Below, one piece after another: positions 1 through 64,000 of a stretch of 64,000 nt of DNA; within the stretch, counting starts at the first letter, position 1; the number at the start of each line of letters is the position of its first letter. A program made the translations under genes and the position numbers. The DNA is from Candidatus Enterousia sp. Lineage in GTDB: Bacteria > Pseudomonadota > Alphaproteobacteria > Rs-D84. The DNA lies in assembly GCA_045629645.1 (NCBI GenBank), contig JAZQRR010000034.1, forward strand, positions 10,996-74,995, written 5' to 3'. Under the pieces are notes generated by a model, which saw only the letters and a list, made by a program, of their open reading frames with translations, was not told the origin of the DNA and did no database searches.

Positions 1-455
1 ACATCTGCAATCTGTTCACGCGTTGCCTCAACATCACTTGACGGCAAATCAACTTTATTCAAGACAGGCAACATTTCCAAATCATTATCCAATGCCAAAT
101 ATGCGTTTGCCAACGTCTGGGCCTGAACCCCTTGGGTTGCATCGACTAAAACCAAGGCACCTTCACACGCCGCCAACGAACGTGAAACTTCATAAGAAAA
201 ATCCACATGCCCCGGCGTATCCATCAAATTCAGCTGATAAGTTTCACCATTTTTTGCAGTATAATTCAAACGCACAGTCTGAGCCTTAATCGTGATTCCA
301 CGTTCACGTTCAATATCCATTGAATCCAGAACCTGCGCCTTCATCTCACGCGATTGCAAGCCACCTGTAAATTCGATTAATCTATCAGACAAAGTTGACT
401 TACCATGATCAATATGTGCAACGATTGAAAAATTACGGATATTAGACTGCTTCAT
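1..455 (-). CDS. lepA: Elongation factor 4 (LepA), N-terminal part; gene continues beyond window start
   Basis: Minus-strand translation from ATG at 455..453 gives [32 protein letters not shown]...[36 protein letters not shown]. This carries the GTPase G1/G3 motifs typical of LepA. The ORF is open to position 1. Confidence 0.9.
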
Positions 456-519
456 AAAAAACACCTGTGTTAAATATGCGGCAATGATAAACCAGTATTA
501 TCAATTTTTCAAGGTGATT

Positions 520-927
520 TTATAACATTTTTTGCATTTTATTACTTTGTCCCAGACGAGTAAAGCCTGCCTTTTTATAGAAATCAAAAGCCTGAACAGT
601 ATTTCTTGACATCAAACTTATCATCGTTCCACCTGATTTTACAACATAGTCCTGATACGCATTCAACAATGCAGTTCCAACACCAGACCGATGCAATTCA
701 GATAAAACAAACAAATCATCAACATATGCAGATGTTCCACATACACGTCCAATCACAAACCCATTCAAGCGATTATCTTGAATATCTGCGAACATAACGC
801 CACGCCCTGAATTTACTTTATCTTGAATCCAAAAATCAAAATGATTTATTTTACCCATAAAATATGAAACTATATTATAACAATCTAACAGCATATCATC
901 GGATAAAACAGATACTTTTATAATCAT
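520..927 (-). CDS. GNAT-family N-acetyltransferase (RimI-like)
   Basis: 135-aa ORF with an acetyl-CoA binding-like motif (LHRSGVGTALLNAYQDYVVKSGG). It overlaps the rbfA stop by 4 bp, which suggests an operon. Confidence 0.5.
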   Translation of the reverse strand: MIIKVSVLSDDMLLDCYNIVSYFMGKINHFDFWIQDKVNSGRGVMFADIQDNRLNGFVIGRVCGTSAYVDDLFVLSELHRSGVGTALLNAYQDYVVKSGGTMISLMSRNTVQAFDFYKKAGFTRLGQSNKMQKML

Positions 928-1268
928 AAGTTACCTAATAATTCATCAATACGCGCAGCTTTTTCCAGAGTATCATCATATTGAAATCTGATATCTGGCA
1001 CATACTTTTGATTCATTCTTGCCGCCAATTCAAATCGAACCATACGCGTAATATTATCCAATCTTTTTTGCACTGCATCAACATCTTGATTGCGCGTATA
1101 ATAAAACAGTCGCACAAATTGCAAGCCACCATGTGCCACGCTGCCAACCAAAGACACACCTGAAATCAGCGCATCATCCCCCCAATCATCACGCAAAATT
1201 TCTGCGACCAAAGTTTGAACTTTACTGGCGATACGCTCACCACGATTTGAATTCATATTTCTTTTCAT
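924..1268 (-). CDS. rbfA: Ribosome-binding factor A
   Basis: 114 aa. The pattern R-ERIASKVQTLVAEIL ... VSLVGSVAHGGLQFVRLFY ... RFQYDDTLEKAARIDELL matches RbfA KH-like fold conservation. Confidence 0.7.
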   Translation of the reverse strand: MKRNMNSNRGERIASKVQTLVAEILRDDWGDDALISGVSLVGSVAHGGLQFVRLFYYTRNQDVDAVQKRLDNITRMVRFELAARMNQKYVPDIRFQYDDTLEKAARIDELLGNL

Positions 1269-1361
1269 AGTATTTTCACTCTATTTTCATTTATTATAAT
1301 TGTAAAATATAAAATAATAAATTACAATCAAGTAAATTTTCATACGCCCAAGGATAAAAAG

Positions 1362-1937
1362 ATGAAATTTTCTGAATTTATATTAAAAAAATCTGAATCA
1401 CGTGGATATTCATGGATTGTATTTTTATTAACAATATGTGAATCAATATTCTTGTTTATCCCACCCGAAGTTTTTATGACACCCCCAATCATCGCAAACA
1501 AGCGTCGCGCATTACCAATAACAATCGCAGCATCATTGGGATCATTAGTTGGTGGCGCAATCGCATATATGATTGGTCTGTGGCTGTATGATTCTGTTGG
1601 CATATGGTTAATCGAGACTTTTTCAAATCCGGAATTAATAGAAACAGCAATCAAACCAATGTTCACAAAATACGGAATATTAATCATTGTATTAACTGCG
1701 GTCACACCAATACCTTACAAGTTATTAGCGATATGGTTAGGATTTATCGGATATCCAATATTATTATTTCTGGCGGTATCCGCAATATTCCGCACAGGAC
1801 GTTTTGCGATAATCGCAACATTACTGTATTTCTTCCAAGAGCGTGCAAACACAATCGTAAAAAAGTACTTTTGGCCATTAACGATTGGGGCGATTATCAC
1901 AGCAATTCTGGGGATTTGCCTTATTGGTTTATTCTAA
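1362..1937 (+). CDS. DedA/YqaA-family inner-membrane protein
   Basis: 191-aa polytopic membrane protein. The layout is a YqaA-like SNARE-associated domain (FIPPEVFMTPP...PLTIGAIITAILG). Confidence 0.55.
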   Translation: MKFSEFILKKSESRGYSWIVFLLTICESIFLFIPPEVFMTPPIIANKRRALPITIAASLGSLVGGAIAYMIGLWLYDSVGIWLIETFSNPELIETAIKPMFTKYGILIIVLTAVTPIPYKLLAIWLGFIGYPILLFLAVSAIFRTGRFAIIATLLYFFQERANTIVKKYFWPLTIGAIITAILGICLIGLF

Positions 1938-2065
1938 TCAAAACATTATCATACTGGGGGTACAACCCCAGTTTTTTTATTTTCACATATCAGGTTGTGG
2001 CTTTTATCACCCCCGTATAAATATACATTATAACCCACAACTGGTATCATCCCCATAACGACACT

Positions 2066-2104
2066 AAAAAAATATAAAAAATCCCGCGATTGCGGGATTG
2101 TCTT
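2066..2104. terminator. Bidirectional rho-independent terminator between convergent genes
   Basis: Hairpin cccgcgattgcggg (stem cccgc/gcggg) flanked by an A-run and a T-run. It lies between the +strand yqaA-like gene and the first minus-strand paralogue. Confidence 0.6.
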
Positions 2105-2526
2105 TATTCGACCCAAATATCAGCATCTGCCGTTGTAGAGCCCTGCCCACCAGATGGAATCTTACCAAAAATACCATCTGTTTTGGCCCTTGTAACCTGA
2201 CCATCTGCAATCTTGTTTGTTGTTACAGCAGCATCTTTAATTTTTGTTTCTGTAATTGCATCTGTTGCAATTTTGTCTTCTGTTACATTTTGACTCAAAA
2301 TTTTATTCGTTGTAACAGCATCATCTGCAATCATTGCATTTTGGATTTGACCGGTTGTCATCTCACCGGTTTCACCAGTAACGACCGCCATATTTGCCGT
2401 ATCAAACTTTTTCACATTTGCAACAATCGTGTCAACATAAGCCTTGCTGGGAACAGCTGCACTGGCCACACCAGTAACACCGACCAATAAAACAGCCACA
2501 AAAAAAGCAAAAACACATTTATACAT
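2104..2526 (-). CDS. Secreted Ala/Thr-rich repeat protein, paralogue 1 of a 4-gene tandem family
   Basis: Sec signal peptide (MYKCVFAFFVAVLLVGVTGVASA). The N-terminal motif AAVPSKAYVD is shared with the next two genes. There are repeated AVTTNKI / D-KIATDAI units. Confidence 0.55.
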   Translation of the reverse strand: MYKCVFAFFVAVLLVGVTGVASAAVPSKAYVDTIVANVKKFDTANMAVVTGETGEMTTGQIQNAMIADDAVTTNKILSQNVTEDKIATDAITETKIKDAAVTTNKIADGQVTRAKTDGIFGKIPSGGQGSTTADADIWVE

Positions 2527-2672
2527 ATTCTACATTCCCACTGTATTGTAAAAGTTGCCTTTACAATTTTTATAATACAGCACCCATTTTTTATATCAGT
2601 TACAACAAGTTAATTCAGCTTATAAAATCCTGCCGTATGTTGGGGAAAACCCCCAACATACAAAAACCAGAT

Positions 2673-3731
2673 TTAGCGTGTAATCAGTTCCCAACCATAA
2701 GTTGTAACTTCCTGACCTTCTGCGTTCTGGGAAACGACCTTGGTCAAAACATATGTACCATTGTCGGATACTGACGCACCAGCAATACCTGTTTCAAAGC
2801 CCTGCAATGCTTCAATCGCAGCATCCTGTGTTGCCTGAGAAGCGTCCAATGCATCTACCTTATCTTCATATGCGATTGCTGCATATTTTGCAGCAGCATC
2901 TGACGCTGCTTCAGAAATAGCATCAGCCTTAGCGGTATTAACATCAGTCGTTGTCGCCATATCAGCAGTCTTTGTCTGTAATGCAGAAATCGCATCATCT
3001 TGTGTTTTCTGGGAAGCATCAACTTCTGTTTTTGTATAAACACTACCAGCATCTGCCTTGGCATTAATCTTAGCTTCCAATGCGTTTGTTTGTTCTGTCT
3101 GAGATTGTGTGAATGTTTCTGTCAAAACATAACTATTCAATGCAGAAGCATCCGCCTTGCCTGCAACTTCTGTTGCCAAGTCTGTAACTGTCTGAGAATC
3201 TGCCTTGGCACCCAACACATCTGTCAATCCGTTAACCTGAGATTGTTCAATTGTTGCAGATGTTGTGATTAAACCGTCAGCACCTGTGATAACAACTTTA
3301 TTTTCATTCCCTGTACCCTGATCCTTGTCAACCTTGCCTGCAACAGCTGTATCTGTTGGCAAGGCACCCAAAGCTTCTTTCAAACCATCAACCTGATCTT
3401 GTGAAATTACAGTAGAAACCTGCACTTTACCGGTTGCATCAGTTGTTACAACACCGTTTGTTGTTGCTTGTGTTGCCGCAACCTTGCCATCAATTTGTGA
3501 CTGCAAACTGCTGTCCGCCGCCTTGTATGCTACTTCAATTGCAGAATCAGCTGCCTGACGATCTGTAATTTCTTGTGCCAATGCAGATTGTTCTGCCTTA
3601 GATTCCAAACTTGTGTTAATACCACCAACCAAGCCATCAACATATGCTTTTGATGTAACAGCCGCGTCTGCTGCACCCATTACTGTCAATCCCAAGATTG
3701 ATGCAAATATACCTGCTGTTAATTTTTTCAT
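2673..3731 (-). CDS. Secreted coiled-coil/tail-fibre-like repeat protein, paralogue 2
   Basis: Signal peptide MKKLTAGIFASILGLTVMGAADA followed by AVTSKAYVDGLV. SKAEQSALAQEITDRQAADSA and QSQVNGLTDVLGAKADSQTVTDLATEVAGKADASALNSYVLTETF are shared almost verbatim with paralogue 3. Confidence 0.65.
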   Translation of the reverse strand: MKKLTAGIFASILGLTVMGAADAAVTSKAYVDGLVGGINTSLESKAEQSALAQEITDRQAADSAIEVAYKAADSSLQSQIDGKVAATQATTNGVVTTDATGKVQVSTVISQDQVDGLKEALGALPTDTAVAGKVDKDQGTGNENKVVITGADGLITTSATIEQSQVNGLTDVLGAKADSQTVTDLATEVAGKADASALNSYVLTETFTQSQTEQTNALEAKINAKADAGSVYTKTEVDASQKTQDDAISALQTKTADMATTTDVNTAKADAISEAASDAAAKYAAIAYEDKVDALDASQATQDAAIEALQGFETGIAGASVSDNGTYVLTKVVSQNAEGQEVTTYGWELITR

Positions 3732-3765
3732 TTTTTTCTTCCTTTCTTTCGTTTTGTTTTTTTAT

Positions 3766-4950
3766 TTAGAATGATTCTGATTCACCTAATTCCAGTTTTA
3801 ACCATGTTGGTGTCTTAGAATTTTTCTGAACACCCAATACACATGTTGTTTCAGCACAATCTGCTGGAACCGGCAATGTATAGTTCATAACGGCCTGGGA
3901 TGTTGCCAAACCTGTCGCACCATCTGCGATTGCCGCATCCGCATTAACTGCGATTGTATCTGTTGCGTTATCAACCTTTACATATGCATCACCAGAAGTA
4001 TATTCAATCGCTTCAGCAGTCGCAGTAATTATATTTGTCTCGGCATCAATTTCAATACCGTCACCCGCGGTCAATTTTGCCTGCTTTTTATCAATTTCTG
4101 TTTGCAAGCTATTATCTGCATTTGTACGATTTGTAATTTCAGCAGACAAGTCTGTCTGAGACGCTTTTGCATCAACAACTAACGACAAATTGTCCAACGC
4201 TGTTTGTGATGCCTTGCCCGCAACTTCTGTCGCCAAATCTGTAACTGTCTGAGCATCTGCTTTGCCCGCAATCTGACCAGCTAATTCAGTATCTTTGTTT
4301 TCCAAAGCTGTAATTTTATTATCTTGTGCCAACTGACCTGCACTATATGTTTCTGTCAAAACCCAATCTTTCAAGTCAGATGTATTTGCCTTGCCTGCAA
4401 CCTCTGTTGCCAAGTTTTCTAAATCAGCCTGAGCAGCCTTGGCACCCAACGCATCAACCAAACCATTAACTTGCGACTGTTCAATCACTGCAGCCGCTGT
4501 AATTGCACCACTTGCATCTGTTACAACAACCTTGTTTGCATTTTCTGTACCCAAGTTTTTATTCAATTTACCTTCAATCACACCTTCGGACGCCAAACCC
4601 GATGTACGTTCGATAACATAGTCAACAACATTCTGCGAACTTGCATCTGTTGGAATTGTACCAACATAAGTCTTTTCCGCTTTGGCATTAATCTGAGATT
4701 GCAAACTACTATCTGCACTTTCACGCGCCGAAGCTTCCGAAGCAATCTGCCCAGACAAAGCCTGATCTGCCGCTGCACGATCTGTAATTTCTTGATTCAA
4801 CACAGATTGTTCTGCCTTGGATGCAACCGCCGCTACAACTTTGTCATCAACATATTTCTTTGATGTAACTTCAACCGCCATCGCAGGTGCCACAACACCA
4901 CCCAAGATAACAGCCATCACGCCTGAAAACATAATATTTTTGATTGTCAT
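3766..4950 (-). CDS. Secreted coiled-coil/tail-fibre-like repeat protein, paralogue 3
   Basis: Signal peptide, then VEVTSKKYVDDKV and SKAEQSVLNQEITDRAAADQAL. There are two internal copies of LATEVAGKA(N/S). The C-terminus is Cys-containing and ends ...LKLELGESESF. Confidence 0.65.
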   Translation of the reverse strand: MTIKNIMFSGVMAVILGGVVAPAMAVEVTSKKYVDDKVVAAVASKAEQSVLNQEITDRAAADQALSGQIASEASARESADSSLQSQINAKAEKTYVGTIPTDASSQNVVDYVIERTSGLASEGVIEGKLNKNLGTENANKVVVTDASGAITAAAVIEQSQVNGLVDALGAKAAQADLENLATEVAGKANTSDLKDWVLTETYSAGQLAQDNKITALENKDTELAGQIAGKADAQTVTDLATEVAGKASQTALDNLSLVVDAKASQTDLSAEITNRTNADNSLQTEIDKKQAKLTAGDGIEIDAETNIITATAEAIEYTSGDAYVKVDNATDTIAVNADAAIADGATGLATSQAVMNYTLPVPADCAETTCVLGVQKNSKTPTWLKLELGESESF

Positions 4951-4975
4951 TGTTTCCTTCCTTTTTTCGTTTTTC

Positions 4976-5887
4976 TTAATTATTTGTTATCACGTTCGTT
5001 TGTGCATCTTCGACCACAACAGTCAAAGATTCCCACGATTTTTTATCCGCATCGTACACATACATCCCTGTACCCGCCGGTGCCTGCAATCCACCAGACG
5101 ACATTACTTCTAATCCTTCAACGCGTGCCGACAATTCATCCAATTCAGACTGTTCTGCCTTGGACGCCAAATCCGTTTTATCCGCTTTACCTTCCAACAA
5201 GGCACCAACAATACTGTTTACATAACCTTCAACAACCGAATCCAAGCCCTGAATTGCATCCTCTATCTTCGTCAAGCGTTCTTCTAAGTCTGTTACATCT
5301 TGAATACCGGAAACATTGATTTCAACCCCGTTAACCGTCAACCTTCCATCAACTTCATCAAATTCAAGACTGTCAACATCCTGTAATTTCTCTTTAACTC
5401 TTTCTAACTGGGCAATAACAGAATCTGCATTTTCAAACCCAACAAAGTCCTTGATATCATCAATATTATTTACAACATTGGTCAAATCCTGCTTAATATC
5501 CGAAATTTCATTTTTCACTTCCGTCACATCAACAGACGAACCACCAACAATTGGCTTTGAAACAGAACCTGTCGCCGCACTAGTCCCCGCCAGATAACGA
5601 CCGATTGACAAACGTGGCGTCGCAGCAGCACGCGACGAAGAAACACGCGTATTCGACAACGACCCCGAACCAGATGTAGTACGAGCCGCCCCAACACGGG
5701 TTGCGCCAGTTGCCCCATCAGACACACTTGTACCACCCGACTTGGCAGTAGCCGCACTGGCCGCACTGGAATACGTACCAGCACCACCCAACGAACGAAC
5801 CGAAGACGCCGCAAACGCAGGCATTGACATCACCGCACACAGTACGCTGACAATAGATAATGTTGATATTCTAAAATTATGTTTCAT
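4976..5887 (-). CDS. Secreted Ser/Gly/Thr-rich plus coiled-coil protein, paralogue 4 (divergent)
   Basis: Signal peptide MKHNFRISTLSIVSVLCAVMSMPAFA, then a low-complexity S/G/T/A region and a coiled coil. It shares the LEGKADKTDLASKAEQSELDEL motif with paralogues 2 and 3. Confidence 0.6.
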   Translation of the reverse strand: MKHNFRISTLSIVSVLCAVMSMPAFAASSVRSLGGAGTYSSAASAATAKSGGTSVSDGATGATRVGAARTTSGSGSLSNTRVSSSRAAATPRLSIGRYLAGTSAATGSVSKPIVGGSSVDVTEVKNEISDIKQDLTNVVNNIDDIKDFVGFENADSVIAQLERVKEKLQDVDSLEFDEVDGRLTVNGVEINVSGIQDVTDLEERLTKIEDAIQGLDSVVEGYVNSIVGALLEGKADKTDLASKAEQSELDELSARVEGLEVMSSGGLQAPAGTGMYVYDADKKSWESLTVVVEDAQTNVITNN

Positions 5888-5966
5888 GTCCTCTCTCTAC
5901 TGCTGTTTATTATACCATTTTTGCGAATCGGGCGCAACTGTTTTTTATCCCAGAAAACCGCACCTT

Positions 5967-6662
5967 TTAGAAATTATATTTCAAGCCAATAGATACACTA
6001 TTATCTAATATAAGCCCTATTTCATTTTTAAATTCATACCCATAGGTATCTATGCGCTTATGTTCTGTACCCATCAGTCCCGCCAAACGATAACGAATAT
6101 CTAATGTCAAATTATAATCCAATTTATGAGAATAACCCAACATCACACCAACAATTGGCGAAACCCTACTTTCTTTTCTGTCACCCCCAACAAAATAATC
6201 TCCATCTAATTCCGTTGTTGGCAATGCAATACCCGCACCTGCACCAACATACAAACCATTCAAGAAATCATAATATCCATTAAACATCAAATAAGGCACA
6301 GTCAGTTTAAAAGTATTTTGATGATCTTTATCTTCAAAGACACCTAACATACCAGCTTCAACTTCGCCACGCCAAAAAGCGTCAAAACTGTAACCAAAGA
6401 ACACATCTCCACCAAATAACACTTCGAACGAATATTTATCAGAATCCTTGTCACCCAATTCTGTATGTGAATATTCATTTTCCCAATTCATCATATTCAA
6501 AGACAAATGACCACCAATATACCATCCACTTTTTGCCTTGTCCGTATAATCATACGTTACATTATATGCACCAGCCCCCGTACGCTGAATATAGCTGGGT
6601 GCAGCATTTGCCGCAACAGTAGCCATAATCCCCATAAATGCATAGCCTAAAACTTTTTTCAT
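5967..6662 (-). CDS. Small outer-membrane beta-barrel protein (OmpA/opacity-porin-like)
   Basis: Start at ATG 6662..6660, preceded by a GGGAGG RBS. Signal peptide MKKVLGYAFMGIMATVAANA, alternating amphipathic beta-strands, and a C-terminal ...GLKYNF with terminal Phe. Confidence 0.6.
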   Translation of the reverse strand: MKKVLGYAFMGIMATVAANAAPSYIQRTGAGAYNVTYDYTDKAKSGWYIGGHLSLNMMNWENEYSHTELGDKDSDKYSFEVLFGGDVFFGYSFDAFWRGEVEAGMLGVFEDKDHQNTFKLTVPYLMFNGYYDFLNGLYVGAGAGIALPTTELDGDYFVGGDRKESRVSPIVGVMLGYSHKLDYNLTLDIRYRLAGLMGTEHKRIDTYGYEFKNEIGLILDNSVSIGLKYNF

Positions 6663-6801
6663 GACAATAATCCTCCCTAATTTTTTCATAAGTATATCAT
6701 AAAAACACATTAATTCCAAAACATAAAAAACATATATTGACATTTTTTTGCAAATTATGTTTAATTAATATTAACAAAAAAATTATTCAGGGAGTATCTT
6801 C

Positions 6802-7197
6802 ATGAAAAAAATTTTAGCAATACTGACAATCACAGGCCTGACCGCTTGCAGCAACTGTATTTCAGACATAAACGGACAACAAGTTTTCTTTGATTTCGAT
6901 TCGGCAAAAATCACAGAAGACGCACGCAAAAATTTACACGCCCAAGCAAACTATCTAAAAAACAACCCAGAAACAAACATTACCATCCAAGGACGTTGCG
7001 ATGAACGCGGCAGCACAGAATACAACTTGGCACTGGGTGCATTGCGCGCAGGTAACGCCGCACACGTTTTAATACACGAAGGAATCAAACCAGAACGTAT
7101 TAAAACAGTATCTTATGGCAAAGAAAACCCATTATATACTGGTACTGGCGAAAAAGTCTGGTCAAAAAACCGCAACGCAACAACGGTTATCAGATAA
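6802..7197 (+). CDS. pal: Peptidoglycan-associated lipoprotein (OmpA-domain lipoprotein)
   Basis: Lipobox LTAC, then OmpA-like domain motifs (FDFDSAKI...NITIQGRCDERGSTEYNLALGALRAGNAAHVL). 131 aa. Confidence 0.75.
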   Translation: MKKILAILTITGLTACSNCISDINGQQVFFDFDSAKITEDARKNLHAQANYLKNNPETNITIQGRCDERGSTEYNLALGALRAGNAAHVLIHEGIKPERIKTVSYGKENPLYTGTGEKVWSKNRNATTVIR

Positions 7198-7204
7198 AAA
7201 ATAT

Positions 7205-7238
7205 CAACAATACCCCAAAACGGGGTATTTTTATTTGA
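7205..7238. terminator. Rho-independent terminator after pal
   Basis: Hairpin accccaaaacggggt followed by a T-run. Confidence 0.6.
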
Positions 7239-7270
7239 CCATAAAAAAATTTTTTACTATATTTTAAAAC

Positions 7271-8059
7271 ATGGAAGAAAGGACGACTATATCTTTTGCA
7301 AACGTTGCCGCACGATATGACGGCACCCCCGAGATATTAACCGACGTATCTTTTAATATCAGCGGTGGCGGCTTTTACTTTTTGTCCGGCGCATCTGGCG
7401 CAGGCAAAACAACACTATTACGTTTGATATACCAATTACACAAACCATCACGCGGCCAGATAAAACTGTTTGGCCAAACAACAAACAATTTATCTCGCGA
7501 TGAAATTACAAAACTGCGCCAAAAAATGGCTATTGTGTTTCAAGAATACTCTTTGCTCTCACATCTCAGTGTTTTTGACAATGTCGCCCTGCCCCTGCGT
7601 GTACGCGGTATCAGCGAACAAAAAATAAAAAAATTAGTAATCAAGGTTCTGGACTGGGTCGGATTGGGCAAATATGCTGAATCTAATCCAAAGGCATTAT
7701 CCGGTGGACAACAACAACGCGTATCTGTTGCGCGCGCCATTATTGTTCAGCCTGCTATCCTGTTAGCAGACGAACCAACCGGCAATTTGGACGATGAAAA
7801 CGCATCCCGCCTGATGGAACTGTTCATACAGATGAATAAAATGTTCGGCACAACAATTATCTTGGCAACACACAGCAAAAAACTGATGGACACGTACAAA
7901 TTCCCTGTAATTCACGTAGAAAATCATCGGGTTAATTTTACTGGCAAACAAAATAGCCCCACAAATACAGAACCGCCCAAGAAAATCTGGAAAGGTCCAA
8001 AACCACAAAATTATTTTACAGAACTATCAAAACAATTTGACGATATTGGGAACAAATGA
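7271..8059 (+). CDS. ftsE: Cell-division ABC transporter ATP-binding protein FtsE
   Basis: Walker A GASGAGKTTLL, ABC signature LSGGQQQRVSVARA, Walker B ILLADEPTGNLD. It overlaps the downstream ftsX-like gene by 4 bp. Confidence 0.85.
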   Translation: MEERTTISFANVAARYDGTPEILTDVSFNISGGGFYFLSGASGAGKTTLLRLIYQLHKPSRGQIKLFGQTTNNLSRDEITKLRQKMAIVFQEYSLLSHLSVFDNVALPLRVRGISEQKIKKLVIKVLDWVGLGKYAESNPKALSGGQQQRVSVARAIIVQPAILLADEPTGNLDDENASRLMELFIQMNKMFGTTIILATHSKKLMDTYKFPVIHVENHRVNFTGKQNSPTNTEPPKKIWKGPKPQNYFTELSKQFDDIGNK

Positions 8060-8898
8060 TAAGAAATCCGATTGTATTTTCACTGGTTCACGAACAGTCA
8101 TTATTTATGACAGCCATTATGTCATTACTGTCTTTTTTATCTGTATTGGCATTTGGCGTTGCAATCTCTATTGGCACGGGTGTTATTCGTTGGAACAACC
8201 AATGGGAATTAGTTGCAACAGTGCAAACAACAGACGCAAAAAACGTACAACCTGTTCAAAAAATCATCGACAAAAACACAGACAAGTTTGAATCTGTAAC
8301 TGTTATATCCGAAAAACAAATGCAAGACTTAATGGCCCCATGGATATCTGGCAACACAAAAATATTAAAAGAATACCTGCCAACAATGTGGGAAATAAAA
8401 TTCAAGACAAAGTCAGACCTGACGCAATTTGGCACAGAAATTTCCAAAAACGCCCGTTTTTTAACTCACGCCAGCGCACTTAAATCATCCACTTCTGCTG
8501 GATGGAAAATGATATTAATGTCAGGCATGGTACTTATATTAACACTGTCTGCCATTGGTTTTTGCATATCGTATATTGCGAAAAATACCGCCATGTTACA
8601 TCGACGCGAACTAGAAATACTTAATCAAATTGGCGCATCAGACAAATTTGTCGCACGACAGATGCAACTGATTGTCGCAAAAATCAGCACAATCGCCACA
8701 AGCATTGGTTTTATCAGTGCCGTGCCAATACTATTATTAATCATGTCCGCGGCACACGGCACCAAAATCGGCTTAATGTCAATGATGACAATATCTGGTT
8801 TCGGCTGGACCCTGTTAATAACATTACCGATATCTATAATAATATTCTCTATATACATAACCAGAAAGACAACTCTTAACATATTGAAAAACAGCTAA
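8056..8898 (+). CDS. ftsX: Cell-division permease FtsX
   Basis: 280-aa membrane protein immediately downstream of ftsE. It has an N-terminal TM, a periplasmic loop, then three C-terminal TMs, which is FtsX topology. Confidence 0.7.
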   Translation: MIRNPIVFSLVHEQSLFMTAIMSLLSFLSVLAFGVAISIGTGVIRWNNQWELVATVQTTDAKNVQPVQKIIDKNTDKFESVTVISEKQMQDLMAPWISGNTKILKEYLPTMWEIKFKTKSDLTQFGTEISKNARFLTHASALKSSTSAGWKMILMSGMVLILTLSAIGFCISYIAKNTAMLHRRELEILNQIGASDKFVARQMQLIVAKISTIATSIGFISAVPILLLIMSAAHGTKIGLMSMMTISGFGWTLLITLPISIIIFSIYITRKTTLNILKNS

Positions 8899-9416
8899 TG
8901 ATTATAAGACGCTTATTAAATCCATCTTTTTTATTTTTAGCATTATTTATCATTGGCGGCATGACGTTCAAGGCCCGAACACCAAACCAATGCGGTCAAA
9001 TTACCGCTAATGACAGTATTTTTGTCTTGACTGGCGACGCACGCAGAATCCCATTTGCCATAAAAAAAATGAACGAATACCCTGACGCAAATCTGTATAT
9101 CATTGGTGCGGGCGCATCAGGACTTGATAATATCGCCCCACATGCAATAATTGAAACACAATCAAAATCAACATATCAAAACGCATTGGCTATAAAAAAA
9201 ATCGCTATACAACAAGACTTAAACCGTCTGGTTATAATCACCACCGAAGACCATATGAATCGCGCTAATTATCTGATACAAAGTGAACTACCCGATGCCG
9301 TTGTAATATCATGCCCTGTCGCTTTGATTAGTATGCCACCTGGAAAAAGACTTGAAAGATGGGCAACAGAATATATAAAATACATCGTAACAATGACAGG
9401 AATTAAAGAAAGTTAA
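8898..9416 (+). CDS. DUF218/YdcF-family protein
   Basis: 172 aa with an N-terminal TM and a DUF218-like core (IFVLTGDARRIP...LYIIGAGASG...LVIITTEDHMNRA). Confidence 0.45.
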   Translation: MIIRRLLNPSFLFLALFIIGGMTFKARTPNQCGQITANDSIFVLTGDARRIPFAIKKMNEYPDANLYIIGAGASGLDNIAPHAIIETQSKSTYQNALAIKKIAIQQDLNRLVIITTEDHMNRANYLIQSELPDAVVISCPVALISMPPGKRLERWATEYIKYIVTMTGIKES

Positions 9417-9438
9417 AAACAAAAAAAGGAAATTTATC

Positions 9439-10146
9439 ATGTTCAGGACAACATTATTTAAAATTGCACTTTTCATATATTTTACATTATGGTCACCATT
9501 ATTATTAATCGGACTGGTATCAAAAAGATTATCACGCAAACTGGTATATGCCGATGCCGCAGGTGTTTTGATTCTGGCACGCCTGATATGTAACATAAAA
9601 TATCAGGTACATTATCCAACAACCGAAGAAAACGGTATTCCAAATATGCCTGATGGCAACAAACGCGTTGACGGGAAATCCATTGTTGCTGCAAAACACA
9701 TGTCCATACTAGAAATTGCAATAATATCCAAAGTAATGCCAAAAACATTTTTTATAATGAAACGTGAATTGTTATGGATACCTATTTACGGATGGGCATT
9801 TTGGCGTTGTGGTATGCTGGGCGTAAACCGCGCCAAAGGAAAAACAAATATGAAAAAGCTGGCTGACGACGTTGAAAAACGCGTCTTGGACGGTTATACG
9901 CTGGTAATATTCCCAGAAGGAACACGTGCAAAGCCAGGTCAACGCATTCCTTTAAAACGCGGTTTATTGTTATTAGCACACACATTAAAATTACCTATCT
10001 TGCCGGTTGGCACAGACGCCGGCCTGTATTGGCCAAAGCACGGCCGTATGAATTCCGGCACTGCAAACGTATGGTTTGAACCATTACTGCCATGCAATGC
10101 ATCACTGGACGAAATCAGCGACGCAATTAATCGGCACAGCGCATAA
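9439..10146 (+). CDS. plsC: 1-acyl-sn-glycerol-3-phosphate acyltransferase
   Basis: Acyltransferase HX4D-type motif region (AAKHMSILE) and FPEGTRA motif. Confidence 0.75.
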   Translation: MFRTTLFKIALFIYFTLWSPLLLIGLVSKRLSRKLVYADAAGVLILARLICNIKYQVHYPTTEENGIPNMPDGNKRVDGKSIVAAKHMSILEIAIISKVMPKTFFIMKRELLWIPIYGWAFWRCGMLGVNRAKGKTNMKKLADDVEKRVLDGYTLVIFPEGTRAKPGQRIPLKRGLLLLAHTLKLPILPVGTDAGLYWPKHGRMNSGTANVWFEPLLPCNASLDEISDAINRHSA

Positions 10147-10176
10147 AAAAATCCCCAAATGGGGATTTTTTTATTT
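10145..10176. terminator. Bidirectional terminator between plsC and the nuclease gene
   Basis: atccccaaatggggat hairpin flanked by an A-run and a T-run. Confidence 0.6.
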
Positions 10177-10551
10177 ACACCACCCGTAACGGCGACCGCC
10201 ATTATATGGACGTGCCAATTTTTGTTTTATCAAAACATCACCCAAATCACGCCCATCAGACAATATAACATTTGCATCAATTCGCCCCAGATATTTATCA
10301 TCTTTGATATTTTGTAAATCAACTGTCATCCCCACTGGTAACAATTCAGAAACAAAAGCCTTGGCCGATTTTGCCTTGACAATTTCAGCCACACATTCAC
10401 CATTTAATTCTGGCGTATCAACATTTATCAGACGAACGCGCGTCACAATTACAATATCATCAGCAACCTGTACACTTGCCGCAAACGTATCTCCATCCAA
10501 GACATAGTCCACCACAGCCGGCACCGCCATCGCAGAACAAGATAATAACAT
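10171..10551 (-). CDS. Secreted thermonuclease (SNase-like)
   Basis: Signal peptide [12 protein letters not shown], then the SNase motifs DGDTF...[10 protein letters not shown] and a C-terminal basic tail. The ORF is fused in frame upstream to an ABC-transporter remnant (see the next feature). Confidence 0.6.
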
Positions 10552-10716
10552 ACCAAAGATTGCACCACAAAATTTATTCACCAACACCCCCCCTGTTTGC
10601 ATATCCCACAGTTTACGATAGACACCTCCTGAACGCAACAACTGTTTATGCGAACCACTTTCAACAATTTTGCCTTTATTCATAACAATAATTCTATCCA
10701 TATTACGCAACGTAGA
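10552..10716 (-). pseudogene. C-terminal remnant (~40 codons) of an ABC exporter ATPase (MsbA-like), fused in frame to the nuclease ORF
   Basis: Translation [43 protein letters not shown] matches the extreme C-terminus of ABC exporters (ADRIIVM-KG-IVE-G-H-ELL---G-Y--L---Q). A stop codon lies immediately upstream at 10719..10717, and no upstream ABC domain exists. Confidence 0.45.
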
Positions 10717-10810
10717 TAATCTGTGGGCAATACAAACAATCCGCCAAAAAAAATAAACAAATAAAAAAAAGACACATCAAATGTGCCTTTTTATTTTTTC
10801 AAAAACTACC

Positions 10811-12127
10811 CTATGGCAATTTTGGTGACCAGGTCGCTTCCAGTCCATTAACACCTTCTGGCAATTCGATGTCATATAAATTCTGTCCTGTAATATCTAC
10901 ACTACGAATATGACTGATACGTTCTATACCATCTTGATGCTTTTCCGTTTCATAATACACCAATCTGCGCGCCCCAGGTGCCCACGAAGGAGCCTCCATA
11001 AACCAACCGCCCGCCAATATCTTTTCATTTTTTCCCTGTGGCGTCATAATACCAATATAAAAAGTATCATCAGCAATCTTTGTAAATGCAATAAATTGCC
11101 CATCTGGCGACCATGCAGGTGTCGCATATCGCCCCTTGCCATAAGAAATTCTTGTCTCTTCACCAGAATCCAAATCCAAAATATGAATCTGCTGACGACC
11201 AGAACGGTCTGAATTAAACGCTAATTTTTTACCATCTGGCGAATAAGACGGACTGGTATTAATAGAATTACCAAACGTCAACTGACGTAATTGTTTTGCT
11301 TCGATATCATATTCATACAAATGGGTAATACCATTTTTTACCAAAGACAATGCCACCCGCCGACCATCTGGGGAAAAACGCGGTGCAAAGTTCATACCGC
11401 CAAAATTCCCCAACCTACGTTGTTCTCCGGTATTTAAATCCAACGTCCAAACACTGGGGTCGTCATTATAATAAGACAAAAATACAATAGTCTGCATATT
11501 CGGCGAAAAATGAGGAGACATAACAAAAGTATCCTCGTCAGACAAATAACGCATACCATGACCATCTTGATCCATTATCGCCAAGCGTTTAACACGTTTA
11601 TTTACTGGACCTGTTTCCGCAATAAACACTATCTGGGTGTCAAAATACCCCAATTCCCCTGTCAAGCGTTCATAAATCGCATCAGCCATAATATGCGCCA
11701 GACGCCGTACAGAATTGCGTCCTGCAACCAATGCCTGCGCTTCTATTTGTTCTGCCCCATTAACATCCCAAACATAAAATTCCAATTTATAACTATTATC
11801 AGGCGCAGATAATAATTTTGCCTGAACCAAGACCTGTGTTTTTATTGCCGTCCACAATTTGAAATTCGGCATTTGATTCATTTTTACATATTCTGGAAAC
11901 GCATCATGTCCAACAATTCTGAACAAACCCGTACGTGCCAAATCTTGTTCAACAACCTGACGAATTGTTGCTGCATCTTTTTCGCGAACATTGTCTGCGG
12001 TTTCAAATTTTAGCACTGCAACCGAAATAGGATTAACGCCACCAGCAACAATATCTACTTTTAATTCCGCCCTTGCAGGCAAGGCAAACACACAAAAAAA
12101 CAACAAACAGACAAGTTTCTTCAACAT
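10811..12127 (-). CDS. tolB: Tol-Pal system beta-propeller protein TolB
   Basis: 438 aa. The signal peptide is followed by the TolB N-domain and repeated SPDG..LAF/WSPDG propeller blades. Confidence 0.9.
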   Translation of the reverse strand: MLKKLVCLLFFCVFALPARAELKVDIVAGGVNPISVAVLKFETADNVREKDAATIRQVVEQDLARTGLFRIVGHDAFPEYVKMNQMPNFKLWTAIKTQVLVQAKLLSAPDNSYKLEFYVWDVNGAEQIEAQALVAGRNSVRRLAHIMADAIYERLTGELGYFDTQIVFIAETGPVNKRVKRLAIMDQDGHGMRYLSDEDTFVMSPHFSPNMQTIVFLSYYNDDPSVWTLDLNTGEQRRLGNFGGMNFAPRFSPDGRRVALSLVKNGITHLYEYDIEAKQLRQLTFGNSINTSPSYSPDGKKLAFNSDRSGRQQIHILDLDSGEETRISYGKGRYATPAWSPDGQFIAFTKIADDTFYIGIMTPQGKNEKILAGGWFMEAPSWAPGARRLVYYETEKHQDGIERISHIRSVDITGQNLYDIELPEGVNGLEATWSPKLP

Positions 12128-12252
12128 AATCTATCCCCTTTTCCTTTTCTTGTACGGCACAATTATATGCCCCAAAAAAACAAAAAGCAAGCAACACAAA
12201 CTACCACACATCCGCCCCTACAATCGCAAACACAAATGTAAATATATTTGTA

Positions 12253-12280
12253 TTGACAAATGTATTTACAATGGTATAGT
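12253..12280 (+). promoter_or_regulatory. Sigma70-like promoter (TTGACA-16-TATAGT) with overlapping inverted/direct repeats
   Basis: TTGACA at 12253..12258 and TATAGT at 12275..12280. ACAAATGTAWWTA occurs twice (12232..12245 and 12256..12269). The arms TGTAAATA/TATTTACA form an inverted repeat overlapping the -35 element. Confidence 0.5.
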
Positions 12281-12325
12281 GCGTTGTAAAGACTACGGTA
12301 TTGTATAAAGTATAGGAGTTTGCAT

Positions 12326-12550
12326 ATGCCAAATGTCATGCAACAATTGTTCGTAATGAACATCGAATCTTTATTGCGTGAATACGCCGCATACAAGGCT
12401 TTTAACAAATCAGATTGCGTTATTAATATGCGCATTCCACGCCCTGTTCTAGACAAGATAAAAGAACTGGCCGAAGAACAACACGTACCATATCAATCAT
12501 TGATATCGTCCGTATTGTTTTCATTGGCCAATATCGAAGATCACAAATAA
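12326..12550 (+). CDS. BrnA-like ribbon-helix-helix antitoxin (type II TA antitoxin family), orphan
   Basis: INMRIPRPVLDKIKELAEEQHVPYQSLISSVL resembles the BrnA/DUF4415 antitoxin core (RLD-D-I--FK--A---G--YQ-LIN--L). The RBS TAGGAG sits 7 nt upstream of the ATG at 12326. No BrnT-like ORF lies upstream. Confidence 0.5.
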   Translation: MPNVMQQLFVMNIESLLREYAAYKAFNKSDCVINMRIPRPVLDKIKELAEEQHVPYQSLISSVLFSLANIEDHK

Positions 12551-12570
12551 CCCAACCAAAAGACCACATC

Positions 12571-13524
12571 ATGACAAAAACATTCAAAGAAAAATTTGAC
12601 ACATTAAACAACTTAAAGCACACAGAAACACAAAAACCTGTATTTTGTGCTGAATTGTTTGAAACAAAAAATCCAACAACACAATCTTATATAATGCCAG
12701 AATATTGGTACGCATCAGATTTACTGAATATAATTCACCCTGATTTAGGCAACTCAACAACCGACTTATACAATTTTGCCACCACAAACTTAAAATGCAT
12801 ACGCGACAAAGAAATATTAAAACAACACATCGAAGAAAAAGAACAATCTTACACTCTGGGCAACAACACATACAAAAATGCCACAGATTATAAAATGTCG
12901 TCTTTTGCATGTTGGTGCGCCACAAACAATAATCCAGACCTTGTTTTTGAAAACTTATATTTCATATCATCCGTACTCAACAAAACACTTACACTTGCAG
13001 AATTAACACGTATGACAGATCAAATACGACGCATATACGCACGTCAGGAAACAATTAATTCAAAAAACACAGTCAGCAACACTATCCACAAACTATTAAA
13101 ACATAAAAAATACCAAAACCTTTCTTTGGACGAAATACAAAAACAAAACACCCAAGAATACAAAAAAATGAACTTCACAATATACAAGGCCTTCTTTGGA
13201 AACAACAATCAACACAACATCAAAGAAGCATACAATCTACAAAATGTAGATTTGTTTGATTATATTGGCATTAATTCTTTGAACCTGTTCATCAATGCCG
13301 TATCAAACGCAATCAAAACAACAAAACATAAAAAAAGTTGCAGCGCCCTTGGCTTTCAAAAAATACTGGTAGAAAAAATTGCAGATGAACGCAAAAAACT
13401 ACTAGAACAAGGAAAAGAAAGACCCGAATTCGACATTCAACAAAAAAGCGTACAAGAAATAGAACAAGAATATAAAAAATGGTGTGATTTGTTTATCGCA
13501 CAACAAAATCAAAAATTAATATAA
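12571..13524 (+). CDS. Hypothetical Asn/Lys-rich protein, likely co-transcribed with the BrnA-like gene
   Basis: 317-aa ORF starting 20 bp after the antitoxin-like gene. It has no recognisable motif and no signal peptide. Confidence 0.45.
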   Translation: MTKTFKEKFDTLNNLKHTETQKPVFCAELFETKNPTTQSYIMPEYWYASDLLNIIHPDLGNSTTDLYNFATTNLKCIRDKEILKQHIEEKEQSYTLGNNTYKNATDYKMSSFACWCATNNNPDLVFENLYFISSVLNKTLTLAELTRMTDQIRRIYARQETINSKNTVSNTIHKLLKHKKYQNLSLDEIQKQNTQEYKKMNFTIYKAFFGNNNQHNIKEAYNLQNVDLFDYIGINSLNLFINAVSNAIKTTKHKKSCSALGFQKILVEKIADERKKLLEQGKERPEFDIQQKSVQEIEQEYKKWCDLFIAQQNQKLI

Positions 13525-13533
13525 TATAAAAAT

Positions 13534-13560
13534 AAAAAATCCGGCAATGCCGGATTTTTT
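13534..13560. terminator. Bidirectional terminator
   Basis: aaaaaatccggcaatgccggatttttt: a perfect hairpin flanked by A-run and T-run. Confidence 0.6.
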
Positions 13561-13909
13561 ACCATGATTTAAACGCACCTGAGCATTCTAGTGAACCGTT
13601 TGGACCAGCTGCACTAATAAAGAAGCTTAATACCGCGCCAATACTGAACAACAACACAAAACCAACCAACATACCAACGCCTTTTTCTTTAAATTTATCC
13701 AGCTTAACATCACCTGGTTTTGAAATAAATTCCCATGCCCATTGTGCAATCAAGAAACCCGCACCAATAAACGCCAATGTACGCAATGTTTTCAACAGAT
13801 CACCCAGCTCTTTAATCAAATTACACAGACCGTCATTCGCCATTGCCGGTGCAACAGATGCCATAATTGCAATCAGCGCAAAATTTATTTTATTTGTAAT
13901 TTTTTTCAT
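13559..13909 (-). CDS. Small secreted two-TM protein, VirB2/TrbC-pilin-like (tentative)
   Basis: Long signal peptide MKKITNKINFALIAIMASVAPAMA. The mature part has two hydrophobic segments (TLAFIGAGFLIAQWAW; VGMLVGFVLLFSIGAVLSFFISAAG) separated by a charged loop. This is the topology of T4SS pilins. Confidence 0.3.
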   Translation of the reverse strand: MKKITNKINFALIAIMASVAPAMANDGLCNLIKELGDLLKTLRTLAFIGAGFLIAQWAWEFISKPGDVKLDKFKEKGVGMLVGFVLLFSIGAVLSFFISAAGPNGSLECSGAFKSW

Positions 13910-13997
13910 AAAAATCCCCCTTTTCTTCCCCATATTTTACCATAAAAAATACCGCAATTCAAATAATAATACAAAAAAACCGCCAAACGGCGGTTTA

Positions 13998-14351
13998 TTA
14001 TTTTACAAAAACATATTTTTTTGTTTTAATTGTCTTGCAGCAAGCATTCTGACATTTTGGTTGTTCTGCTTTAACATCTGCAACACTTGTCAAAATCTGA
14101 CGTTCTGTACGAGATGCAACACCCGCTGTATCACGCTGATACAAATCGCGACAGAAAGTATTGCGATAAACAACTTCCTTGTCTGTGTTCACATCACGAA
14201 TATCATCAGAATAACGTGCACCAGATTCTGTTGCATAGAAAATGCAATCTTCGCCATCTTGAACATAACGAATATTACCCTGATAATAATCATAGCTTGA
14301 ACATGCCGCCAAACCAGCAAAAGCCAACAAAGCAAACAAAGTTTTTTTCAT
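13998..14351 (-). CDS. Hypothetical lipoprotein
   Basis: Start at MKKTLFALLAFAGLAAC (lipobox). 117 aa with several Cys residues. Confidence 0.4.
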   Translation of the reverse strand: MKKTLFALLAFAGLAACSSYDYYQGNIRYVQDGEDCIFYATESGARYSDDIRDVNTDKEVVYRNTFCRDLYQRDTAGVASRTERQILTSVADVKAEQPKCQNACCKTIKTKKYVFVK

Positions 14352-14500
14352 ATCTAACACCCTTGTTTTATTAATACCCTCACCGCCCCCGATTCGTACA
14401 ATAATTGTTGCACAAAAATGACACAAGTCAAGTATTTGCAATAAAAACAGTTTATATGATATAATAACACCCATGAACAAAACAAAAAAAGGCACAAATT

Positions 14501-15445
14501 ATGAAATATTCTGATATGGGATTAGTAAACACAAAACAAATGTTCAAAAACGCATTAGAAAAAAAATACGCAGTACCTGCATTTAATTTTTATAATATGG
14601 AAACCTTAACCGCTATTTTGAACGCAGCACGCATAACACACAGTCCCGCTATACTGGCCGTATCAGAATCCGCATTAAAATATATGGGGCCAGATATGCT
14701 GATTGGTTTGATACGTGGCGCAAACATACAACCATCAGAACAAATCGCATTACATTTAGACCATGGCACAAATCTGGATATTTGCGAAACTGCAATAAAA
14801 CTTGGTTTCTCGTCAATAATGATTGACGCCAGCAAACTGACATTTGATGAAAACATTGCTATTTCAAAAACAGTTGCAACCTTGGCACATAAACATAACA
14901 TATCAGTCGAAGCAGAATTGGGCACACTTGGCGGAATTGAAGATGAAAACACATTTGGCACAACCAACTATACCAAACCTGCCGACGTAGAAAAATTTGT
15001 ATCTGAAACAAATATAGACTCTTTGGCAATCGCAATCGGAACCAGCCACGGCGCATACAAACGAAAAACCGCCGATGAAAAATTACGCTTTGATATATTA
15101 AAAGAAATTGAACACAGATTACCATCATTTCCACTGGTTCTGCATGGCGCATCACAAATACCACAAAACCTGATATCAGAAATAAACAATTTCGGGGGAA
15201 AGATTTCTGGCGCACTAGGCATCGATGATGAACAACTGCGACGCGCCACAGAAATGAATATATGCAAAATAAATATCGACAGCGACTTGCGTCTGGCATG
15301 CACCGCAGGCATCCGTAAATCGCTGGCAACAAAACCTGAAAACTTTAACCCGCGCGAATACCTATCAACAGCAACAGAAACAATGACCCAAACATGTATA
15401 AACACAATCAAAAATATTATGGGCAGTGAAAATAAATTAAATTAA
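14501..15445 (+). CDS. fba: Class II fructose-bisphosphate aldolase
   Basis: YAVPAFNFYNMETL..., LHLDHGT and AIAIGTSHGAYK motifs of class II (zinc) aldolases. Confidence 0.8.
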   Translation: MKYSDMGLVNTKQMFKNALEKKYAVPAFNFYNMETLTAILNAARITHSPAILAVSESALKYMGPDMLIGLIRGANIQPSEQIALHLDHGTNLDICETAIKLGFSSIMIDASKLTFDENIAISKTVATLAHKHNISVEAELGTLGGIEDENTFGTTNYTKPADVEKFVSETNIDSLAIAIGTSHGAYKRKTADEKLRFDILKEIEHRLPSFPLVLHGASQIPQNLISEINNFGGKISGALGIDDEQLRRATEMNICKINIDSDLRLACTAGIRKSLATKPENFNPREYLSTATETMTQTCINTIKNIMGSENKLN

Positions 15446-15733
15446 AACGTTTTAGATATAAACAGTGTCGGCAACATAGTGTACAGAAGTTACATGAGTT
15501 GCCAGCAACGCTTTTAGATACGCCTTGTTATAAATAAATTAGAATGATTTAGATAAAAGTAGTGCCGGCAACGTAGTGTACAAATGCTACATGAGTTGCC
15601 AGCAACGCTTTTAGATACGCCTTGTTATAAATAAACTAGAATGATTTAGATACAAGTAGTGCCGGCAACGTAGTGTACAAATGTTACATGAGTTGCCGGC
15701 ACCGCTTTTAGATAAATTATTATAATTTATTTT
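15446..15733. repeat. Three tandem copies (~97-bp period) of a palindromic intergenic repeat element
   Basis: Unit: TTTAGATA-N-GTAGTGCCGGCAACGTAGTGTACAAATGCTACATGAGTTGCC(A/G)GCA(A/C)CGCTTTTAGATACGCCTTGTTATAAATAAA(T/C)TAGAATGA. It contains an 11-bp inverted repeat GTGCCGGCAAC/GTTGCCGGCAC around a 22-nt loop. Copy 1 is degenerate. The array ends at the efp stop codon. Confidence 0.85.
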
Positions 15734-16296
15734 GCACGTTCTACGTATTCTAATGTTTCCGTATTTACGACAATCTTTTCGCCTTGTTCAATAAACAAAG
15801 GAACCTGAACACGAACACCATTATCCAAAATAGCTGGTTTACCGCCACTGGACGAAACAGTCTGCCCCTTTAATGCAGGTTCTGTTTCTTCGACCGTCGC
15901 AATAACCGTCTTTGGTAATGAAATAGAAACTGGCTGACCTTCTACAAAGTTCGCCTTGACCACCATTTCTGGCGCCAAGAATTTCATCGCTTCACCCAAA
16001 GAATCAACAGCCATTGTAAACTGTTCATAATCAGACAAATTCATAAAGAACGCATCTGTACCATCTGCATACAAATACTGACAATCAAAATCTTCAACCA
16101 TCAGTTTTTCAACTTTATCTTCTGCACGCCAACGATCACCACCCTTGTTACCAGAATCAATATCACGCAAATCAGCCTGAACAAACGCGCCACCCTTGCC
16201 TGGTTTAACCTTGGTAATAGAAGTTACAGAATAACGTTTACCATTGTGTGAAATTACCCAACCCACACGCATATCATTTGCAATATAAGATGCCAT
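15727..16296 (-). CDS. efp: Elongation factor P
   Basis: 189 aa; KPGKGGAFV (conserved Lys loop) and EF-P domain architecture. Confidence 0.9.
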   Translation of the reverse strand: MASYIANDMRVGWVISHNGKRYSVTSITKVKPGKGGAFVQADLRDIDSGNKGGDRWRAEDKVEKLMVEDFDCQYLYADGTDAFFMNLSDYEQFTMAVDSLGEAMKFLAPEMVVKANFVEGQPVSISLPKTVIATVEETEPALKGQTVSSSGGKPAILDNGVRVQVPLFIEQGEKIVVNTETLEYVERAK

Positions 16297-16358
16297 TATT
16301 AATACCCCTTGTAATTAACTGTTTTGATTATAAAAAGTTTATTAGTTAACGCAAGTTT

Positions 16359-16910
16359 TTATTTTTGCCCATTTCTTTTATCCGCCCAATAACGATCTAT
16401 ACTATCCATTATTAACTTATCCGCAGTTTCTCTGTCTGCCCATCCCAAAACTTTGGACCACGCATGTGGTTGCAAATCTTTATAATGCTGAAAAAAATAC
16501 TTTATTTTAGAACGCAAAATTGCTGGCAACTGTTCAACAAATTCCGTATCCGTATAAAAAGGATCGACCTTGTCACGTGGCACACATATAATTTTTTCAT
16601 CACCACCTGCCTGATCTTCCATCAACAGCGCACCAATTGGTCGCACTTCAATCAAAACCCCTGGACGCAATGGCGCACTGCACACGACCACACAATCCAA
16701 CGGATCACCATCATCGCCCAAGGTTCCTGGAAAATAACCATAATTTGCAGGATACGCCATTGGTGCATGTAAAATTCTGTCTGCTTTTAATAAGCCTGTT
16801 TCTTTATCAATTTCATATTTAACATAACCGCCTTCTGGCACTTCGATAATAGCATTCATTTTTTTTGGAGGCATTTTTCCTGCCACCATTTTTTCCAAAG
16901 ACATAAACAT
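16359..16910 (-). CDS. ppa: Inorganic pyrophosphatase
   Basis: Family I PPase motifs (DGDPLD, EDQAGGDEKII). Confidence 0.9.
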   Translation of the reverse strand: MFMSLEKMVAGKMPPKKMNAIIEVPEGGYVKYEIDKETGLLKADRILHAPMAYPANYGYFPGTLGDDGDPLDCVVVCSAPLRPGVLIEVRPIGALLMEDQAGGDEKIICVPRDKVDPFYTDTEFVEQLPAILRSKIKYFFQHYKDLQPHAWSKVLGWADRETADKLIMDSIDRYWADKRNGQK

Positions 16911-16968
16911 AACTCCTTTATCAAACCAACAACAAAATCAAACCGCCATTTTGGCGGTTTGTTTTGTA

Positions 16969-18087
16969 CTACATTCTCATTGGCATCAAAACATACAACG
17001 CATCCGTATCTTTATCCGTCGAATTTATTTTCGTCGGTGCCAAAGGATCTTGCATTTCCATCTGGAATTTATCACCTTCAACCTGTCCTGCAACATCCAA
17101 CAAGAATTTTACATTAAATACAACCGTAAACGAACTGTCACCATTATATTCTATATCTAATTCTTGTGTCGCAGTACCCGCATCTGGGCTGGACGCATTA
17201 ATAACCAATTTATTCATACTAAATGTCAACTGAACAGATTTTGTCTTGTCAACACTTGCAACAGAAACCAAATCAACCGCGTTAATAAATTGTTTTCTAT
17301 CCAAAATTGCAATTTTATCATTACCTTTTGGAATAACGACACGATAATTTGGATATTGTGCATCGACCAATTTGCTGGTTAATGTTGCGGACCCAACTGT
17401 AAAACGAGCCTTGGTATCAGACAATTCAACCAAAACATCATCAACATTTGCGTCTTCTAATAATTTAGACAATTCACCAATTACACGACGTGGCAAAATA
17501 ACCGCCGGCATTTCAGCACTGCCAGCAGGCGCAGGCAACGCACATAACGCCATACGTTGAGCATCCGTTGCAACCGCTGTTATTTTTTTTACATCACCAT
17601 CTTCCGAGATATGGAAATAAATTCCCCCCAAATGATAACGAACATCATCTGTTGGAATTGCAAACTTTGTCTGATTAATCAAGTGCGCCAAATCGCCAGT
17701 CGTCATCTGGAATTTAGTTGTCAAATTACTGCCCGCCATTGCTGGGAAATTTTCTGCTGGCAATGTTGGCAAACGAAATACTGCACGACCACTTGATACA
17801 ACCAACTGATCCCCTGACTGTTTAAAAGAAATTTCTGCATCATCTGGCAACTTACGAACAATATCGTACAACATTTGAACAGGAACTGTAATCTTGCCAC
17901 CCAAAGTTATGTCTGCGGCAACATGTTCAACCAATTCCAAATCAACATTTGTTGCAGACAACACTAAATCATCCGCGACTTCTAATTTTACATTCATCAA
18001 TATCGGCAGTGCTGCACGCTTTTCCACAATAGATTGCATATGCCCCAGCGCACGTATCAAAACCTGACGAAATACTGAAAACTCCAT
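16969..18087 (-). CDS. dnaN: DNA polymerase III beta sliding clamp
   Basis: 372 aa with the three-domain clamp pattern (MEFSVFRQVL...; C-terminal ...LMPMRM). Confidence 0.85.
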   Translation of the reverse strand: MEFSVFRQVLIRALGHMQSIVEKRAALPILMNVKLEVADDLVLSATNVDLELVEHVAADITLGGKITVPVQMLYDIVRKLPDDAEISFKQSGDQLVVSSGRAVFRLPTLPAENFPAMAGSNLTTKFQMTTGDLAHLINQTKFAIPTDDVRYHLGGIYFHISEDGDVKKITAVATDAQRMALCALPAPAGSAEMPAVILPRRVIGELSKLLEDANVDDVLVELSDTKARFTVGSATLTSKLVDAQYPNYRVVIPKGNDKIAILDRKQFINAVDLVSVASVDKTKSVQLTFSMNKLVINASSPDAGTATQELDIEYNGDSSFTVVFNVKFLLDVAGQVEGDKFQMEMQDPLAPTKINSTDKDTDALYVLMPMRM

Positions 18088-18196
18088 TATACGCTCCTGT
18101 TTCCTTCTTTATAAATATTTGTTTTCCTACACTCTTTTGCCATAGTGTAACAAAAAACCCCGATTCGGTGCAAGAGCAAAAAAACCATATCAATAA

Positions 18197-20275
18197 TCAA
18201 AAAACAGTTTTTGCATCAAACATATTATTTATCTGTTCATCCAACGGATAGCCCATCCAATCTGGATCATCTGATATCAACGGAGCGCCACGTTCTTTGG
18301 CGGTTTTACACGGCGCATCATCTGCCAACCAATTTTCTAACAAGTCCCCAGCAACCAAACCTATTCCTGCACCCGCAACGATACTGATACCACCAGTTAA
18401 TGGTGCCAACAACAATCCAATTCCTGTTGCCGAAGCAACCTTACCAGCAACCGCCGCACCACTAATTTTTATATTTGGTTGTGCCAAGCTACCCGTAATT
18501 TCAACAGAATTAACAACATTACCCACCAATGACAACTTCAACCCACGAACAGGCACAGTCGTCAAAGACAAATTCATCTGTTCTGTTCCCAGATTCAAAT
18601 TCCCTGCCAAACGAATATTTATTGCATTTGTTTCTATGGCAAAACCTTTTTCTGTATAAAACACACCATCACGCAATTTAGCATTTAACGTTACGCATGA
18701 TATTTTTATCTGATTGTGTTTTTTATCAGACGAGAACAAATCTTCTATACCATGACGCAACGACGTCAAAAAATCCGTTCCATACATATAGGCAACCAAT
18801 GCAGAATGCGCATACCCTTTGCCAACTGAATACACATACACAGGTCCTGTAACAGAACGCATAACCTCTTCTAAATTTCTGCCATCTGCTTTAACAAACA
18901 GTTCTATATTCATTGGCAAATCAGAAATAAAATCGCGAACATTTATTTCCGACAACAAGTTCCCCACAGAAACATTTTCACCACGGAAACCAACTGTTGA
19001 CCAAATACGCCCTTGATTATCAATATCCGCATCTATTGCAAACCTGATATCGCCATCAGCAAAATCCAAATCAGAATCCACACGTGCATGATTATTTTTC
19101 AATCGCATCACCATATTTAAATTTTGAATATTCAAATCACGAAACATAACAAAATCTTTCAAAGACAGATTCAATTCCACATTTTTGTTCAACAAATACT
19201 GGCCAAACAAAGGTACATTTTTAAACGCATACAATTTATCTTTTTTCTGTTTGCTGTCTGCACTGCGATACAAATCAGGGAATAAATTCATCAACGACAC
19301 ATAATTTGAAGATAAATTCATTTTTATCGTCGGAATATTTTTTGACCAGTCGTATTCACCAGACAACACAAAATCAGTTCCATATAAACTGACTGTTGAT
19401 TTTCGCAACATAATCTTATTATGATCCAACCCCCCAGCTAAATTTATTTTTACACTTGGCACATCAGAAAAATTAAAACCAGTAAAATTATTGAATCTGG
19501 CCACATCAGGAATATCGCCCTTGATTATAAAATCAATCGGCATTTTACTGGTCCCTTCCAACGCGACATTTGCAATCAAAGCCTGTCCCCCTGTTGACAA
19601 AGCAATCTGCACAGGATAAATTTTACGTTCTTTATTATACTCACCCATCGACACAATAAACGGAGAAACATCTTCATCCAACTTTATCCACCCAGAATAT
19701 TCACGTCTGCTTGTATTTGGCATCAATCGGATATTAAAACCAGCCAAATCAAAATGATGATTATCAAAACTAAATTTCAAATTTTTTACTTCTATACCCC
19801 CCAACCCCATATCTGCAAACGGATATTTTTCTGGCACGACCACCCCTGCATCAGCCGGCTTTCCTTTTTGTTTCAAGACCAACGAATTACGTCCCTTTTC
19901 GTCTTTTTCGATATTTACCCGAACATCATACAGTTTAACATTTTGAATTGTTGGTCTGTCACGAAATACCGAAAATAAATTTAATCTAACATCGACTTTT
20001 TCTGCTTCGACTGCGTATTTATTTTTTGCCCAATCTGCATTTACGACACGCACCTGTTCCAATTCAACATAAGGTCTGACAGAAAAACGCCATGACACAG
20101 CACCATCTACCTGAACTGGCAAGCCAGTTGCTTCTTGTAAAATTGCAACAACCCTGCCCCGCAAAGTTTCCAAATTAACTTGTTTTAACGCCACAAACAA
20201 CGCGCCGACAAAAACAATCAGCATCAGAAACACAAAGCGTACTATTGGTAAAAACAAACTTCTTCTTACTATCAT
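18197..20275 (-). CDS. AsmA-family outer-membrane assembly protein
   Basis: 692 aa with an N-terminal TM anchor, a long beta-rich periplasmic region and an AsmA-like C-terminal region. Confidence 0.6.
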   Translation of the reverse strand: MIVRRSLFLPIVRFVFLMLIVFVGALFVALKQVNLETLRGRVVAILQEATGLPVQVDGAVSWRFSVRPYVELEQVRVVNADWAKNKYAVEAEKVDVRLNLFSVFRDRPTIQNVKLYDVRVNIEKDEKGRNSLVLKQKGKPADAGVVVPEKYPFADMGLGGIEVKNLKFSFDNHHFDLAGFNIRLMPNTSRREYSGWIKLDEDVSPFIVSMGEYNKERKIYPVQIALSTGGQALIANVALEGTSKMPIDFIIKGDIPDVARFNNFTGFNFSDVPSVKINLAGGLDHNKIMLRKSTVSLYGTDFVLSGEYDWSKNIPTIKMNLSSNYVSLMNLFPDLYRSADSKQKKDKLYAFKNVPLFGQYLLNKNVELNLSLKDFVMFRDLNIQNLNMVMRLKNNHARVDSDLDFADGDIRFAIDADIDNQGRIWSTVGFRGENVSVGNLLSEINVRDFISDLPMNIELFVKADGRNLEEVMRSVTGPVYVYSVGKGYAHSALVAYMYGTDFLTSLRHGIEDLFSSDKKHNQIKISCVTLNAKLRDGVFYTEKGFAIETNAINIRLAGNLNLGTEQMNLSLTTVPVRGLKLSLVGNVVNSVEITGSLAQPNIKISGAAVAGKVASATGIGLLLAPLTGGISIVAGAGIGLVAGDLLENWLADDAPCKTAKERGAPLISDDPDWMGYPLDEQINNMFDAKTVF

Positions 20276-21243
20276 GGCAATTTAAATTCCAACAACTTCA
20301 TAACAGGCAACATAAAATCTGGCACTGTTGCACGCAACGTCATCATACGCCCCGTGGACGGATGTTGAAAAGTTAACTTATAGGCAAATAAAAACAAATT
20401 ATTTGTTGTCAACACAGACTTTAAGTCCGTCCCCAAATCCACATCATAACCATACAAAGAATCACCAACTATCGGTGCACGCAAAGACTGTGCGCTATGC
20501 AATCTTAACTGATGTGTACGGCCTGTTTTTGGTGCAAAACGAACCCACGACATACAGCCCGCAACATCAGACAACACATTATATTCTGTAATTGCACGTT
20601 GTGGACGTTGTCCTGTACCATTATTCAAACGCGACGCATCTTCAAAGACACGTCCCTTTAACATATAATTATCTATAATTCCCTGCTTTGGACTAACGTC
20701 TCCGTTTAACAAAGCCAAATATTCTTTATGCGCCTTTTTGTTTTGAAACGCATCTGCCAAAAATTGCGCTGCCTTTTGATTTTTCGCAACGACCAACAAA
20801 CCACTGGTTTCCTTATCCAAACGATGCACCAAAGAAATCTTGTCATACGGAAACAAAGCAGCCGCCATTTTATCAACAGATTTTCGAATACCTGTTCCGC
20901 CCTGAACGGCCAAGCCCGCAGGTTTATTAAAAACAACAATATCTGAATCATTATGAACAATACATTTACGCAACGCTTCCAAATCAGCCAAAGAAAACCT
21001 GTCGCCACTTTCTGTTTTCTTTTGTGCGTCCTGCATATAGCCAGACACCGTTGGCGGGATACGAATTAAATCACCTGCACGCAGAATTTCTTGACCTTTG
21101 ACGCGTTTAGAATTTACACGTATTTGCCCACCACGACACAATCTAAAAAACTCACGTTGATGCATTGCAGGAAAATGTCGCAAAAACCAACGCAACAAAC
21201 GCGTTCCTTCTTCTACCTGTGAAATAGTTATTAAATCAGCCAT
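20272..21243 (-). CDS. rluC: 23S rRNA pseudouridine synthase (RluC/RluD family)
   Basis: S4-like N-domain, then the catalytic HRLDKETSGLLVVAK motif. Confidence 0.75.
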   Translation of the reverse strand: MADLITISQVEEGTRLLRWFLRHFPAMHQREFFRLCRGGQIRVNSKRVKGQEILRAGDLIRIPPTVSGYMQDAQKKTESGDRFSLADLEALRKCIVHNDSDIVVFNKPAGLAVQGGTGIRKSVDKMAAALFPYDKISLVHRLDKETSGLLVVAKNQKAAQFLADAFQNKKAHKEYLALLNGDVSPKQGIIDNYMLKGRVFEDASRLNNGTGQRPQRAITEYNVLSDVAGCMSWVRFAPKTGRTHQLRLHSAQSLRAPIVGDSLYGYDVDLGTDLKSVLTTNNLFLFAYKLTFQHPSTGRMMTLRATVPDFMLPVMKLLEFKLP

Positions 21244-21248
21244 AAGTT

Positions 21249-21713
21249 TTATTCACCATATACAATTTGCACAGAATTCATACCATCTGTTTTTGAACAA
21301 TCGCTTGACGCCCCACCTGTTTTACCACCAGAAATTCTATATCCAACAGAATCAGACCAAGCTTTGGCACGCAGCGATTCGCATTCCGATTGCCCCAGTC
21401 CGTCAATCGTCAACACAAACTGACGCGGATTACTTGGGTCAACAGACAACGAATAAGAACCACCATACGGATTTTTATCCGACACACCAATTGCGCTGAA
21501 AATAGTAGCACCGTTCATATTAGAAAAATCATCATATTCCGCATGAATATTTCTGACCATTGTGACGATTTGCATAACTTCATCATTTACCGCTGTCAAC
21601 TTTTGTGTTCTCATTGCGGTTGAAATCATACCAATGGCACCAACTGTTATCACCCCCATAATTGCCAACACGCCCAACATTTCTATCATAGAACGACCGG
21701 ATTCTTGTCTCAT
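21249..21713 (-). CDS. Prepilin-type (type IV pilin/pseudopilin-like) protein, solitary
   Basis: N-terminus GRSMIEMLGVLAIMGVITVGAIGMI: Gly, then Glu at +5, then a ~20-aa hydrophobic helix (class III signal). The C-terminal Cys pair (SEC...SSDC) resembles a pilin D-region. The +1 residue is atypical. Confidence 0.45.
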   Translation of the reverse strand: MRQESGRSMIEMLGVLAIMGVITVGAIGMISTAMRTQKLTAVNDEVMQIVTMVRNIHAEYDDFSNMNGATIFSAIGVSDKNPYGGSYSLSVDPSNPRQFVLTIDGLGQSECESLRAKAWSDSVGYRISGGKTGGASSDCSKTDGMNSVQIVYGE

Positions 21714-21763
21714 AATAAAACCTCTATTTGCTATTTAACAATTAATATTCTATCATAAAACTT

Positions 21764-23191
21764 ATGAATATTCAATTTTCTGATTTAATAGAAAACGCTC
21801 CCAGTGCCCCCGGCGTATATAAGATGTACGACGCAGATGGCAACCTGTTGTACATAGGCAAAGCCAAGAACCTTATAAACAGGTTACGTCAATACAACGA
21901 CATATCAAAATTAGAATTACATAAACAGGTTATGCGCACATTGGTTCGCCGCATTGAATGGGAAACTGTTGCCACAGAATCGGACGCACTAATACGCGAA
22001 CAAGAATTAATCAAAACACAAAAACCAAAATACAACATAATGCTTACAGATGGGAAAATGTACCCAATGTTGGCATTAACAAAATCTGACTTTCCGCGTC
22101 TATTAAAATTCCGTGGAAAAATATCGCAACGTCGCGATGTATACGGCCCATATCCGTCTGTTTCAGCATTAAACGAAACAATAAAAACGATTCAGAAAGT
22201 ATGTCAAATCAGAACATGTTCCGACGTCCAAATGAACAACAGAACACGCCCGTGTTTGCTATACCAAATTGGACGCTGTTGTGCACCATGTTGCAATCCA
22301 GATATACAAAAATACGCAGAAAACGTGCGTATAGCACGAAAAATATTAACCGGAAACAGCGAACCAATAATCGCCGATTTAACAAAACAAATGAAACAAA
22401 TGTCAGATGAAATGAATTTTGAATCAGCCGCCATAATTCGCGACAAAATCACTGCACTGACACACACATCAAATCGCGGCATACGTCAGATTCTGCCGCA
22501 TACAACAAATACAGACTGGAACAAAAACGTATCAAATTTAGAACAATGGCTAGACATAAAGATAAACACAGTTGGCGTTTTTGACAACTCACATTTGTTC
22601 GGAAAAAATCCTGTTGGCGCAATGATAACATTTGGCCATGACGGCTTAATAAAATCCGGATACAGACACTTTAAATTACAAGATAAATCACGCGCAGGCA
22701 ATGACATTGCGATGATGGAAGAATTCATAACACGCGCCATATCACGCGGACCCAAACTGGACCTGATTATCGTTGATGGCGGCCCAGCACAATGGAACAT
22801 CGCCACCAAGACCGCAAAAACAATCCCCATTATGGGCGTAACCAAGGGCGAAGTACGCGATGGCGACGAACACTTTATTTTGCCTGATGGCACAATCTGC
22901 AACAATCTTGGAAAAGACACTCCTTTATTTCTGATGCTGCGCGCAGTACGTGACGAAGCACACCGATTCGCTATTACTTACCACAGGTCCATACGTGCAA
23001 AACAAATGACAGCATCCGTTCTGGACGAAATAGAAGGCATCGGCCCAAACAAAAAACGCGCGTTATTACAACATTTTGGTTCTGTACGTGCAATTATGGA
23101 AGCAGACCAAAATGCTTTGACACGTGTCCCAAAACTTGGAAAAAAAGATGCAAAAAAAATATATGCCCATTTTCATTCAGAAATGCTATAA
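21764..23191 (+). CDS. uvrC: Excinuclease ABC subunit C (compact, 475 aa)
   Basis: GIY-YIG (GVYKMYDADGNLLYIGKAKNL), a Cys cluster, a UVR-like segment, an endonuclease domain and a C-terminal HhH (IEGIGPNKKRALLQHFGS). Confidence 0.85.
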   Translation: MNIQFSDLIENAPSAPGVYKMYDADGNLLYIGKAKNLINRLRQYNDISKLELHKQVMRTLVRRIEWETVATESDALIREQELIKTQKPKYNIMLTDGKMYPMLALTKSDFPRLLKFRGKISQRRDVYGPYPSVSALNETIKTIQKVCQIRTCSDVQMNNRTRPCLLYQIGRCCAPCCNPDIQKYAENVRIARKILTGNSEPIIADLTKQMKQMSDEMNFESAAIIRDKITALTHTSNRGIRQILPHTTNTDWNKNVSNLEQWLDIKINTVGVFDNSHLFGKNPVGAMITFGHDGLIKSGYRHFKLQDKSRAGNDIAMMEEFITRAISRGPKLDLIIVDGGPAQWNIATKTAKTIPIMGVTKGEVRDGDEHFILPDGTICNNLGKDTPLFLMLRAVRDEAHRFAITYHRSIRAKQMTASVLDEIEGIGPNKKRALLQHFGSVRAIMEADQNALTRVPKLGKKDAKKIYAHFHSEML

Positions 23192-23223
23192 TTAACCATA
23201 TAAACAAACCCAAGGAGAAAAAA

Positions 23224-23823
23224 ATGAAATTTTTCGTAAACTTTTTATCTGCATTTCGCATTGTTGCGTCTTTTGCAATAATACCAACATTAATGTTTCA
23301 AATGTATTGGACATCATTTATATTATACACACTGGCGGCACTATCCGATTGGTTCGATGGTTATCTGGCACGCAAATATAATGTATGCACAAAAATCGGT
23401 GGCGTAATGGATCATATCGGCGACAAATTATTGGTTGTTAACACATTGATAATGCTGACTGTTATGATGCCAGTATGGTTTATTATTATTCCTGTCATTA
23501 TTATGATTGCACGTGAATTATACATCAGTGGATTACGCGAATTTCTGGGTACACAAAAAATAGAAATGCCTGTACCAAAAGCACGCTTTTCCATGGGCAA
23601 AATAAAAACCACATTACAAATGATTGCCATAGCTGCATTTTTATTAATGTTTGCCATCAGCACATTAATCAATCCTGGCATAACAAATAAGACATTATTA
23701 TGGTCTATATTGATTCTGCCACAGATTGGAATTTATGGAATTTGGTTGGCATTGATTGCATCTATCTGGTCCGCAACAGAATACACAAAAACATTCTTGG
23801 GACATTTAAAGAAAATAAAATAA
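23224..23823 (+). CDS. pgsA: CDP-diacylglycerol--glycerol-3-phosphate 3-phosphatidyltransferase
   Basis: CDP-alcohol phosphatidyltransferase motif DWFDGYLAR...GGVMDHIGDKLLV. Confidence 0.85.
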   Translation: MKFFVNFLSAFRIVASFAIIPTLMFQMYWTSFILYTLAALSDWFDGYLARKYNVCTKIGGVMDHIGDKLLVVNTLIMLTVMMPVWFIIIPVIIMIARELYISGLREFLGTQKIEMPVPKARFSMGKIKTTLQMIAIAAFLLMFAISTLINPGITNKTLLWSILILPQIGIYGIWLALIASIWSATEYTKTFLGHLKKIK

Positions 23824-23919
23824 ACAAAAAAAGTTAAAAAAACCATAATCAGCATTGATTATGGTTTTTTTTATGATAAATTAAACTTCCAATAAAAGAA
23901 GCACAGGAAAAAAAAACAA

Positions 23920-24171
23920 ATGACAAACAATTTGAAAAAAACATATAAAACAGTGCAAGCAAAATACGAACAAATAAAAAACAAAATTAACAACAGTAAT
24001 GCATTGTCTATTACAACCGCACTTGCAGTTATGACCATTGGCAGTGCAATATTTTTTGCTGTTGCATTTCCCGCACTAAAAAAGAAACAAGAAGCATACA
24101 AAACAGCAATACAACAAACAGATTCAACAAAAAGACACATAACAATCAAAGCACTTGAAAAGCAACATTAA
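23920..24171 (+). CDS. Small hypothetical single-TM protein
   Basis: 83 aa with one TM (ALSITTALAVMTIGSAIFFAVAF). An AGGA RBS-like motif lies upstream, and a terminator hairpin follows at ~24192..24218. Confidence 0.35.
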   Translation: MTNNLKKTYKTVQAKYEQIKNKINNSNALSITTALAVMTIGSAIFFAVAFPALKKKQEAYKTAIQQTDSTKRHITIKALEKQH

Positions 24172-24226
24172 AAAAAACGCTGTGTACACATAAAAACCGC
24201 CGTATAGGCGTTTTTTTTACACGCTA

Positions 24227-25348
24227 TCAAAACCATCCCTTTTTATCTGTCTTGGTACCAGCAAATTCATTTAACAACTTTTTTTGTTTATCTGTTAATT
24301 TGGTTGGAATTTGCACAGCAACTTCTATATACAAATCACCGTACACACCACTACGTCTTGCAGACGGCATACCATGTCCACGAACACGCAGTTTTTCACC
24401 AACCTGTGTGCCCGCAGGAACCTTGACGGCTAATTTCTTATCATCAATTGTTTCTATTTCAATCTCGCCCCCCAGTACCAATGTCGTAAAAGGAATATCG
24501 ACACGCATAATTAAATCATTGCCGTTACGATCAAAACGTTTATCTGGGCGAATTCTTATATCCAAATAAAAATCTCCGGCCGGCCCACCGTTTGCCCCTG
24601 CTTCACCCTGACCAGCCAAACGTAATCTTGTACCATCTTCTACCCCAGCAGGTATTTTTACCTCTAAAGTACGTTGTTTATGTTCTGTTCCTGTTCCATC
24701 ACAATCAGAACATTTCTTGCCGATAATTCGTCCCAAACCATTACATTCTGGGCACGGCGCTTCTGTAACAAAAAATCCCTGTCTGGTTTGGACAAAACCA
24801 CTGCCCCCACAACGCGAACATACCGGCGCAGGTTTTCCATCAGCCGTACCAAAACCATGACACTTTTCACATGTTACATTGCTGGAAAATTTCACAGTAT
24901 GTGTTTTACCAAAAAAAGCATCTTTTAAATCAATAACAACTTCGTCCAGCAAATCACGACCACCGCGCTGTGGCGCACCATGTTGAGCCCCCGCACCAAA
25001 ATCAGCACCAAATCCAAAGCCGCGCATTGCTTCACGCAAAATATCTTCCATACCGGCACCGCCCCCCATATTGAAATGGAAACCGCCATTACCAAAAGGA
25101 TTACCGGCACCAGACGCATTTCCACCGGCAAATGCCGCATCACCGAATCTGTCATACGCCGCACGTTTTTGTGGGTCTTTTAAAATATCAAACGCATTAT
25201 TTACTTCTTTAAATTTTTCTTCTGCGTCTTTATTATCCGGATTTCTATCAGGATGATATTTCATAACCAATTTATGATAGGCTTTTTTAATATCACTGTC
25301 AGACGCATCACGTGCGACCCCTAAAACTTCATAAGGATTTTTATTCAT
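24227..25348 (-). CDS. dnaJ: Chaperone DnaJ
   Basis: J-domain (YEVLGV...YHPDRN), G/F-rich linker, four CxxCxGxG zinc-finger repeats. The likely start is the internal Met of the ORF (MNKNPYEV). Confidence 0.9.
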
Positions 25349-25483
25349 ATTTATAACCTGCTGTAAATTAATGTTGTTATCACATATATAAGACACTTGA
25401 TAAAAAAATCAAGTCCCGAATCATAAATATGCTTAAATTCTTTGGGCTTGCGAAAAAATTAAAAATGTTCTAATAATACAATC

Positions 25484-27463
25484 ATGACAGAAAAAAATAT
25501 AAAGACATACGACGCATCCGACATCCAAGTTCTAGAAGGTTTAGAACCTGTTCGTTTACGTCCTGGGATGTACATTGGTGGTACCGACGAAAAGGCTTGG
25601 CACCACTTGCCAATTGAAATTATGGACAATTCTATTGACGAAGCCGTTGCTGGTTTTGCAAAAAAAATCACTGTCCATTTGATTGATTCTAAAACCATTG
25701 AAATTACAGACGACGGTCGTGGAATTCCCGTGGACGAACATCCAAAGTATCCCGGCAAATCCGCACTGGAAGTTATTTTAACAACACTGCACTCGGGCGG
25801 TAAGTTTAACAATAATGTTTATAAAACCAGTGGCGGTCTGCATGGTGTTGGTTCTGCGGTTGTGAACGCCCTGTCATCTGAAATGATTGTTAATATTTCT
25901 CGCGATGGGTATCAATGGCGGCAAACATTTTCTCGTGGTATTCCAACCAGTGAAATGCAACGTGGGGATGCAACAAAATCTCATGGCACCAAGATACGCT
26001 TTACCATTGACGATGAAATCTTTGGCGCGAACGCAACATTCAAGCCAATAAAAATTTATCGTATGGCACGCGCCAAGGCATTTTTGTCCAAAGGAATAAA
26101 AATAGACTGGCAATGCAATCCAGATTTATTGACAGAAGATATGAATATCCCTGCAACCACAACATTCCATTATCCAAACGGTGTTGCAGATTTCTTGGCA
26201 GAAAAGACCAATGAAAAACCACGTATTTTATCACGCATATTCAGTGGCAGTGTTGATTTTCCTGACGATTCTGGTCGCGTTGAATGGGCGTTAACATTTT
26301 TAACCGACGAAAACGGCGCAGCATCTGACGACGGCTTCTTTTCATCTTATTGCAACACGATTGCAACGATTGACGGTGGCACACACGAAACCGGTTTTAA
26401 ATCCGCTATAACCAAGGGTTTAAAAACATACGGTGAAAAAATTAACAACAAATCTGCTGCGACAATTATCGGCGATGACGTTTTTGATTCTGTTGCTGCG
26501 ATTGTATCTGTATTTTATAAAACACCACAATTCTTAGGTCAAACCAAAGAAAAATTATCTAATCCAGAGGTTGCACGTTTTACAGAAAACGCATTGCGCG
26601 ATCCATGGGAAATGTTCTTGGCGTCCGACCCAAAGACCGCAAACACATTGCTTGATTTTGTTATCAATTTGGCAAACGCACGTATAAAAACAAAACAAGT
26701 CAAAGATGTTGCACGCAAAACGCCAACTAAACGCATACGTATGCCCGCAAAATTAGCCGACTGTTCCAAGCATGGAATTGCTGGCACAGAATTATTTATT
26801 GTAGAGGGAGAATCTGCGGGCGGCACCGCCAAGCAGGCACGCGACCGTGCGACCCAGGCGATTATGCCCCTGCGCGGCAAGGTATTAAATGTAATATCAA
26901 ATTCCGACGAACGCTTTGGCGCGAACAAGGAATTGAACGATTTAATTGATATAATTGGTGCTGGAACGGCCAAGGACTGGAACGAAGATAAATTACGTTA
27001 TGAAAAAATCATCGTTATGACCGATGCCGACGTTGACGGCAGCCATATTGCATCATTATTAATGGCGTTTTTCTATCAATATATGCCCCAGTTAATTTAT
27101 GGCGGACACTTATATTTATCTTGTCCCCCATTGTATAAATTAACATGTGGCACAGAATCTATATACGTTGACACTGATGAAGAACTGGAAAATCTAAAAT
27201 CAACAAAATATAAAAACAAGAAAGTTGAAATTTCTCGATTCAAAGGTTTGGGCGAAATGATGCCAAATCAGTTAAAAGAAACAACCATGTCGCCAAAGAC
27301 ACGCCGACTGATACGTGTTGAATTACCACCACGCACCGAAGAAGGCGCCGAAGATACAGAAAAAACACGCACAATTGTGTCCGAATTAATGGGCAAAAAA
27401 CCAGAATTTCGCTTTAAATTTATAACCGAGCATGCTCAATTCGTCAAAGATTTATTCGTATAA
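25484..27463 (+). CDS. parE: Type IIA topoisomerase ATPase subunit, ParE-sized (659 aa; topoisomerase IV subunit B, or a short GyrB)
   Basis: GHKL ATPase (IEIMDNSIDEA, DDGRGIP), a TOPRIM domain (ELFIVEGESAGG; IVMTDADVDGSHI) and PLYKL. The ~800-aa GyrB insertion is absent. Confidence 0.65.
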   Translation: MTEKNIKTYDASDIQVLEGLEPVRLRPGMYIGGTDEKAWHHLPIEIMDNSIDEAVAGFAKKITVHLIDSKTIEITDDGRGIPVDEHPKYPGKSALEVILTTLHSGGKFNNNVYKTSGGLHGVGSAVVNALSSEMIVNISRDGYQWRQTFSRGIPTSEMQRGDATKSHGTKIRFTIDDEIFGANATFKPIKIYRMARAKAFLSKGIKIDWQCNPDLLTEDMNIPATTTFHYPNGVADFLAEKTNEKPRILSRIFSGSVDFPDDSGRVEWALTFLTDENGAASDDGFFSSYCNTIATIDGGTHETGFKSAITKGLKTYGEKINNKSAATIIGDDVFDSVAAIVSVFYKTPQFLGQTKEKLSNPEVARFTENALRDPWEMFLASDPKTANTLLDFVINLANARIKTKQVKDVARKTPTKRIRMPAKLADCSKHGIAGTELFIVEGESAGGTAKQARDRATQAIMPLRGKVLNVISNSDERFGANKELNDLIDIIGAGTAKDWNEDKLRYEKIIVMTDADVDGSHIASLLMAFFYQYMPQLIYGGHLYLSCPPLYKLTCGTESIYVDTDEELENLKSTKYKNKKVEISRFKGLGEMMPNQLKETTMSPKTRRLIRVELPPRTEEGAEDTEKTRTIVSELMGKKPEFRFKFITEHAQFVKDLFV

Positions 27464-27551
27464 AGCTGGGGGGACCCCAGTTTTTTTTGCTTATAATTAT
27501 TGACGATTTTTCTTATTGTATCATAATAATAAAAAACAAAGGTACATTAAC

Positions 27552-28013
27552 ATGTCAAATAAAGAAACAACAAATACAAAAACACAAGACAATTCTGTAT
27601 TAAAAACAACCTACAACATAAAATTCGGTTCATTCATGCCGAACGCATTTTTTGGTATGTGCTATGAAACACCAATGGCAGTTATAAAAATCAATGGTGT
27701 CGAACAAAAAACAAAGACTGGTTGGCTGGGTGCAGTCAATTTTCCAAATCCATGCGCATACGAAATGTCAGTACATCAAGAACAATTACAAACAGTCATG
27801 GGACCTGATATCGCGACAACAATCATCGAATACAAAGATTGTAAAACCAAGGATCCTGTTGCATTACTATTCCCAAATGCGTTACACGTATTTGACGAAT
27901 ACGAAAAAGATTACAGAAAACATTTAAACAACGCAACATTGAAAGACCTGGATTACGAAATGGCGATCCGTGTTGCATTGGTTGAAAAATATAAAAAGGA
28001 TAATCAACATTAA
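27552..28013 (+). CDS. Hypothetical protein
   Basis: 153-165 aa ORF with an RBS-like AAAGG upstream of the ATG at 27552. A terminator follows at 28012..28042. Confidence 0.4.
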   Translation: MSNKETTNTKTQDNSVLKTTYNIKFGSFMPNAFFGMCYETPMAVIKINGVEQKTKTGWLGAVNFPNPCAYEMSVHQEQLQTVMGPDIATTIIEYKDCKTKDPVALLFPNALHVFDEYEKDYRKHLNNATLKDLDYEMAIRVALVEKYKKDNQH

Positions 28014-28037
28014 AAAAACCGCCAATTGGCGGTTTTT

Positions 28038-30851
28038 TTATTCTTTTTTCACACACTTGCCATTGGTTAAATCATAACCATCAACACACTTGGTTATTTT
28101 ACAAGCCGACCAATCGCGCCCCGCCCAAGTTTGTGTCGCACTTGCCGCATTTTCTGGCATATCTGGACAAGTTCTGATTTCAGGGTCACATTTTTTTCCA
28201 TCTGTATTCTTTTCATACATATTATCACATGCAACAACCATACAATCAGTATAAGTTCCATCTGCTTTCAATGTCTGCTTTGCGCTTTTTGCATTAGTGA
28301 TAGCACACTCAACCTCTTCCTTTAAACACTGGTTATTAATATTCTTATAACCTGTTCTACATTGTGAAATCACACAATCTCCCCAATTACTGCCGTTCCA
28401 AGTCTTTACTCCTTGGTCACCGTTATTATCCAGGCACCCCCGTGTTTCCGGCACACATTTATTACCATCTAAATTGTAATGATCTTTACATGTTGTTATC
28501 ACACAGCTGCCCAACGTACCATTTTCTATGGTTGCATACGCTTCTGCAACACCAACCAGATCTCCTGAACAATCAACCTTGGTTCTTTCTTCACATTTAC
28601 CATCTTTCAAGATATAACCATCATTACATGCTGTTGCAACACAAACACCATTCGAATTCTTGTAGCCAGATTTTGCATTAGATGGCAATTCACCCAACTT
28701 GCATCTTTGTTCTGTTGAAATATCTGCAGACCAGTTACGGATATCTGCAACACCAGCATCCAACAAACATTGTTCACGCATAGACGCTGAATTACCAGAC
28801 GCATTCAACGCAATATTTGCTGCACCAGAACCTGTACCATTCAAAATTTCATTTAATGTTACAACATTACGGCATGTATTCTTGGTGTAATCTTGATTAT
28901 TCGAACAACTGTTGCTATCCGCCACATCTATAACTGCCTTGAATTGTGCCGTCGAAGGATTACAAATCATTTCTTCATAACAATGCGGAACATTTGCAAT
29001 CTGGGCACAGTATGTTTTGATACGTGCATCAGGCCAGTTTGGTTCGCTGTCTGCTGTACTTTCATAACAGTCATAAATTTCACTTAAACATTCGTTAAAG
29101 TTCGTACCAGCCTCAATCGCAGCAGTCAAAATTTCTTCTTCTTCTTCTACTGCAAATTCCAGACGTTTTTGTTGCAAGGCTTGTTGTGCTGCAACCTTTT
29201 GATACGCAATATTTTGTGCAGTCGCACGCAGTTGTTCACCATACAAATCGCAATCTGCATTGGCGTCCAACAAATACTTATTCATAATACTGCGACGTGC
29301 ATCCGCAACAGGACCACGCAGATTTGAATAAGGATCCCCAGATGTTGTTGTATAACCAAAACATGACGCACTGGCATTTATAGAACCTGTTGATGTTGAA
29401 CCACGTTCATTCAACGCAATTTCACCAGACGCATTAACATCAATTTTGGAATTATAATTGAACGGACAATTAGAAGACTGACCGTTTGCACACTTGCCAC
29501 CGAACGATGCTGGCGAACCACAAGATTCATAAATACCATTAAAGCAAGAATCCAAGACACGACCACAAACTTCGTTATGCGCATGCGCAAACAGTTGATA
29601 CCCCCATGTATTTGCCAATGTATCTTTGGATTCTTCTGTAACTGACAAAGAAGACCCCAGCCCAGCCAATCCATTAACAACACCAGAAACACCTTCGAAC
29701 GCACTTAACAAAGAATCGTCATTATCTGTCAGGATTGTGATTGTATTTTCTTTGGCCTTGGCCCATGCCTGCAAGTTCGCCAAAATATCAGAACCACTAC
29801 CATTTAAATTCTTGATATCAAAACCAAAATTGTTATTTGAACAGTATTCAGGTTGATTACAAGAAGAAACAACACTTCCATTATTAAATATACCATGCGA
29901 CGAACACCAATCTACCGCCTCTTGCGAAGAAACGCCATGTTCATTTGTAACCTCGCGCCAGGAAACACAGTTCATAACCTGTTCTGCTTCGGTCAACTGG
30001 AACGCATCAGAAACATCTTTACCCCTGTTTGCAATCAACAATGCCAATTCACCAGACGCCTTGATTAATTCTTCATTTGCTGTTTCCAACGCTGCTTCTG
30101 CTTCTGCAAACGCGGTGACACGACCAGCGCATGCACAACGACGCTGTGCCTGATTACGTGCAGTACAAATTTCGTCCATACACGCATAATAAGATTCCAA
30201 ACAATTATTAAACGCATCTGTTGAAATCAAACCGGTTGTTGAATCGATAATATTTGAATAATTCCCCGTATATAATTTATTTGTCAGATAAGAATAAGTT
30301 GTACCACCGGAACTCTTAGAACCACGAATCGCACTACCCTGCAAAGAAACACGTGCAGCATCTGAGTCAACCGCTGTACGTGCACGCACATTACGATTAT
30401 TTGCCGCAGTTGTTCTGTTTGTAACAACCGCACTGCGCGAAACTACATTTCTTTTATTTTCTGTTTGTGCACGGGATGCAGTTGCACGTGAATTTGTTGT
30501 ACGTGACGCAACCGCACGTGTTGCCGCAGCACGAGTTGCATTTGCACGTGCATTACTTGCACGGGCTGTTGCTGTACGGGCAGATATTGCTGGTGTTGCA
30601 ACCGTTGTTCTGGCGACATTAGCACGCGCAGTCGCACGATTACGTGGACTTTCACGCAATGCCGCGCCACGCGCATTACCAGCCGCAACCTGCTGTTGCA
30701 TTAAAACCATCGGGTCATTAATTGGCGCAATTGGATCTGCCAACACAGTACGCATTGACACAAATGTCGAACAAACCAAGAACGCCCCCAACAACAGACA
30801 CGCTGTTCCAATTGCATTCTTAACAGAACTTACGATTTTTTGACTTATCAT
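28038..30851 (-). CDS. Large secreted cysteine-rich modular protein (937 aa)
   Basis: The signal peptide is followed by an Arg/Ala/Thr-rich low-complexity repeat (TARASNARANATRAAATRAVASRTT...). Then come a coiled-coil segment and about five C-terminal ~50-aa Cys modules of the pattern W-G--W--C-I--C--GY-L----C. Confidence 0.6.
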   Translation of the reverse strand: MISQKIVSSVKNAIGTACLLLGAFLVCSTFVSMRTVLADPIAPINDPMVLMQQQVAAGNARGAALRESPRNRATARANVARTTVATPAISARTATARASNARANATRAAATRAVASRTTNSRATASRAQTENKRNVVSRSAVVTNRTTAANNRNVRARTAVDSDAARVSLQGSAIRGSKSSGGTTYSYLTNKLYTGNYSNIIDSTTGLISTDAFNNCLESYYACMDEICTARNQAQRRCACAGRVTAFAEAEAALETANEELIKASGELALLIANRGKDVSDAFQLTEAEQVMNCVSWREVTNEHGVSSQEAVDWCSSHGIFNNGSVVSSCNQPEYCSNNNFGFDIKNLNGSGSDILANLQAWAKAKENTITILTDNDDSLLSAFEGVSGVVNGLAGLGSSLSVTEESKDTLANTWGYQLFAHAHNEVCGRVLDSCFNGIYESCGSPASFGGKCANGQSSNCPFNYNSKIDVNASGEIALNERGSTSTGSINASASCFGYTTTSGDPYSNLRGPVADARRSIMNKYLLDANADCDLYGEQLRATAQNIAYQKVAAQQALQQKRLEFAVEEEEEILTAAIEAGTNFNECLSEIYDCYESTADSEPNWPDARIKTYCAQIANVPHCYEEMICNPSTAQFKAVIDVADSNSCSNNQDYTKNTCRNVVTLNEILNGTGSGAANIALNASGNSASMREQCLLDAGVADIRNWSADISTEQRCKLGELPSNAKSGYKNSNGVCVATACNDGYILKDGKCEERTKVDCSGDLVGVAEAYATIENGTLGSCVITTCKDHYNLDGNKCVPETRGCLDNNGDQGVKTWNGSNWGDCVISQCRTGYKNINNQCLKEEVECAITNAKSAKQTLKADGTYTDCMVVACDNMYEKNTDGKKCDPEIRTCPDMPENAASATQTWAGRDWSACKITKCVDGYDLTNGKCVKKE

Positions 30852-31021
30852 CGAACTCTCCCTGTGTTTCGGTCAACGCCCCAGAAACCCAACCTTTCAT
30901 TAATCCTTGCCATACAAAATGTATGTTTATCTCTGTAATTATATCAATTTTTTAAATATCTGTAAACAACAAAGTACACATTTTACACATAAAAAAACGC
31001 CCCATTATCGGGGCATTTTTA

Positions 31022-32293
31022 TTATTGAACACCTACACTAAATTCATCCCCCCAACCGGCGACAGACTGCCCACCGATTACACAATTAATATCTTCAAAA
31101 CCATCTTCTATCTGATGTTTTTTGATAACACTGCTGGTAATCAGACCACCTGCAGTTCCCAAAACAACCCCAGCGATGGAATCCGACGCCAAACGTGCAG
31201 TATTAAACTTACCTTCTTCGTCTTTCCAAACACTTACTTTAAATCCAGATTCAATATTCTTCAAAACGTTTTCAGCCGCCAAAATTGCCTTACGCGACGC
31301 CGATGTATCCACCGGCGTTGCTGCTTCAACAACAACTGTTACCTCATCGCTTTTTGTACACATAGCATTAACTAAACCTTGAACAGCTGCTCTCGTTTCA
31401 TTAAATTTTCCAACTGTCAAATCTGACTTTTCACACAACGCCTCAAACTTAGAAATTTCCACAAGAACATCCTGCGATGCCTTACATTGCACCTTCCAGG
31501 CACTAATCGTAACCCCAACACTGTCATCACATTGATACGATGCGTTCTCTTCACCCTTGACATTACAATAGCCCTGCAAACCATCATAAGAAAATTCTTG
31601 ATTTTGACCGACACAAACACATTGTGAACCGTCCCACTTTGCAACCGATAACGACAACGAACAACACGCCTTACCCTCTGCCGTTGTACGCGAATCTACG
31701 CAAGAAGTTTTATTTTCCCCTGGCTTTGGAGCTGGCATTGGAGCAGGCTTTGGAGCTGGCATTGGAGCTGGCTTTGGATCTGGCACAGGCTGTGTCTGCC
31801 CAGGTTTCTGACCATGGTCATAATAACAAAAAGCATCCTTAGAAGTAGACGTATAATACTGACTAGCCATATGAACCTTCGCCAACGAATTCGGAACATA
31901 AATATCATAATTACCATGTGTAGTAATTAACCGTTTACCATCAGTAGTACTACACTTGTTTAAACTAGTAGCGCCAACCGAGGCCCATGCATTTCCACCG
32001 CTGGTCGAACATCGATATATACCCACATCATCTTTTGTTTCATTATCCCACACATGAACACCTGTAATAACCGCAAAAGCACCTTCTTCACAAGAACCAT
32101 CTTGAAAGCCACCACAAATCAAAGCCAAACCATTGCTATCTTTGTAATCAGCCAGCGTAGGAAACAAATATTCATTAGAAGACTTCCACGAACTCCACCC
32201 AATATTTAACACTTTTGAACAATTATAGTTATCTGCCACTGCACCGGATACACAACCAAACAAAACCAATACAGACAATAAAATCTTCTTCAT
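31022..32293 (-). CDS. Secreted cysteine-rich protein with a Pro-rich (PAPKPAPM) linker repeat
   Basis: Signal peptide MKKILLSVLVLFGCVSGAVA. The DNA carries the 24-bp repeat ccaaagccagctccaatgccagct, encoding PKPAPMPAPKPAPMPAPKP. There are ~20 Cys residues. Confidence 0.55.
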   Translation of the reverse strand: MKKILLSVLVLFGCVSGAVADNYNCSKVLNIGWSSWKSSNEYLFPTLADYKDSNGLALICGGFQDGSCEEGAFAVITGVHVWDNETKDDVGIYRCSTSGGNAWASVGATSLNKCSTTDGKRLITTHGNYDIYVPNSLAKVHMASQYYTSTSKDAFCYYDHGQKPGQTQPVPDPKPAPMPAPKPAPMPAPKPGENKTSCVDSRTTAEGKACCSLSLSVAKWDGSQCVCVGQNQEFSYDGLQGYCNVKGEENASYQCDDSVGVTISAWKVQCKASQDVLVEISKFEALCEKSDLTVGKFNETRAAVQGLVNAMCTKSDEVTVVVEAATPVDTSASRKAILAAENVLKNIESGFKVSVWKDEEGKFNTARLASDSIAGVVLGTAGGLITSSVIKKHQIEDGFEDINCVIGGQSVAGWGDEFSVGVQ

Positions 32294-32381
32294 AGTCCCT
32301 TCCTATATATTATATCCCTGTAATTCTATCACAAAAAACAGTTTATTCCAAGCAATAAAAAAGCCCCAAACAGGGGATTTT

Positions 32382-33662
32382 TTATTTATATTCACCAATC
32401 AACTGTTGAATCTGGGCGGACAAAACCAAATCTGACGCTTGTTGTTTTTCAATCTGTTTGATTGCATACAAAACTGTTGCATGATCACGACCACCAACAA
32501 AATTACCAATTTCTGTCAAAGACAAACCTGTAACATTCTTTAATACCACCATCATAATCTGACGCGCCAAAACCAATGAACGACTGCGACCATTACCACA
32601 TACTGCATCATAAGACACAGCCAACTTTTCACACATATCTTTAACCATCGCAGATGGTGTTTTTGTTTTCTGCAATGTATCTGCCAACAAACGCTGCGCA
32701 ACAGCCATATCAACCGCAGCACCCATCAAATCTGTATATGTTTTAATTTTTGTTGCAACACCTGCAATTAAATGACCATCATTTGCAATACGTGACGCAA
32801 TCGCATTCGCAACATCCATCGCAACACCTGCGCGCTGTAACATAACTGTTTTAACATGTGCATTTGGCGCACAAACATCTGCAACCAAACCAGACGCCAA
32901 CAAAGATTGTGCACGTCTGTCAAAACCTGTCATATTGTTTGGTGCCGCATTTGAAGTCAAAACAATATTCTTGCCTGCGTTACGCAAATCAACAACCAAT
33001 TGCAAGAATTCATCTGTTGAGGCTTTTTTACCAGACAAACTTTGAACATCATCCAAAATAAATGTATCGCAATTACGGCAAAAATCTTTGAACGCGAAAA
33101 TATTATGTTCTTTCAAGCTGCGTGTAAATTCAGAAACAAACTGTGCGCCACTCATCTTAACAACACGCCCCTGGGCCGCACCTGCGATACATTCTGTTAA
33201 CAATGTTTTACCGCAACCTGCCACACCATAAATAAACAGCGGAGAGAAAGGAACCTTACCCGCCGCCAATTTTTTGCACGCAGACAAAACAAACAAATTT
33301 TCATCACTAGCAACAAACGCATCAAACGCAATAGATGAATCTTGGGACGCAACAACTGGCGCATAAGCCTGTGCCTTGTTATCATTTGCAACTGCCGCAA
33401 CAGACTTAACCGCTGCACTGCGAACAACAACGCGCGCATCTAAACCAAATTCATGTGCAACAGACGCAATTACATTACCGTGAACACTGTTGATAAAATC
33501 TGCTGAAAATTGATTTTGCGCACCCAAAACCAATGTATTATCTGTAACATCAAATGTTAATGGTGCAATCCAAGAAGAAAAACTTGCAGAATCTATTTTT
33601 GCGGCAATGGCCCCCTTGATAACGTCCAAGTTAGTCATTTGAATTTTTGCCACTGTCTGCAT
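32382..33662 (-). CDS. dnaA: Chromosomal replication initiator DnaA
   Basis: AAA+ Walker A GVAGCGKTLL and the C-terminal DNA-binding helix (TEIGNFVGGRDHATVLYAIKQIE). An RBS AAGGAG sits 9 nt upstream of the ATG. Confidence 0.9.
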   Translation of the reverse strand: MQTVAKIQMTNLDVIKGAIAAKIDSASFSSWIAPLTFDVTDNTLVLGAQNQFSADFINSVHGNVIASVAHEFGLDARVVVRSAAVKSVAAVANDNKAQAYAPVVASQDSSIAFDAFVASDENLFVLSACKKLAAGKVPFSPLFIYGVAGCGKTLLTECIAGAAQGRVVKMSGAQFVSEFTRSLKEHNIFAFKDFCRNCDTFILDDVQSLSGKKASTDEFLQLVVDLRNAGKNIVLTSNAAPNNMTGFDRRAQSLLASGLVADVCAPNAHVKTVMLQRAGVAMDVANAIASRIANDGHLIAGVATKIKTYTDLMGAAVDMAVAQRLLADTLQKTKTPSAMVKDMCEKLAVSYDAVCGNGRSRSLVLARQIMMVVLKNVTGLSLTEIGNFVGGRDHATVLYAIKQIEKQQASDLVLSAQIQQLIGEYK

Positions 33663-34104
33663 GTCGTTTTCTCCTTTCCTTCCCTAAAAGAGTTTCCTGC
33701 CCAACTTACAAGGTTGCAAAAGCCACCCGCACAAAACTTAAATATTCTTGTTCAGAACATTTATTTTTATTGCCTACTTCTACTCTCTCGCTATTTGGGT
33801 TGGACACTCATGTTTAACTGATTCTTGTAAATCTGATGATTTTGAAACCAGACCCAGAACCCAGCACAAGTTTCCAAACCACAGACACATCTTTATTTTT
33901 CATCCCAACAAAGACGTATCTTTTTTTAAGCCCCAGTCACAAAACCAAGCCTTAAATTTTGATTGATTTTTTTATCTCTCAATCGGTTTTGGATACGTCA
34001 AATAATTTATAAGATAAAATTCGATTTACAACAAAATATTAACCAAAAAACGAAGATTTATTTTTTGACAACGATTCGTTTTTCTGGCTGTTTTCCGCCA
34101 TTTT

Positions 34105-34137
34105 GTATATACACTGTATATACACTGTATATACATA
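34105..34137. repeat. Three tandem copies of the perfect 10-bp palindrome TGTATATACA (11-bp period)
   Basis: The sequence is tgtatatacac tgtatatacac tgtatatacat. It lies in the dprA-dnaA intergenic region, immediately 3' of dprA. Confidence 0.8.
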
Positions 34138-34144
34138 AAAAACA

Positions 34145-35209
34145 TCAAGCACGAACATATCCGCCGTTAACTTTTCGCACCAAACCCTGCAATTCCAAGA
34201 CAACTAAAATTGACTTGATTTCCGAAATTGGTTTTTTGACAATTTCTGACAATACAGATTCCGATGCAGGAATATTCCCTAATATGTCAATAAGACTAAT
34301 TTCCGATTCGATTTTCGCTGATTTTTTTTCATCTTTTTTTATTTTTTTATCTGTTTGAAAAAAATCATCCGGCCCCATACATAATTTTGCATCACCGCTG
34401 CGAATTAATGAATTTGGTCCCAACGCCCTTGAATCCAAGGGGTGCGACGGAATCGCCCACAAATCACGTCCATAACCAATTGCGAATCGTGCCGTTGTCA
34501 TTGAACCAGACTTTAAATCAGCCTCGCCCAGGATAACTGTATCCGCCAAACCCGCAACCCATCTGTTACGCTGCACAAAATTATTTGCAACCGGCACGAA
34601 ACCAACAGGCATCTCGCTGACAATCGCACCACGTTCTAATATTTGATAATACAACGATTCGTTTTCCAGCGGCCAAATATAATCAACCCCACCCGCCAAA
34701 ACCGCAATCGTTTGCGCATCCCCATCAGCACGCAAGGCCCCACGATGCGCCGCCGTATCTGTACCAATCGCCATCCCAGACACAACCACACCAGAATTTT
34801 CTACAATCCGTTGTGCAATCGATGAAACCATCTCCATCCCCGCCGCAGTCGCATGGCGCGTACCGATAACAGAAAACATCTTTTTCGACAATACTTTTAA
34901 ATTTCCCCTGACTGATATCACAGGCGGATGATTTTTTACCCTGCGCAACGCATCCGGATACAACACATCATCATCAGACACATACACAACCCCCAACGCA
35001 CTGGCCCGCTCCATCTCACGCAATACCGATTCATGCACACCTGTATCTATTGACACAGCCCCTGCCGCAGCATCAACACTACCAAACTGCCTAACCAACT
35101 GCGCATAACGCACCGGTCCAACACCAGGGGTTCTTAATAACAACAATTTATTAAATAAATCTGACATAATATACAAGTATAAGGAAAAAATAATATCCTT
35201 TACCAACAA
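34145..35209 (-). CDS. dprA: DNA processing protein DprA (Smf)
   Basis: Rossmann-like DprA core (SGMAIGTDTAAHRGAL...TIAVLAGGVDYIWP) and an N-terminal SAM-like region. The start codon may be the internal Met (MSDLFNK, ~35167). Confidence 0.8.
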   Translation of the reverse strand: MLVKDIIFSLYLYIMSDLFNKLLLLRTPGVGPVRYAQLVRQFGSVDAAAGAVSIDTGVHESVLREMERASALGVVYVSDDDVLYPDALRRVKNHPPVISVRGNLKVLSKKMFSVIGTRHATAAGMEMVSSIAQRIVENSGVVVSGMAIGTDTAAHRGALRADGDAQTIAVLAGGVDYIWPLENESLYYQILERGAIVSEMPVGFVPVANNFVQRNRWVAGLADTVILGEADLKSGSMTTARFAIGYGRDLWAIPSHPLDSRALGPNSLIRSGDAKLCMGPDDFFQTDKKIKKDEKKSAKIESEISLIDILGNIPASESVLSEIVKKPISEIKSILVVLELQGLVRKVNGGYVRA

Positions 35210-35238
35210 AAAATCCGCGAACGCGGATTTTTATATTC

Positions 35239-36096
35239 TTAACTTGCTAAATCAAACAAACTATCATACTTAGTGCATATTGATTCTATTGCAGAATCAT
35301 CCGCATCATCCCATATATTTTTTTCACATTCTGCCTTTAACTTGCGTAAATTCTTGATATAATTATCGTATTCAGATGCATTTTCCTTGGCCAAGACAGA
35401 CAACTGTGAACGCAACAATTGATCACCCTGCAAAGACTTTTGACCTTCGACCTTGCCACCAATCAATTTATTTCCAAACAATTCCATTGCACCAACACCA
35501 ATACCTGCACCACCAACAACGCCACCAACAGTTCCCCACACACGCGCCGTCTTTTTAGCATCCAATATTCTCTGACGCAAAGTTTCTTCGTTCGCCCATG
35601 TTCCGCATGTTATACTGCGTCCCATTTCAAAATACTTACTTGGAATATCTGAAACATCAATTTTCGAATCGTTTGATTTTATATCAACCTTAACAAAACA
35701 AACATTATTTTCAGGTTCTTCCACGTCTTCTATCATCGTAGAATAATTATTCAAATTACTGTAACGTGACGCCCACACAAAAGTATTTCCCATACCAACA
35801 TTATTAGACATACATGCGTTACGTTCTTTTTCGCGCATATCTTTTTTAACCGCAGGAACCGCCTGTTCTGGTGTAATCGCCATACTACCAACTGCGATTG
35901 CCTGTTGCTGTGCCGAAACAGGGTTTGCCGTCATCGCCGCGGCCGCCAGTTGATTTTTCGATGCAACCACAGCACGAGCATCCGTATTAGTATAAGAATT
36001 TACCGACGCACGACCACGTGGATTATTCGGCGTCACCGCATCAGCAGCCCCCCCCAGAAACAAAATAGAAAAAAACACACTTATAAAATATTTCAT
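35239..36096 (-). CDS. Hypothetical secreted protein
   Basis: Signal peptide MKYFISVFFSILFLGGAADA. 285 aa with no recognisable motif. Confidence 0.45.
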   Translation of the reverse strand: MKYFISVFFSILFLGGAADAVTPNNPRGRASVNSYTNTDARAVVASKNQLAAAAMTANPVSAQQQAIAVGSMAITPEQAVPAVKKDMREKERNACMSNNVGMGNTFVWASRYSNLNNYSTMIEDVEEPENNVCFVKVDIKSNDSKIDVSDIPSKYFEMGRSITCGTWANEETLRQRILDAKKTARVWGTVGGVVGGAGIGVGAMELFGNKLIGGKVEGQKSLQGDQLLRSQLSVLAKENASEYDNYIKNLRKLKAECEKNIWDDADDSAIESICTKYDSLFDLAS

Positions 36097-36197
36097 ATCC
36101 TCTTCCCTTATTTGCCAATTCATTATACCACAAAAAGGCAAAAAAATAAAGCATTAATATAAATAAAAAAAAAGGGGCACACAGCCCCCTTGATATA

Positions 36198-36785
36198 TTA
36201 TTTTTTCCACTTCCACTCTATTTTTGATTCTGTTCCACTTATCAAACGTTTAATATTTTCGCGATGACGCCACATGCACAGCAACCCGATTGCCAAGAAC
36301 ACCCAACCAAAATTCCAACCCAAAATAAACCCCAGTACAGGAATCTGACAAAATACAACCGTCGCCCCAAACGAAGATTTACCACTAGTTAACGCAACCA
36401 CCAGCCACTCAATCGCACATATAACAAACGCAATCGGACTGACCGCCAGCAAAACACCAAACATCGAAGAAATTCCTTTACCCCCCTTGAACTTTAACCA
36501 CACAGGATAACAATGCCCAACAATCGCAGCAAATCCACACCATGCACCGAACACATCACCTGCAACATATCTGCCTATAAACACAGCAATAATCGCCTTG
36601 GCCATATCCAGCAACCACACAGCCCCAGCCATACGCAATCCACCGACACGCATAACATTTGTTGCCCCAATATTACCACTGCCAACTTTGCGCAAATCAC
36701 CCTTGCCCATCATTTTTGTCAGCAACAAGCCCATTGGCACAGAACCCAACAAATAAGAAATAATTAAAGTAATTAAGTAAGTCAT
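36198..36785 (-). CDS. plsY: Glycerol-3-phosphate acyltransferase PlsY
   Basis: GSGNIGATN motif and multi-TM topology. Confidence 0.85.
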   Translation of the reverse strand: MTYLITLIISYLLGSVPMGLLLTKMMGKGDLRKVGSGNIGATNVMRVGGLRMAGAVWLLDMAKAIIAVFIGRYVAGDVFGAWCGFAAIVGHCYPVWLKFKGGKGISSMFGVLLAVSPIAFVICAIEWLVVALTSGKSSFGATVVFCQIPVLGFILGWNFGWVFLAIGLLCMWRHRENIKRLISGTESKIEWKWKK

Positions 36786-36858
36786 GTTATTTTTCCTTGA
36801 TTTTATGTTTGTTTTTTATAAAATACCAGAATCAAAACAAAAATAAAAGGAAAATAAC

Positions 36859-37119
36859 GTGGCAAATCATAAGTCATCTGATAAAAGAATTTTGGTAACT
36901 GCCAAAAAGAACGCAATCAATACTGCACGTCGCAGTGCGGTGAAAACCGCCACTAAAAAGGCATTGGTTGCAATTGAATCTGGCGACAAGGCTGCTGCAA
37001 CAACAGCAATGCGCAACGCAGAAAGTAAAATCATGAAATCTGCTGGTAAAATTATGCCAAAGAAACGCGCAGCTCGCAAGATTTCACGTTTGGCGAAAAA
37101 AATGTCTAAAATGGCATAA
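36859..37119 (+). CDS. rpsT: 30S ribosomal protein S20
   Basis: 86-aa basic protein; MANHKSSDKRI...AKKNAINTARRSA is a typical bS20. Confidence 0.9.
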   Translation: MANHKSSDKRILVTAKKNAINTARRSAVKTATKKALVAIESGDKAAATTAMRNAESKIMKSAGKIMPKKRAARKISRLAKKMSKMA

Positions 37120-37132
37120 CCAAGAAGTCTTA

Positions 37133-37168
37133 TAAAAAAAATCCCCGATTGGGGATTTTTTTTATATT
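37133..37168. terminator. Rho-independent terminator after rpsT
   Basis: aaaaaaaatccccgattggggatttttttt. Confidence 0.6.
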
Positions 37169-37180
37169 TTTATAATCCAA

Positions 37181-37429
37181 CAGACGTTTAGATATCTTGC
37201 CAACACCGCTTGTAGATGTGCTTTGCCATAAATAAATTAGAACGATTTAGATACAAGTAGTGCCAGCAACGTAGTGTACAGAAGTTACATGAGCCATCGG
37301 GACCGACCGTAGATATGCCTTATTATAAATAAATTAGAATGATTTAGATAAAAGTAGTGCCGGCAACGTAGTGTACAAATGCTACATGAGTTGCCGGCAC
37401 CGCTTGTAGATAAATTATTATAATTTATT
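37181..37429. repeat. Second locus of the same palindromic repeat family (2-3 copies, first copies degenerate)
   Basis: It contains ...TTAGAATGATTTAGATAAAAGTAGTGCCGGCAACGTAGTGTACAAATGCTACATGAGTTGCCGGCACCGCTTGTAGATAAATTATTATAATTTATTTT, near-identical to the 15.45-kb locus. It ends exactly at the stop codon of the secretin gene. Confidence 0.85.
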
Positions 37430-39064
37430 TTAGTTCAGAGGCGCACCCCAATGCTGCTGAATACTACGTTCTACATCCATTGGGCTAACCAAAACTTGCG
37501 GTGTCAAGATAACAACCAATACTTCACGGGTTGCAGATGTTTCGCGAGAACCAGACAATGCCATAAAGTCAGGGTCGCCTAAACCATATCTGGTGTCTTC
37601 ATTGGTCTGTTTTTCAAAACCAGAAACAACCAACATTTGACCAGATTCCATAATAACTTCTTGCATAAAGCTACGTTCTTCTACTTCTGGTAATTGCAAT
37701 GTTACTTCGCCGATTGTTTGGGTTGACATACGCAACAATTCACGCACAGACATACGGAACAACAGCAAAATCTTGCCATTTTCTAAAACATTTGGCAACA
37801 ACTGCATTGTAAAACCTGTTTCCAAATCATCTTGATCAACAGTACTTGATTCAACAGTTGTAAAGTTTCTGGATTCAAAACGTTTAATATACCCTGTTGT
37901 ACGTGTATTGCTGACCGGTGCGACACGATTACTGCGGGTTGTTACACCAACATTTGTAACCAAAGATACCTTGCCCTGCTTTGCTAATGCCTCTATCAAA
38001 GCACTACTGCCTGCGACACCAGACAATGAACCGTTCATAATATCATCCGCGCTATATGCACCATCAACAGTTACGCCATTTTCTACGTGTGTTGCCCCAG
38101 TCAACGCCGAAACAGCATTAGACAATACCGCAATATTCATAGAACTTGCTTCTGTTGATGCCAAATTATTCTTTGGATTTGCAACAATATTTAATCCTGA
38201 TGTAGAATTAATTGCGGCCGCCAAATTCAATCCGAACGCAGAATCATTAGATATAGTAACCTGCAAAACCTTGACATCAATTGTAATTAATTGGCTAAGA
38301 CGTTTATTTTGTTTTTCAATATACTCCCCAACACGCGCCAGAACAGATGGAGCTGCCGTTACAGTTATTGTCCCTAAACTGCGAGACACGGTAAAATCTG
38401 CATTTTCACTTTTTCCGATAATTGAAGAAATTGCATTTTCTACTTCATCCCACTCTTTCAATGTAGATTCCAACGAAACTTCGTTCGCGTTATCTGTTGA
38501 TACAGATGTTTGATATGCAACCTCGGTTCCCAGGGCATACAAAGTAAATGTTTTTGTTTCTGTTTCATAGAATACAATCGAATTTTTATCATAATACCAC
38601 AATAAATCCAAATCAGTCGCAACCTGAGACAATAAACCAGACAATTTTCCTGTATAAGCAACATTAACTGTCTTGCGCAATTTATCAGCTGCGATTTGAC
38701 TGTCTATTTTCACAGGAATACCTGTTACAGAATAAATATCATTTGCCAACACCTGCAATGAAACAGGTTCGTTCAACAAAATTGTAACACCTGTATCTGA
38801 TTCAAATTGTTTTGGCAAATTATTACGATGTTCCAAAACAGTAGATTTATTTCCCAGCCAAATTCCTTCGGACATAGAAACAGTATCACCCGTAGCAACC
38901 TTGGCACGTGGATTTTTCGCCATTTCAAACGCATCATACGCATTAATAAAATCCTGATCAACGGATGCCGCAACCTTGGCAGATTCTTTTTTTGCACACG
39001 CTGTTACCGCCACCAGAACTAACGCACACAAACCAAATAACTTGATAGCTTTTTTCATATTCAA
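37430..39064 (-). CDS. Secretin-family outer-membrane lipoprotein (type IVb pilus TcpC/BfpB/PilN-like)
   Basis: Lipobox LVAVTAC. The C-terminal secretin domain motif is VVSGFEKQTNEDTRYGLGDPDFMALSGSRETSATREVLVVILTPQVL (the G-G--------G-P-L--IP-LG-LF------R-EL-I-ITP pattern). 544 aa. Confidence 0.7.
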   Translation of the reverse strand: MNMKKAIKLFGLCALVLVAVTACAKKESAKVAASVDQDFINAYDAFEMAKNPRAKVATGDTVSMSEGIWLGNKSTVLEHRNNLPKQFESDTGVTILLNEPVSLQVLANDIYSVTGIPVKIDSQIAADKLRKTVNVAYTGKLSGLLSQVATDLDLLWYYDKNSIVFYETETKTFTLYALGTEVAYQTSVSTDNANEVSLESTLKEWDEVENAISSIIGKSENADFTVSRSLGTITVTAAPSVLARVGEYIEKQNKRLSQLITIDVKVLQVTISNDSAFGLNLAAAINSTSGLNIVANPKNNLASTEASSMNIAVLSNAVSALTGATHVENGVTVDGAYSADDIMNGSLSGVAGSSALIEALAKQGKVSLVTNVGVTTRSNRVAPVSNTRTTGYIKRFESRNFTTVESSTVDQDDLETGFTMQLLPNVLENGKILLLFRMSVRELLRMSTQTIGEVTLQLPEVEERSFMQEVIMESGQMLVVSGFEKQTNEDTRYGLGDPDFMALSGSRETSATREVLVVILTPQVLVSPMDVERSIQQHWGAPLN

Positions 39065-39088
39065 TCTCTCCCTTGGGACACTGCCATA

Positions 39089-39976
39089 TTATTGTTCACC
39101 TGTTGATATTACTAACACCCTATTTCCCTTGTAGAATTTAGCATAAGGTATTGGTGTTGCACGACCAAAATTACGAACCAACGCAGACGCCACATCAACA
39201 AAACGTCCCTTGAACACTGCACTTGCTTCTATTGGATATTCACGTGCAGTTGCCCACACCAAATCCCAACCTTCTTTATCACACCAATCTTGCAAAACCT
39301 GACGCAAAGTCTGTCCATTTGCAACAACCCAAGAACGCACCTGATCAGTCATACTTGCTGGCGCTTCTGCATCAGCAGACACATCAACCGCAATTTCTGT
39401 ATCACTTGTTTGTTGTTTTTCTTCAACAATCATCCCCATTTTCTGTGCAAACGCATCATATCCATCAGCATATTTTCCACAGTTTTTACGTCCGCTGCGC
39501 GACACAGTCAACACATTACCACCATCATCTTCTAAAACTTCGCGATGCAACAATGGCATTTCAGAATTATTATTACATTCATCATCAAAACCAACAGGAA
39601 TCTGATTACCATGCAACATATTTGCACCACCAGACCAACCAGAAAATTCCCCACGAGTCCCCATATTTATATTGTTTTCAACAATCAAATCGGCACCAAT
39701 CTTAGAAACAATACGAATATTGTCTGAACTTTCAGATCTTGAACAATTATTCATTTCACAACTAACCTCGACATCTGCATCTGACCCAACCAATGGCCAC
39801 GCAGGCACATCACGATAAGTTTCAACAACATCAATTTGTTCCTGAATATCATCATTCACAAATCTTTCCTGTTCATAAATAACTTCTGATGTTACAACTT
39901 GGGGCAACATATCGTTCGCACTACAATACCCCGCCGCAGTGGCAAACATCGCGAAAATCAAGACTTTGCGAAACAT
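39089..39976 (-). CDS. Secreted protein with a C-terminal TcpQ/PilL-like domain (putative secretin partner)
   Basis: Signal peptide MFRKVLIFAMFATAAGYCSA. The C-terminus W--ANGQTLRQVLQDWCDKEGWDLVWATAREYPIEASAVFKGRFVDVASALV...KFYKGNRVLVI fits the conserved TcpQ/ICE PilL pattern recalled from memory (GW-LVW...Y-I-A---F-G-F--A...Y-GNRVL-I). It lies 24 bp upstream of the secretin gene. Confidence 0.45.
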   Translation of the reverse strand: MFRKVLIFAMFATAAGYCSANDMLPQVVTSEVIYEQERFVNDDIQEQIDVVETYRDVPAWPLVGSDADVEVSCEMNNCSRSESSDNIRIVSKIGADLIVENNINMGTRGEFSGWSGGANMLHGNQIPVGFDDECNNNSEMPLLHREVLEDDGGNVLTVSRSGRKNCGKYADGYDAFAQKMGMIVEEKQQTSDTEIAVDVSADAEAPASMTDQVRSWVVANGQTLRQVLQDWCDKEGWDLVWATAREYPIEASAVFKGRFVDVASALVRNFGRATPIPYAKFYKGNRVLVISTGEQ

Positions 39977-40151
39977 AAAACTTCCTTTCCCTAAAAAAAT
40001 AACCTGTTATTTTATGTACATTATAACAATTTGACCGAATCTGTGCAAGACTTAAAAAAACTCAAAAAAGATAAAATCGTACGAATCGCAAAAAGTATGT
40101 TATACTAGACGTTGAAAAACACAAAAAACATATAACAAAAGGCACACAAAC

Positions 40152-40694
40152 ATGACAAATTTATTCTTATTTATCTTGCTGGGACTGACTATTATTTTGT
40201 TTTCACTGACATTTGTGTACATATACAAGATTAACACACGTGTTGCCAACATAACAAAAACTATCGAACATCAATATAACCTGATTGTAAAAATCCAATC
40301 TGTTTTGAAAAATAAATCCGCGACCAATGCCATTGCCGAAAACGCTGAAATGATTTACCAAGACTTATTACAAAGCCTGATTCCGATAATGGCAGCTATC
40401 GACATAATGCCACGCACTACCCAAGAACACCCACTGTGGCGGGCACTGGGGGGAATTCTAGATGAATACGCAAAAAACCCATTTGCGCTTGAAAAACTAC
40501 GTCGCAGCATAAAACTGGACTCTGAAATTGCACGCAATGTCGATAATTATATGCGACGCGCCGATACATTTTTACATCATTTAACAACAACAGAACCTGA
40601 CGGCCTATTATCTTCCACCTTTACAGACGGTCTGCTGGGACAATCTTTGACATTTTTTGCCCAGGCAAAACAATTGGCAATGCAAAGTAACTAA
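40152..40694 (+). CDS. Hypothetical membrane-anchored protein
   Basis: N-terminal TM (LFLFILLGLTIILFSLTFVYIY) followed by a helical domain. It ends 10 bp before sufB. Confidence 0.4.
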   Translation: MTNLFLFILLGLTIILFSLTFVYIYKINTRVANITKTIEHQYNLIVKIQSVLKNKSATNAIAENAEMIYQDLLQSLIPIMAAIDIMPRTTQEHPLWRALGGILDEYAKNPFALEKLRRSIKLDSEIARNVDNYMRRADTFLHHLTTTEPDGLLSSTFTDGLLGQSLTFFAQAKQLAMQSN

Positions 40695-40703
40695 ACAAAG
40701 AAT

Positions 40704-42032
40704 ATGGCACAACTTTCAGAAAATCTTATACGTGAAATTTCTAGAAAACGTAACGAGCCAGACTGGTTATTACAATGGCGTGTGGGCGCATATCGCGCAT
40801 GGACAAAAATGTCTGAACCACATTGGGCTGAAATAGAATACACACCAATTGATTATAACGACTTGGATTATTATAACCAGGCACCACCAGTAGATAACTC
40901 TGATTTAAACGCTATTTACGATAAGATGGGACTGCCCGCTGGTGAAAAAAAAGCATTAATGGGAATGGCAACAGATACCGTCATCGACAGCCGCTCTGTA
41001 CACACTTCTTACACTGCCGAACTGCAACGCCTGGGCATAATATTTATGCCAATGTCTGACGCTGTACAACAACACCCAGAACTTGTAAAAACATATCTGG
41101 GCAGCATCGTGCCACAAACAGACAATTTTTTTGCAGCCCTGAACGCCGCAGTGTTTTCAGATGGCACATTTGTATATATACCAAAAAACACAAAATGCCC
41201 CATTGATTTGGCCAGTTTTTTCAGAATTGAAACTGCAAAAATCGGGCAATTTGAACGCACGTTAATAATCGCAGACACAGGCGCAGAATTATCTTATATG
41301 GAAGGTTGCAGCGCCCCACGCAGAACACGCAACCAACTGCACAGTGGTGTCGTTGAAATCATCGCCCACGAAAACGCCACAATCAAATACGCAACTGTTC
41401 AAAACTGGTTTGCCGGCGACTTTGACGGCAAAAAAAACACTGGTGGAATTTTTAATTTTGTAACCAAGCGTGGACAATGCGATAACAATGCAAAAATTTT
41501 ATGGACACAGATGGAGATAGGTTCTGCCCTGACATGGAAATACCCATCTACAATTTTACGCGGAAACAATGCGTACAGCGACTTTTTTTCACTGTCCATA
41601 ACACGTGGTGGTCAAATGGCAGACACCGGCACAAAAATGATTCACATTGGAAACAACACAACATCTAATATTGTGTCATACGGTGTCGCAACTGACTCAT
41701 CACATCAAACATTTCGCAGTATGGTTTCTTTTTCTGGCAACGACTGTACAAACGTTTCAAAATGCGACAGCAGAATCATTGGAAATAACGCAACAGCAAA
41801 TACCCTGCCACGCATCATTCACAATGGCAAAAACAATCAACAATCACACGAAGCCACAACAGGGACAATTGATCCAAACGCTTTATTTTACTTAAATTCC
41901 GCGGGACTAGACACCGACACGGCAACATCTTTGATTATTGGTGCCACCGCCACACCTGTACTGTCTCGGCTACCAATGGAATTCTTAGTAGAATCTAAAC
42001 AACTGATACAAATGGCATTATCAAAGGATTAA
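40704..42032 (+). CDS. sufB: Fe-S cluster assembly protein SufB
   Basis: ELSYMEGCSAP...GVVEIIAHENATIKY...KILWTQMEIGSALTWKYPS, the SufB/SufD-family signature. Confidence 0.8.
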   Translation: MAQLSENLIREISRKRNEPDWLLQWRVGAYRAWTKMSEPHWAEIEYTPIDYNDLDYYNQAPPVDNSDLNAIYDKMGLPAGEKKALMGMATDTVIDSRSVHTSYTAELQRLGIIFMPMSDAVQQHPELVKTYLGSIVPQTDNFFAALNAAVFSDGTFVYIPKNTKCPIDLASFFRIETAKIGQFERTLIIADTGAELSYMEGCSAPRRTRNQLHSGVVEIIAHENATIKYATVQNWFAGDFDGKKNTGGIFNFVTKRGQCDNNAKILWTQMEIGSALTWKYPSTILRGNNAYSDFFSLSITRGGQMADTGTKMIHIGNNTTSNIVSYGVATDSSHQTFRSMVSFSGNDCTNVSKCDSRIIGNNATANTLPRIIHNGKNNQQSHEATTGTIDPNALFYLNSAGLDTDTATSLIIGATATPVLSRLPMEFLVESKQLIQMALSKD

Positions 42033-42035
42033 AAA

Positions 42036-42713
42036 ATGCTAAAAATACAAAACTTATCTGTATCTTTCCAAGACAAAGAATTACTATCAGATATAAATCT
42101 GAACATTTCATCTGGCGCACGCGTGTTATTAACAGGCCATAACGGCAGTGGAAAATCTACACTGGTCGGCACCATTGCAGGTAACGAACAATACACTATC
42201 ACATCAGGGAAAATAATATTTAACGGGCAAGATATAACGAATGAAAACGCAACAACACGCGCACTGCTGGGTATTTTCTTGGGCGCACAAAACGTACCAG
42301 AAATCCCAGGTCTAAGTATTATCAGCCTGTTAAAACACTCTTGCAATGCCCACCACCACTTTCAAACCGGCAAAGATTTACCAATGGGCGAATTATTAGA
42401 AAAGATAGACAATGCACGTACCACATTAAATATTCCACGCGAATGGTTGAACCGCAGCATAAACGTTGGTTTTTCTGGTGGCGAACGCAAAAAAATTATG
42501 TTGTTACGTCTATTAATGGCACAACCAAAACTTGCCATTTTGGACGAACCAGACTCTGGCGCAGATACAGAAACACAAGCTTTGATTGCAAACACAATTA
42601 AATCTATGCCAAATACAACGTTTATTATTATCAGTCATCAACAAGCCTTTACCGAATTAATACAACCTACACACACAACAGCTTTATCAAATGGAAAAAA
42701 TATGATAAAATAA
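42036..42713 (+). CDS. sufC: Fe-S cluster assembly ATPase SufC
   Basis: Walker A GHNGSGKSTL, ABC signature FSGGERKK, Walker B ILDEPDSG. Confidence 0.85.
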   Translation: MLKIQNLSVSFQDKELLSDINLNISSGARVLLTGHNGSGKSTLVGTIAGNEQYTITSGKIIFNGQDITNENATTRALLGIFLGAQNVPEIPGLSIISLLKHSCNAHHHFQTGKDLPMGELLEKIDNARTTLNIPREWLNRSINVGFSGGERKKIMLLRLLMAQPKLAILDEPDSGADTETQALIANTIKSMPNTTFIIISHQQAFTELIQPTHTTALSNGKNMIK

Positions 42714-42738
42714 ACATGTCTATCCAAGGAGTATTTTC

Positions 42739-43668
42739 ATGACACAACAATCAACATTATCCAGATGGAACATTTTTGCACCGTTGAAATTTTCTGGTCT
42801 GTTTTTTATTTGTACAACAGCAATATCATTTTTATATATGTTGATTTTTAAATCTTTTTCACACGCAAACATAATACCCCAAACACCACTGATGACAATA
42901 ATATTTATCTGTTTTATTGCGTGCGCATATCACATGTTCAGACGATTACCACGTACACAACTGGACAAGAAATCTTTTATTACATTACACACGTCACAAA
43001 CACTTATCATTTCAACAATATTTATATTAACAACATTATTATTAGCCAATAACTTTAACAGAATAATATATAACCTGATAATACTAGAATCACAATCTCC
43101 TGTATTATTCTTTTGCACTATCATAATATCTGCACTTATAATTTTATATATAACCGGCATATCTCTTTCTAATCTATACGCCAAGTTCTGGCGCGTACGC
43201 GCGTTTAACATCCCTGCATGGAAAATCGTATGCAGTATGCCTTTTGGATTCGCAGGACTGTGGTCTGCTGGTTATTTCTTAGATACACCAAACAAAAAAA
43301 ATCATACTGTAACGGCAAAAACAAAATGGTTCTCTGACCTGATAAACAAAATAACCAAGAACACAAAAACATTAATATTTGCATTTGTTACAACAACATT
43401 GATATCTGGATTTTTCTTTGGTTTAAATGCAGTATTATTAACATTAATGCTAGCTACAATATTTGGAATATGCACGCTAAACAAAGATAAACAACAATTT
43501 GCAAAAAACATATCTGGCAAATATTGCAACGCAATGATTATCATAAACATTGTTTTAATTACTGTCTTTGCAGTCATATTTTCAACCAGTTCACCAACCA
43601 ATACGACATCTGTTACAAACTCAGAATCAATAACCATCACAGACACAAACACAGGGGACGCAAAATGA
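42739..43668 (+). CDS. Hypothetical polytopic membrane protein (occupies the position where sufD would be expected)
   Basis: 309 aa with ~8 predicted TM helices and no SufD motifs. Confidence 0.45.
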   Translation: MTQQSTLSRWNIFAPLKFSGLFFICTTAISFLYMLIFKSFSHANIIPQTPLMTIIFICFIACAYHMFRRLPRTQLDKKSFITLHTSQTLIISTIFILTTLLLANNFNRIIYNLIILESQSPVLFFCTIIISALIILYITGISLSNLYAKFWRVRAFNIPAWKIVCSMPFGFAGLWSAGYFLDTPNKKNHTVTAKTKWFSDLINKITKNTKTLIFAFVTTTLISGFFFGLNAVLLTLMLATIFGICTLNKDKQQFAKNISGKYCNAMIIINIVLITVFAVIFSTSSPTNTTSVTNSESITITDTNTGDAK

Positions 43669-44708
43669 ATGGGATAATAATTGCCGCAGGATTAATCTTC
43701 TTTTTATGGATTGGCAGATCCATATTAATACCATTGTTAATTGCAACTTTTTTATGGTATCTAATGAATGCGATATCCGACTATTTTCGTCGCGCATTAC
43801 CATACAAAACATATAACAATACCAAAGGGAAAATACTAAATCGTATTTTCAATCTTGTATCATACATAACGACTTTTGCAGTCCTGTGTGGGGTTATATA
43901 TTTATTCGCCACGCAAATCCGACCGATGTTCACAGAACTGGTCGCGGCATTACCTGCCCTGCAAGAAAAACTGGCGAATTTTGGCACCTATTTATCTTCA
44001 TCGCTTGACATCAAGTTTGATTCCAACACAATCCCGAACTTTACCAAAATCGCAACCAACATCGGTTCTTCATTGGCCGGCATTGCAACATCTTTTGGTA
44101 TGATATTGGTATATATGATATTTATGTTCGTCGAACAAAGTACATTTAACAATAAATTTGCGGCGCTGTTTTCAAATAAACGCCAGACAAAAAAATCCAG
44201 ATATATTCTGGACAGCATTGATTACAACATGAAGAAATATCTGTTTGTAAAGACAACCATATCCGCAATAACAGGTATATTATCCTTTATTTGGTTAGAA
44301 ATGATAGGCATTGAATTTGCTGGGATATGGGCATTTATTGTATTCGTTACCAGTTATATTCCAACAATCGGCGCATTTGTTGCGTGCGGTCTGCCGATAT
44401 TATATTCGCTGATATCTGCACCATCGTTACAGCAACCGATATTAACAGCCATTGGCTTAATTGGTCTGCAAATTATATTTGGAAACATACTTGAACCAAA
44501 ACTAACAGGAAAAACTTTAAACCTGTCCACATTAGCAATATTAATAAACTTGGTTTTCTGGGGTATGATATGGGGCATTGCCGGTATGTTTTTCAGCGTA
44601 CCAATGCTGGTTGCAATATACATCATTTGTGCCCAGTTTGATTCAACACGTTGGGTTGCGGTATTACTGTCAGCTGATGGAAATATACCCGACAAACGCG
44701 AAGATTAA
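43665..44708 (+). CDS. AI-2E family transporter (PerM/YhhT-like)
   Basis: Multi-TM protein with an AI-2E-like conserved C-terminal region (FWGMIWGIAGMFFSVPM). Confidence 0.6.
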   Translation: MNGIIIAAGLIFFLWIGRSILIPLLIATFLWYLMNAISDYFRRALPYKTYNNTKGKILNRIFNLVSYITTFAVLCGVIYLFATQIRPMFTELVAALPALQEKLANFGTYLSSSLDIKFDSNTIPNFTKIATNIGSSLAGIATSFGMILVYMIFMFVEQSTFNNKFAALFSNKRQTKKSRYILDSIDYNMKKYLFVKTTISAITGILSFIWLEMIGIEFAGIWAFIVFVTSYIPTIGAFVACGLPILYSLISAPSLQQPILTAIGLIGLQIIFGNILEPKLTGKTLNLSTLAILINLVFWGMIWGIAGMFFSVPMLVAIYIICAQFDSTRWVAVLLSADGNIPDKRED

Positions 44709-44740
44709 AAAACGCGCTATACATAATAAAACCGGACTTT

Positions 44741-45187
44741 TTATACAGTCCGGTTTATCATTGCAATCGCATTTTCAAGTATCACACGTGCAGATTCCGA
44801 ATCTAATTTTTCTTTTAAATCACGCACCCTGACACGTCCCATAGACTCCTGTGCTGCAGCAGAAGTTAAATTTTCTTCGATAGTCACAACAGGTAAATCT
44901 GTCTTGGTCGATAAATCCATAATAAAATCACGCACCAACTTTGTTGTTTCAGATTCGCTGCCATCGTTTCTTACTGGCAAACCAACAACGATACCAACAA
45001 CATTTTCTGCTGCTGCCATTTCTGCAACAGCAACAGCGTGTTCCACCGATTTAAAAATCATTGTTGGACGCGTAAAAACAAACTGTCTGGACGGATCAGA
45101 CACCGCCACCCCCAGACGTCGTTGTCCCCAATCAACCCCTAATATACGTCCTTCACGCGGAAAAGCCTTGAAATCTGGTAAAATCAT
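44741..45187 (-). CDS. ruvX: Holliday-junction resolvase-like RuvX/YqgF
   Basis: ILGVDWGQRRLGVAVSD...VGLP motifs of the YqgF RNase H-like family. Confidence 0.75.
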   Translation of the reverse strand: MILPDFKAFPREGRILGVDWGQRRLGVAVSDPSRQFVFTRPTMIFKSVEHAVAVAEMAAAENVVGIVVGLPVRNDGSESETTKLVRDFIMDLSTKTDLPVVTIEENLTSAAAQESMGRVRVRDLKEKLDSESARVILENAIAMINRTV

Positions 45188-45223
45188 TGTATAATTCCCT
45201 TTGTTTTTAATATAGGATTCAAA

Positions 45224-45520
45224 ATGGCATTTAGCAAGCAACAATTACAAAAATTTGCAGATTTAATTCGCATTGAAATCAGCCCAGAAAAACTGGAAGA
45301 AATGAACATCGATTCTGTTGTCGAATGGCTGGACAAGGTACAACAAATTGACACAACGGGCGTTAATCCAATGTTAAGTCCATCTGAACACACCCTGCCC
45401 CAACGCGAAGATGTTGTCACTGACGGCAACATTCGTGATTTGATTCTGGCAAACACACCTGACAACGCCGGCACATCGCGCGGTTATTTCGCAGTACCCA
45501 AGGTTATGGATGGGGACTAA
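45224..45520 (+). CDS. gatC: Glutamyl/aspartyl-tRNA amidotransferase subunit C
   Basis: 98 aa; ...LDKVQQIDTTGVNPM... is typical GatC. Confidence 0.8.
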   Translation: MAFSKQQLQKFADLIRIEISPEKLEEMNIDSVVEWLDKVQQIDTTGVNPMLSPSEHTLPQREDVVTDGNIRDLILANTPDNAGTSRGYFAVPKVMDGD

Positions 45521-45953
45521 ACAAATGACACCTGACAAGAACATTCCTGTAAATTTTGTTCAATACGAACAGTACGAACATTACCCAAACCATGTTGCAC
45601 ATCTGGGGTATATTGGTTCGGATGAATTAAAAGAACTGATGAGTGTTTTTAACACCAATAAAATTGCACAAAACGCATGCATTTGTTCATTGAACTTGTC
45701 TTATTCAGAACAAACACGTTTTGGTCGCACGCCTGGCGGCAACAAACACTATTGCGCCCTAGATATCGACACAATGTTCTATTTCGACCAATATCCACAA
45801 TGCGGCAAACAAAATTGCCCACTTAACGAAGAAGATAAAATAAAACGTTGCGCACGCAATTTGAAAAACGGCAAATGTCTGGATGAATTTATACGCAACA
45901 CCCTGGGCGTGGCGTTATTCCCCGAGCATTATAAAAAAGACAAACAAAAGTAA
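45510..45953 (+). CDS. Hypothetical Cys-rich protein inserted between gatC and gatA
   Basis: 147 aa with several CxxC-like spacings (CICSLN, CGKQNCP, RCARNLKNGKC). No recognisable family. Confidence 0.4.
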   Translation: MGTKQMTPDKNIPVNFVQYEQYEHYPNHVAHLGYIGSDELKELMSVFNTNKIAQNACICSLNLSYSEQTRFGRTPGGNKHYCALDIDTMFYFDQYPQCGKQNCPLNEEDKIKRCARNLKNGKCLDEFIRNTLGVALFPEHYKKDKQK

Positions 45954-45964
45954 AAGAAGAAAAG

Positions 45965-47431
45965 ATGATAAACTTAACATTGACCGAAGCATTACAAAAA
46001 CTAAACAACCGTGAAATTTCCGCAGTGGAATTAACAAGGTGCTATTTGGACCGTATTGAAAAATATGGTGCAGATTTAAATTGCTATATTACAACAACAC
46101 CTGAACGCGCAATGGCAGACGCCGCCGCATCAGATGCACGTCGTGCCGCTGGCGAAGCGCACTTTTTGGATGGCGCACCAATCGCAATGAAAGATATGTT
46201 CGCAACACGTGGCATTCGCACAACTGCGGCATCACGCATGCTGGAAAATTTTGTTCCAGAATACGAATCGACTGTTTCGCAAAAATGTATTGATGCAGGC
46301 ACTGTATTATTGGGCAAAGCCAATTTGGACGAGTTTGCAATGGGAACTTTCAGCAAAACCAGTTTCTTTGGCGCCCCTGTAAATCCATGGCAAATGGAAA
46401 AACGTTTAACCGCAGGCGGCTCGTCTGGTGGTTCTTCATCGGCGGTCGCATCTGGTTTGGCAATCGCTGCCACAGGTACAGATACGGGTGGTTCAATACG
46501 TTTTCCTGCGGCCATCACTGGATTGGTTGGTATGAAACCAACATATGGTCTGTGCTCTCGTTGGGGATGTGTTGCATACGCATCCAGTCTGGACACCCCA
46601 GGTCCAATTGCACGCACATCAGATGACGCCGCGTTAATGTTATCTGCCATGGCTGGACACGACCCAAAAGATTCAACCAGTGCGACAAATGGTTTTGTTT
46701 GCACGGGCCCACTGGAACCAATCTTGGGCGACGGTAAAAAATTACGCGTTGGTATAATCAAAGAATTTATGGACGTCGAAGTATCCCAAGATATGAAAGA
46801 TTTGTTTAACGCCCGCCTGAACGATTTAAAATCAATGGGTGCAGAAATTATCGAAGTATCTATTCCAAACATTTTGGATGCATTGGCGGCATATTATATC
46901 ATCGCCCCAGCCGAAGCATCATCAAACTTGGCACGCTATGACGGTATGCGTTACGGATTACGCGTCGAAGGTAATGATTTAATAGACACTTACAAAAAAA
47001 CACGTGCAGCAGGCTTTGGTGACGAAGTACAACGTCGTATGATTATCGGCACAGCAGTATTGTCCAGCGAATCGTACGAAGTATATTTTATGCAGGCAGC
47101 ACGTGTACGCCGCATGTTGGCAGACAGTTTTAACAGCGCATTTGAACAGTGCGATTTAATACTGTGTCCATCCAGTGCCGGCACTGCAATGCCACTGGAT
47201 TCTGATTTATCGCCACTGGAATATTACGCATTAGACTTATTCACAGTTGCAATGAACTTGGTTGGCGTTCCTGCATGCAGTGTACCTGCAGGCTTGGCAC
47301 AAAACGGTCTGCCATTGGGTCTGCAAGTAATCGGACGCCGTTTTGATGATATGCGCGTTTTACAGTTGGCAAAACACATCGAAATTGCATCAAATATCGA
47401 TAATCGCCCAACAACAATTATGGGAAAGTAA
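45965..47431 (+). CDS. gatA: Glutamyl/aspartyl-tRNA amidotransferase subunit A
   Basis: Amidase signature GGSSGGSSSAVA...TDTGGSIRFPAA. Confidence 0.9.
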   Translation: MINLTLTEALQKLNNREISAVELTRCYLDRIEKYGADLNCYITTTPERAMADAAASDARRAAGEAHFLDGAPIAMKDMFATRGIRTTAASRMLENFVPEYESTVSQKCIDAGTVLLGKANLDEFAMGTFSKTSFFGAPVNPWQMEKRLTAGGSSGGSSSAVASGLAIAATGTDTGGSIRFPAAITGLVGMKPTYGLCSRWGCVAYASSLDTPGPIARTSDDAALMLSAMAGHDPKDSTSATNGFVCTGPLEPILGDGKKLRVGIIKEFMDVEVSQDMKDLFNARLNDLKSMGAEIIEVSIPNILDALAAYYIIAPAEASSNLARYDGMRYGLRVEGNDLIDTYKKTRAAGFGDEVQRRMIIGTAVLSSESYEVYFMQAARVRRMLADSFNSAFEQCDLILCPSSAGTAMPLDSDLSPLEYYALDLFTVAMNLVGVPACSVPAGLAQNGLPLGLQVIGRRFDDMRVLQLAKHIEIASNIDNRPTTIMGK

Positions 47432-47502
47432 AAAAATGAATAATACATCATCTCTTTTAACAATAAAAAAATCGACCGCAACGGTCGAAAGAAAGGAGAT
47501 GA

Positions 47503-47578
47503 TGGTGGCTAGGGACGGAATCGAACCGCCGACACAGGGATTTTCAGTCCCTTGCTCTACCAACTGAGCTACCTAGCC
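47503..47578 (-). tRNA. tRNA-Phe (GAA)
   Basis: The reverse complement GGCTAGGTAGCTCAGTTGGTAGAGCAAGGGACTGAAAATCCCTGTGTCGGCGGTTCGATTCCGTCCCTAGCCACCA folds as a cloverleaf. The anticodon loop is CTGAAAA and a CCA end is encoded. Confidence 0.85.
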
Positions 47579-47633
47579 AACGCGAGGACAATAATAAGAT
47601 ACAAAAAATAAAAAATCAAGGGAAAAAGAAAAA

Positions 47634-49154
47634 ATGTTTACAATAAAAGGCAAAACGTGTGATTGGGAACTGGTAATTGGTCTGGAAACACATATCGAAG
47701 TATTATCAAACGCAAAATTATTCAGTGGTGCATCTGCGGATTACAACCCCAGCATATCCCCAAACACCCAGGTTTCAATGGTTGACGTTGCAATGCCTGG
47801 GATGTTACCTGTTTTGAACAAATACTGCGTAGAACAAGCCATAAAAATGGGATTGGGACTGAATGCTGAAATTTCTCGTCGCAGCAAATTTGCACGTAAA
47901 CAATACTTTTACCCTGACCTGCCCCAGGGATACCAGATTTCACAACCTGCCGAAGAACCACCTGTTGTTGGTCGTGGCTGGGTTGAAATTATGGGGGATG
48001 ACGGCAAACCTAAAAAGATTTTAATTGAACGCGCCCACTTGGAACAAGATGCCGGCAAATTAAAACACGACGTACATCCAACAAAATCATTTGCAGATTA
48101 TAACCGCACAGGTGTGGCATTATTAGAAATCGTAACATTTTTGGATACAAAAAATCCTGAAAACAATTCTTATATTTCTTCCCCTGATGAAGCGGAAAAA
48201 TATCTGCGTGAAATTCGTGAAATCGCACGCGCACTTGGCGTATCACGCGCAAACATGGAAGAAGGCTCGATGCGCGCAGACGTAAACGTATCTGTACGTC
48301 CTGTGGGCAGCACCGAATTCCGCACACGTACAGAAACAAAAAATATGGTATCCTTTAAATTTATTAAAACAGCCATTGAATACGAAGCACGCCGTCAAAT
48401 TGAAATCTATGAAAACGGCGGCACTGTTTCCCAAGACACCATGCGCTATAACCAAGGCGAAGGCACAACATCTGTAATGCGTTCAAAAGAAGACGCGCTG
48501 GATTATCGTTACTTCCCAGACCCAGATTTATTACCACTGGAAATCAGCGAAGAACAAATCGAACACATTCGCGCCACAATGCCAGAATTACCATCTGCAA
48601 CACGCGCACGCTATACAGCAGAATTCGGGCTGTCTGAATATGACGCAGCACGTTTAACAGAAACAGTTGATATATCGCGTTGGTTTGACAGCGCAGTTAA
48701 CGGCGACAAAAAACGTGCAAAATCTGTTGCAAACTGGATGATAAGCGAACTGTTTGCGCACCCAGAAAACTGGGATGTAAAAAATGAAAAATCTGGCATT
48801 ATTGATGACATGCGCATCATCACACCATCTGATATATCAGAACTGGTTGACATGATTGGCGACAACACCATCAACGGCAAACAAGCAAAAGAAATATTTA
48901 TCAAAATGCTGGATGGCGAATCGGGTACACCACGCGAAATCGCAGATAAATTTGGCATGAAGCAGATGACAGATACCGGCGCAATCGAAGCCATTATTGA
49001 CGAAGTTATCGCATCAAACCCATCTCAGGTTGAACAATACAAATCTGGCAAGGTTGGATTACTAGGCTTCTTTGTTGGTAATATCATGAAAAAGACAGGT
49101 GGCACAGCCAACCCAGCGGTTGTAAACGAAATCCTGCGCAACAAATTAGCGTAA
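47634..49154 (+). CDS. gatB: Glutamyl/aspartyl-tRNA amidotransferase subunit B
   Basis: N-terminal WE-VIGLE-H-EL, plus the GatB core and a C-terminal YqeY-like domain. 506 aa. Confidence 0.9.
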   Translation: MFTIKGKTCDWELVIGLETHIEVLSNAKLFSGASADYNPSISPNTQVSMVDVAMPGMLPVLNKYCVEQAIKMGLGLNAEISRRSKFARKQYFYPDLPQGYQISQPAEEPPVVGRGWVEIMGDDGKPKKILIERAHLEQDAGKLKHDVHPTKSFADYNRTGVALLEIVTFLDTKNPENNSYISSPDEAEKYLREIREIARALGVSRANMEEGSMRADVNVSVRPVGSTEFRTRTETKNMVSFKFIKTAIEYEARRQIEIYENGGTVSQDTMRYNQGEGTTSVMRSKEDALDYRYFPDPDLLPLEISEEQIEHIRATMPELPSATRARYTAEFGLSEYDAARLTETVDISRWFDSAVNGDKKRAKSVANWMISELFAHPENWDVKNEKSGIIDDMRIITPSDISELVDMIGDNTINGKQAKEIFIKMLDGESGTPREIADKFGMKQMTDTGAIEAIIDEVIASNPSQVEQYKSGKVGLLGFFVGNIMKKTGGTANPAVVNEILRNKLA

Positions 49155-49173
49155 AAAGAAAAGGAGCAAACGC

Positions 49174-49308
49174 ATGAAGAAACACAATAAAACACACAGT
49201 ATCAATGTTGTTGACATCGTTGAAAACAACGTTATCACAGGGGTAAAATATGGCACACGTGAAATAACACTTTATGCAACGCAAAAAACATATCAAAAAA
49301 TACGTTAA
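49174..49308 (+). CDS. Small ORF (44 aa) with a strong RBS
   Basis: AAGGAG lies 7 nt upstream of ATG 49174. The product is MKKHNKTHSINVVDIVENNVITGVKYGTREITLYATQKTYQKIR. The ORF is below the threshold of the ORF track. Confidence 0.25.
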   Translation: MKKHNKTHSINVVDIVENNVITGVKYGTREITLYATQKTYQKIR

Positions 49309-49590
49309 ATAAATACGGGATATGTGTCTATGTCTAAAAAGTATTATATATATACACCAAACCTAGAATCGTTATTCGTCGATGTGCAAGTAATAATACG
49401 CGAAATACCCAATCAAGAGGCAAAAAACAAAATACAACTACAACAAGAAAGACATCGTCATAACTATCACATGCGCGCATTCAATACTGTGCAACAAAAC
49501 ATGTTACACAACATAACGAACCAACGAACAAAAAAGAAATAAGAAAAAGTACTCATGAAAAAATTCTTTATCCAAACCTTTGGTTGACAA

Positions 49591-50862
49591 ATGAATGTTT
49601 ACGACAGTTGGCGAATTGCTGCACTGTTAGAACATCGTGGTATGCAACGTACAGACAGCATACCAGATGCGGACATAATCATATTAAACACATGCGCTGT
49701 TCGTGCCAAGGCAACGGATAAAGTCTTTTCTGCACTGGGGCGCATCAGACGTGCAAAGAAACCATCAGCCTTGTTCGGCATTGTTGGATGCGTTGCACGC
49801 GAATCTGGATCTGACGCTTTTCGCAGAATACCTGATTTAAATTTTGTTCTGGGACCGCAAAGTTATCATAAATTACCAGACATACTGGACAATCCTGATG
49901 CAAAATTATTAAACATCGATTTAGGCGGCTTAGAAAAATTTGACGCCCTGCCCCAGATGGAAAAATCACCACGTGTCGCATACATTCCAATCCAAGAAGG
50001 ATGCAATCATTGCTGTACATACTGCATTGTGCCATACACACGCGGACGCGAATTATCACGCGACTTTGATGCATGTATGCGCGACACAATTCATGCTGCA
50101 AAAACAGGTGCAATTGAAATTTGCTTCTTGGGTCAAAACGTAAACGGATATAAATACACAGACAAAAATGGCAAAACATACCGCCTGTCTGACCTAATCC
50201 GAGAAACAGCAAAAATCCCAGAAATTATGCGCATACGCTTTACTTCCAGTTATCCAACCGAAATGACGGACGACCTGATTGATATGTTTGCCACAGAACC
50301 AAAATTATTACCATTTTTAAATATGCCAATCCAAAGTGGTTCACAAAATGTATTAACAAAAATGAATCGTCCATACACACTGGAATTATACACAGACATT
50401 ATTAGAAAATTACGAATCGCGCGTCCAGACATACAAATATCATCTGACTTCATCGTGGGCTTCCCAGGTGAAACCGATTCGGATTTTGAAGACACTATGC
50501 GTATTGCAGAACATGTAAAATATATAAATTCTTATTCGTTTAAATATTCTCCGCGTCCACACACCGCGGCGGCACTGATGCCTGATCAAATTCCAGAAAG
50601 CATCAAGTCTCAACGTCTGGCAAAACTGGACACGTATTTAAACGAAGTTCAACGTGAATTCAACCTCTGCTGCGTAGATACTGTTTTAACCTGCCTGCTA
50701 GAAGGTCCAGATAAAACAGGAACAAAATTGATATATCGTACACCATATATGCAACAATGCGTTGTAAACGCCCCAGAAAATACAGCGGCACCAGAATTAG
50801 CACAGATTAAAATTACTGCTGCTAACAAGGCATCTTTACGCGGGGAACTGGTACAAGATTAA
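49591..50862 (+). CDS. miaB: tRNA-2-methylthio-N6-dimethylallyladenosine synthase MiaB (5' end disrupted by an in-frame TGA)
   Basis: Radical-SAM CxxxCxxC (CNHCCTYC) and MTTase/TRAM domains. An ATG at 49555 opens MKKFFIQTFG-TGA-QMNVYDS, in the same frame as the ORF. Confidence 0.8.
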   Translation: MNVYDSWRIAALLEHRGMQRTDSIPDADIIILNTCAVRAKATDKVFSALGRIRRAKKPSALFGIVGCVARESGSDAFRRIPDLNFVLGPQSYHKLPDILDNPDAKLLNIDLGGLEKFDALPQMEKSPRVAYIPIQEGCNHCCTYCIVPYTRGRELSRDFDACMRDTIHAAKTGAIEICFLGQNVNGYKYTDKNGKTYRLSDLIRETAKIPEIMRIRFTSSYPTEMTDDLIDMFATEPKLLPFLNMPIQSGSQNVLTKMNRPYTLELYTDIIRKLRIARPDIQISSDFIVGFPGETDSDFEDTMRIAEHVKYINSYSFKYSPRPHTAAALMPDQIPESIKSQRLAKLDTYLNEVQREFNLCCVDTVLTCLLEGPDKTGTKLIYRTPYMQQCVVNAPENTAAPELAQIKITAANKASLRGELVQD

Positions 50863-52403
50863 AACATCAGTCTTAAATTTATCGACAACGCATAAGAAAT
50901 CGTATCTGATATCGATACCGCGGACAATGTTATATCTCCGCCAAGTGCATCTATATCCGACCATGCACCAACATGTGCAGATAACATAACATCCGAAAAA
51001 TCATTAACACTGATACGCGCATCATAATTATAACGCACGCCCAAAAATTCAAATGTGTAACCAAAATCCGTTCCCAGACGCATATACATATTAAAATCAG
51101 AAACAGTTGATAATTTATAATAATCAGCTACCACACCAAGATAAGGCGTCAAATAAAACGAATCGGACAAATCAAACTTATATCCAAAATCAGTCAACAC
51201 ATATCCAGATAATACACTGGGTTCAGAAATAATTTTATTATTATAAAAGACCATATTAACATCAAAATCTGACTTGGCAGCCATAATATCAGTACGAACA
51301 AACGCATTATCATAAAATTTATATTTCAGATTTAAATCAAGTCCATACATCAACCCGCCAAAATCATCCAAATCAGACCCATATTCAATTTTTCCAAAAC
51401 GTGCACCAACACCGACAAGAAAATCATCTGATATATTATTGACGTACTTTAAATTCAATCCGTACATAAAAAAATCTTCTGACATAACACCAAACAAATC
51501 AGCACCCGAACCCCCGACCAAAAAATCATATTTCAACATATCAAACGCATACAATGTTTGTACAGGCTGCAACAAAACATCTGAATTAAATCGTACAGAA
51601 CGAGACATAATATTATTTAATTCGTTCATATCCATCGCATTATCCAGATATAAAAATAATTTTTCACCACCACCATAGATACGCAAATTATTCAAGAAAT
51701 CGCCACAATCTGCACCGTCAAAGACAACCGCATAATCCGTTTCACGCACACGTTTTATTGACAAGCGTCCATTATCTATCTGTCCTGCAACAGAAAACAT
51801 CGGATCAGAATTATTTTCTTCAAACCTTACCGACCAACCGCCTGAAACATTATCCAGCAAAACATCATTTTGAAAATCTGTGGCATCATCAATCAGAAAA
51901 ATCACATTATCCCCAATATCGACTAACACAGACCTGTTATCCGGTACAGAATCAATATTTATCTTTGTGTTTTCAATAAAAACACGTTTGGCATCACCGG
52001 ACACACTAATCAAATCAGACAAAGTTAAAACGTCATCACTATCGACCAAAACAGTATAAGGTTCTGTTGTTCCAATATCATTTAAATCTTGTTGACCAAA
52101 GACAACCTGATACAGATTAACATCTTGGCCCAAAATAAAATTTGAATCTATAACACCTGAATTTTGCACATAAACTTCACATCTGTCACACACATGAATA
52201 TTTGTTCTTATCAAACCACTATTCTGCACGAACATAGACTGGGCCAGATATAAATCTGTTGGTGCGACAGTAATATCCTTTTCAACAAAAAAATCATTAT
52301 AAAATGTTTTCTGACTGCCCCAAATATCATTACTAACAACTGATGCGTCCACAGACATTGTTATAAATAAGCACAAAACAAAAGCAAGCAACCTGTTCAA
52401 CAT
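50859..52403 (-). CDS. Autotransporter-like outer-membrane beta-barrel protein
   Basis: Signal peptide. The C-terminal ~270 aa is alternating aromatic/hydrophobic beta-strand sequence ending ...SINLRLMF (terminal Phe). Confidence 0.5.
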   Translation of the reverse strand: MLNRLLAFVLCLFITMSVDASVVSNDIWGSQKTFYNDFFVEKDITVAPTDLYLAQSMFVQNSGLIRTNIHVCDRCEVYVQNSGVIDSNFILGQDVNLYQVVFGQQDLNDIGTTEPYTVLVDSDDVLTLSDLISVSGDAKRVFIENTKINIDSVPDNRSVLVDIGDNVIFLIDDATDFQNDVLLDNVSGGWSVRFEENNSDPMFSVAGQIDNGRLSIKRVRETDYAVVFDGADCGDFLNNLRIYGGGEKLFLYLDNAMDMNELNNIMSRSVRFNSDVLLQPVQTLYAFDMLKYDFLVGGSGADLFGVMSEDFFMYGLNLKYVNNISDDFLVGVGARFGKIEYGSDLDDFGGLMYGLDLNLKYKFYDNAFVRTDIMAAKSDFDVNMVFYNNKIISEPSVLSGYVLTDFGYKFDLSDSFYLTPYLGVVADYYKLSTVSDFNMYMRLGTDFGYTFEFLGVRYNYDARISVNDFSDVMLSAHVGAWSDIDALGGDITLSAVSISDTISYALSINLRLMF

Positions 52404-52490
52404 ACAGGCATATTAACAAACTAAGAAAATAATCACAAAGAAAAAAACACCCTGATAAACAGAGTGTTTTTCAGCACACAATAAGCAAAA

Positions 52491-53042
52491 TTATTTTCCT
52501 AATTTACCCCAACCTGCCTTATATCCACCGTCACGTTCCAAATAGATATTTGCACCATTGATTTGGGCGGCTTTTAAACCTTTGATTATATAAGTTTGTT
52601 TCAATCGTCCGCTAATACCAGTTTCTAACATTGGCAATTTAACATCCATCATATGTGATTTTGTGCAACATTTTGCATCATTATTGCATGACTGGCATTG
52701 ATACAAACGCATTGTATAAGGAACCCCTGCACGCAAATCTTTCAAATCAACTTCCATTTTCAAACCACCGTCTGTTTCACGAAATTTGATATGTCCCATT
52801 TTTGATTCGCCACCATGGCTGCTATGAGTGTACATTTTTGCATACAAATGATTAATATCTGCATCTTCGTATGCCTGATAAACAACAATCATATCAGATT
52901 CTACCATTTCTACTGGTTGTGGATAGTTTGCTTTGTGCATATTATGATGTTTTTTTGCAGGACATCCATTACATCCCGCCAACAAAACAACAGCCCCAAA
53001 CACCGAGGCAACCATCACCATTTTTTTTGCTAAGTTTTTCAT
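52491..53042 (-). CDS. Hypothetical Cys-rich lipoprotein
   Basis: Lipobox LLAGC; CNGCP and CQSCNNDAKCC motifs. 183 aa. Confidence 0.4.
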   Translation of the reverse strand: MKNLAKKMVMVASVFGAVVLLAGCNGCPAKKHHNMHKANYPQPVEMVESDMIVVYQAYEDADINHLYAKMYTHSSHGGESKMGHIKFRETDGGLKMEVDLKDLRAGVPYTMRLYQCQSCNNDAKCCTKSHMMDVKLPMLETGISGRLKQTYIIKGLKAAQINGANIYLERDGGYKAGWGKLGK

Positions 53043-53230
53043 ATTTTGTTCTCCTTTTTTTCTTGGTTACGTATCAAAATTGTATAACATATTTACTTTG
53101 TTTTCCCTAGGTTTGATTCCCTAAAAAAAACCAGTTTTCTTACGTATAGACACGATTGACACCGTTCCTATACAACTATTTTTTTTATTTGATAAAATCA
53201 TAAAACTAACCATAAAACAGAGGAGAAAAA

Positions 53231-53587
53231 ATGTACGAATTATTACAACATTTAATTGCATTTAAATATGCATGCAAAATAAAACATTGGTCCACAGACA
53301 ATTATGCACACCATTTATTGTTTGACCGACTAACCGAAGACATTGATACATGGGTTGACAATATCGCCGAATCATATTTCATGGCCAACAGCAACAAAAC
53401 TGTTTTCAAAGCAAACTTATTAAATCCAAAATTAATAGATTCAGATTTGATACATATGTGCGAAACAATTATATCTGCACTAGAAGAAATACAAATGTCC
53501 GACGAAACAAACGAAGGCATTAAATCATTACTAAGTGCAATTGAACAAGAATTTTTAAACAAAATCGCACTGGCAAAATTAATTTAA
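53231..53587 (+). CDS. Hypothetical protein
   Basis: 118-aa ORF preceded by GAGGAG 8 nt upstream. Terminator hairpins follow. Confidence 0.4.
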   Translation: MYELLQHLIAFKYACKIKHWSTDNYAHHLLFDRLTEDIDTWVDNIAESYFMANSNKTVFKANLLNPKLIDSDLIHMCETIISALEEIQMSDETNEGIKSLLSAIEQEFLNKIALAKLI

Positions 53588-53678
53588 CAATCCCCAGAAT
53601 ACTGGGGATTATTTTTTTTTACAACGACATAAACAAACACCCCGTAATAACGGGGTATTTATATGTTCAGGGGACCTT

Positions 53679-54293
53679 TTAGAACATAAATCTGATACCA
53701 ACATCACCACCAAAGTTATGCATACCAGAATTGATATCCACATATGTATAACGCGCGGCCAAATCAACTGCAAAGCGTTCCATATCAAACGTTACCCCCA
53801 TTGTTCCCATTGCTGCAACACGGGTTCTGTCACTGCTGTGAGTACCAATCAAGTCGCCACTATGTTTTACATCTGTGAACGCCATACCTACGCCCAAACC
53901 TGCAAACGGTCTGACAATTTTATATGAACCAAATTCCATATAGTTATTCCACAACAAAGTCTGCATTTTTGCTTTTACAGATATATCACCTGCAACACCA
54001 AAATTTCTTTGATCAGATGTTTTGCCAAAATAAGTCCATTCAATTTCAGAACGTACTGTATCACAAACTTCCAAACCTAATGCTGCACGACCCTGGAAAA
54101 TAAAATCAGTAATAGATTCTTTGTTACCATCATATTTATAATTTAAATTAGAATAACTCATACCACCGCGCACACCGACATAACCATCCATACCCCACAA
54201 TTGCCAAGAACTGCCCTGATTTGGATGATTGATTCCTGCAAACGCTGGGCACGCCATCAGCACAGCCAGTGTTGATATTGCTAACTTTTTCAT
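53679..54293 (-). CDS. Small outer-membrane beta-barrel protein (OmpA/OmpW-like)
   Basis: Signal peptide MKKLAISTLAVLMACPAFA. Amphipathic beta strands and a C-terminal ...VGIRFMF. Confidence 0.55.
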   Translation of the reverse strand: MKKLAISTLAVLMACPAFAGINHPNQGSSWQLWGMDGYVGVRGGMSYSNLNYKYDGNKESITDFIFQGRAALGLEVCDTVRSEIEWTYFGKTSDQRNFGVAGDISVKAKMQTLLWNNYMEFGSYKIVRPFAGLGVGMAFTDVKHSGDLIGTHSSDRTRVAAMGTMGVTFDMERFAVDLAARYTYVDINSGMHNFGGDVGIRFMF

Positions 54294-54445
54294 TTTTTCT
54301 CCTTTTTTTAAGTTTTTTTTGAATAAAAGTTTCATGTCAACACTATGATTTTATCAGCACTTTATTAATATTTACATAGGTATGATTGCCTGAGAATCCT
54401 ATCACAACAAACAAAAAAAGGCTACCAAAGTAACCTTTTTATTCG

Positions 54446-54521
54446 TGGTGGACGCGCAGGGACTCGAACCCTGGACCCACTGATTAAGAGTCAGTTGCTC
54501 TACCAACTGAGCTACGCATCC
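54446..54521 (-). tRNA. tRNA-Lys (CUU)
   Basis: The reverse complement GGATGCGTAGCTCAGTTGGTAGAGCAACTGACTCTTAATCAGTGGGTCCAGGGTTCGAGTCCCTGCGCGTCCACCA folds as a cloverleaf. The anticodon loop is CTCTTAA and CCA is encoded. Confidence 0.75.
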
Positions 54522-54594
54522 CTAAACCAATTTTTCAAGACTGGGCTAATTATAGACATTTTTACACAAAAAGCAAGTTTTTATAACATATTTT

Positions 54595-55893
54595 CTATTT
54601 TTTTAAATAACTTGATGGATTATAAGCCTTGGTTCCTTTGCGTATTTCAAAATGCAACTGTGGTTCATCTACCTTGCCCGTCTTGCCAACAGCGCCTATT
54701 TTCTGCCCAACACTAACACGATTTCCACGTTTTACATTCATAGAATCCATATGCGCATAAACCGTCATCCATCCTGCATCATGTTGAATAATAATCAGAT
54801 TTCCCATTCCTTTTACTTCATTACCAGCATATGCGACAACACCATTTTCTGCAGCTTTGACCGGCGTACCAAGTGCCGCACCAATATTAATACCATCATT
54901 AAACAATCCACTGGCCTTGGCACCGTATCCAGATAAAACTTTACCCTGAACTGGCCACGAAAACTTAGAAGAAGAACGTGCACTTATTGACGGTAATTTC
55001 TTTGACGGATCAGACGAAATTTTTTCTGGCTGTTTCACATTATTTTCCACCTGTCCACCTGATTTTTTGTTCTGCGCAACAGTTGTCTTTTTATCTATTG
55101 CTGTTTCCGAAACAGTCTGTTTTTGCGCAATCGGTGCATCCGATAAATCAGGCACACGCAACGTCTGCCCAACAGACAAAGTAAACGGTGCACTTAAATT
55201 ATTCATAACCGCCAAATCATTAACTGGCACAGAATATTTACGTGACAAAGAATACAAAGTATCACCATTTGCAACCGTTACTTCCTTGACATCTACACGT
55301 GTAACAGTTTGTTTTTCTGGTACCTTTTTTACAGATACAGTTGGCACAATTTCGGTTTCTGCATTTTCCGTCTGCTGCGAGACATATAAATTTTGTCCAA
55401 CCGATAATACATACGGTTCAACCAAATTATTCCACTTTACCAAATCGTCAACAGAACACTTGTAACGCTTTGACAAACTGTACAACGTATCACCAGCTTG
55501 AACAACAACCCCTGTTTTTTCTGTTGTTTTTTCATATTTTGGTACCACTAAATAATCATCTGTATTTTTTACACCTGATGGTTCTGTGCCATAAAATTCC
55601 CCAACCTTGGAATCAGACGATTGTGGTGGCACGATATAATCATTTACACTGGCATATGTAACATAATCCGTATCCACAGCAGTTCCATACAATTCTGGCG
55701 AAGCATACACCCCATAGTCTGTCGCCGCAGAATTATAAATTTCAGGATTAGTATTTGGATCCGCCAACAACGCAGGATAACGTTGGGAAATAAAATCACC
55801 AACCGAATCGGGCAAAGAGATAATTTTGGGTTGCAAATCACACGCCCCCAGCGTCACAGCCCCTCCTAAAATAGCAAAATAGATTTTTTTCAT
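54595..55893 (-). CDS. LysM-domain M23 peptidase (NlpD-like murein hydrolase activator)
   Basis: Two LysM repeats (GDTLYSLS...) and a C-terminal M23 domain (HMDSMNVKRGNRVSVGQKIGAVGKTG...LHFEIR). Confidence 0.8.
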   Translation of the reverse strand: MKKIYFAILGGAVTLGACDLQPKIISLPDSVGDFISQRYPALLADPNTNPEIYNSAATDYGVYASPELYGTAVDTDYVTYASVNDYIVPPQSSDSKVGEFYGTEPSGVKNTDDYLVVPKYEKTTEKTGVVVQAGDTLYSLSKRYKCSVDDLVKWNNLVEPYVLSVGQNLYVSQQTENAETEIVPTVSVKKVPEKQTVTRVDVKEVTVANGDTLYSLSRKYSVPVNDLAVMNNLSAPFTLSVGQTLRVPDLSDAPIAQKQTVSETAIDKKTTVAQNKKSGGQVENNVKQPEKISSDPSKKLPSISARSSSKFSWPVQGKVLSGYGAKASGLFNDGINIGAALGTPVKAAENGVVAYAGNEVKGMGNLIIIQHDAGWMTVYAHMDSMNVKRGNRVSVGQKIGAVGKTGKVDEPQLHFEIRKGTKAYNPSSYLKK

Positions 55894-55913
55894 ATGCAGA
55901 TTATATCATAAAA

Positions 55914-56621
55914 TCAATCGCGACGCATAAATAAAATACTGATTTCAAACAACGCCCACATTGGCAACGCTAACAGTATTTGCGAAACAACATCTGGCGG
56001 CGTTAAAACAGCCGCAACAACCACAATTAAAACAACCGCGTATCTGCGCATTTTTACAACGCGAGAACGTGCCAACACACCGATTCGATTTAACAAAACC
56101 AAAATCAAAGGCATCTGAAAAGCAACGCCAAAAACCTGTAACAACCCCAACGCAAAACTCAAATAATCGCGTGCAACTGGCAACAATGTACTGGGCACAG
56201 GTGTTGACATATTTAATTCTATAAAAAATTTAAATACAGTCGGAAACAAGAAATAAAAGGCAAACCCTGCCCCCAACACAAATAATACCGGCGACAAAAA
56301 TAAAATCGGCCAAATAAAACCGCGCTCATTCTTCTTTAATCCTGGTTCAACAAACGCCCACACGTGCCACAACAGCACAGGCATAACAAATACCAGCGCG
56401 AACAGCGCAGACAAAGACAATCTTATCATCAATCCATCTGTTAAACCTGTATATAACAACATTCCATCGCCCCACACCTGCAGCAACGGCAAAGTCAGTC
56501 CCACCTGCATATACGGCGCCACATACCAACCACAAACAAACAACACCAAAAATATCAGTGCACACCACAATATACGACGACGTAATTCAGAAAAATGCTG
56601 TAACAAAGTCATATTTTTCAT
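55914..56621 (-). CDS. tatC: Twin-arginine translocase subunit TatC
   Basis: 235 aa with six TMs and the N-terminal LQHFSELRRRIL TatC motif. Confidence 0.85.
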   Translation of the reverse strand: MKNMTLLQHFSELRRRILWCALIFLVLFVCGWYVAPYMQVGLTLPLLQVWGDGMLLYTGLTDGLMIRLSLSALFALVFVMPVLLWHVWAFVEPGLKKNERGFIWPILFLSPVLFVLGAGFAFYFLFPTVFKFFIELNMSTPVPSTLLPVARDYLSFALGLLQVFGVAFQMPLILVLLNRIGVLARSRVVKMRRYAVVLIVVVAAVLTPPDVVSQILLALPMWALFEISILFMRRD

Positions 56622-56914
56622 ACATTTTCCTTTGTCTTTCGTGACGTTTTCTTAGGTTTTCTTTTTGGCAAAACATCGGAAAAATGTTCCAAGACTTCAT
56701 CTGTTGTTGTTCGTATTAAATCATCAATAGGTTGTTCTTGTTCAATCTGTTGTTTAATATTTTCTGACACATCAGTTACCTTCCAAACGATACTGCGTAC
56801 TGCGTTTACCAAACGTGCCAAAAAACTTGCAACATCTGGCCACATACGCGCAGGAATTACCAACACGGCAACTAATAAAATCACAAAAAGTTCTGCCCAA
56901 CTAATTCCAAACAT
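56618..56914 (-). CDS. tatB: Twin-arginine translocase subunit TatB (TatA/B family)
   Basis: MFGISWAELFVILLVAVLVI TM followed by an amphipathic helix. Overlaps tatC by 4 bp. Confidence 0.7.
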   Translation of the reverse strand: MFGISWAELFVILLVAVLVIPARMWPDVASFLARLVNAVRSIVWKVTDVSENIKQQIEQEQPIDDLIRTTTDEVLEHFSDVLPKRKPKKTSRKTKENV

Positions 56915-56919
56915 TTTTA

Positions 56920-57534
56920 TTAATCATAGAAATCATCACCACCACTGGTTGATACAGTCTTGTGTCGTTGTATTTGAAAGTAATCCTTGCCAAACTTTGT
57001 TTTTTCTTTTAAATCACGAAACACAACATCTGTTACCGCCCCTGTTGCATCAACAACAGTCCAAGAATTTAATTTCACAGGACTTTTATCAAACACAACT
57101 GTCATATTTCCCAAACCTTCTTGACCACGCAGATTCATTTTCAAAGAAAAAGAATTATCATAATTTTTTGTTTCAACAATATTTATATCTGCATTTTTTA
57201 AATCAATATTTTTTCTTATTAAAATTCCTGCTGGTGTACTGGTCAATGGAACAGTTGTAATTTGATCCAAAGATTTATCAAAGAAGTACAAATCATTACC
57301 ATCAGAAATTAATTGCACAGGCATATTATCATAATCCAAACGAACACGACCTGGGCGCAACATAGAAAAATGCCCCTGTTGTTTATTTCCATTTGCATTT
57401 TGCACAAAAATTCCATCCAAGCCCGTAATTGAATTCAAATATTTTTCTGCTTGAACGACTAAATTATTATCAATCGCCGCATACGACACGCCACAAAAAA
57501 GCATCATCCCCAACACAATCAAACACCTTCTCAT
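56920..57534 (-). CDS. lolA: Outer-membrane lipoprotein carrier LolA-like protein
   Basis: Signal peptide. The G-F-Q...RPGRVRLDY...ISDGNDLYFFDKSLDQIT pattern resembles LolA. Confidence 0.55.
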   Translation of the reverse strand: MRRCLIVLGMMLFCGVSYAAIDNNLVVQAEKYLNSITGLDGIFVQNANGNKQQGHFSMLRPGRVRLDYDNMPVQLISDGNDLYFFDKSLDQITTVPLTSTPAGILIRKNIDLKNADINIVETKNYDNSFSLKMNLRGQEGLGNMTVVFDKSPVKLNSWTVVDATGAVTDVVFRDLKEKTKFGKDYFQIQRHKTVSTSGGDDFYD

Positions 57535-58487
57535 ACACACTCTCCTTTAAACAATTCTAAAACCCGTTCGCGCACTTTATACAAAGAATCACGTACAATT
57601 GCACCTGCTGCACGTTCATGTCCACCGCCACCCAACGCGACCGCCAATCCATCTATTGGTTTTGCCCTGCTACGTATTGATATTCCAATCTGTTCTGCTT
57701 TTTGTTCTTTCAACAAAACGACAAAATCCACACCTTGGATTTGCGCCAACAAATTCAACACTGTTTCACCACGTCCATCCAGATGTTTATAATCCTTTTT
57801 TTCAATTGTTGCCAACGCCAAACGACCGCCATAAAAGAATTCTGCACAGGCTGTTACGCGTGCTTCTAATTGAACCGCCTTGCGTGGTTTGTTATTCATA
57901 ATTTCTATTAAATTTCTGATATTAACACCCGCATCTACCAATTCTGCCATTATTCGCAAGGCATCCCCATTTCGCACGAACTTAAAATTTCCGGTATCAG
58001 TCAATATTGCCAACGCCAACAAATCTGCCGTATTAGTGTTCATTTTTAAATTTTCTTGAACTATCATTTTATAAACAATAACCGCAGTTGCCGCAGCATT
58101 ATCATCATTTAAGCACAAATTTCCAACAAGACTATCATTTTTATGATGATCTATTTCTACAATAAATTTAGCATTATCAAGAATTGCTTTTGGTCCACCG
58201 ATATGCGCAGGATTTCCATAATCCATAACAATTACCAAATCAAAAATCTGGGACATATCCACGCGTTCAAAGTATTTTATATGGCTACGCAATGGCACGC
58301 CATCCAAACAATCTGGAATATTACCATCATAAACACACACTGGGCGCACACCAAAGTTTTCTTGAATAACATTTGCCAACGCCAAAACACTGCACAAAGA
58401 ATCACCATCTGGATTTTTATGTCCCATAATCGCAATTGTTTTTGCATTTTTTACATATTCAAAAAAATCTTTTATTTTATCTTTCAT
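57531..58487 (-). CDS. nrnA: DHH-family phosphoesterase (NrnA-like oligoribonuclease/pAp phosphatase)
   Basis: DHH motifs (IAIMGHKNPDGDSL; DHH at EIDHHKN) and a DHHA1 C-terminal GGGH. Confidence 0.7.
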   Translation of the reverse strand: MKDKIKDFFEYVKNAKTIAIMGHKNPDGDSLCSVLALANVIQENFGVRPVCVYDGNIPDCLDGVPLRSHIKYFERVDMSQIFDLVIVMDYGNPAHIGGPKAILDNAKFIVEIDHHKNDSLVGNLCLNDDNAAATAVIVYKMIVQENLKMNTNTADLLALAILTDTGNFKFVRNGDALRIMAELVDAGVNIRNLIEIMNNKPRKAVQLEARVTACAEFFYGGRLALATIEKKDYKHLDGRGETVLNLLAQIQGVDFVVLLKEQKAEQIGISIRSRAKPIDGLAVALGGGGHERAAGAIVRDSLYKVRERVLELFKGECV

Positions 58488-58495
58488 AACACCTT

Positions 58496-60286
58496 CTATA
58501 TTGCGACGTCTTCTAATACGAACTGAACACTTACACGTCCATTGTATTCATTTTCTTTTAATTTACCCAACATCTTTATTTTAGTATTTGTATTTGCATC
58601 GTCTAGTAAAAAATTACCAACATCTGTTCCAACCAAATTAAACCCAACAAAGGCCAACTGTGCCCCAGAACTGGTTGCGACAACGCCACGCAAATGCGCA
58701 CCACTGCCCATAATAGTTGCATGTCTTAACACCGCGCCTTCCAGAACCAGCATTGGTTCTGGATTACCTTGTCCAAACGGTTCCAACGCAGATAATTGTT
58801 TTACCAATTTCATTGTTGCCCCACCTGCATCCAACACAGCATCAACAACAACCTGTGGTGCTGGCAAATTGCCATTTAATTGTTCTGCAACAGCTTTCTC
58901 TAAAAATTCACAAAAATCATGTTCTTTTTCAACAGCCAACGAGAACCCAGCAGCAGCGGCATGCCCACCACCTTCGCTTATAATTCCTGCCGCCAACGCA
59001 TCGTGAATAATTTTTCCCAAATCCACCCCTGCAATAGAACGTCCAGAACCATTTATCTGCCCATCTGATTTTGTTGCAACACAGGATGGTAAATTAAATT
59101 TATCTTTCAGTCTGCCCGCGATAATCCCCATAACGCCACCATGCCAACTATCGCCGCAAACGAACAAACTGCACTTGCCTGATGCACAACAATTTTCTGC
59201 CATTTCTGTTGCACGTAACATAATTGCATTTTGAATATCAATTCGTTCTTGATTCATTTGATTCAACTTTGCCGCCAAATCTTGTGCAATCAATGGATTA
59301 TCTGTCAACAACAATTCCAGCGCAGGTGCCGCAGAATCCAAACGTCCCGCTGCATTCAAACGCGGTCCCAACGCAAACCCCGCAGCATATACAGACGGCT
59401 TTTTTATACCGGCAACATCCATCAACACACGCAATCCCAGATTCTGACGCAACCCCAAAACCTTTAATCCGGTTGCAACATAAGCCCTGTTCAACCCAAT
59501 CAAAGGCATTGTATCGCAAACAGTCCCCAACGCGACCAAATCCATCAGATTTAATAAATTTATCGTCTGTAATTTTGTTGCGATATCATCTGCGACATGA
59601 CGCGCTTTCAATTCCCTATTTACCGCAACCAGTGTTAAAAAGGCGACACCGACCCCTGCCAAATAATCCAACCCAGACACATCATCGACACGCTTTGGAT
59701 TAACTACCGCGTCTGCTTCTGGCAAACAAGCATCTGGCGAATGATGATCTGTCACCACCACGGTCAAACCAGCGTTTTTTGCATATTTTACTTCTTCTAT
59801 TCCGCTAATACCGCAATCGACAGTAATTAATAAACTCACGTTACTTTTAACGATATCATCAATTGCATCGTTATTCAGTCCATAACCTTCGCCTTCGCGT
59901 GTTGGCAAATGCCAAACAACATCCGCCCCAACAGCACGTAAAAATTTTACAAAGATTGCCGTAGAAGTAATTCCATCGACATCATAGTCGCCATAAATCG
60001 CAATTTTTTCTTGCCTATCAATTGCATCTGCAATTAATTTTGCAGCCTTATCCATATCCATCAAAACCGACGGATCTGGCATATATACCTTGATAGCGGG
60101 ATTTAAAAATTTTTCAATATCTGCATCAGATTCAATACCGCGCGCACTTAAAACACGCTTTAACAAATCATCTGAAACACTTAATTCTTCACACGCCGTC
60201 ACCCATGCCTTGCCCAGCATAGATTTATCTACTAACTTTCTCACGCTTACTTCTCTTTTTTTTATTATCAGAAGTATTATAATCAA
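58496..60286 (-). CDS. recJ: Single-stranded-DNA-specific exonuclease RecJ
   Basis: DHH motifs IAIYGDYDVDGITS...TVDCGI...DHH, plus a DHHA1 and a C-terminal OB domain. Confidence 0.85.
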   Translation of the reverse strand: MIIILLIIKKREVSVRKLVDKSMLGKAWVTACEELSVSDDLLKRVLSARGIESDADIEKFLNPAIKVYMPDPSVLMDMDKAAKLIADAIDRQEKIAIYGDYDVDGITSTAIFVKFLRAVGADVVWHLPTREGEGYGLNNDAIDDIVKSNVSLLITVDCGISGIEEVKYAKNAGLTVVVTDHHSPDACLPEADAVVNPKRVDDVSGLDYLAGVGVAFLTLVAVNRELKARHVADDIATKLQTINLLNLMDLVALGTVCDTMPLIGLNRAYVATGLKVLGLRQNLGLRVLMDVAGIKKPSVYAAGFALGPRLNAAGRLDSAAPALELLLTDNPLIAQDLAAKLNQMNQERIDIQNAIMLRATEMAENCCASGKCSLFVCGDSWHGGVMGIIAGRLKDKFNLPSCVATKSDGQINGSGRSIAGVDLGKIIHDALAAGIISEGGGHAAAAGFSLAVEKEHDFCEFLEKAVAEQLNGNLPAPQVVVDAVLDAGGATMKLVKQLSALEPFGQGNPEPMLVLEGAVLRHATIMGSGAHLRGVVATSSGAQLAFVGFNLVGTDVGNFLLDDANTNTKIKMLGKLKENEYNGRVSVQFVLEDVAI

Positions 60287-60289
60287 AAA

Positions 60290-61927
60290 TTATTCAAATA
60301 GCAACGGCAGGATACTATCTAAAATTTTTCCTGTTGTCGGCACAGCATTCCACGCGGCGGTACGCCATCCCCAAGACTCTTTTGTTCCCTGAGGCTCATC
60401 CAAAATAACCAATATCGTGTATTGCGGTGCATTTGCTGGAAAGACACCTACGAACGCGGTTATATTGCGTTTTTTATCAATTTTTCCATTAACATACTTT
60501 TCAGCAGTTGCTGTCTTACCTGCGATTTCTATACCTGACACACGTGCTTTTTTTCCACTTGTTTCTTCGGCCACTCGCAACATAATTGGGCGTAATTTTG
60601 CAGAAATTTCATCTGCCAAGACACGTTCTCCCTGAACAACACCAACGTTTCTTTTTTTCAACGTCGGATAGATATAAAAACCACCATTTGTAACCGCATT
60701 TACCCCCAACAACAAATGCATAGGTGTTATCGCATAACCGTGTCCAAAAGACACAGTTGCACGCTCTACCGGTCCCCATTTTCTTTGTGGCAAAGAATTT
60801 TCTGTACGTCCAAATTCCAGCGACAAAGCCTTGTCCATATGTAATCTTTCAAAAAATTCCTTTTGTGCACCGTCTGGTAAATCCAACGCAATTTGGGCGC
60901 TGCCCACATTACAAGAATGCAACATAATTTCTTCTACATTGATGCTGGGTCTGGGCGGTTTAAAACTGCGGATATCAGTAATATACTTTGCGACTCGTCC
61001 ATTTTTGTCATATATCGGAAAAGGCTTTTCAACATAATATTCTTTTTTTACATCTATTCCATTTTCCAACGCCAAAGCCGTATTAAAGATTTTAAATATA
61101 GACCCCAATTCATAAATACTGCGCATTGGTTTAAACAACCTATGTGACACAGGATCAGCACGCAAATTTTCTGGGTCGAAATCTGGCAAAGAAACCATCG
61201 CAATAATTTCACCAGTACGCGAATCCATCAGCATCCCCATCGCAGCCAGCGTATTATACTTTTGCATTGCGAAAGACAACTGTTCGTAAAAAACAGATTG
61301 AATTCGCGAATCAACCGACAACTGTAAAGGATCTTTGTTTTCAATCAAATATTTATCATACGCCCTTTCTGCCCCTTCCAGTCCATGTCCATCTGCACCA
61401 ACAAAACCAACCAGATGAGAAAACAAACGACGTTTAGGATATTTTCTGGTCTGAATTTTTTCAATTTCCAATCCTTCCAGACGCGCACTTTTAACAATTT
61501 CACGTTGTTTATCACTGGCATATTTTTTCAATCTGATAAAACGTTTCGGAGAATCTAATAACGCCAACGCTTCTTCCAACGAATATTCATATGGCATAAT
61601 TTGATGTATTGTTTGTGCAACTGCATCCCTGTCTTTTTCACGCACCGCCTTGTTACGCAAGATGATATGTCCAGACTCTACATTTTTGGCCAGAATATCA
61701 CCATTTCTATCAATAATATCTGCACGTTTCACGGCCCATTCTGCATCCACGCTGGCCAAACGGGACCGATTAGTTCCTTGGAACCCCAACTGCAAAGTAC
61801 GTAAAACAAACAATGTAAATATTGCAAAAAACGCAAAATGAACAAAACTCAATCTTTTGCGTGTTGTGCCATCTATACGCGTACCTTTGGCACCATGTTT
61901 AAAAATATCTTTACCAACTTCGAACAT
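60290..61927 (-). CDS. ftsI: Peptidoglycan D,D-transpeptidase (PBP3/FtsI-like)
   Basis: SxxK (GSIFK), SxN and KTG (AGKTATAE) motifs, plus an N-terminal TM anchor and a dimerisation domain. It is directly downstream of ftsL. Confidence 0.8.
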   Translation of the reverse strand: MFEVGKDIFKHGAKGTRIDGTTRKRLSFVHFAFFAIFTLFVLRTLQLGFQGTNRSRLASVDAEWAVKRADIIDRNGDILAKNVESGHIILRNKAVREKDRDAVAQTIHQIMPYEYSLEEALALLDSPKRFIRLKKYASDKQREIVKSARLEGLEIEKIQTRKYPKRRLFSHLVGFVGADGHGLEGAERAYDKYLIENKDPLQLSVDSRIQSVFYEQLSFAMQKYNTLAAMGMLMDSRTGEIIAMVSLPDFDPENLRADPVSHRLFKPMRSIYELGSIFKIFNTALALENGIDVKKEYYVEKPFPIYDKNGRVAKYITDIRSFKPPRPSINVEEIMLHSCNVGSAQIALDLPDGAQKEFFERLHMDKALSLEFGRTENSLPQRKWGPVERATVSFGHGYAITPMHLLLGVNAVTNGGFYIYPTLKKRNVGVVQGERVLADEISAKLRPIMLRVAEETSGKKARVSGIEIAGKTATAEKYVNGKIDKKRNITAFVGVFPANAPQYTILVILDEPQGTKESWGWRTAAWNAVPTTGKILDSILPLLFE

Positions 61928-62220
61928 TATATATTATCCCTGACTGGCAATTTATCTATCTCCACAGATTTTTGAAAGCTTACCACTTCTGACTTTGGCG
62001 CAATTGTTACGACCATATTTCTTAATATTTCTGGTCTGACATAAGATGCAAAACTTGCCTCTGCCATGGCAACCTTTTGTTGTGTTTGAACAATATCACG
62101 GCGCACACGATTTAATTGTCTATCTTGCGTACGATATGAAACCTGCAAAACCACGGACAAGAACAATACAATTCCAAACGCCCATGCACCTATTTGAAAC
62201 ATTTTTTCATCGTCACCCAT
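61927..62220 (-). CDS. ftsL: Cell-division protein FtsL
   Basis: 97 aa, single TM then coiled coil. It is positioned immediately upstream of the PBP gene. Confidence 0.6.
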   Translation of the reverse strand: MGDDEKMFQIGAWAFGIVLFLSVVLQVSYRTQDRQLNRVRRDIVQTQQKVAMAEASFASYVRPEILRNMVVTIAPKSEVVSFQKSVEIDKLPVRDNI

Positions 62221-62247
62221 TACCGCCCCCCAACAGTCATTATTGTA

Positions 62248-62610
62248 TCATAAATTCTTGAAAAAACGAATCATAGAATTAACACCATTTAAACGTCCTG
62301 CCCCCAGATTTAAATTTAATGATGCAAATTCAGATTCCATATCAATTTGTTTTATTTCATCTGGACTTTTTCCATCTACCATTGCGATAAAAACGGCAAC
62401 TATTCCACGCACCAGCGCAGAATCCGCCCTGCCAAAGAAATTATTTCCATAACGACAAATTTCAACAAAAGAAGAACATCCCATAATTTGTGTACACTGT
62501 GCACTTTCTGGTATATCTGCCAAACGCGTTCCTAAATCCATTAAAAATTCCAATCGCATCACAGCATCAGGAACAGACAACAAAGTATCTTTTATATTTT
62601 CATATTGCAT
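62248..62610 (-). CDS. sufE: SufE-like sulfur acceptor protein
   Basis: The conserved GCSSFV active-site Cys region and the SufE fold pattern. Confidence 0.65.
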   Translation of the reverse strand: MQYENIKDTLLSVPDAVMRLEFLMDLGTRLADIPESAQCTQIMGCSSFVEICRYGNNFFGRADSALVRGIVAVFIAMVDGKSPDEIKQIDMESEFASLNLNLGAGRLNGVNSMIRFFKNL

Positions 62611-62612
62611 TG

Positions 62613-62930
62613 TTACCAGCCCTCGTTCGTTAAATCCAGTTCCAAACGCGCAGCATCAGACATACGCGATAAATTCCATGGTGGATCCCAAACCAAATCA
62701 ACACGAACTGTCGCATCATCGCCTGCCACTTGTTGTGCTGCATCATGTACTTGGGTTAATAATTCTTCCATCATAGGACAAGTCGGACTGGTAAAAGTCA
62801 TCTTTATCACAACATCCTTGTCTGAAATCAAGATATCGTAAATCAACCCCATATCCCAAATATTAACAGGTATTTCTGGGTCGTATATTTTTTTTAGCGC
62901 ATTAATAATATCTTCTTTTTGAACCATCAT
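62613..62930 (-). CDS. sufT: DUF59/MIP18-family Fe-S assembly protein (SufT-like)
   Basis: IYDPEIPVNIWDMGLIY...TSPTCP, the DUF59 motif. Confidence 0.7.
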   Translation of the reverse strand: MMVQKEDIINALKKIYDPEIPVNIWDMGLIYDILISDKDVVIKMTFTSPTCPMMEELLTQVHDAAQQVAGDDATVRVDLVWDPPWNLSRMSDAARLELDLTNEGW

Positions 62931-64000
62931 TTTAAAATATCTTTGATGTACGATATCACAGTTTTAACTTCTTGCAAGCTATTATAACCACCAACAGAAA
63001 TACGAATCGAACCTGCGATATTCAAGCGCTGATGAATCCAAGACGCACACATATTACCAACACGCACACACACATCACGCGCCCCCAACAACGCCCCAAA
63101 ATCCAACGGATGAAAACCATCAACAACAAAACTTAACATTACCGATTCGCGCGACGAGATTATTTTTATCTGTTCAACACTTGATAATTCATCATACATA
63201 TATTTTATCAAACCATTATCAGGTCTATTTTGTTTCAAATTTTCAATCGCCGGCACCAACCCTGCAATCTGTGTTAACGGCAAAGTCCCCGCCTCGAAAA
63301 CATCTGGCGCGGCATTAAAGAAAACTTCATCTCCTATAACTTTATTCACCATTCCGCCACCAACAAATACCGGTTTATACACATCTGGATTCTTAATATA
63401 CATTATTCCCAATCCAGTATCTGCACCAATTTTATGCGCAGAAAAACACATAAAATCACAATTCCATTTTTCAACATCAATATCTTCATGCACGACAAAT
63501 TGCGCGGCATCCACCACCGTAATAACGTTTGGATTTTTATCCTGCGCACATTGCACAATACGCGCAACATCCTGTACACGCCCCAACACATTAGACATTG
63601 CAGTAATAACAAGAACATCTGCCACAGGGATATTGTTATAATCAATATCCATATTATCATCTAAATCACAAACTGTTATCTTCGCGCCTGTTTTTACAAA
63701 TGGCAATCTGGCACTATGATGATCCAAATCAGAAACACAAACAACACTATTTTCATCCAGATTTAACATCATTGCAATCATATTCATCGCAGCGGTTGTT
63801 CCAGATGTAAAAACAATATTCTTTTCATTTGTTCCAACAAAGTCCGCAACGCAACGTCGTGTTGTTTGCAGCATATTATCAACCCCTGTGGCACGCGCAC
63901 AAATTCCGCGTCCAGCGTTGGCATATTTATTCTGTAAAAAATCCATCTGAGCGCTTATTACCCCGTCTGATTTTTGATAACTTGCAGCCGCATCTAAGTA
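62927..64000 (-). CDS. sufS: Cysteine desulfurase SufS (class V aminotransferase); N-terminus lies beyond the window end
   Basis: The ORF is open to position 64000. Upstream in-frame translation gives YLDAAASYQKSDGVI. PLP-binding region HKIGADTGLGIMY and active-site Cys region RVGNMCAS. Confidence 0.8.
   Translation of the reverse strand, partial: YLDAAASYQKSDGVISAQMDFLQNKYANAGRGICARATGVDNMLQTTRRCVADFVGTNEKNIVFTSGTTAAMNMIAMMLNLDENSVVCVSDLDHHSARLPFVKTGAKITVCDLDDNMDIDYNNIPVADVLVITAMSNVLGRVQDVARIVQCAQDKNPNVITVVDAAQFVVHEDIDVEKWNCDFMCFSAHKIGADTGLGIMYIKNPDVYKPVFVGGGMVNKVIGDEVFFNAAPDVFEAGTLPLTQIAGLVPAIENLKQNRPDNGLIKYMYDELSSVEQIKIISSRESVMLSFVVDGFHPLDFGALLGARDVCVRVGNMCASWIHQRLNIAGSIRISVGGYNSLQEVKTVISYIKDILK

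What the first reader, a model, noticed from the sequence alone, without database searches (positions are those of the whole stretch)
2104..5887. Tandem array of four paralogous secreted Ala/Thr-rich coiled-coil proteins with shared N-terminal SKAYVD motif and tail-fibre-like repeats
Four consecutive minus-strand genes (140, 352, 394 and 303 aa) each begin with a Sec signal peptide. Three share the mature N-terminus A(A)V(T/P)SK(A/K)YVD. Paralogues 2-4 share SKAEQS-L-QEITDR-AAD. Paralogues 2 and 3 share near-identical blocks QSQVNGL-D-LGAKA...LATEVAGKA...VLTET. The composition and the KADxxDL / TDLATEV heptad-like repeats recall phage tail-fibre or trimeric-adhesin stalk repeats. Yet every member has a signal peptide and no phage genes are nearby. 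The C-termini are unique but each ends with an aromatic-acidic patch (IWVE, WELITR, LKLELGESESF). This looks like a lineage-specific, diversifying surface or secreted protein family, possibly an adhesin or antigenic-variation family.
Basis: seen in the sequence. Interest (0 to 1): 0.65.

Follow-up and report, generated by a model that had tools for sequence, protein, structure and literature searches.

The report
Hypervariable tail-fibre-like exported protein locus
An uncultured, small-genome gut bacterium (Candidatus Enterousia) carries a five-gene locus, conserved across its whole order, that encodes a small outer-membrane barrel and four exported fibre proteins built from phage-tail-fibre-like modules; two of the four differ sharply between near-identical strains, which makes the locus a good candidate for how these partner-dependent bacteria present a variable surface or attach to other cells.

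Summary
The four minus-strand genes are real and each product starts with a Sec-type signal peptide. They are not four simple paralogues. P2 and P3 are true paralogues (46% identity over 245 aa). P1 shares only the N-terminal SKxYVD cap. P4 shares only an 8-residue motif and a C-terminal hairpin module that is detectable at profile level.

The array is not a recent duplication. In 62 species-level genomes of the uncultured gut order Rs-D84 (Candidatus Enterousia and relatives), the same locus sits between pal-ftsEX and VTT-rbfA. It always begins with an OmpA/Opa-like 8-stranded barrel and a P4-class gene. When a P1-class gene (C-terminus IWVE) is present, it is always last.

No Pfam, NCBIfam or PDB family matches. 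The modules do match phage tail-fibre PHROGs and phage fibre proteins, yet no phage genes are nearby and no relatives occur in IMG/VR.

Among conspecific strains with 97-100% identical housekeeping proteins, P3 is 78-82% and P2 57-79% identical, with modules swapped between the two genes.

Best reading: a chromosomal, exported, probably surface-exposed fibre or adhesin set that diversifies by module shuffling. Surface location and function are inferred. The closest analogue is the Bdellovibrio MAT fibres, but membership is not met.

The parts
6691..6719 (-). Promoter-like site (TTGGAA-17-TATACT, TG before the -10) upstream of the OMP gene
   Evidence: Consensus scan. It lies 29 nt upstream of the ATG at 6662, which has a strong AGGGAGGA ribosome-binding site. 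This is a consensus match only.
5967..6662 (-). P5: OmpA/Opa-like small outer-membrane beta-barrel (231 aa), first gene of the locus. The mature N-terminal extension (aa 21-45) is conserved; the alternate loops vary.
   Evidence: PF13505, PF01389 and PF02462 are recorded on homologues. The AF2 model has pLDDT 80 and pTM 0.70. Foldseek against PDB gives OmpA TM domain at 3e-8, plus NspA, Ail, OmpX and OprG. A homologue lies directly upstream of the fibre genes in 62 loci. Differences between strains cluster in four alternate loops.
4976..5887 (-). P4 (303 aa): 'A' class, always the first fibre gene
   Evidence: More than 250 unnamed homologues. The first family gene is A-class in 62 of 62 loci. 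99% identical between strains.
5588..5809 (-). P4 conserved N-terminal region after the signal peptide (aa 27-100: SVRSLGGAGTYSS ... R ... R ... TPRLSIGRYL), proposed as an anchoring segment
   Evidence: Invariant columns V30 R31 S32 L33 G34 G35 G37 ... P91 R92 L93 S94 I95 G96 Y98 L99 in alignment A2. The anchoring role is inferred.
5159..5569 (-). P4 coiled-coil-like stalk (aa 107-243)
   Evidence: Hydrophobic periodicity of 3.5 and 3.67 exceeds 95% of shuffled maxima. Over residues 115-262, z = 8.8 at period 3.67.
5015..5068 (-). P4 C-terminal hairpin module 'J' (GMYVYDADKKSWESLTVV)
   Evidence: hhalign of class C-terminal alignments: P3-P4 97% probability, E 4e-11; P2-P4 90%, E 2e-6.
3766..4950 (-). 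P3 (394 aa): signal peptide MTIKNIMFSGV..., cap VTSKKYVD, modular stalk, beta-rich C-terminal part, J module
   Evidence: 78-82% identical between conspecific strains. Singleton at 90% identity among 15 billion proteins. Residues 158-270 are 38% identical to a mycobacteriophage virion structural protein, E 2e-6.
3769..3876 (-). P3 J module with conserved Cys pair (LPVPADCAETTCVLGVQKNSKTPTWLKLELGESESF)
   Evidence: Conserved across P3-class and many P2- and P4-class proteins. hhalign P2-P3 97% probability, E 1e-10.
2673..3731 (-). P2 (352 aa): signal peptide MKKLTAGIFA..., cap AVTSKAYVD, modular stalk, J module ...YGWELITR
   Evidence: Singleton at 90% identity.
3663..3731 (-). P2 signal peptide. 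Its first 9 residues, MKKLTAGIF, are invariant or nearly so across 73 genes.
   Evidence: Amino acids are fixed while third codon positions vary (entropy 1.0-1.6 bits at codons 5-10), so the constraint acts on the peptide.
3021..3548 (-). P2 hypervariable, mosaic central tract (aa 62-237)
   Evidence: Window and L001 share 97-99% nt identity in the flanks, but this tract does not align colinearly. P2 is 56.5% aa identical overall. 5-mer painting shows that tracts located in P2 here lie in P3 genes of other strains.
2676..2759 (-). P2 J module (GTYVLTKVVSQNAEGQEVTTYGWELITR)
   Evidence: The AF2 model shows a beta-hairpin at 326-351, the most confident part of a poor model. The motif [YWC]VL...[YF].WE.I.R is conserved in about 90 homologues.
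2104..2526 (-). P1 (140 aa): 'W' class, always the last fibre gene. It has the cap AVPSKAYVD, decapeptide repeats, and the C-terminal IPxG...IWVE tip.
   Evidence: A W-type gene is single and last in 46 of 46 loci that have one.
2164..2346 (-). P1 decapeptide (T-x-x-K-I-x-x-x-x-V) repeat region, aa 61-121
   Evidence: phrog_892 tail fiber 4e-12 and phrog_28766 1e-10. 9134 proteins match at E<=1e-3, many of them giant multi-repeat proteins, some with Peptidase_S74 or Decapeptide PF25296. tblastn matches cyanophage and Pelagibacter-phage tail fibres at 40-56% identity. Period-5 signal, p = 0.004.
2080..2099 (-). Intrinsic-terminator-like hairpin plus T-run, 5 nt after the P1 stop
   Evidence: No terminator-like site lies on the minus strand between the five genes. 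Intergenic gaps are 79, 25, 34 and 146 nt.

Best explanation
The region is the fibre part of a conserved chromosomal five-gene locus (OMP-P4-P3-P2-P1) of Candidatus Enterousia and the order Rs-D84.

**Shown**
- Each fibre protein has a Sec-type signal peptide and is built from modules that also occur in phage tail fibres.
- The termini are class-specific and conserved across the order.
- The locus has a fixed polarity. P4, with a unique conserved N-terminal region, is always first. P1, with the unique IWVE C-terminus, is always last. The genes in between carry an SKxYVD cap and a homologous C-terminal hairpin.
- The stalks of P2 and P3, and the alternate loops of the barrel, vary sharply between otherwise near-identical strains, and modules are exchanged between the P2 and P3 genes.

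**Inferred**
- After Sec export the proteins form fibres, probably trimers as their phage relatives do, held at the outer membrane.
- The conserved termini serve export, assembly and anchoring. One possibility is the P4 N-terminal region acting together with the co-encoded 8-stranded barrel.
- The variable stalks are exposed on the cell surface.
- Homologous recombination between the short shared blocks reshuffles stalk modules. This yields strain-specific surfaces for binding partner or host cells, for evading phages or immunity, or both.
- The route across the outer membrane is unknown.
For: - **Export.** Signal-peptide features are present in all four proteins and the barrel. A Cys pair is conserved in the C-terminal module.
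- **Fibre and phage-module nature.** P1 matches tail-fibre PHROGs, and longer orthologues reach 8e-33 on phrog_892. tblastn finds phage tail fibres and virion structural proteins. Relatives carry Peptidase_S74. AF2 predicts long helices broken by small hairpins (low confidence).
- **One conserved unit.** The same-strand order OMP to P4 to P3/P2 to P1 holds in 62 species-level genomes between the same flanking genes. Intergenic gaps are short and a single terminator follows P1.
- **Shared modules.** The C-terminal hairpin is homologous among P2, P3 and P4 by hhalign, at 90-97% probability. The cap is shared by P1, P2 and P3.
- **Diversification.** Four conspecific strains show Pal 97-100%, P4 96-100% and P1 89-100% aa identity, against P3 78-82% and P2 57-79%. 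P2 and P3 are singletons at 90% identity. Modules are exchanged between the two genes, a roughly 50-aa repeat varies in copy number, and one hybrid P3-N/P2-C gene exists.
- **Barrel variation.** Changes are confined to four alternate loops, as expected for extracellular loops.
- **Lifestyle.** Rs-D84 genomes are under 1 Mb, lack respiration and standard transporters, and are proposed to depend on a partner (PMC12306168).
Against: - There is no experimental or proteomic evidence for expression or surface location.
- No outer-membrane translocator is encoded in the locus. The barrel is of the small OmpA/Opa type, not a secretion pore.
- Trimer formation could not be tested. The monomer model of P2 is poor (pLDDT 43.5).
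- P2 and P3 lack canonical coiled-coil periodicity.
- All comparison sequences come from metagenome assemblies, so some mosaics could be cross-strain assembly chimeras. Against that, the longest exact P2/P3 match within a genome is only 18-26 nt, and three full loci lie on contigs of 6.7-130 kb.
- Conserved ends with a variable middle is the opposite of the usual adhesin layout, in which the tip varies.
Confidence: 0.55

Rival explanations
1. The proteins form a non-adhesive protective surface coat (S-layer-like or fibrillar). Its main role would be shielding or decoying against phages, predators or host immunity, and variation would be driven by evasion rather than by ligand binding.
For: It rests on the same evidence for export, conservation and strain-level hypervariability. 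The locus is present in essentially every genome of the order, as expected for a structural envelope component. Conserved ends with a variable middle suit a lattice or brush better than a tip adhesin.
Against: There is no similarity to any S-layer family in Pfam or NCBIfam. The modules are typical of receptor-binding fibres. Nothing here distinguishes this reading from adhesion.
Confidence: 0.15
2. The proteins are periplasmic or envelope-spanning structural rods. They would act as outer-membrane to peptidoglycan spacers or tethers, filling the Lpp / Omp-alpha role, working with the OmpA-like barrel and the neighbouring Pal and TolB.
For: The proteins have Sec signals, but the locus encodes no outer-membrane translocator. 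It sits next to pal, ftsEX and tolB. P4 has a real coiled-coil signal. Both the barrel's N-terminal extension, which by OmpA topology should be periplasmic, and the P4 N-terminal region are highly conserved.
Against: Strain-level hypervariability of P2 and P3 is hard to explain for periplasmic proteins. So is their homology to phage receptor-binding modules. Orthologues of 600-1468 aa would be far longer than a periplasm is wide, which is inference from general knowledge.
Confidence: 0.12
3. The locus is a remnant or domesticated part of a prophage, gene transfer agent or tailocin: tail-fibre genes that are loaded onto a particle.
For: The proteins match tail-fibre PHROGs and phage proteins. 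In the related contig L001, an integrase gene lies about 4.3 kb beyond P1, past VTT, rbfA, the GNAT gene, lepA and two small ORFs.
Against: Every member has a signal peptide. There are no capsid, tail, baseplate or terminase genes within about 10 kb. The housekeeping flanks are identical in 62 genomes. IMG/VR contains no relatives. The first gene is an outer-membrane barrel.
Confidence: 0.03

Closest known systems
Bdellovibrio bacteriovorus MAT (mosaic adhesive trimer) fibre superfamily (Caulton et al. 2024, PMC10769870)
   Same: Both are chromosomally encoded, carry signal peptides and resemble phage tail fibres. Both are mosaic families in a bacterium that depends on contact with other cells. 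Some relatives of the present family also carry Peptidase_S74.
   Different: MATs have a conserved beta-rich N-terminal domain of about 130 aa, and their C-terminal tips vary. Here the conserved parts are a short cap and a small C-terminal hairpin, the middle varies, and the window proteins have no S74 domain. The genes are much shorter, and they form one fixed-order operon behind an OMP gene instead of being dispersed. No sequence relationship was tested directly.
Phage tail fibres, including the segmented T4 long tail fibre (gp34-gp37; from general knowledge)
   Same: They share sequence modules: decapeptide repeats, G-x-V-L-T hairpin inserts and L..L...V..KA repeats. Like the T4 genes, these are consecutive genes for fibre proteins with conserved ends.
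   Different: Signal peptides are present here. There is no virion gene context, the chromosomal position is fixed across an order, and the family is absent from IMG/VR.
Trimeric autotransporter adhesins (YadA, BadA, AtaA)
   Same: Both are fibrous, repetitive surface adhesins of Gram-negative bacteria with Sec signals and modular stalks.
   Different: The window proteins have no YadA-type C-terminal anchor and no head or neck motifs, and Pfam finds nothing. The barrel is a separate 8-stranded protein.
Opa / OmpA / Omp25-type small beta-barrels with variable surface loops
   Same: P5 matches PF13505, PF01389 and PF02462 and folds like the OmpA TM domain, NspA and Ail. Its alternate loops vary between strains.
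   Different: P5 has a conserved N-terminal extension of about 25 aa, and it is always linked to the fibre genes.
Antigenic-variation gene families (Neisseria pilE/pilS, Borrelia vlsE, Anaplasma msp2)
   Same: Both have conserved ends and a mosaic variable centre, with variation generated by recombination between related copies.
   Different: No silent, promoterless cassettes were found in the window. All copies are complete genes with ribosome-binding sites. Within-genome P2/P3 DNA identity is only about 74%. Only variation between strains is shown, not switching.

Membership tests
Bdellovibrio MAT fibre superfamily | N-terminal signal peptide | tested here: met
   All four proteins have a K/R n-region, a hydrophobic core and A-x-A sites.
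Bdellovibrio MAT fibre superfamily | Conserved beta-rich domain of about 130 aa directly after the signal peptide (PMC10769870) | tested here: not met
   P1, P2 and P3 have only a cap of about 12 residues followed by variable sequence. P4 has a low-complexity conserved region of about 75 aa. AF2 predicts a helix after the P2 cap.
Bdellovibrio MAT fibre superfamily | Variable C-terminal tip domains, with or without Peptidase_S74 | tested here: not met
   The C-termini are small, class-specific, conserved hairpins. The window proteins have no S74 domain.
Bdellovibrio MAT fibre superfamily | Intertwined trimeric fibre displayed on the cell surface | not testable with these tools
   Only monomer AF2 was available (pLDDT 43.5). 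There are no localisation data.
Trimeric autotransporter adhesins | C-terminal YadA-type membrane anchor (PF03895) and head, neck or stalk motifs | tested here: not met
   No Pfam or NCBIfam hits for P1-P4 or for longer orthologues.
Phage tail-fibre gene module (prophage, GTA or tailocin) | Sequence similarity to tail-fibre families | tested here: met
   P1 hits phrog_892 at 4e-12 and an orthologue reaches 8e-33. tblastn matches tail fibres.
Phage tail-fibre gene module (prophage, GTA or tailocin) | Embedded among tail, baseplate or capsid genes, or found on viral contigs | tested here: not met
   The flanks are GNAT, rbfA and VTT on one side, and pal, ftsEX, plsC and tolB on the other. The IMG/VR scan found no relatives.
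Canonical coiled-coil proteins (heptad or hendecad) | Significant 3.5- or 3.67-residue hydrophobic periodicity | tested here: inconclusive
   Met for P4 (about residues 107-156 and 186-243; z 8.8 over residues 115-262). Not met for P2 or P3, globally or in 35-aa windows. AF2 still predicts long helices, at low confidence.
Cassette-based antigenic variation systems | One expression locus plus silent partial donor cassettes | tested here: not met
   No further paralogues lie in the 64 kb window. All copies have start codons, ribosome-binding sites and signal peptides. The rest of the genome was not examined.
OmpA/Opa-like 8-stranded outer-membrane barrels (for P5) | Small beta-barrel fold, terminal aromatic residue, Pfam OMP_b-brl | tested here: met
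   PF13505 is recorded on homologues. The AF2 model has pLDDT 80. Foldseek top hits are OmpA, NspA, Ail and OmpX. The protein ends ...GLKYNF.

The most novel reading that the evidence does not exclude
The locus may encode a segmented, multi-protein surface fibre assembled end to end in gene order, a cellular counterpart of the T4 long tail fibre built from Sec-exported parts. In this reading the barrel and the unique N-terminal region of P4 form the base. Each C-terminal hairpin module (on P4, P3 and P2) docks the SKxYVD cap of the next protein (P3, P2 and P1). P1, with its unique IWVE end, is the distal tip. The fibre would be the organelle by which these partner-dependent, reduced-genome bacteria recognise and hold on to other cells, and shaft modules would be swapped between strains.

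What fits: the A-class gene is first in 62 of 62 loci, and the W-class gene is single and last in 46 of 46. The window has three hairpin-bearing proteins and three cap-bearing proteins, offset by one gene.

What weakens it: the YVD module also recurs inside shafts, and one genome merges the P4 and P3 classes into a single 1468-aa protein.
Probability: 0.15. Interest if true: 0.8.

Novelty: new variant of a known kind. Interest (0 to 1): 0.62.

Why it matters
Candidatus Enterousia and the order Rs-D84 are widespread in human and animal guts and have never been cultured. Their genomes are under 1 Mb and lack respiration, most biosynthesis and standard transporters. They are therefore thought to live off partner cells, but no attachment machinery has been described (PMC12306168).

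This locus is present at the same position in essentially every genome of the order. It has no annotation in any family library, is built from phage receptor-binding-type modules, and is the fastest-varying part of the region between strains. That makes it the obvious candidate for the cell-cell or cell-host interface of the group. It also gives concrete targets for antibodies, FISH-coupled imaging, binding assays and strain typing.

More generally, it would be a second, independent case after the Bdellovibrio MAT fibres of a bacterium using tail-fibre building blocks on its own surface. It would differ in layout: conserved ends, a shuffled middle, a fixed gene order and a dedicated small barrel.

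Tried and rejected
- **Family libraries.** Pfam and NCBIfam scans of P1-P4 gave nothing above noise. Pfam scans of long orthologues also gave nothing.
- **PDB sequence and profile searches.** Searches with P1, P3, the P2 alignment and the P4 alignment returned only sub-threshold coiled-coil noise.
- **AF2 model of P2.** With a 10-sequence alignment the pLDDT was 43.5, too poor for a fold search. Only the secondary-structure trend was used.
- **Recent gene conversion inside this genome.** Rejected. P2/P3 DNA identity is 74%, the best tract is 54 nt at 91%, and the longest exact match is 18 nt.
- **Tandem DNA repeats.** None of note.
- **Further paralogues or silent cassettes in the window.** None found.
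- **Nucleotide-level conservation of the P2 signal-peptide region** (a possible recombination or RNA element). Rejected, because synonymous sites vary freely.
- **Ala-Asp N-terminal peptidoglycan-linking motif** (a recalled Brucella OMP feature). Considered for the 'GAADA' ending and dropped. The consistent A-x-A cleavage across the family leaves varied mature N-termini.
- **Rosetta-stone fusion** as support for an end-to-end chain. The 1468-aa protein in L005 is a hybrid with one anchor and one hairpin, with no internal hairpin-plus-cap junction.
- **Prophage reading.** Rejected.
- **Exact look-up of the window's P2 on contigs.** It found no record.

Full report
**1. The observation**

ORF listing confirms four consecutive minus-strand genes at 2104-2526 (P1, 140 aa), 2673-3731 (P2, 352 aa), 3766-4950 (P3, 394 aa) and 4976-5887 (P4, 303 aa). 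Each product begins with one or two K/R residues, a hydrophobic core and A-x-A-type cleavage sites.

All-against-all BLASTP gives these relationships:
- P2 and P3 are genuine paralogues, 46% identical over 245 aa, E 1e-46.
- P1 resembles P2 only across the signal peptide and the SKAYVD cap (38 aa, E 1e-6).
- P4 is not significantly similar to the others.

At DNA level the P2/P3 similarity is old. It is 74% over 209 nt, the best tract is 54 nt at 91%, and the longest exact match is 18 nt. There has been no recent gene conversion inside this genome.

Hydrophobic periodicity typical of coiled coils is significant only in P4, at about residues 107-156 and 186-243. P2 and P3 show none. P1 shows a period-5 signal from its decapeptide repeats.

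**2. What surrounds it, and whose genome this is**

Directly upstream on the same strand lies a 231-aa outer-membrane barrel (5967-6662). Its true start has a strong AGGGAGGA ribosome-binding site. The gaps between the five genes are 79, 25, 34 and 146 nt. The only minus-strand terminator-like hairpin sits 5 nt after P1, and a promoter-like site precedes the barrel gene.

The flanks are housekeeping genes:
- GNAT, rbfA and a VTT-domain gene on one side.
- pal/OmpA-family, ftsE, ftsX, DUF218, plsC and tolB on the other.
- Further along the window: fba, dnaN, an AsmA-family gene, a pseudouridine synthase, uvrC, dnaJ and gyrB.

A scan of one genome per species found 75 related loci. Nearly all are from Candidatus Enterousia or uncultured gut Alphaproteobacteria MAGs. 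This is the GTDB order Rs-D84. Its members are uncultured gut bacteria with genomes under 1 Mb, without respiration or standard transporters, and are proposed to depend on a partner (PMC12306168).

**3. A conserved, polar locus rather than a duplicated array**

Searching the ORFs of those loci with P1-P5 shows the same same-strand order in 62 genomes: barrel, P4-like, P3-like, P2-like, often P1-like. The flanks are the same too, DUF218-ftsX-ftsE-pal on one side and VTT-rbfA-GNAT on the other.

The four proteins represent four orthologous classes, each with its own conserved signal peptide and termini:

| Class | Signal peptide | Mature N-terminus | C-terminus |
|---|---|---|---|
| P4 | MKNELKISTLSIVCVLCA | invariant SVRSLGGAGTY...PRLSIGKYL region | hairpin module |
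| P3 | MKVKNIMFSGF | IASKxYVD cap | P.P..C....CVLS...W..T.P.E |
| P2 | MKKLTAGIFA | SKxYVD cap | ...[YF].WE.I.R |
| P1 | variable | IASxGYVD cap | IPxG......IWV[EQ], at the very end |

Profile-profile comparison shows that the C-terminal hairpin modules of P2, P3 and P4 are homologous. The scores are P2-P3 97% probability (E 1e-10), P3-P4 97% (E 4e-11) and P2-P4 90% (E 2e-6). The P1 terminus is unrelated.

Module HMMs give a strict polarity:
- The first family gene has the P4 anchor-type N-terminus in 62 of 62 loci.
- An IWVE-type gene is single and last in 46 of 46 loci that have one.
- The 38 complete loci hold 3-6 family genes.
- The most common layout is the one in the window.

Some species have up to seven or eight fibre genes of 300-1468 aa. 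One long shaft contains a collagen-like tract.

**4. What the proteins are made of**

Pfam, NCBIfam and PDB sequence searches find nothing. PHROGs and phage genomes do:
- P1 residues 22-116 match the tail-fibre families phrog_892 (4e-12) and phrog_28766 (1e-10).
- Longer orthologues reach 8e-33.
- The P1 decapeptide repeat matches 9134 proteins in the representative library. Many are giant multi-repeat proteins, and some carry Peptidase_S74 or Pfam's Decapeptide repeat.
- tblastn finds cyanophage and Pelagibacter-phage tail fibres at 40-56% identity.
- P3 residues 158-270 match a mycobacteriophage virion structural protein.

The family itself is absent from IMG/VR viral contigs.

AF2 on P2 gives a poor monomer model (pLDDT 43.5). 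It shows long helices interrupted by small beta-hairpins and a C-terminal hairpin. I used it only as a secondary-structure trend.

The barrel models well (pLDDT 80). It resembles the OmpA TM domain, NspA, Ail and OmpX, which are small 8-stranded anchors or adhesins, not translocators.

**5. Variation**

| Protein | aa identity to the window across four conspecific assemblies (L001, L077, L078, L079; each covers only part of the locus) |
|---|---|
| Pal | 97-100% |
| FtsX, DUF218, PlsC, TolB, RbfA | 99-100% |
| P4 | 96-100% |
| P1 | 89-100% (all changes in a roughly 75-nt patch covering the signal peptide) |
| P3 | 78-82% |
| P2 | 57-79% |

At 90% identity the window's P2 and P3 are singletons among 15 billion proteins. 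P4 and P1 fall in clusters of 7 and 8.

Painting homologues with 5-mers from the window's P2 and P3 shows how the stalks differ:
- Tracts that lie in P2 here lie in P3 genes elsewhere (P0009, P0011-14).
- Other strains have an entirely different P2 centre.
- A repeat of about 50 aa occurs in one to two full copies, depending on the strain.
- Two alternative P2 C-terminal knobs exist.
- One contig carries a hybrid gene with a P3 N-terminus and a P2 C-terminus.

In one strain the barrel is only 76% identical. The changes are confined to four alternate loops, while the turns between them and the N-terminal extension are unchanged. That is the pattern expected for extracellular loops.

The P2 signal peptide MKKLTAGIF is invariant or nearly so in 73 genes, while synonymous sites vary. 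The peptide itself is therefore constrained.

**6. Interpretation**

*Shown:* the proteins are exported; they are built from tail-fibre-type modules; they form one conserved chromosomal unit with a small barrel; the termini are conserved and class-specific; and the P2 and P3 stalks and the barrel loops are reshuffled or replaced between strains.

*Inferred:* the proteins form fibres held at the outer membrane. The conserved termini serve export, assembly and anchoring, and the variable stalks face outward. The function would be contact with partner or host cells, evasion, or both. I put this at 0.55.

*Rivals:*
- A non-adhesive coat (0.15).
- Periplasmic spacers or tethers (0.12). This fits the missing translocator and the Pal/TolB neighbourhood. 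It fits poorly with the hypervariability, the phage receptor-binding modules and orthologues of up to 1468 aa.
- A phage or GTA remnant (0.03).

The polarity of the locus also allows a more novel reading: an end-to-end segmented fibre in gene order (0.15). It is weakened by YVD modules recurring inside shafts and by a genome in which the P4 and P3 classes are merged into one protein.

**7. Comparison and novelty**

The closest functional analogue is the Bdellovibrio MAT fibre family (PMC10769870). Both carry signal peptides, resemble tail fibres and are mosaic. The defining 130-aa N-terminal domain and variable C-terminal tips of MATs are not met here, so I do not file these proteins as MATs. 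The features of trimeric autotransporters and of cassette-type antigenic variation systems are also not met.

I found no paper describing this family, and all homologues are unnamed or 'hypothetical'. I rate it a new variant of a known kind: a bacterium using phage-fibre modules on its own envelope.

**Caveats**

All comparison data are metagenome assemblies. Localisation, oligomeric state and the outer-membrane crossing route are untested.

Noticed in passing
window 2452-2526 (P1 signal-peptide coding region) vs L001 11209-11285: Between two strains whose mature P1 is 100% identical, a patch of about 75 nt encoding the signal peptide is replaced (MYKCVFAFFVAVLLVGVTGVASA versus MNKNTFAFIGFALVAFAVDVAAA). 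The sequence on both sides is identical, which looks like a short recombination tract.
   Followed up: partly
window 3705-3731 and P2-class genes in L001-L076: The first nine residues of the P2-class signal peptide (MKKLTAGIF) are invariant or nearly so in 73 genes, while third codon positions vary freely. The P3 and P4 classes have their own conserved signal peptides. This is unusual for Sec signals and hints at a dedicated recognition step.
   Followed up: partly
window 5967-6662 vs L078 1352-2062: In one conspecific strain the barrel protein is only 76% identical although Pal and P1 are 100% identical. The changes cluster in four alternate loops (about aa 65-80, 113-118, 155-167 and 203-212). 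The N-terminal extension (aa 21-45) is nearly invariant across the order but modelled with low confidence.
   Followed up: partly
window 14501-15445 (+): This is an intact class II fructose-bisphosphate aldolase gene (PF01116, E 1.9e-93). A recent survey states that Rs-D84 genomes lack fructose-bisphosphate aldolase (PMC12306168).
   Followed up: no
window 28038-30851 (-), 31022-32293 (-), 35239-36141 (-): Three further proteins begin with signal-peptide-like hydrophobic N-termini. The two that were scanned, at 28038-30851 and 31022-32293, have no Pfam match. The 937-aa protein has an Arg/Ala/Thr-rich region (aa about 55-165) that resembles the P4 N-terminal region in composition, followed by Cys-rich repeats. 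The 423-aa protein is Cys-rich with a PAPMPAPKPAP linker.
   Followed up: no
L005 6803-11209: In one species the P4 and P3 classes are replaced by a single 1468-aa protein. It has the P4 anchor N-terminus, a collagen-like GPQGPQGEKGEKGEPG tract, many repeated shaft modules and a P3-type C-terminus.
   Followed up: partly
window about 2635-2662 (-), P2-P1 intergenic: A 12-bp GC-containing hairpin (TGTATGTTGGGG/CCCCAACATAC[A]) lies just after the P2 stop, with only a weak T-run after it. A promoter-like site follows at 2572-2599. P1 may be partly uncoupled in transcription from the upstream genes.
   Followed up: no
L077 (Logan SRR25159589 contig, 2336 nt) 1330-2316: This is a hybrid gene with the N-terminal two thirds of P3 fused to the C-terminal third of P2. 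The junction lies in the shared ...KANASDLKNWVLTETY block. It is either a real unequal-crossover allele or an assembly chimera. The contig ends 20 nt after the stop, so the downstream context is unknown.
   Followed up: partly
window 7271-8059 (ftsE) vs L001 5722-6513: ftsE is only 91.6% identical in nucleotides between the two strains, whereas its neighbours are 97-99%. This is a local divergence patch outside the fibre locus.
   Followed up: no

Follow-up and report, generated by a model that had tools for sequence, protein, structure and literature searches.

A polar hairpin family at gene 3' ends in Candidatus Enterousia and related small-genome gut alphaproteobacteria

In a 64,000-nucleotide stretch of a Candidatus Enterousia genome, referred to here as the window, the spacer between the convergent genes fba and efp is filled by a tandem palindromic repeat, and a related repeat lies between rpsT and a secretin gene. 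What kind of element is this, how is it tied to the ends of genes, and does it act as DNA or as RNA? The analysis presented here identifies it as a member of a previously undescribed hairpin family found in gut alphaproteobacteria with small genomes (Candidatus Enterousia and its relatives), and compares the ways in which such a family could arise and persist.

Two arrays and a dispersed family

A preliminary description of this DNA proposed a tandem element of about 97 bp at two loci, each flanked by convergent genes, and both parts of that proposal stand. Array A (15432-15736) is a 97-bp tandem of 2.9 copies, for which Tandem Repeats Finder gives a period of 97 and 90% matches over 15432-15714; array B spans 37187-37434, with a period of 97, 2.2 copies and 75% matches over 37197-37412. 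A blastn search of the array against the 64-kb window matches arrays A and B only, and a 44-nt core, GTGCCGGCAAC-N22-GTTGCCGGCAC, has 3 occurrences with at most 3 mismatches, with 0 expected in 100 shuffles. Pfam identifies the neighbours as fba (class II fructose-bisphosphate aldolase, 14501-15445, +) and efp (EF-P, 15727-16296, -) for array A, and rpsT (ribosomal protein S20, 36859-37119, +) and the secretin gene (37430-39064, -) for array B. There is no tRNA or tmRNA at either array locus, and the 70 window ORFs, which are housekeeping or unannotated, include no mobile-element, transposase, integrase, HUH or RAYT genes. The units, with their covariance-model (CM) scores, are as follows.

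15432..15736, +: array A, three head-to-tail units in the fba/efp spacer; CM matches 15440-15531, 15550-15617 and 15626-15736
15440..15531, +: unit A1, degenerate; CM 40.3 bits
15465-15475 and 15498-15508, +: unit A1 arms, GTGTCGGCAAC and GTTGCCAGCAA, as read from the sequence
15550..15617, +: unit A2 core; CM 58.7 bits, model positions 22-89
15626..15736, +: unit A3, complete and gene-proximal; CM 108.5 bits
15647..15652, +: unit A3 5' TAGATA, partner of 15709-15714 via tandem G.A/A.G
15670..15691, +: unit A3 apical module GTAGTGTACAAATGTTACATGA, the '22-nt loop' of the preliminary description
15709..15714, +: unit A3 3' TAGATA, from the unit alignment
37187..37218, +: unit remnant (TAGATA and 3' arm only), preceding the rest of array B, from sequence
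37248..37315, +: unit B1, chimeric, with a type 1 5' arm GTGCCAGCAAC and a type 2 3' arm GCCATCGGGACC
37324..37434, +: unit B2, complete and gene-proximal; CM 115.6 bits

Both arrays close with AGATAAATTATTATAATTTATTTT, as had been described: the efp stop codon (15727-15729) and last Lys codon lie within the AGATAAATTATTATAATTTATTTT of array A, and the secretin stop codon begins at 37430, immediately past that of array B. The first copy at each locus had been called degenerate, which is true of unit A1, whose AT-rich 5' arm takes in the end of the fba reading frame (ENKLN*) with its stop codon; array B opens with the remnant at 37187-37218, also present in relatives L088, L090, L091 and L093, followed by the chimera B1 (37260-37304), whose two arms are non-complementary and do not pair. 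The A2 core runs in the order TAGATA, P2, apical module, P2', TAGATA (parts defined below), with 2 mismatches in its 3' arm.

The family extends well beyond these two spacers. Eight genome records (of Ca. Enterousia sp., Alphaproteobacteria bacterium, uncultured Rickettsiales and uncultured Alphaproteobacteria) contain 16 stretches with the element and metagenomes another 61, both collection scans having demanded the apical sequence, and the covariance model finds 186 matches at ~96 places in Ca. Enterousia, related Rs-D84-type MAGs and gut metagenomes. The element lies behind efp, yebC, trxB, secretin and rpsR genes in many species, and the abutted genes are dispersed core housekeeping loci (efp, yebC, trxB, dnaN, rpsR, rpoA, rho and similar). 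The 64-kb window has 5 exact apical-module matches as against 1 in a 935-kb contig, and the host genomes measure only 0.75-1.0 Mb. Stem types number at least 18; on average 8 of 13 positions separate their consensuses, and the apical module hardly varies between them. An 'invariant loop' proved to be partly an artefact of picking loci by loop sequence, and was corrected with EF-P-chosen loci: because 8 terminal units in 10 genomes picked by EF-P identity have apical modules off the canonical consensus, the module is less invariant than the first sample suggests. Viral contigs gave 0 matches to the element, plasmids gave none, and phages gave only a 36-nt AT-rich chance match; the element is neither a phage nor a plasmid sequence.

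A local segmental duplication or chance palindrome without wider significance would have in its favour that the window itself has two loci only, and the preliminary description had set out beforehand that a restriction of the genome to these two copies, with none in relatives, would point to a local duplication. Such a reading is refuted by the copies in many genomes (~100 places in other genomes and metagenomes) and by covariation far above shuffled and slid controls, in addition to the 0 core matches expected by chance, and we give it practically no weight. The proposed dispersed mini-element is what the spread of copies over many loci and many related genomes now reveals.

A structure under selection on one strand

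Each unit is a single long hairpin of ~104 nt (~105 bases in the family as a whole) with 41-nt arms, and consists of an AT-rich outer helix, P1; a YAGAUR x YAGAUR box carrying tandem G.A/A.G mismatches; a GC-rich helix, P2; and a conserved apical module, GNAGUGUA...UACAYRAG. Units have the ends AAAT.../...ATTT, and the consensus of the hairpin base over 30 units is AAATAAATTAGAAT ... ATTATAATTTATTT. The complete units of the window form inverted repeats with arms at 15629-15669/15692-15732 (A3, with the efp stop codon inside its 3' arm) and 37327-37367/37390-37430 (B2). The preliminary anatomy of an 11-bp stem around a 22-nt loop is superseded by this extended complementarity; its perfect 11-bp inverted repeat exists only in the gene-proximal units (15659-15702 and 37357-37400), the copy at 15562-15605 having 2 mismatches, and the TTTAGATA copies regarded as flanking direct repeats pair with each other via tandem G.A/A.G. 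To judge from apical variants, the greater part of the '22-nt loop' probably forms another short helix, GUGUA/UACAU. A K-turn in the apical internal loop was rejected on inspection, the required G-A step being G-U.

Among 30 distinct units 95% of cells are paired, with double changes in 32 of 39 pairs; 0 of 500 shuffles were as good, and slid controls reached 39-47%. With 72 distinct units, 93.3% of cells are paired and compensatory double changes occur in 35 of the 39 stem pairs, bearing out the suggestion of a structured unit. The P2 sequence is wholly different between subfamilies with its complementarity kept, and the TAGATA boxes occupy alignment columns 22-27/84-89, where the flanking pairs covary (U-A, U.G, C-G) and AGAU is invariant. 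The pair types also distinguish the strands: on one of them, the folding strand, there are 70 G.U versus 16 A.C cells and 42 G.A/A.G versus 2 C.U, the covariance-model score is ~2x that of the other strand, and the fold is more stable by 6-10 kcal/mol. Unit A3 has an RNA fold of -40.9 kcal/mol (z -7.5), and unit B2 one of -45.1 kcal/mol versus -35.7 for its complement. The data show selection for this structure on the strand that lies antisense to the abutted gene.

Covariation of this type is RNA-like, with G-C, G.U and A-U interchanging at the same pairs and tandem sheared G.A motifs, and units could in principle be multicopy, trans-acting structured sRNA genes, each its own transcription unit with the apical module as a protein-binding or target-pairing surface. 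A -10-like hexamer, TAGAAT/GATAAT, whose A and T are invariant, does lie in the 5' arm, inside the P1 helix, and by our own reading CTTGCA stands 14-19 nt upstream of this hexamer in some units. However, a -35 element at 15-19 nt from the -10-like box occurs in 1 of 80 units, a sigma-70 promoter scan found none in either array, and a start past the -10-like box would omit the P1 5' arm, yet P1 covaries. Genomes carry from ~1 to many copies, units are gained and lost within species, upstream units are chimeric or decayed, and no Rfam family matches: at gathering score the whole window yields two tRNAs only, and at E up to 10 the array yields only chance-level sub-threshold matches, the best being to microRNA-precursor models and far below gathering. 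Taken together these observations make sRNA genes a very unlikely explanation. We note that CCCCTTGC was rejected as a -35 element, being present in a minority of units at variable spacing, and that a conserved small peptide was ruled out, since the apical-module ATGs open frames running into the variable stem. Where stop-free frames run from one unit into the next, they are short and either antisense or due to chance, and are not taken as coding.

Stop codons, strand polarity and terminator position

That the element abuts gene 3' ends, as the preliminary description had it, holds across the family: in 76 of 81 cases a gene on the opposite strand has its stop codon between -12 and +9 nt of the last paired base at the 3' end of the folding strand. 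A convergent gene end is found downstream in 69 of 72 arrays (p ~1e-17), and the upstream neighbour is without bias (35 gene starts, 28 gene ends). This strict strand polarity had no place in the preliminary description. Overlap with genes is limited to the last 1-4 codons of some of them, with the ...NKL* tails of fba, trxB and rlmE coming from the element, and the RPE-like insertion within genes that the preliminary description proposed to look for was not seen. One subfamily is situated inside the rpsR-rplI operon.

The folding strand is usually C-rich, and this C-rich strand is read as the leading-strand template. With GC skew split into coding and replication components, the folding-strand replication component is negative at 35 of 39 loci versus 63% expected (p ~2e-4); only 3-4 loci are informative for gene versus replication polarity, and the skew of these few is weak. 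At three Flg_new loci with near-zero or positive skew, the orientation of the element still follows the gene. Gene-ward and replication-ward polarity are confounded. A replication account alone leaves unexplained why a stop codon is met by the 3' end of the element and not by its 5' end.

Convergent genes in the window share plain hairpin terminators overlapping both stop codons, and two of these are 'empty sites' at which related genomes have the element.

10143..10174, strand not assigned: plain bidirectional terminator of acyltransferase and SNase-like genes; empty site, with two decaying units in L027
16935..16965, -: plain terminator hairpin in the dnaN/ppa spacer; empty site, with the element present in L050, L031 and L053
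37131..37166, +: rpsT terminator (A-tract/GC-stem/T-tract), of ordinary type, upstream of array B

The data show the element at positions that an ordinary intrinsic terminator occupies in related genomes. It resembles a bidirectional intrinsic terminator in lying flush with stop codons, in its A-rich 5' and T-rich 3' flanks and in its substitution at two orthologous sites, but differs in its ~40 bp stem and 22-nt apical module (5-12 bp and 3-8 nt in a terminator), in the AU-rich helix beside the U tract, in its conserved sequence boxes and in its strand-asymmetric stability. A scan of both arrays for a canonical terminator, taken as a GC-rich stem 5-20 bp long with 3-8 nt in the loop and a T-run within 2 nt, found none, while the neighbouring rpsT terminator was detected. 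Because of this result and of the subfamily inside rpsR-rplI, efficient termination is no more than a putative role, and the bidirectional-terminator and RNA-stability functions suggested in the preliminary description are putative as well.

A polar terminator or insulator would account for all three polarities with one idea, covering the folding strand, the abutment to opposite-strand stop codons and the C-rich strand. The folding strand would give an RNA hairpin when transcription runs antisense toward the 3' end of the abutted gene, head-on to replication, and its G.U and G.A pairs would be strong in the antisense direction only; the sense transcript, with C.A and U.C mismatches, would allow partial read-through, and leading-strand genes would be protected from antisense, head-on transcription. 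In agreement with this, the fba-efp pair is without any other terminator, the element is found inside rpsR-rplI, where sense read-through is needed, and it replaces plain bidirectional terminators. Yet both strands remain very stable (-35 versus -45 kcal/mol), the helix by the U-rich tract has only A-U, G.U and G.A, which makes for poor intrinsic termination, and the arrays are negative in the scan. The conserved apical module and GA box are left unexplained, about half of the places have a divergent gene start upstream and no evident antisense source, and units decay at some loci. In our estimate a polar terminator is unlikely.

Unit turnover and relation to known repeats

Behaviour as a recombination hotspot, also suggested previously, is evident in the gain, loss and half-unit swapping of units within a species. 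Genomes with efp at least 98.8% identical carry arrays X, X-Y, X-Y-X and Y-X-Y-X, and the efp genes of the window and L082 are 99.3% identical, yet their gene-proximal units are of different stem type. Genomes with rpsT 98.5-99.6% identical differ by exactly one missing 97-nt unit, bounded by TAGATA; the whole of unit B2 is absent from L088, L090, L091 and L093, and the ortholog of the chimeric B1 is an intact type 2 unit in these four and in L010. The best-scoring unit is the gene-proximal one in 6 of 6 arrays. Between genomes with 99% identical neighbouring genes, arrays show both whole-unit differences and swapped half-units, and the data show crossovers in the conserved apical module and unit boundaries at the TAGATA boxes.

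These properties invite comparison with the attC sites of sedentary chromosomal integrons, which are structured sites of 57-141 bp placed directly behind and often overlapping a stop codon, with a folding strand antisense to the gene and on the leading-strand template, variable stems, and homogeneity of sites within one species (PMC5371416). If the element were an attC-like single-strand recombination site, a putative recombinase or HUH enzyme would read the apical module and cut at the two TAGATA boxes, which the hairpin brings together, so removing units and inserting them behind gene ends. The shared geometry, the variable stems with conserved boxes, and the present or absent unit of exactly 97 nt with TAGATA on both sides in near-identical genomes all favour such a site. 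The consensus of 30 units, however, has no R''/R' core sites (RYYYAAC ... GTTRRRY) at the hairpin base, R/L core boxes and conserved extrahelical bases are lacking, the abutted genes are dispersed core housekeeping genes rather than promoterless cassettes in a single array, and neither an integrase nor a HUH gene is present in the window. In a tandem repeat of 97 bp, gain and loss of units are explained equally well by slippage or unequal crossing-over. A recombination site of this kind is distinctly unlikely, and the likeness to attC is one of geometry only.

A parallel is also offered by the REP, BIME and REPIN repeats, intergenic palindromes that lie for the most part downstream of genes, with flanking ORFs either unidirectional or convergent, and that may have several subfamilies per genome, form dimers, mosaics and arrays, and preserve complementarity across lineages despite sequence change (PMC3733652). 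REPs are believed to be transcribed and to work as RNA hairpins (PMC3733652). The element shares the dispersed intergenic copies, mostly downstream of genes, the subfamilies and the clusters of this class, and to that extent the resemblance to REP, RPE and Correia repeats drawn in the preliminary description is sound; it does not extend to tag, size or target site. A REP is defined as a 20-40 bp stem-loop, one end of which bears the tetranucleotide GTAG or CGTC (PMC3733652), whereas the element, which is not an inverted REP doublet either, is one ~104-nt hairpin with 41-nt arms and has no terminal GTAG/CGTC tag, GTAG being found at the start of the apical module and, in stem type 1 only, 5' of P2. 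Its most conserved parts are the apex and the internal GA box, not the stem, it is strictly polar toward the stop codon, and no RAYT gene is among the 70 window ORFs. Direct-repeat lengths at the helix ends of 71 units match a permuted control, and there is thus no target-site duplication above chance; P1 could serve as terminal inverted repeats.

RPE (Rickettsia palindromic elements), ERIC, Correia and MITE-like repeats are imperfect palindromes of ~100-150 bp dispersed in small or compact genomes, and can be co-transcribed and contribute coding sequence. The element is a dispersed imperfect palindrome of similar size that likewise contributes coding tails (...NKL*), but is set apart from the descriptions of these repeats by the lack of in-gene insertion and of a target-site duplication, its common head-to-tail arrays and its fixed orientation.

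We favour, at a probability of about 0.5, the reading that these are lineage-specific, structure-dependent palindromic repeats of REP/BIME/REPIN type that occupy a terminator position, for which we use the name 'Enterousia gene-end hairpin'. The element would spread and be homogenised at the DNA level, by gene conversion or unequal recombination, possibly helped by a candidate protein that would use the conserved apical module to recognise the folded single strand. Presumably spreading is limited to copies with arms that can still pair, and this would account for their perfect complementarity in the face of rapid turnover. Flanked by A-rich and U-rich sequence, the hairpin may then form the transcript end of the abutted gene, as a putative terminator, attenuator or 3' stabiliser. 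The orientation that persists would be the one placing the better-folding strand on the leading-strand template, with less single-stranded DNA exposed, an orientation documented for the attC sites of chromosomal integrons (PMC5371416).

Several observations run counter to this reading, among them the negative terminator scan and the confounded polarities described above. The same genes carry the element across species, which agrees with long-term vertical retention, and possibly a host function, no less than with mobility; and the window has no mobilising enzyme, the units no target-site duplication above chance and no GTAG/CGTC tag.

More speculatively, the element may be a 'gene-end tag', a folded single strand of DNA or antisense RNA with putative protein recognition via the apical module and GA box, which in a reduced genome would have displaced the intrinsic terminators that follow leading-strand genes, acting either as an attC-like recombination site outside integrons or as a one-way terminator against antisense, head-on transcription. 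We hold this proposal tentatively and think it rather improbable.

The rules of siting and orientation of the common palindromic repeats (REP, REPIN, RPE, Correia) are poorly understood, and the Enterousia hairpin provides an unusually clean case. One end and one orientation are tied to stop codons by a near-absolute rule, base-pair statistics clearly pick the folding strand, orthologous filled and empty sites set the element against an ordinary terminator at the same position, and the gain, loss and swapping of units are visible within a species. Terminator action, the origin of polarity in transcription or replication, and a dedicated strand-recognising protein are all testable with existing gut metatranscriptomes and complete MAGs, and the attC-like geometry bears on the question of how such sites come to be acquired at the 3' ends of genes.

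The arrays of the window and the hairpin family

Two tandem arrays with a period of 97 bp lie in the window, as the preliminary description had claimed: Tandem Repeats Finder reports 2.9 copies at 15432-15714 (90% matches) and 2.2 copies at 37197-37412 (75% matches), and the 44-nt core singled out in that description has three matches at three or fewer mismatches, against 0 expected from shuffles. Pfam bears out the flanking genes, class II aldolase (fba) and EF-P (efp) for array A and ribosomal protein S20 (rpsT) and a secretin for array B, and blastn detects no third array locus in the 64-kb window. An identical 24 nt closes both arrays, overlapping the efp stop codon (15727-15729) and touching the secretin stop codon (37430). 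The perfect 11-bp inverted repeat ascribed to the unit is found in the gene-proximal units, those flush with a stop codon, and not in the others; TTTAGATA, taken for direct repeats, are instead YAGAUR boxes that face one another within a hairpin. Two features of array B are irregular.

37187-37218 (+), truncated unit remnant preceding the array
37248-37315 (+), chimeric unit B1, with two arms unable to pair

The two arrays and a 312-nt stretch at 43212-43523, which has neither an Rfam match nor an ORF of 60 aa or more, are the three longest gaps in the window, which is 92% coding. A 2.9-copy tandem repeat of TGTATATACAC at 34101-34138, also a 19-nt palindrome, lies between the dprA 3' end and the dnaA upstream region, and a 12/24-bp tandem repeat (CTGGCATTGGAG, 5.5 copies, 31720-31785) lies within a 423-aa ORF without a Pfam match (31022-32293, minus strand). 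At 2104-4950 (minus strand) three adjoining ORFs of 140, 352 and 394 aa, also without Pfam matches, have signal-peptide-like N-termini ending AAV(T/P)SKAY or AVEVTS and may form a paralogous surface-protein family.

A search for further copies yielded matches in other genomes and in metagenomes. Scanning species-representative genomes with the core sequence gave 16 stretches in eight records (titled Candidatus Enterousia sp., Alphaproteobacteria bacterium, uncultured Alphaproteobacteria or uncultured Rickettsiales), and scanning metagenomes with the apical 22-mer gave 61; a viral scan gave none, and no plasmid or phage relatives were found. With copies this dispersed, and with core matches exceeding those in shuffles, chance or a local duplication is a vanishingly improbable account of the tandem units. 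Compared side by side, the copies have wholly different sequences in the arms flanking the 22-mer while keeping complementarity, which extends outward for ∼41 nt per side. The outer positions of the YAGAUR boxes covary (U-A, U.G, C-G), and their central G-A steps form tandem G.A/A.G mismatches in the hairpin. When 30 distinct units are aligned without gaps, 95% of cells are paired and 32 of the 39 long-helix pairs show both-sided changes; none of 500 shuffles matched the real pairing, and sliding the partners by 1-3 columns left only 39-47% paired. The covariance model derived from these 30 aligned units, run over 0.51 Mb, returned 186 hits at ∼96 places, and 72 distinct forward-strand units are 93.3% paired with 35 of 39 pairs covarying, in an alignment that was fitted to the model and is thus biased towards structure. 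Adjacent units share a shortened outer helix (P1), which is why the array period of 97 bp falls short of the 104-nt hairpin. The variable inner arms (P2) fall into at least 18 sequence classes, or stem types, some common to many contigs. Exact apical-module matches vary in density, from five in the 64-kb window to one in a 935-kb contig. Genomes of the host lineage (Ca. Enterousia, order Rs-D84) measure 0.75-1.0 Mb (PMC12306168), and the passages of that paper that name the genus make no mention of such a repeat. These long hairpin repeats are a new, lineage-restricted family.

Polarity at stop codons and occupation of terminator positions

At stop codons the element is strictly polar. In 69 of 72 arrays the folding strand (the better-folding one) is followed downstream by the 3' end of an opposite-strand gene (p about 1e-17); the upstream neighbour shows no bias (35 gene starts, 28 gene ends). 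When exact helix ends are used, 76 of 81 gene-proximal units have the stop codon at -12 to +9 nt relative to the last paired base, and in 49 of these units it falls within the helix. Abutted genes, named by Pfam in the window and read from sequence elsewhere, recur among species: yebC (8), trxB (7), efp (6), Flg_new-type surface proteins (6), an acyl-CoA-synthetase-like gene (5), secretin (5), rpsR (5), an 834-aa protein (4) and dnaN (3), with ftsK, secB, rpoA, rho, rlmE and RNase J also represented. In fba (15431-15445 in the window), trxB and an rlmE-like protein (gene ends in the related stretches L006 and L025), the final residues, ...NKL(N)*, come from the AT-rich outer arm, so the element has reshaped the C-termini of proteins.

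An inverted-repeat search of the window identified perfect A-tract/GC-stem/T-tract hairpins.

10143-10174, between convergent genes, overlapping or abutting both stop codons
13533-13561, likewise
16935-16965, in the dnaN-ppa spacer
23836-23871
28006-28045, between convergent genes, overlapping or abutting both stop codons
32354-32386

Convergent genes of the window thus normally share compact bidirectional terminators, and since these shared hairpins overlap stop codons, a position flush with the stop codon is the usual terminator position in this genome. It is this position that the element occupies. In the dnaN-ppa spacer, the window has a plain hairpin where L050 has two units and L031 and L053 have one each, all placed flush against the stop codon of dnaN, and flank homology restarts past the T-rich end of the element; similarly, an acyltransferase/SNase-like spacer has a plain terminator in the window versus two decaying units in L027. 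No terminator remnant was seen at these two filled orthologous sites. A one-way terminator that blocks antisense, head-on transcription would suit both position and polarity; a search for a canonical terminator signature found none in the arrays, its only site being the rpsT terminator, and we consider this explanation unlikely.

Rapid turnover between near-identical genomes

Element turnover is rapid and recombinational, as seen at loci fetched by exact EF-P and S20 protein identity, independently of element sequence. The window and L082, whose efp genes are 99.3% identical, have an orthologous first unit but differ in the two gene-proximal units, of stem type 1 in the window versus stem type 2 in L082; a group with efp at least 98.8% identical includes arrays X, X-Y, X-Y-X and Y-X-Y-X. 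Genomes with rpsT 98.5-99.6% identical to that of the window lack precisely the TAGATA-bounded terminal 97-nt unit of array B and carry an intact type 2 unit at the site of the window's type 1/type 2 chimera, which places the swap point in the apical module. Other genomes of the S20-selected set have the rpsT terminator alone and a different neighbour gene. In six of six arrays, no other unit is as well preserved as the gene-proximal one.

At the left end of the efp-fba spacer in L079-L081, L085 and L087 is a collapsed unit that retains P1, both CAGATA/TAGATG boxes and the P2 base without the apex, and resembles the product of an internal deletion mediated by the palindrome. Either the C-rich motif CCCAACCCCTTGCnnnGG or CGTGATTAGCG takes the place of the 3' half in truncated upstream units, or comes ahead of first units, and stands just upstream of a unit in L018, L025, L027, L033, L035, L036, L046 and others; we judged it unconvincing as a -35 element.

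An earlier impression of apical constancy was biased, the loci having been picked by the element's own sequence: terminal-unit apical modules depart from the canonical consensus at eight of ten EF-P-selected loci. These variants retain the pairs G-U/G-C, U-A, G-C, U-A and A-U (C-G once), and one compensatory and one wobble change tentatively suggest a short inner helix, GUGUA/UACAY, under a variable loop.

The folding strand and the nature of the element

The structure of one strand is under selection. On the folding strand, the plus strand at the window arrays, helix cells hold 70 G.U versus 16 A.C and 42 G.A/A.G versus 2 C.U, apical position 59 is exclusively C or U facing a G, covariance-model scores are ∼2-fold higher, and predicted RNA stabilities are -45.1 and -40.9 kcal/mol versus -35.7 and -35.0 for the complement. 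We read this asymmetry as selection because the mutational bias implied by GC skew would be expected to give the reverse, A.C on the folding strand. A distinct subfamily, which lies between rpsR and the next gene, read by us as rplI (L022, L028, L039, L057, L060, L063 and L068), and at related loci, is neutral for G.U versus A.C (13 versus 10), yet G.A-rich (29 versus 0). At rpsR the next start codon lies ∼50 nt past the other end of the element (12-66 nt in the neighbour analysis), and the element is therefore inside an operon. It adjoins a small conserved GGGA-loop-TCCC hairpin, and is the sole exact apical match in the 935-kb contig behind L060. The element could also be a family of sRNA genes; no Rfam family was found for the element and no sigma-70 promoter in the arrays, and we regard this as very improbable.

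At 55 of 57 loci the folding strand has negative GC skew. With the coding-strand component split off, the replication component averages -0.13 and is negative in 35 of 39 loci, a larger share than the 63% that gene-strand bias predicts. In most cases, then, the folding strand is the leading-strand template, with gene polarity and replication polarity confounded in these loci. We note that dnaA lies at 32382-33662 (minus strand, Pfam) and that skew runs from -0.03 to -0.32 over all 64 kb without switching sign, so that the replication origin is apparently not beside dnaA.

In chromosomal integrons, attC sites are documented to have their better-folding strand as the leading-strand template (PMC5371416), as the element usually does. 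Membership of attC was rejected on core boxes, integrase and cassette array, and none of the 70 window ORFs is a transposase, integrase, reverse transcriptase or HUH gene; an attC-like recombination site using an unidentified enzyme appears improbable. REP membership was likewise rejected on unit size and terminal tag, and MITE membership on target-site duplication, of which none was seen. We give a probability of about one half to a REP/REPIN-like, structure-dependent element, whose copies would spread and become homogenised as DNA, whose persisting orientation would be the one in which the strand that folds better is the leading-strand template, and whose hairpin would also serve as the transcript-end hairpin of the abutted gene.

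What the first reader, a model, noticed from the sequence alone, without database searches (positions are those of the whole stretch)
28038..32293. Two adjacent large cysteine-rich secreted proteins with low-complexity repeats next to dnaA
The first protein is 937 aa. It has a signal peptide, an Arg/Ala/Thr-rich (TARA/SRAT) low-complexity repeat, and a coiled coil. It ends in ~5 tandem ~50-aa Cys modules of the pattern W-G--W--C-I--C--GY-L----C, which look like small disulfide-knot or EGF-sized repeats, unusual for bacteria. The second protein is 423 aa. It has a signal peptide and ~20 Cys residues, plus a perfectly repeated DNA unit encoding PAPKPAPMPAPKP, a proline-rich hinge. Neither has a recognisable enzymatic motif. 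They sit between a parE-like gene and dnaA, like an inserted islet. Candidate roles are host-interaction proteins (adhesins or effectors), possibly eukaryote-like.
Basis: seen in the sequence. Interest (0 to 1): 0.6.

Follow-up and report, generated by a model that had tools for sequence, protein, structure and literature searches.

The report
Variable cysteine-rich envelope proteins of Enterousia
Two neighbouring genes of an uncultured, tiny-genome gut bacterium (Candidatus Enterousia) encode exported, disulfide-rich envelope proteins from two large unnamed bacterial families, each with a conserved anchoring part and a fast-changing tip; they are not foreign or eukaryote-like, and their role is still unknown.

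Summary
p1 (28038-30851, 937 aa, 46 Cys) and p2 (31022-32293, 423 aa, 18 Cys) are intact, separately transcribed genes. The organism is Candidatus Enterousia (order Rs-D84, genomes under about 1 Mb).

Neither gene is an islet or eukaryote-like. GC and codon usage are native. Each has over 1,100 homologues, and every named one comes from an alphaproteobacterial or proteobacterial metagenome genome. p2 keeps its place beside dnaA in a distant genome; p1 moved here.

Cysteine counts are even in 115 of 117 p1 relatives and 110 of 118 p2 ectodomains, which argues for disulfides.

p1 has a signal peptide, an Arg-rich tract, a helical 24-Cys core and five 4-Cys beta modules. Module number varies between relatives. 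Within one species the modules show dN/dS 1.18, against 0.18 for the core.

p2 has a hypervariable head, a proline spacer, a second domain and a conserved C-terminal membrane segment with tail. Two strains 99% identical in the flanks carry heads only 15-18% identical. The same anchor is also fused to OmpA-like domains, which suggests a periplasmic location.

No Pfam, NCBIfam, PDB or fold match is significant.

Best reading: clade-specific envelope proteins whose tips contact a changing counterpart. The location and the ligand are inferred, not shown.

The parts
28038..30851 (-). p1: 937-aa exported cysteine-rich protein, a member of a clade-wide family
   Evidence: ORF. More than 1,147 homologues. 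Relatives in 304 GTDB species representatives. Mature Cys count is even in 115 of 117 relatives.
30738..30851 (-). p1 signal peptide (aa 1-38), putative cleavage ..VLA|DPIAP
   Evidence: Hydrophobic maximum at aa 13-31, Kyte-Doolittle 2.16. The motif A-D-P-[IV]-A-P is conserved in the family. Cleavage was not tested; no signal-peptide predictor was available.
30336..30680 (-). p1 basic low-complexity tract (aa 58-172): Ala 27%, Arg 18%, Thr 14%, with Arg about every 5 residues
   Evidence: Composition and spacing. Modelled as disordered. Length and sequence vary between relatives, but the Arg periodicity is kept.
28704..30299 (-). p1 conserved core (aa 185-716): mostly helical, 24 conserved Cys
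   Evidence: Long runs of invariant columns. Shared at 17-33% identity with 700-800-aa paralogues. AF2 helices, pLDDT 45-85. Within-species dN/dS over codons 1-715 (leader, basic tract and core) is 0.18.
28041..28703 (-). p1 C-terminal array of five all-beta modules of about 44 aa, four Cys each
   Evidence: Spacing. pLDDT 80-91. Copy number ranges from 0 to 8 or more in relatives. Within-species dN/dS is 1.18 with no Cys changed. Pfam CPL1-like scores 24.0 bits, below the 27.4 cut-off.
31022..32293 (-). p2: 423-aa exported cysteine-rich protein with a C-terminal membrane anchor
   Evidence: ORF. More than 1,255 homologues. Ectodomain Cys count is even in 110 of 118; the tail always has exactly one Cys.
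32234..32293 (-). p2 signal peptide (aa 1-20)
   Evidence: Sequence. It is conserved even between alleles whose heads differ.
31799..32230 (-). p2 hypervariable head domain (aa 22-165): beta-rich, 7 Cys in this segment (C25, C60, C68, C95, C114 nearly invariant in the family)
   Evidence: pLDDT 90-96. No fold match in PDB or BFVD. Median pairwise identity is 18.7% in the family. The allele is replaced within one species.
31709..31798 (-). p2 proline-rich spacer (aa 166-195), containing a 24-nt x 2.7 tandem repeat at 31722-31785
   Evidence: TRF. Sequence shows one mismatch. Modelled as disordered. The repeat is absent in the close allele of L089.
31358..31702 (-). p2 second Cys domain (aa 198-312): small beta sheet plus three helices
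   Evidence: pLDDT about 90. Moderately conserved; motif ..EGKACC..SVA.W.G..C.C...
31025..31303 (-). p2 juxtamembrane helix plus conserved C-terminal anchor. The membrane-like segment is aa 372-390 (31124-31180); KK and a 31-aa acidic tail with one invariant Cys follow (31025-31123).
   Evidence: Invariant columns W356..G421. Kyte-Doolittle 1.68. Anchor median identity is 78%, against 18.7% for heads. The same anchor is fused to OmpA-like domains and to many other Cys-rich heads. AF2 confidence is low here.
30993..31020 (-). terminator-like hairpin directly after the p2 stop codon
   Evidence: 12-pair stem plus T run.
30938..30966 (-). promoter-like site upstream of p1 (TTTACA-17-TATAAT, 11 of 12 matches, with TG)
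   Evidence: Consensus scan only.
28011..28040 (.). bidirectional terminator-like hairpin shared by p1 and the convergent 153-aa ORF
   Evidence: 13-pair stem with T runs on both strands.

Best explanation
p1 and p2 are native, Sec-exported, disulfide-bonded cell-envelope proteins of Candidatus Enterousia. This is a gut alphaproteobacterium of order Rs-D84 with a genome under about 1 Mb, proposed to depend on a partner organism. Each protein belongs to a large family restricted to this clade, and each combines a conserved 'base' with a rapidly diversifying 'tip'.

p1. After signal-peptide removal it has a basic, disordered Arg/Ala/Thr tract. Similar tracts follow the signal peptide of other envelope proteins of these bacteria, including an outer-membrane beta-barrel protein, so I infer that it acts as an envelope tether. 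Next comes an elongated helical core stapled by 12 disulfides. The protein ends in a variable number of small two-disulfide beta modules.

p2. It is held in a membrane by a conserved C-terminal hydrophobic segment and tail. A helical stalk and a conserved Cys domain follow. A proline-rich spacer then holds out a beta-rich head, which is exchanged as a cassette between strains by recombination in the conserved flanks.

I infer that the tips (the p1 modules and the p2 head) are binding surfaces that meet a counterpart which itself changes. Candidates are a partner or host surface, a phage, or a bacteriocin. The proteins would then act as adhesin- or receptor-like envelope components.

Shown: export signals, the disulfide signature, domain architecture, clade distribution, vertical inheritance, and the localisation of variation.

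Inferred: the compartment (periplasm-spanning or surface-exposed), the tether role of the basic tract, and the ligand.
For: Organism and lifestyle.

Native composition.

Family sizes and distribution.

Disulfide signature:
- Mature Cys count is even in 115 of 117 p1 relatives.
- Ectodomain Cys count is even in 110 of 118 p2 relatives, and the tail always has exactly one Cys.
- No Cys is changed among the 20 amino-acid differences (22 nonsynonymous changes) in the modules.

Architecture: AF2 models; alignments.

The variation is localised:
- Window against L089, dN/dS is 0.21 for p1 and 0.29 for p2, against 0.02-0.16 for neighbouring genes.
- Within one species (L089 against L006, 98.7-99% nucleotide identity), the p1 modules have 22 nonsynonymous and 5 synonymous changes (dN/dS 1.18). 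Codons 1-715 (leader, basic tract and core) have 8 and 13 (0.18). Fisher p = 0.003 against that part and 1e-10 against housekeeping genes.
- In the same pair the p2 head is 15-18% identical, while the signal peptide and anchor are 95-100% identical.
- The L089 head allele is 74-92% identical in DNA to the window's, although the window is a different species. Allele lineages are therefore shared across species.
- Across 119 family members, anchor median identity is 78% and head median identity 18.7%. Of 366 pairs with anchors at least 90% identical, 252 have heads at most 25% identical.

Envelope context:
- The ancestral p1 neighbourhood holds PagL, other Cys-rich exported proteins and two OMP barrels. 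One barrel carries a similar basic N-terminal tract.
- The p2 anchor is fused to OmpA domains. Pfam OmpA scores 30.5 bits, above the cut-off, in L094.
- Twenty-six metagenome loci carry the anchor behind many unrelated Cys-rich heads.
Against: - No experiment or structural homologue ties either protein to adhesion.
- The OmpA-like fusions imply that domains on this anchor face the cell's own peptidoglycan, in the periplasm. There, exposure to partners or hosts is not obvious.
- A module dN/dS of about 1 fits relaxed constraint as well as positive selection. The observed N:S ratio of 22:5 is close to the neutral site ratio of 3.7:1.
- The p1 core model has low confidence (mean pLDDT 57.5).
- No disulfide-forming enzyme was seen in the roughly 1.2 Mb of related loci held. 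This was not a whole-genome test.
- These organisms are reported to lack a respiratory chain.
- No route across the outer membrane was identified for p1.
Confidence: 0.5

Rival explanations
1. Purely internal envelope scaffold. p1 and p2 stay in the periplasm and, through disulfide-bonded rods and membrane or peptidoglycan tethers, stiffen or space the envelope of a reduced-genome cell. This would be analogous to the chlamydial cysteine-rich outer-membrane complex. The variable parts simply drift under weak constraint.
For: - The anchor is shared with OmpA-like peptidoglycan-binding domains.
- A similar basic N-terminal tract occurs on an OMP barrel, where it must be periplasmic.
- No export route across the outer membrane was identified.
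- p1 is a core gene of the clade, present in 304 species representatives.
- The module dN/dS of 1.18 is not significantly above 1.
Against: - Drift does not explain highly divergent p2 head alleles (15-18% identity) kept within one species and shared across species, with sharp recombination borders at the conserved flanks.
- The Cys framework is strictly kept while surface positions change.
- The p1 module also occurs in giant multi-domain proteins that look extracellular; the one named example is from a Deltaproteobacteria MAG.
Confidence: 0.28
2. One reading: a horizontally acquired islet encoding eukaryote-like secreted effectors or adhesins.
For: - The modules resemble EGF-, Sushi- or fibronectin-type-I-sized units. 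The best Foldseek hit is FnI modules at E 0.056. The best profile hit in the PDB is a complement-control protein at E 0.019.
- p1 is at a lineage-specific position.
Against: - Composition is native.
- Both families are clade-wide and bacterial.
- p2 is syntenic in distant genomes.
- The module is common in other large proteins in the public collections.
- None of the resemblances is significant.
- No mobile-element genes or flanking repeats were seen.
- p2 is membrane-anchored, not released.
Confidence: 0.03
3. Defence or competition locus. The p2 head is a polymorphic periplasmic immunity or decoy protein, or a receptor used by phages or bacteriocins, that is varied to escape them. p1 is unrelated and adjacent only by chance.
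For: - Allelic cassette replacement with conserved flanks is typical of loci in arms races.
- The periplasmic location implied by the anchor fits periplasm-acting toxins or phage entry.
- p1 and p2 are separate transcription units, and p1 was relocated here.
- The p2 head type does not co-vary with the p1 module type. L089 has a window-type head but L006-type modules.
Against: - No PADLOC or PHROG match.
- No toxin-like neighbour.
- No relatives on IMG/VR viral contigs.
- The family has very many Cys-rich heads with repeated small modules, which look more like binding arrays than immunity proteins.
Confidence: 0.15

Closest known systems
Giardia variant-specific surface proteins (VSPs)
   Same: A variable cysteine-rich ectodomain sits on a very conserved C-terminal membrane segment, followed by a short conserved tail that contains a Cys. 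Many different heads share one anchor.
   Different: VSPs are eukaryotic and rich in CXXC, and their variation comes from expression switching among paralogues. Here there is no sequence relation: Pfam lists no VSP match. Variation comes from allelic replacement. In a two-membrane cell the anchor may hold the protein in the periplasm. The comparison is from my own knowledge of VSPs and is an analogy only.
Chlamydial cysteine-rich envelope proteins (OmcB/OmcA)
   Same: Exported proteins with about 4-5% Cys, in a host-dependent bacterium with a reduced genome. A disulfide-bonded envelope role is plausible. OmcB also has a basic N-terminal region.
   Different: There is no homology: nothing in Pfam. 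The p1 core is predicted to be helical. Enterousia keeps rod-shape and peptidoglycan genes, so it has no obvious need for a wall substitute.
Small two-disulfide extracellular modules: fibronectin type I, EGF-like, Sushi/CCP, Pfam CPL1-like (PF21671)
   Same: About 44 aa, 4 Cys, all-beta, in tandem arrays, with a ..C-x2-G-[YF]-x5-8-C.. motif.
   Different: All matches are below significance: FnI Foldseek E 0.056; CCP profile E 0.019 with best single-stretch E-value 2.2; CPL1-like 24.0 bits against a cut-off of 27.4; cEGF E 9.9. The module is an unnamed repeat found in hundreds of protein clusters; every named example is bacterial.
OmpA/Pal/MotB-type peptidoglycan tethers
   Same: Relatives carrying the same C-terminal anchor have an OmpA-like domain. 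They would link a membrane to the wall.
   Different: p2 itself has no OmpA domain. The anchor is C-terminal and is neither a beta-barrel nor a lipobox. Which membrane it sits in is unknown.
TonB
   Same: Membrane anchor, then a Pro-rich (PK/PA) spacer, then a distal globular domain.
   Different: The only similarity is the composition of the spacer (NCBIfam TonB 17.5 bits against a cut-off of 315). The orientation is reversed, with the anchor at the C-terminus.
C-terminal sorting tags (PEP-CTERM, GlyGly-CTERM, T9SS CTD)
   Same: One conserved C-terminal element of about 70 aa is shared by many unrelated cargo domains within one clade.
   Different: No NCBIfam or Pfam tag model matches. The hydrophobic segment is followed by a 31-aa conserved acidic tail rather than a short basic cluster. 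No sorting enzyme was identified.

Membership tests
Pfam CPL1-like (PF21671) cysteine-rich domain | Score at or above the curated gathering threshold (27.4 bits) | tested here: not met
   15.1 bits on whole p1. 24.0 bits, E 4.2e-5, on the isolated module array, matching only profile positions 38-52. One homologue (P0021) carries a precomputed hit.
EGF-like / cEGF | Six-Cys EGF pattern recognised by the Pfam EGF models | tested here: not met
   Only cEGF, at E 9.9. The modules have 4 Cys per unit.
Fibronectin type I | Significant sequence or fold match to FnI modules | tested here: not met
   No Pfam fn1 hit. Foldseek's best hit is FnI7-9 at E 0.056, TM 0.29 on the target, rmsd 10.4.
Sushi/CCP | Significant profile match, with C1-C3 and C2-C4 spacing of about 60 aa | tested here: not met
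   Module profile against the PDB: vaccinia complement-control protein, E 0.019 for the whole chain and best single-stretch E-value 2.2. The unit is 44 aa.
Chlamydial Omc cysteine-rich proteins | Homology to the OmcB/OmcA Pfam families | tested here: not met
   No such family among Pfam hits at E up to 0.1.
Trimeric autotransporter (YadA-type anchor) | C-terminal YadA_anchor domain with a terminal aromatic residue | tested here: not met
   No YadA_anchor hit even at E up to 10 on the isolated C-terminus. The protein ends ..FSVGVQ. AF2 places short beta hairpins there, but at pLDDT 33-52.
TonB | TonB C-terminal domain plus N-terminal anchor; NCBIfam cut-off 315 bits | tested here: not met
   17.5 bits, confined to aa 167-195, the Pro-rich spacer.
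Known C-terminal sorting tags (PEP-CTERM, GlyGly-CTERM, T9SS CTD, LPXTG) | Match to the NCBIfam/TIGRFAM tag models | tested here: not met
   No NCBIfam hit on p2 other than Pro-rich artefacts. No Pfam hit on the isolated C-terminus.
OmpA family (for the proteins that share the p2 anchor) | Pfam OmpA at or above 27.2 bits | tested here: met
   The L094 protein scores 30.5 bits, E 4.7e-7. L104 scores 24.9, L029 24.3 and L010 19.0, all below the cut-off. p2 itself has no OmpA hit.
Disulfide-bonded exported proteins (general class) | Export signal, plus a bias to even Cys numbers in the exported part | tested here: met
   115 of 117 p1 relatives and 110 of 118 p2 ectodomains have even counts, over counts ranging from 6 to 56. 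The bonds themselves were not observed.
Anti-phage defence systems / phage proteins | Match to PADLOC or PHROG models, or presence on viral contigs | tested here: not met
   PADLOC: none. PHROGs: only 18.5 bits, including the Pro-rich stretch. No relatives in IMG/VR.

The most novel reading that the evidence does not exclude
The conserved C-terminal element of about 70 aa in p2 defines an undescribed anchoring or sorting system of Rs-D84 Alphaproteobacteria. It would display a large, interchangeable repertoire of disulfide-rich heads, a bacterial counterpart of variant-surface-protein coats. The dnaA-linked p2 locus would be a recombination hot spot that sets partner or host specificity, or that evades phage. 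p1 would be the rod-like core coat protein whose terminal modules diversify in parallel. The strong conservation of the anchor would reflect docking to a dedicated, still unidentified machine.
Probability: 0.18. Interest if true: 0.75.

Novelty: new variant of a known kind. Interest (0 to 1): 0.48.

Why it matters
Candidatus Enterousia and its order are widespread in human, livestock and wild-animal guts. They have genomes under about 1 Mb, no respiration and few recognisable transporters. They are therefore thought to live off a partner, but nobody knows which partner or how.

A genome this small still spends over 4 kb here on two disulfide-rich envelope proteins. The clade as a whole maintains thousands of variants of them.

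The p2 locus gives a concrete handle: a conserved anchor with swappable heads. The same goes for the diversifying p1 modules. Both are candidate contact surfaces. They could serve as strain markers, as baits for finding the partner or phage, and as antigens for enrichment or imaging.

The finding also raises a biochemical question. How does a non-respiring gut anaerobe oxidise dozens of exported cysteines?

If the tips merely drift, the finding reduces to two new families of unknown function.

Tried and rejected
- Pfam, NCBIfam, PADLOC and PHROGs on p1, p2 and their parts gave nothing above threshold.
- Profile searches of PDB sequences with the p1 family, the wider p1 superfamily, the p2 family and the module gave nothing significant.
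- Foldseek against the PDB had a best E of 0.056 for p1 and 0.58 for p2. Against BFVD, p2 had a best E of 0.45.
- hhalign of the p1 family against the p2 family showed that they are unrelated.
- A search for silent cassettes or paralogues of either gene in the window found none.
- Viral contigs hold no relatives.
- The third homology search, with the 71-aa anchor alone, returned only short fragments and was uninformative.
- I tested whether p2 heads and p1 modules co-vary as a binding pair and rejected it. L089 combines a window-type head with L006-type modules.
- I tested whether p1 and p2 are always linked and rejected it. p1 lies elsewhere in L001, L002 and L004. However, a short anchor-bearing OmpA-like gene follows p1 in L010 and L029.
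- A lipoprotein reading of p2 was rejected. Homologues lack a consistent lipobox and have A-x-A-type cleavage sites.
- A motif scan for DsbA-like CxxC proteins in the loci held found only cytoplasmic thioredoxin-type candidates.
- An exact look-up of P0001 found no gene with that product on record.

Full report
**What is there.** The minus strand carries two intact ORFs. p1 is at 28038-30851 (937 aa, 46 Cys, 4.9%). p2 is at 31022-32293 (423 aa, 18 Cys, 4.3%). Every other credible gene of the window has 2.8% Cys or less.

The flanks are dnaJ, a parE/gyrB-type gene, a convergent 153-aa ORF (27552-28013), then p1, p2, dnaA, dprA, a 294-aa secreted protein (p3) and plsY.

A strong terminator-like hairpin (30993-31020) follows p2. 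A promoter-like site with 11 of 12 matches (30938-30966) precedes p1. A bidirectional hairpin (28011-28040) ends p1. The two genes are therefore separate transcription units.

The proline-rich repeat is a 24-nt unit in 2.7 copies with one mismatch.

**Organism.** The closest public loci are MAGs named Candidatus Enterousia. This genus belongs to the uncultured alphaproteobacterial order Rs-D84. Its genomes are 0.75-1.0 Mb and lack a TCA cycle, a respiratory chain and standard transporters, and a partner-dependent lifestyle has been proposed (PMC12306168).

The window encodes a two-membrane envelope: Pal-like and TolB-like proteins (assigned by eye from the sequences), small OMP barrels, an autotransporter, and a TcpQ/secretin pair.

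**Not an islet, not eukaryote-like.**
- GC is 0.419 for p1 and 0.421 for p2, against 0.396 +/- 0.033 for the window's genes.
- GC3 is 0.293 and 0.318, against 0.330 +/- 0.043.
- RSCU correlation with the pooled genes is 0.92 and 0.79, against a mean of 0.76.
- p1 has more than 1,147 homologues and p2 more than 1,255. All named ones are hypothetical proteins from alphaproteobacterial or proteobacterial MAGs.
- 304 GTDB species representatives encode a p1 relative.
- In a distant genome the order sufB-...-tcpQ-secretin-plsY-p3-dprA-dnaA-p2-small ORF-parE-dnaJ is kept, without p1.
- In that genome p1 lies about 57 kb away, next to a PagL gene, inside a cluster of other Cys-rich exported proteins and OMP barrels.
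- The window lineage (L006, L089) shares the dnaA-p2-p1 order.

So p2 is in its ancestral place, and p1 is a relocated core gene.

**Disulfides.** After removal of the leader, the Cys count is even in 115 of 117 p1 relatives, with counts of 24-56. The p2 ectodomain count is even in 110 of 118 relatives, with counts of 6-38. The p2 tail always has exactly one Cys. This parity bias is the classic signature of fully paired cysteines in an exported domain. The bonds themselves were not observed.

**p1 anatomy.**
- Leader, aa 1-38, ending ..VLA|DPIAP. It is well conserved in the family.
- Basic disordered tract, aa 58-172: Ala 27%, Arg 18%, Thr 14%. It has 21 Arg against 1 Lys and 4 acidic residues, with Arg mostly every fifth residue.
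- Core, aa 185-716, with 24 conserved Cys and long stretches of invariant columns. AF2 models it as mostly helical, with long helices at 211-275 and 512-602, but only at pLDDT 45-85.
- Five C-terminal modules, aa 717-937: all-beta, pLDDT 80-91, with spacing C-x19-21-C-x4-C-x10-12-C.

Most orthologues (690-760 aa) have no modules. Others have up to eight or more, and some carry extra Cys repeats.

A search of 1.84 billion cluster representatives found 413 clusters. These include three groups:
1. p1 orthologues.
2. Paralogues of 700-800 aa that share the leader, the basic tract and the whole Cys-helical core at 17-33% identity. One lies 1-4 kb downstream of p1 in 24 of 87 loci.
3. Many unrelated proteins of 0.5-2.3 kaa that contain only the module, often 5-12 copies. 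They also carry RCC1, DUF4215 or Ig-like domains. The only one with a name is from a Deltaproteobacteria MAG.

The module is therefore an unnamed repeat that is widespread outside this clade. Its best database resemblances are all below significance: CPL1-like at 24.0 bits against a cut-off of 27.4, FnI by Foldseek at E 0.056, and a CCP domain at E 0.019.

**p2 anatomy.**
- Leader, aa 1-20.
- Head, aa 22-165: beta-rich, pLDDT 90-96.
- Proline-rich spacer, aa 166-195.
- Second Cys domain, aa 198-312, pLDDT about 90.
- Helix, aa 331-350.
- A conserved last stretch of about 70 aa..WKDxxGxFNTARLxSDSxAGVVLGTxGGLxTSxVxKK, followed by a 31-aa acidic tail with one invariant Cys.

The only hydrophobic segments are the leader and aa 372-390 (Kyte-Doolittle 1.68). 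AF2 is not confident in this region (pLDDT 33-52). Neither confident domain has a fold relative in the PDB (best E 0.58) or in BFVD (best E 0.45). The profile search of PDB sequences found nothing.

**Where the variation is.** Between the window and the next species (L006), ParE is 97% identical, DnaA 90%, p1 72% and p2 44%. Against L089, dN/dS is 0.21 for p1 and 0.29 for p2, compared with 0.02-0.16 for the neighbours.

L089 and L006 are strains of one species, 98.7-99.0% identical over 15 kb. They differ in two places.

1. *p2 codons about 22-291 cannot be aligned*.
 - The heads are 15-18% identical, while the leader and the last 100 residues are 95-100% identical.
 - In exactly this segment L089 matches the window, a different species, at 74-92% DNA identity.
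 - So very divergent head alleles coexist within a species and are shared across species. The recombination borders lie in the conserved ends.

2. *The p1 modules carry 22 nonsynonymous and 5 synonymous changes*, giving dN/dS 1.18.
 - None of these changes affects a Cys.
 - Codons 1-715 (leader, basic tract and core) have 8 and 13 changes, giving 0.18.
 - Five neighbouring genes have 8 and 61 in total.
 - Fisher p is 0.003 against codons 1-715 and 1e-10 against the neighbours.
 - dS is at background level, so this is not imported DNA.

Family-wide, anchors have a median identity of 78% and heads 18.7%. Of 366 pairs with anchors at least 90% identical, 252 have heads at most 25% identical.

**What the anchor tells us.** Directly downstream of p1 orthologues in L010 and L029 lies a 247-aa protein with the same anchor behind an OmpA-like domain. 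A metagenome scan with the anchor alone gave 26 loci. The anchor follows many unrelated, mostly Cys-rich heads, some built of small C-x-C modules. One locus (L098) has two such genes close together. Two more proteins are OmpA-like fusions, and one of them scores above Pfam's threshold (30.5 bits).

An OmpA-like domain normally binds the cell's own wall, so domains on this anchor probably face the periplasm. The even/odd Cys split fits three possibilities: a type-I inner-membrane topology with a cytoplasmic tail, an outer-membrane anchor, or a cleaved tag. I cannot separate these.

The strong conservation of the anchor is unusual for a plain membrane helix. It suggests docking to a conserved partner.

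Similarly, a basic Ser/Thr/Arg tract like that of p1 follows the signal peptide of an OMP barrel in L028 and of a 303-aa protein in the window. This suggests that such tracts are periplasmic tethers. That is inference.

**Interpretation.** The following points are shown:
- Both are native, exported, disulfide-type proteins of two large families specific to this clade.
- Each has a conserved base and a fast-changing tip.
- They are not an operon.
- They do not co-vary. L089 pairs a window-type head with L006-type modules.

The following points are inferred:
- The tips are binding surfaces facing a changing counterpart, such as a partner or host surface, a phage or a bacteriocin.

The main rival is a purely internal scaffold with drifting tips. 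It is favoured by the OmpA-like fusions and by the lack of a known export route. It is disfavoured by the maintained, recombining allele classes of p2 and by the strict retention of the Cys framework.

**Limits.**
- The p1 core model is weak (mean pLDDT 57.5).
- No structure coordinates were accessible for reading Cys pairing.
- No signal-peptide or topology predictor was available.
- Disulfide-forming enzymes were sought only in the loci at hand.

Noticed in passing
window 2104-5887 (-): Four adjacent secreted proteins. Three (140, 352 and 394 aa) begin with a shared '..V(T/P)SKAYVD..' motif followed by long Ala/Gln/Thr-rich repetitive sequence. The fourth (303 aa, 4976-5887) has a basic Ser/Thr/Ala/Arg tract after its signal peptide that resembles the p1 tract. 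No Pfam family matches.
   Followed up: partly
window 35239-36123 (-): p3 is a 294-aa secreted protein with a Gly-rich hydrophobic segment in mid-protein. It is conserved between plsY and dprA in all related loci seen. Identity falls from 81% to 58% in genomes where ParE stays at 95-97%. No Pfam, NCBIfam, PADLOC or PHROG hit.
   Followed up: partly
window 27552-28013 (+): A 153-aa ORF with no signal peptide and no Pfam or PDB match. It is always convergent next to p2, or next to p1 where p1 is inserted. It evolves fast: 40% identity where ParE is 95%, and dN/dS 0.36. It may be functionally linked to p2.
   Followed up: partly
window 37430-39976 (-) and 21249-21713 (-): A TcpQ-like gene plus a secretin gene, and a separate pilin-like gene with a weak N-terminal methylation motif. 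Together they suggest a type IVb pilus or related secretion apparatus. The published description of Rs-D84 reports type IV pilus genes only for the other lineage, UBA9783.
   Followed up: no
window 1-64000: GC skew is negative on the plus strand across the whole window and does not switch at dnaA. The replication origin is therefore either not next to dnaA here or not marked by skew.
   Followed up: no
window 32382-33662 and 27552-28013 against L089: Synonymous divergence from L089 is uneven. dnaA (0.34), p2 (0.31) and orf153 (0.24) are much lower than p1 (0.92), parE (0.90) and dnaJ (1.18). This hints at further between-species recombination tracts around the locus.
   Followed up: partly
L001 6183-9050, L002 5986-9158, L028 2855-10253: The ancestral p1 neighbourhood is an envelope cluster. 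It holds a third family of Cys-rich coiled-coil exported proteins (641-804 aa), a 250-aa Cys protein, PagL, p1, and two OMP barrels. One barrel (391 aa) has a basic N-terminal low-complexity tract.
   Followed up: partly
L098 2759-6037: Two anchor-bearing genes with unrelated heads lie about 0.6 kb apart on one 851-kb metagenome contig. Some lineages therefore carry several members per genome.
   Followed up: no
window 50859-52403 (-): A 514-aa protein with an autotransporter beta-domain (27.3 bits, just above the cut-off). This shows that a type V secretion route is present.
   Followed up: no
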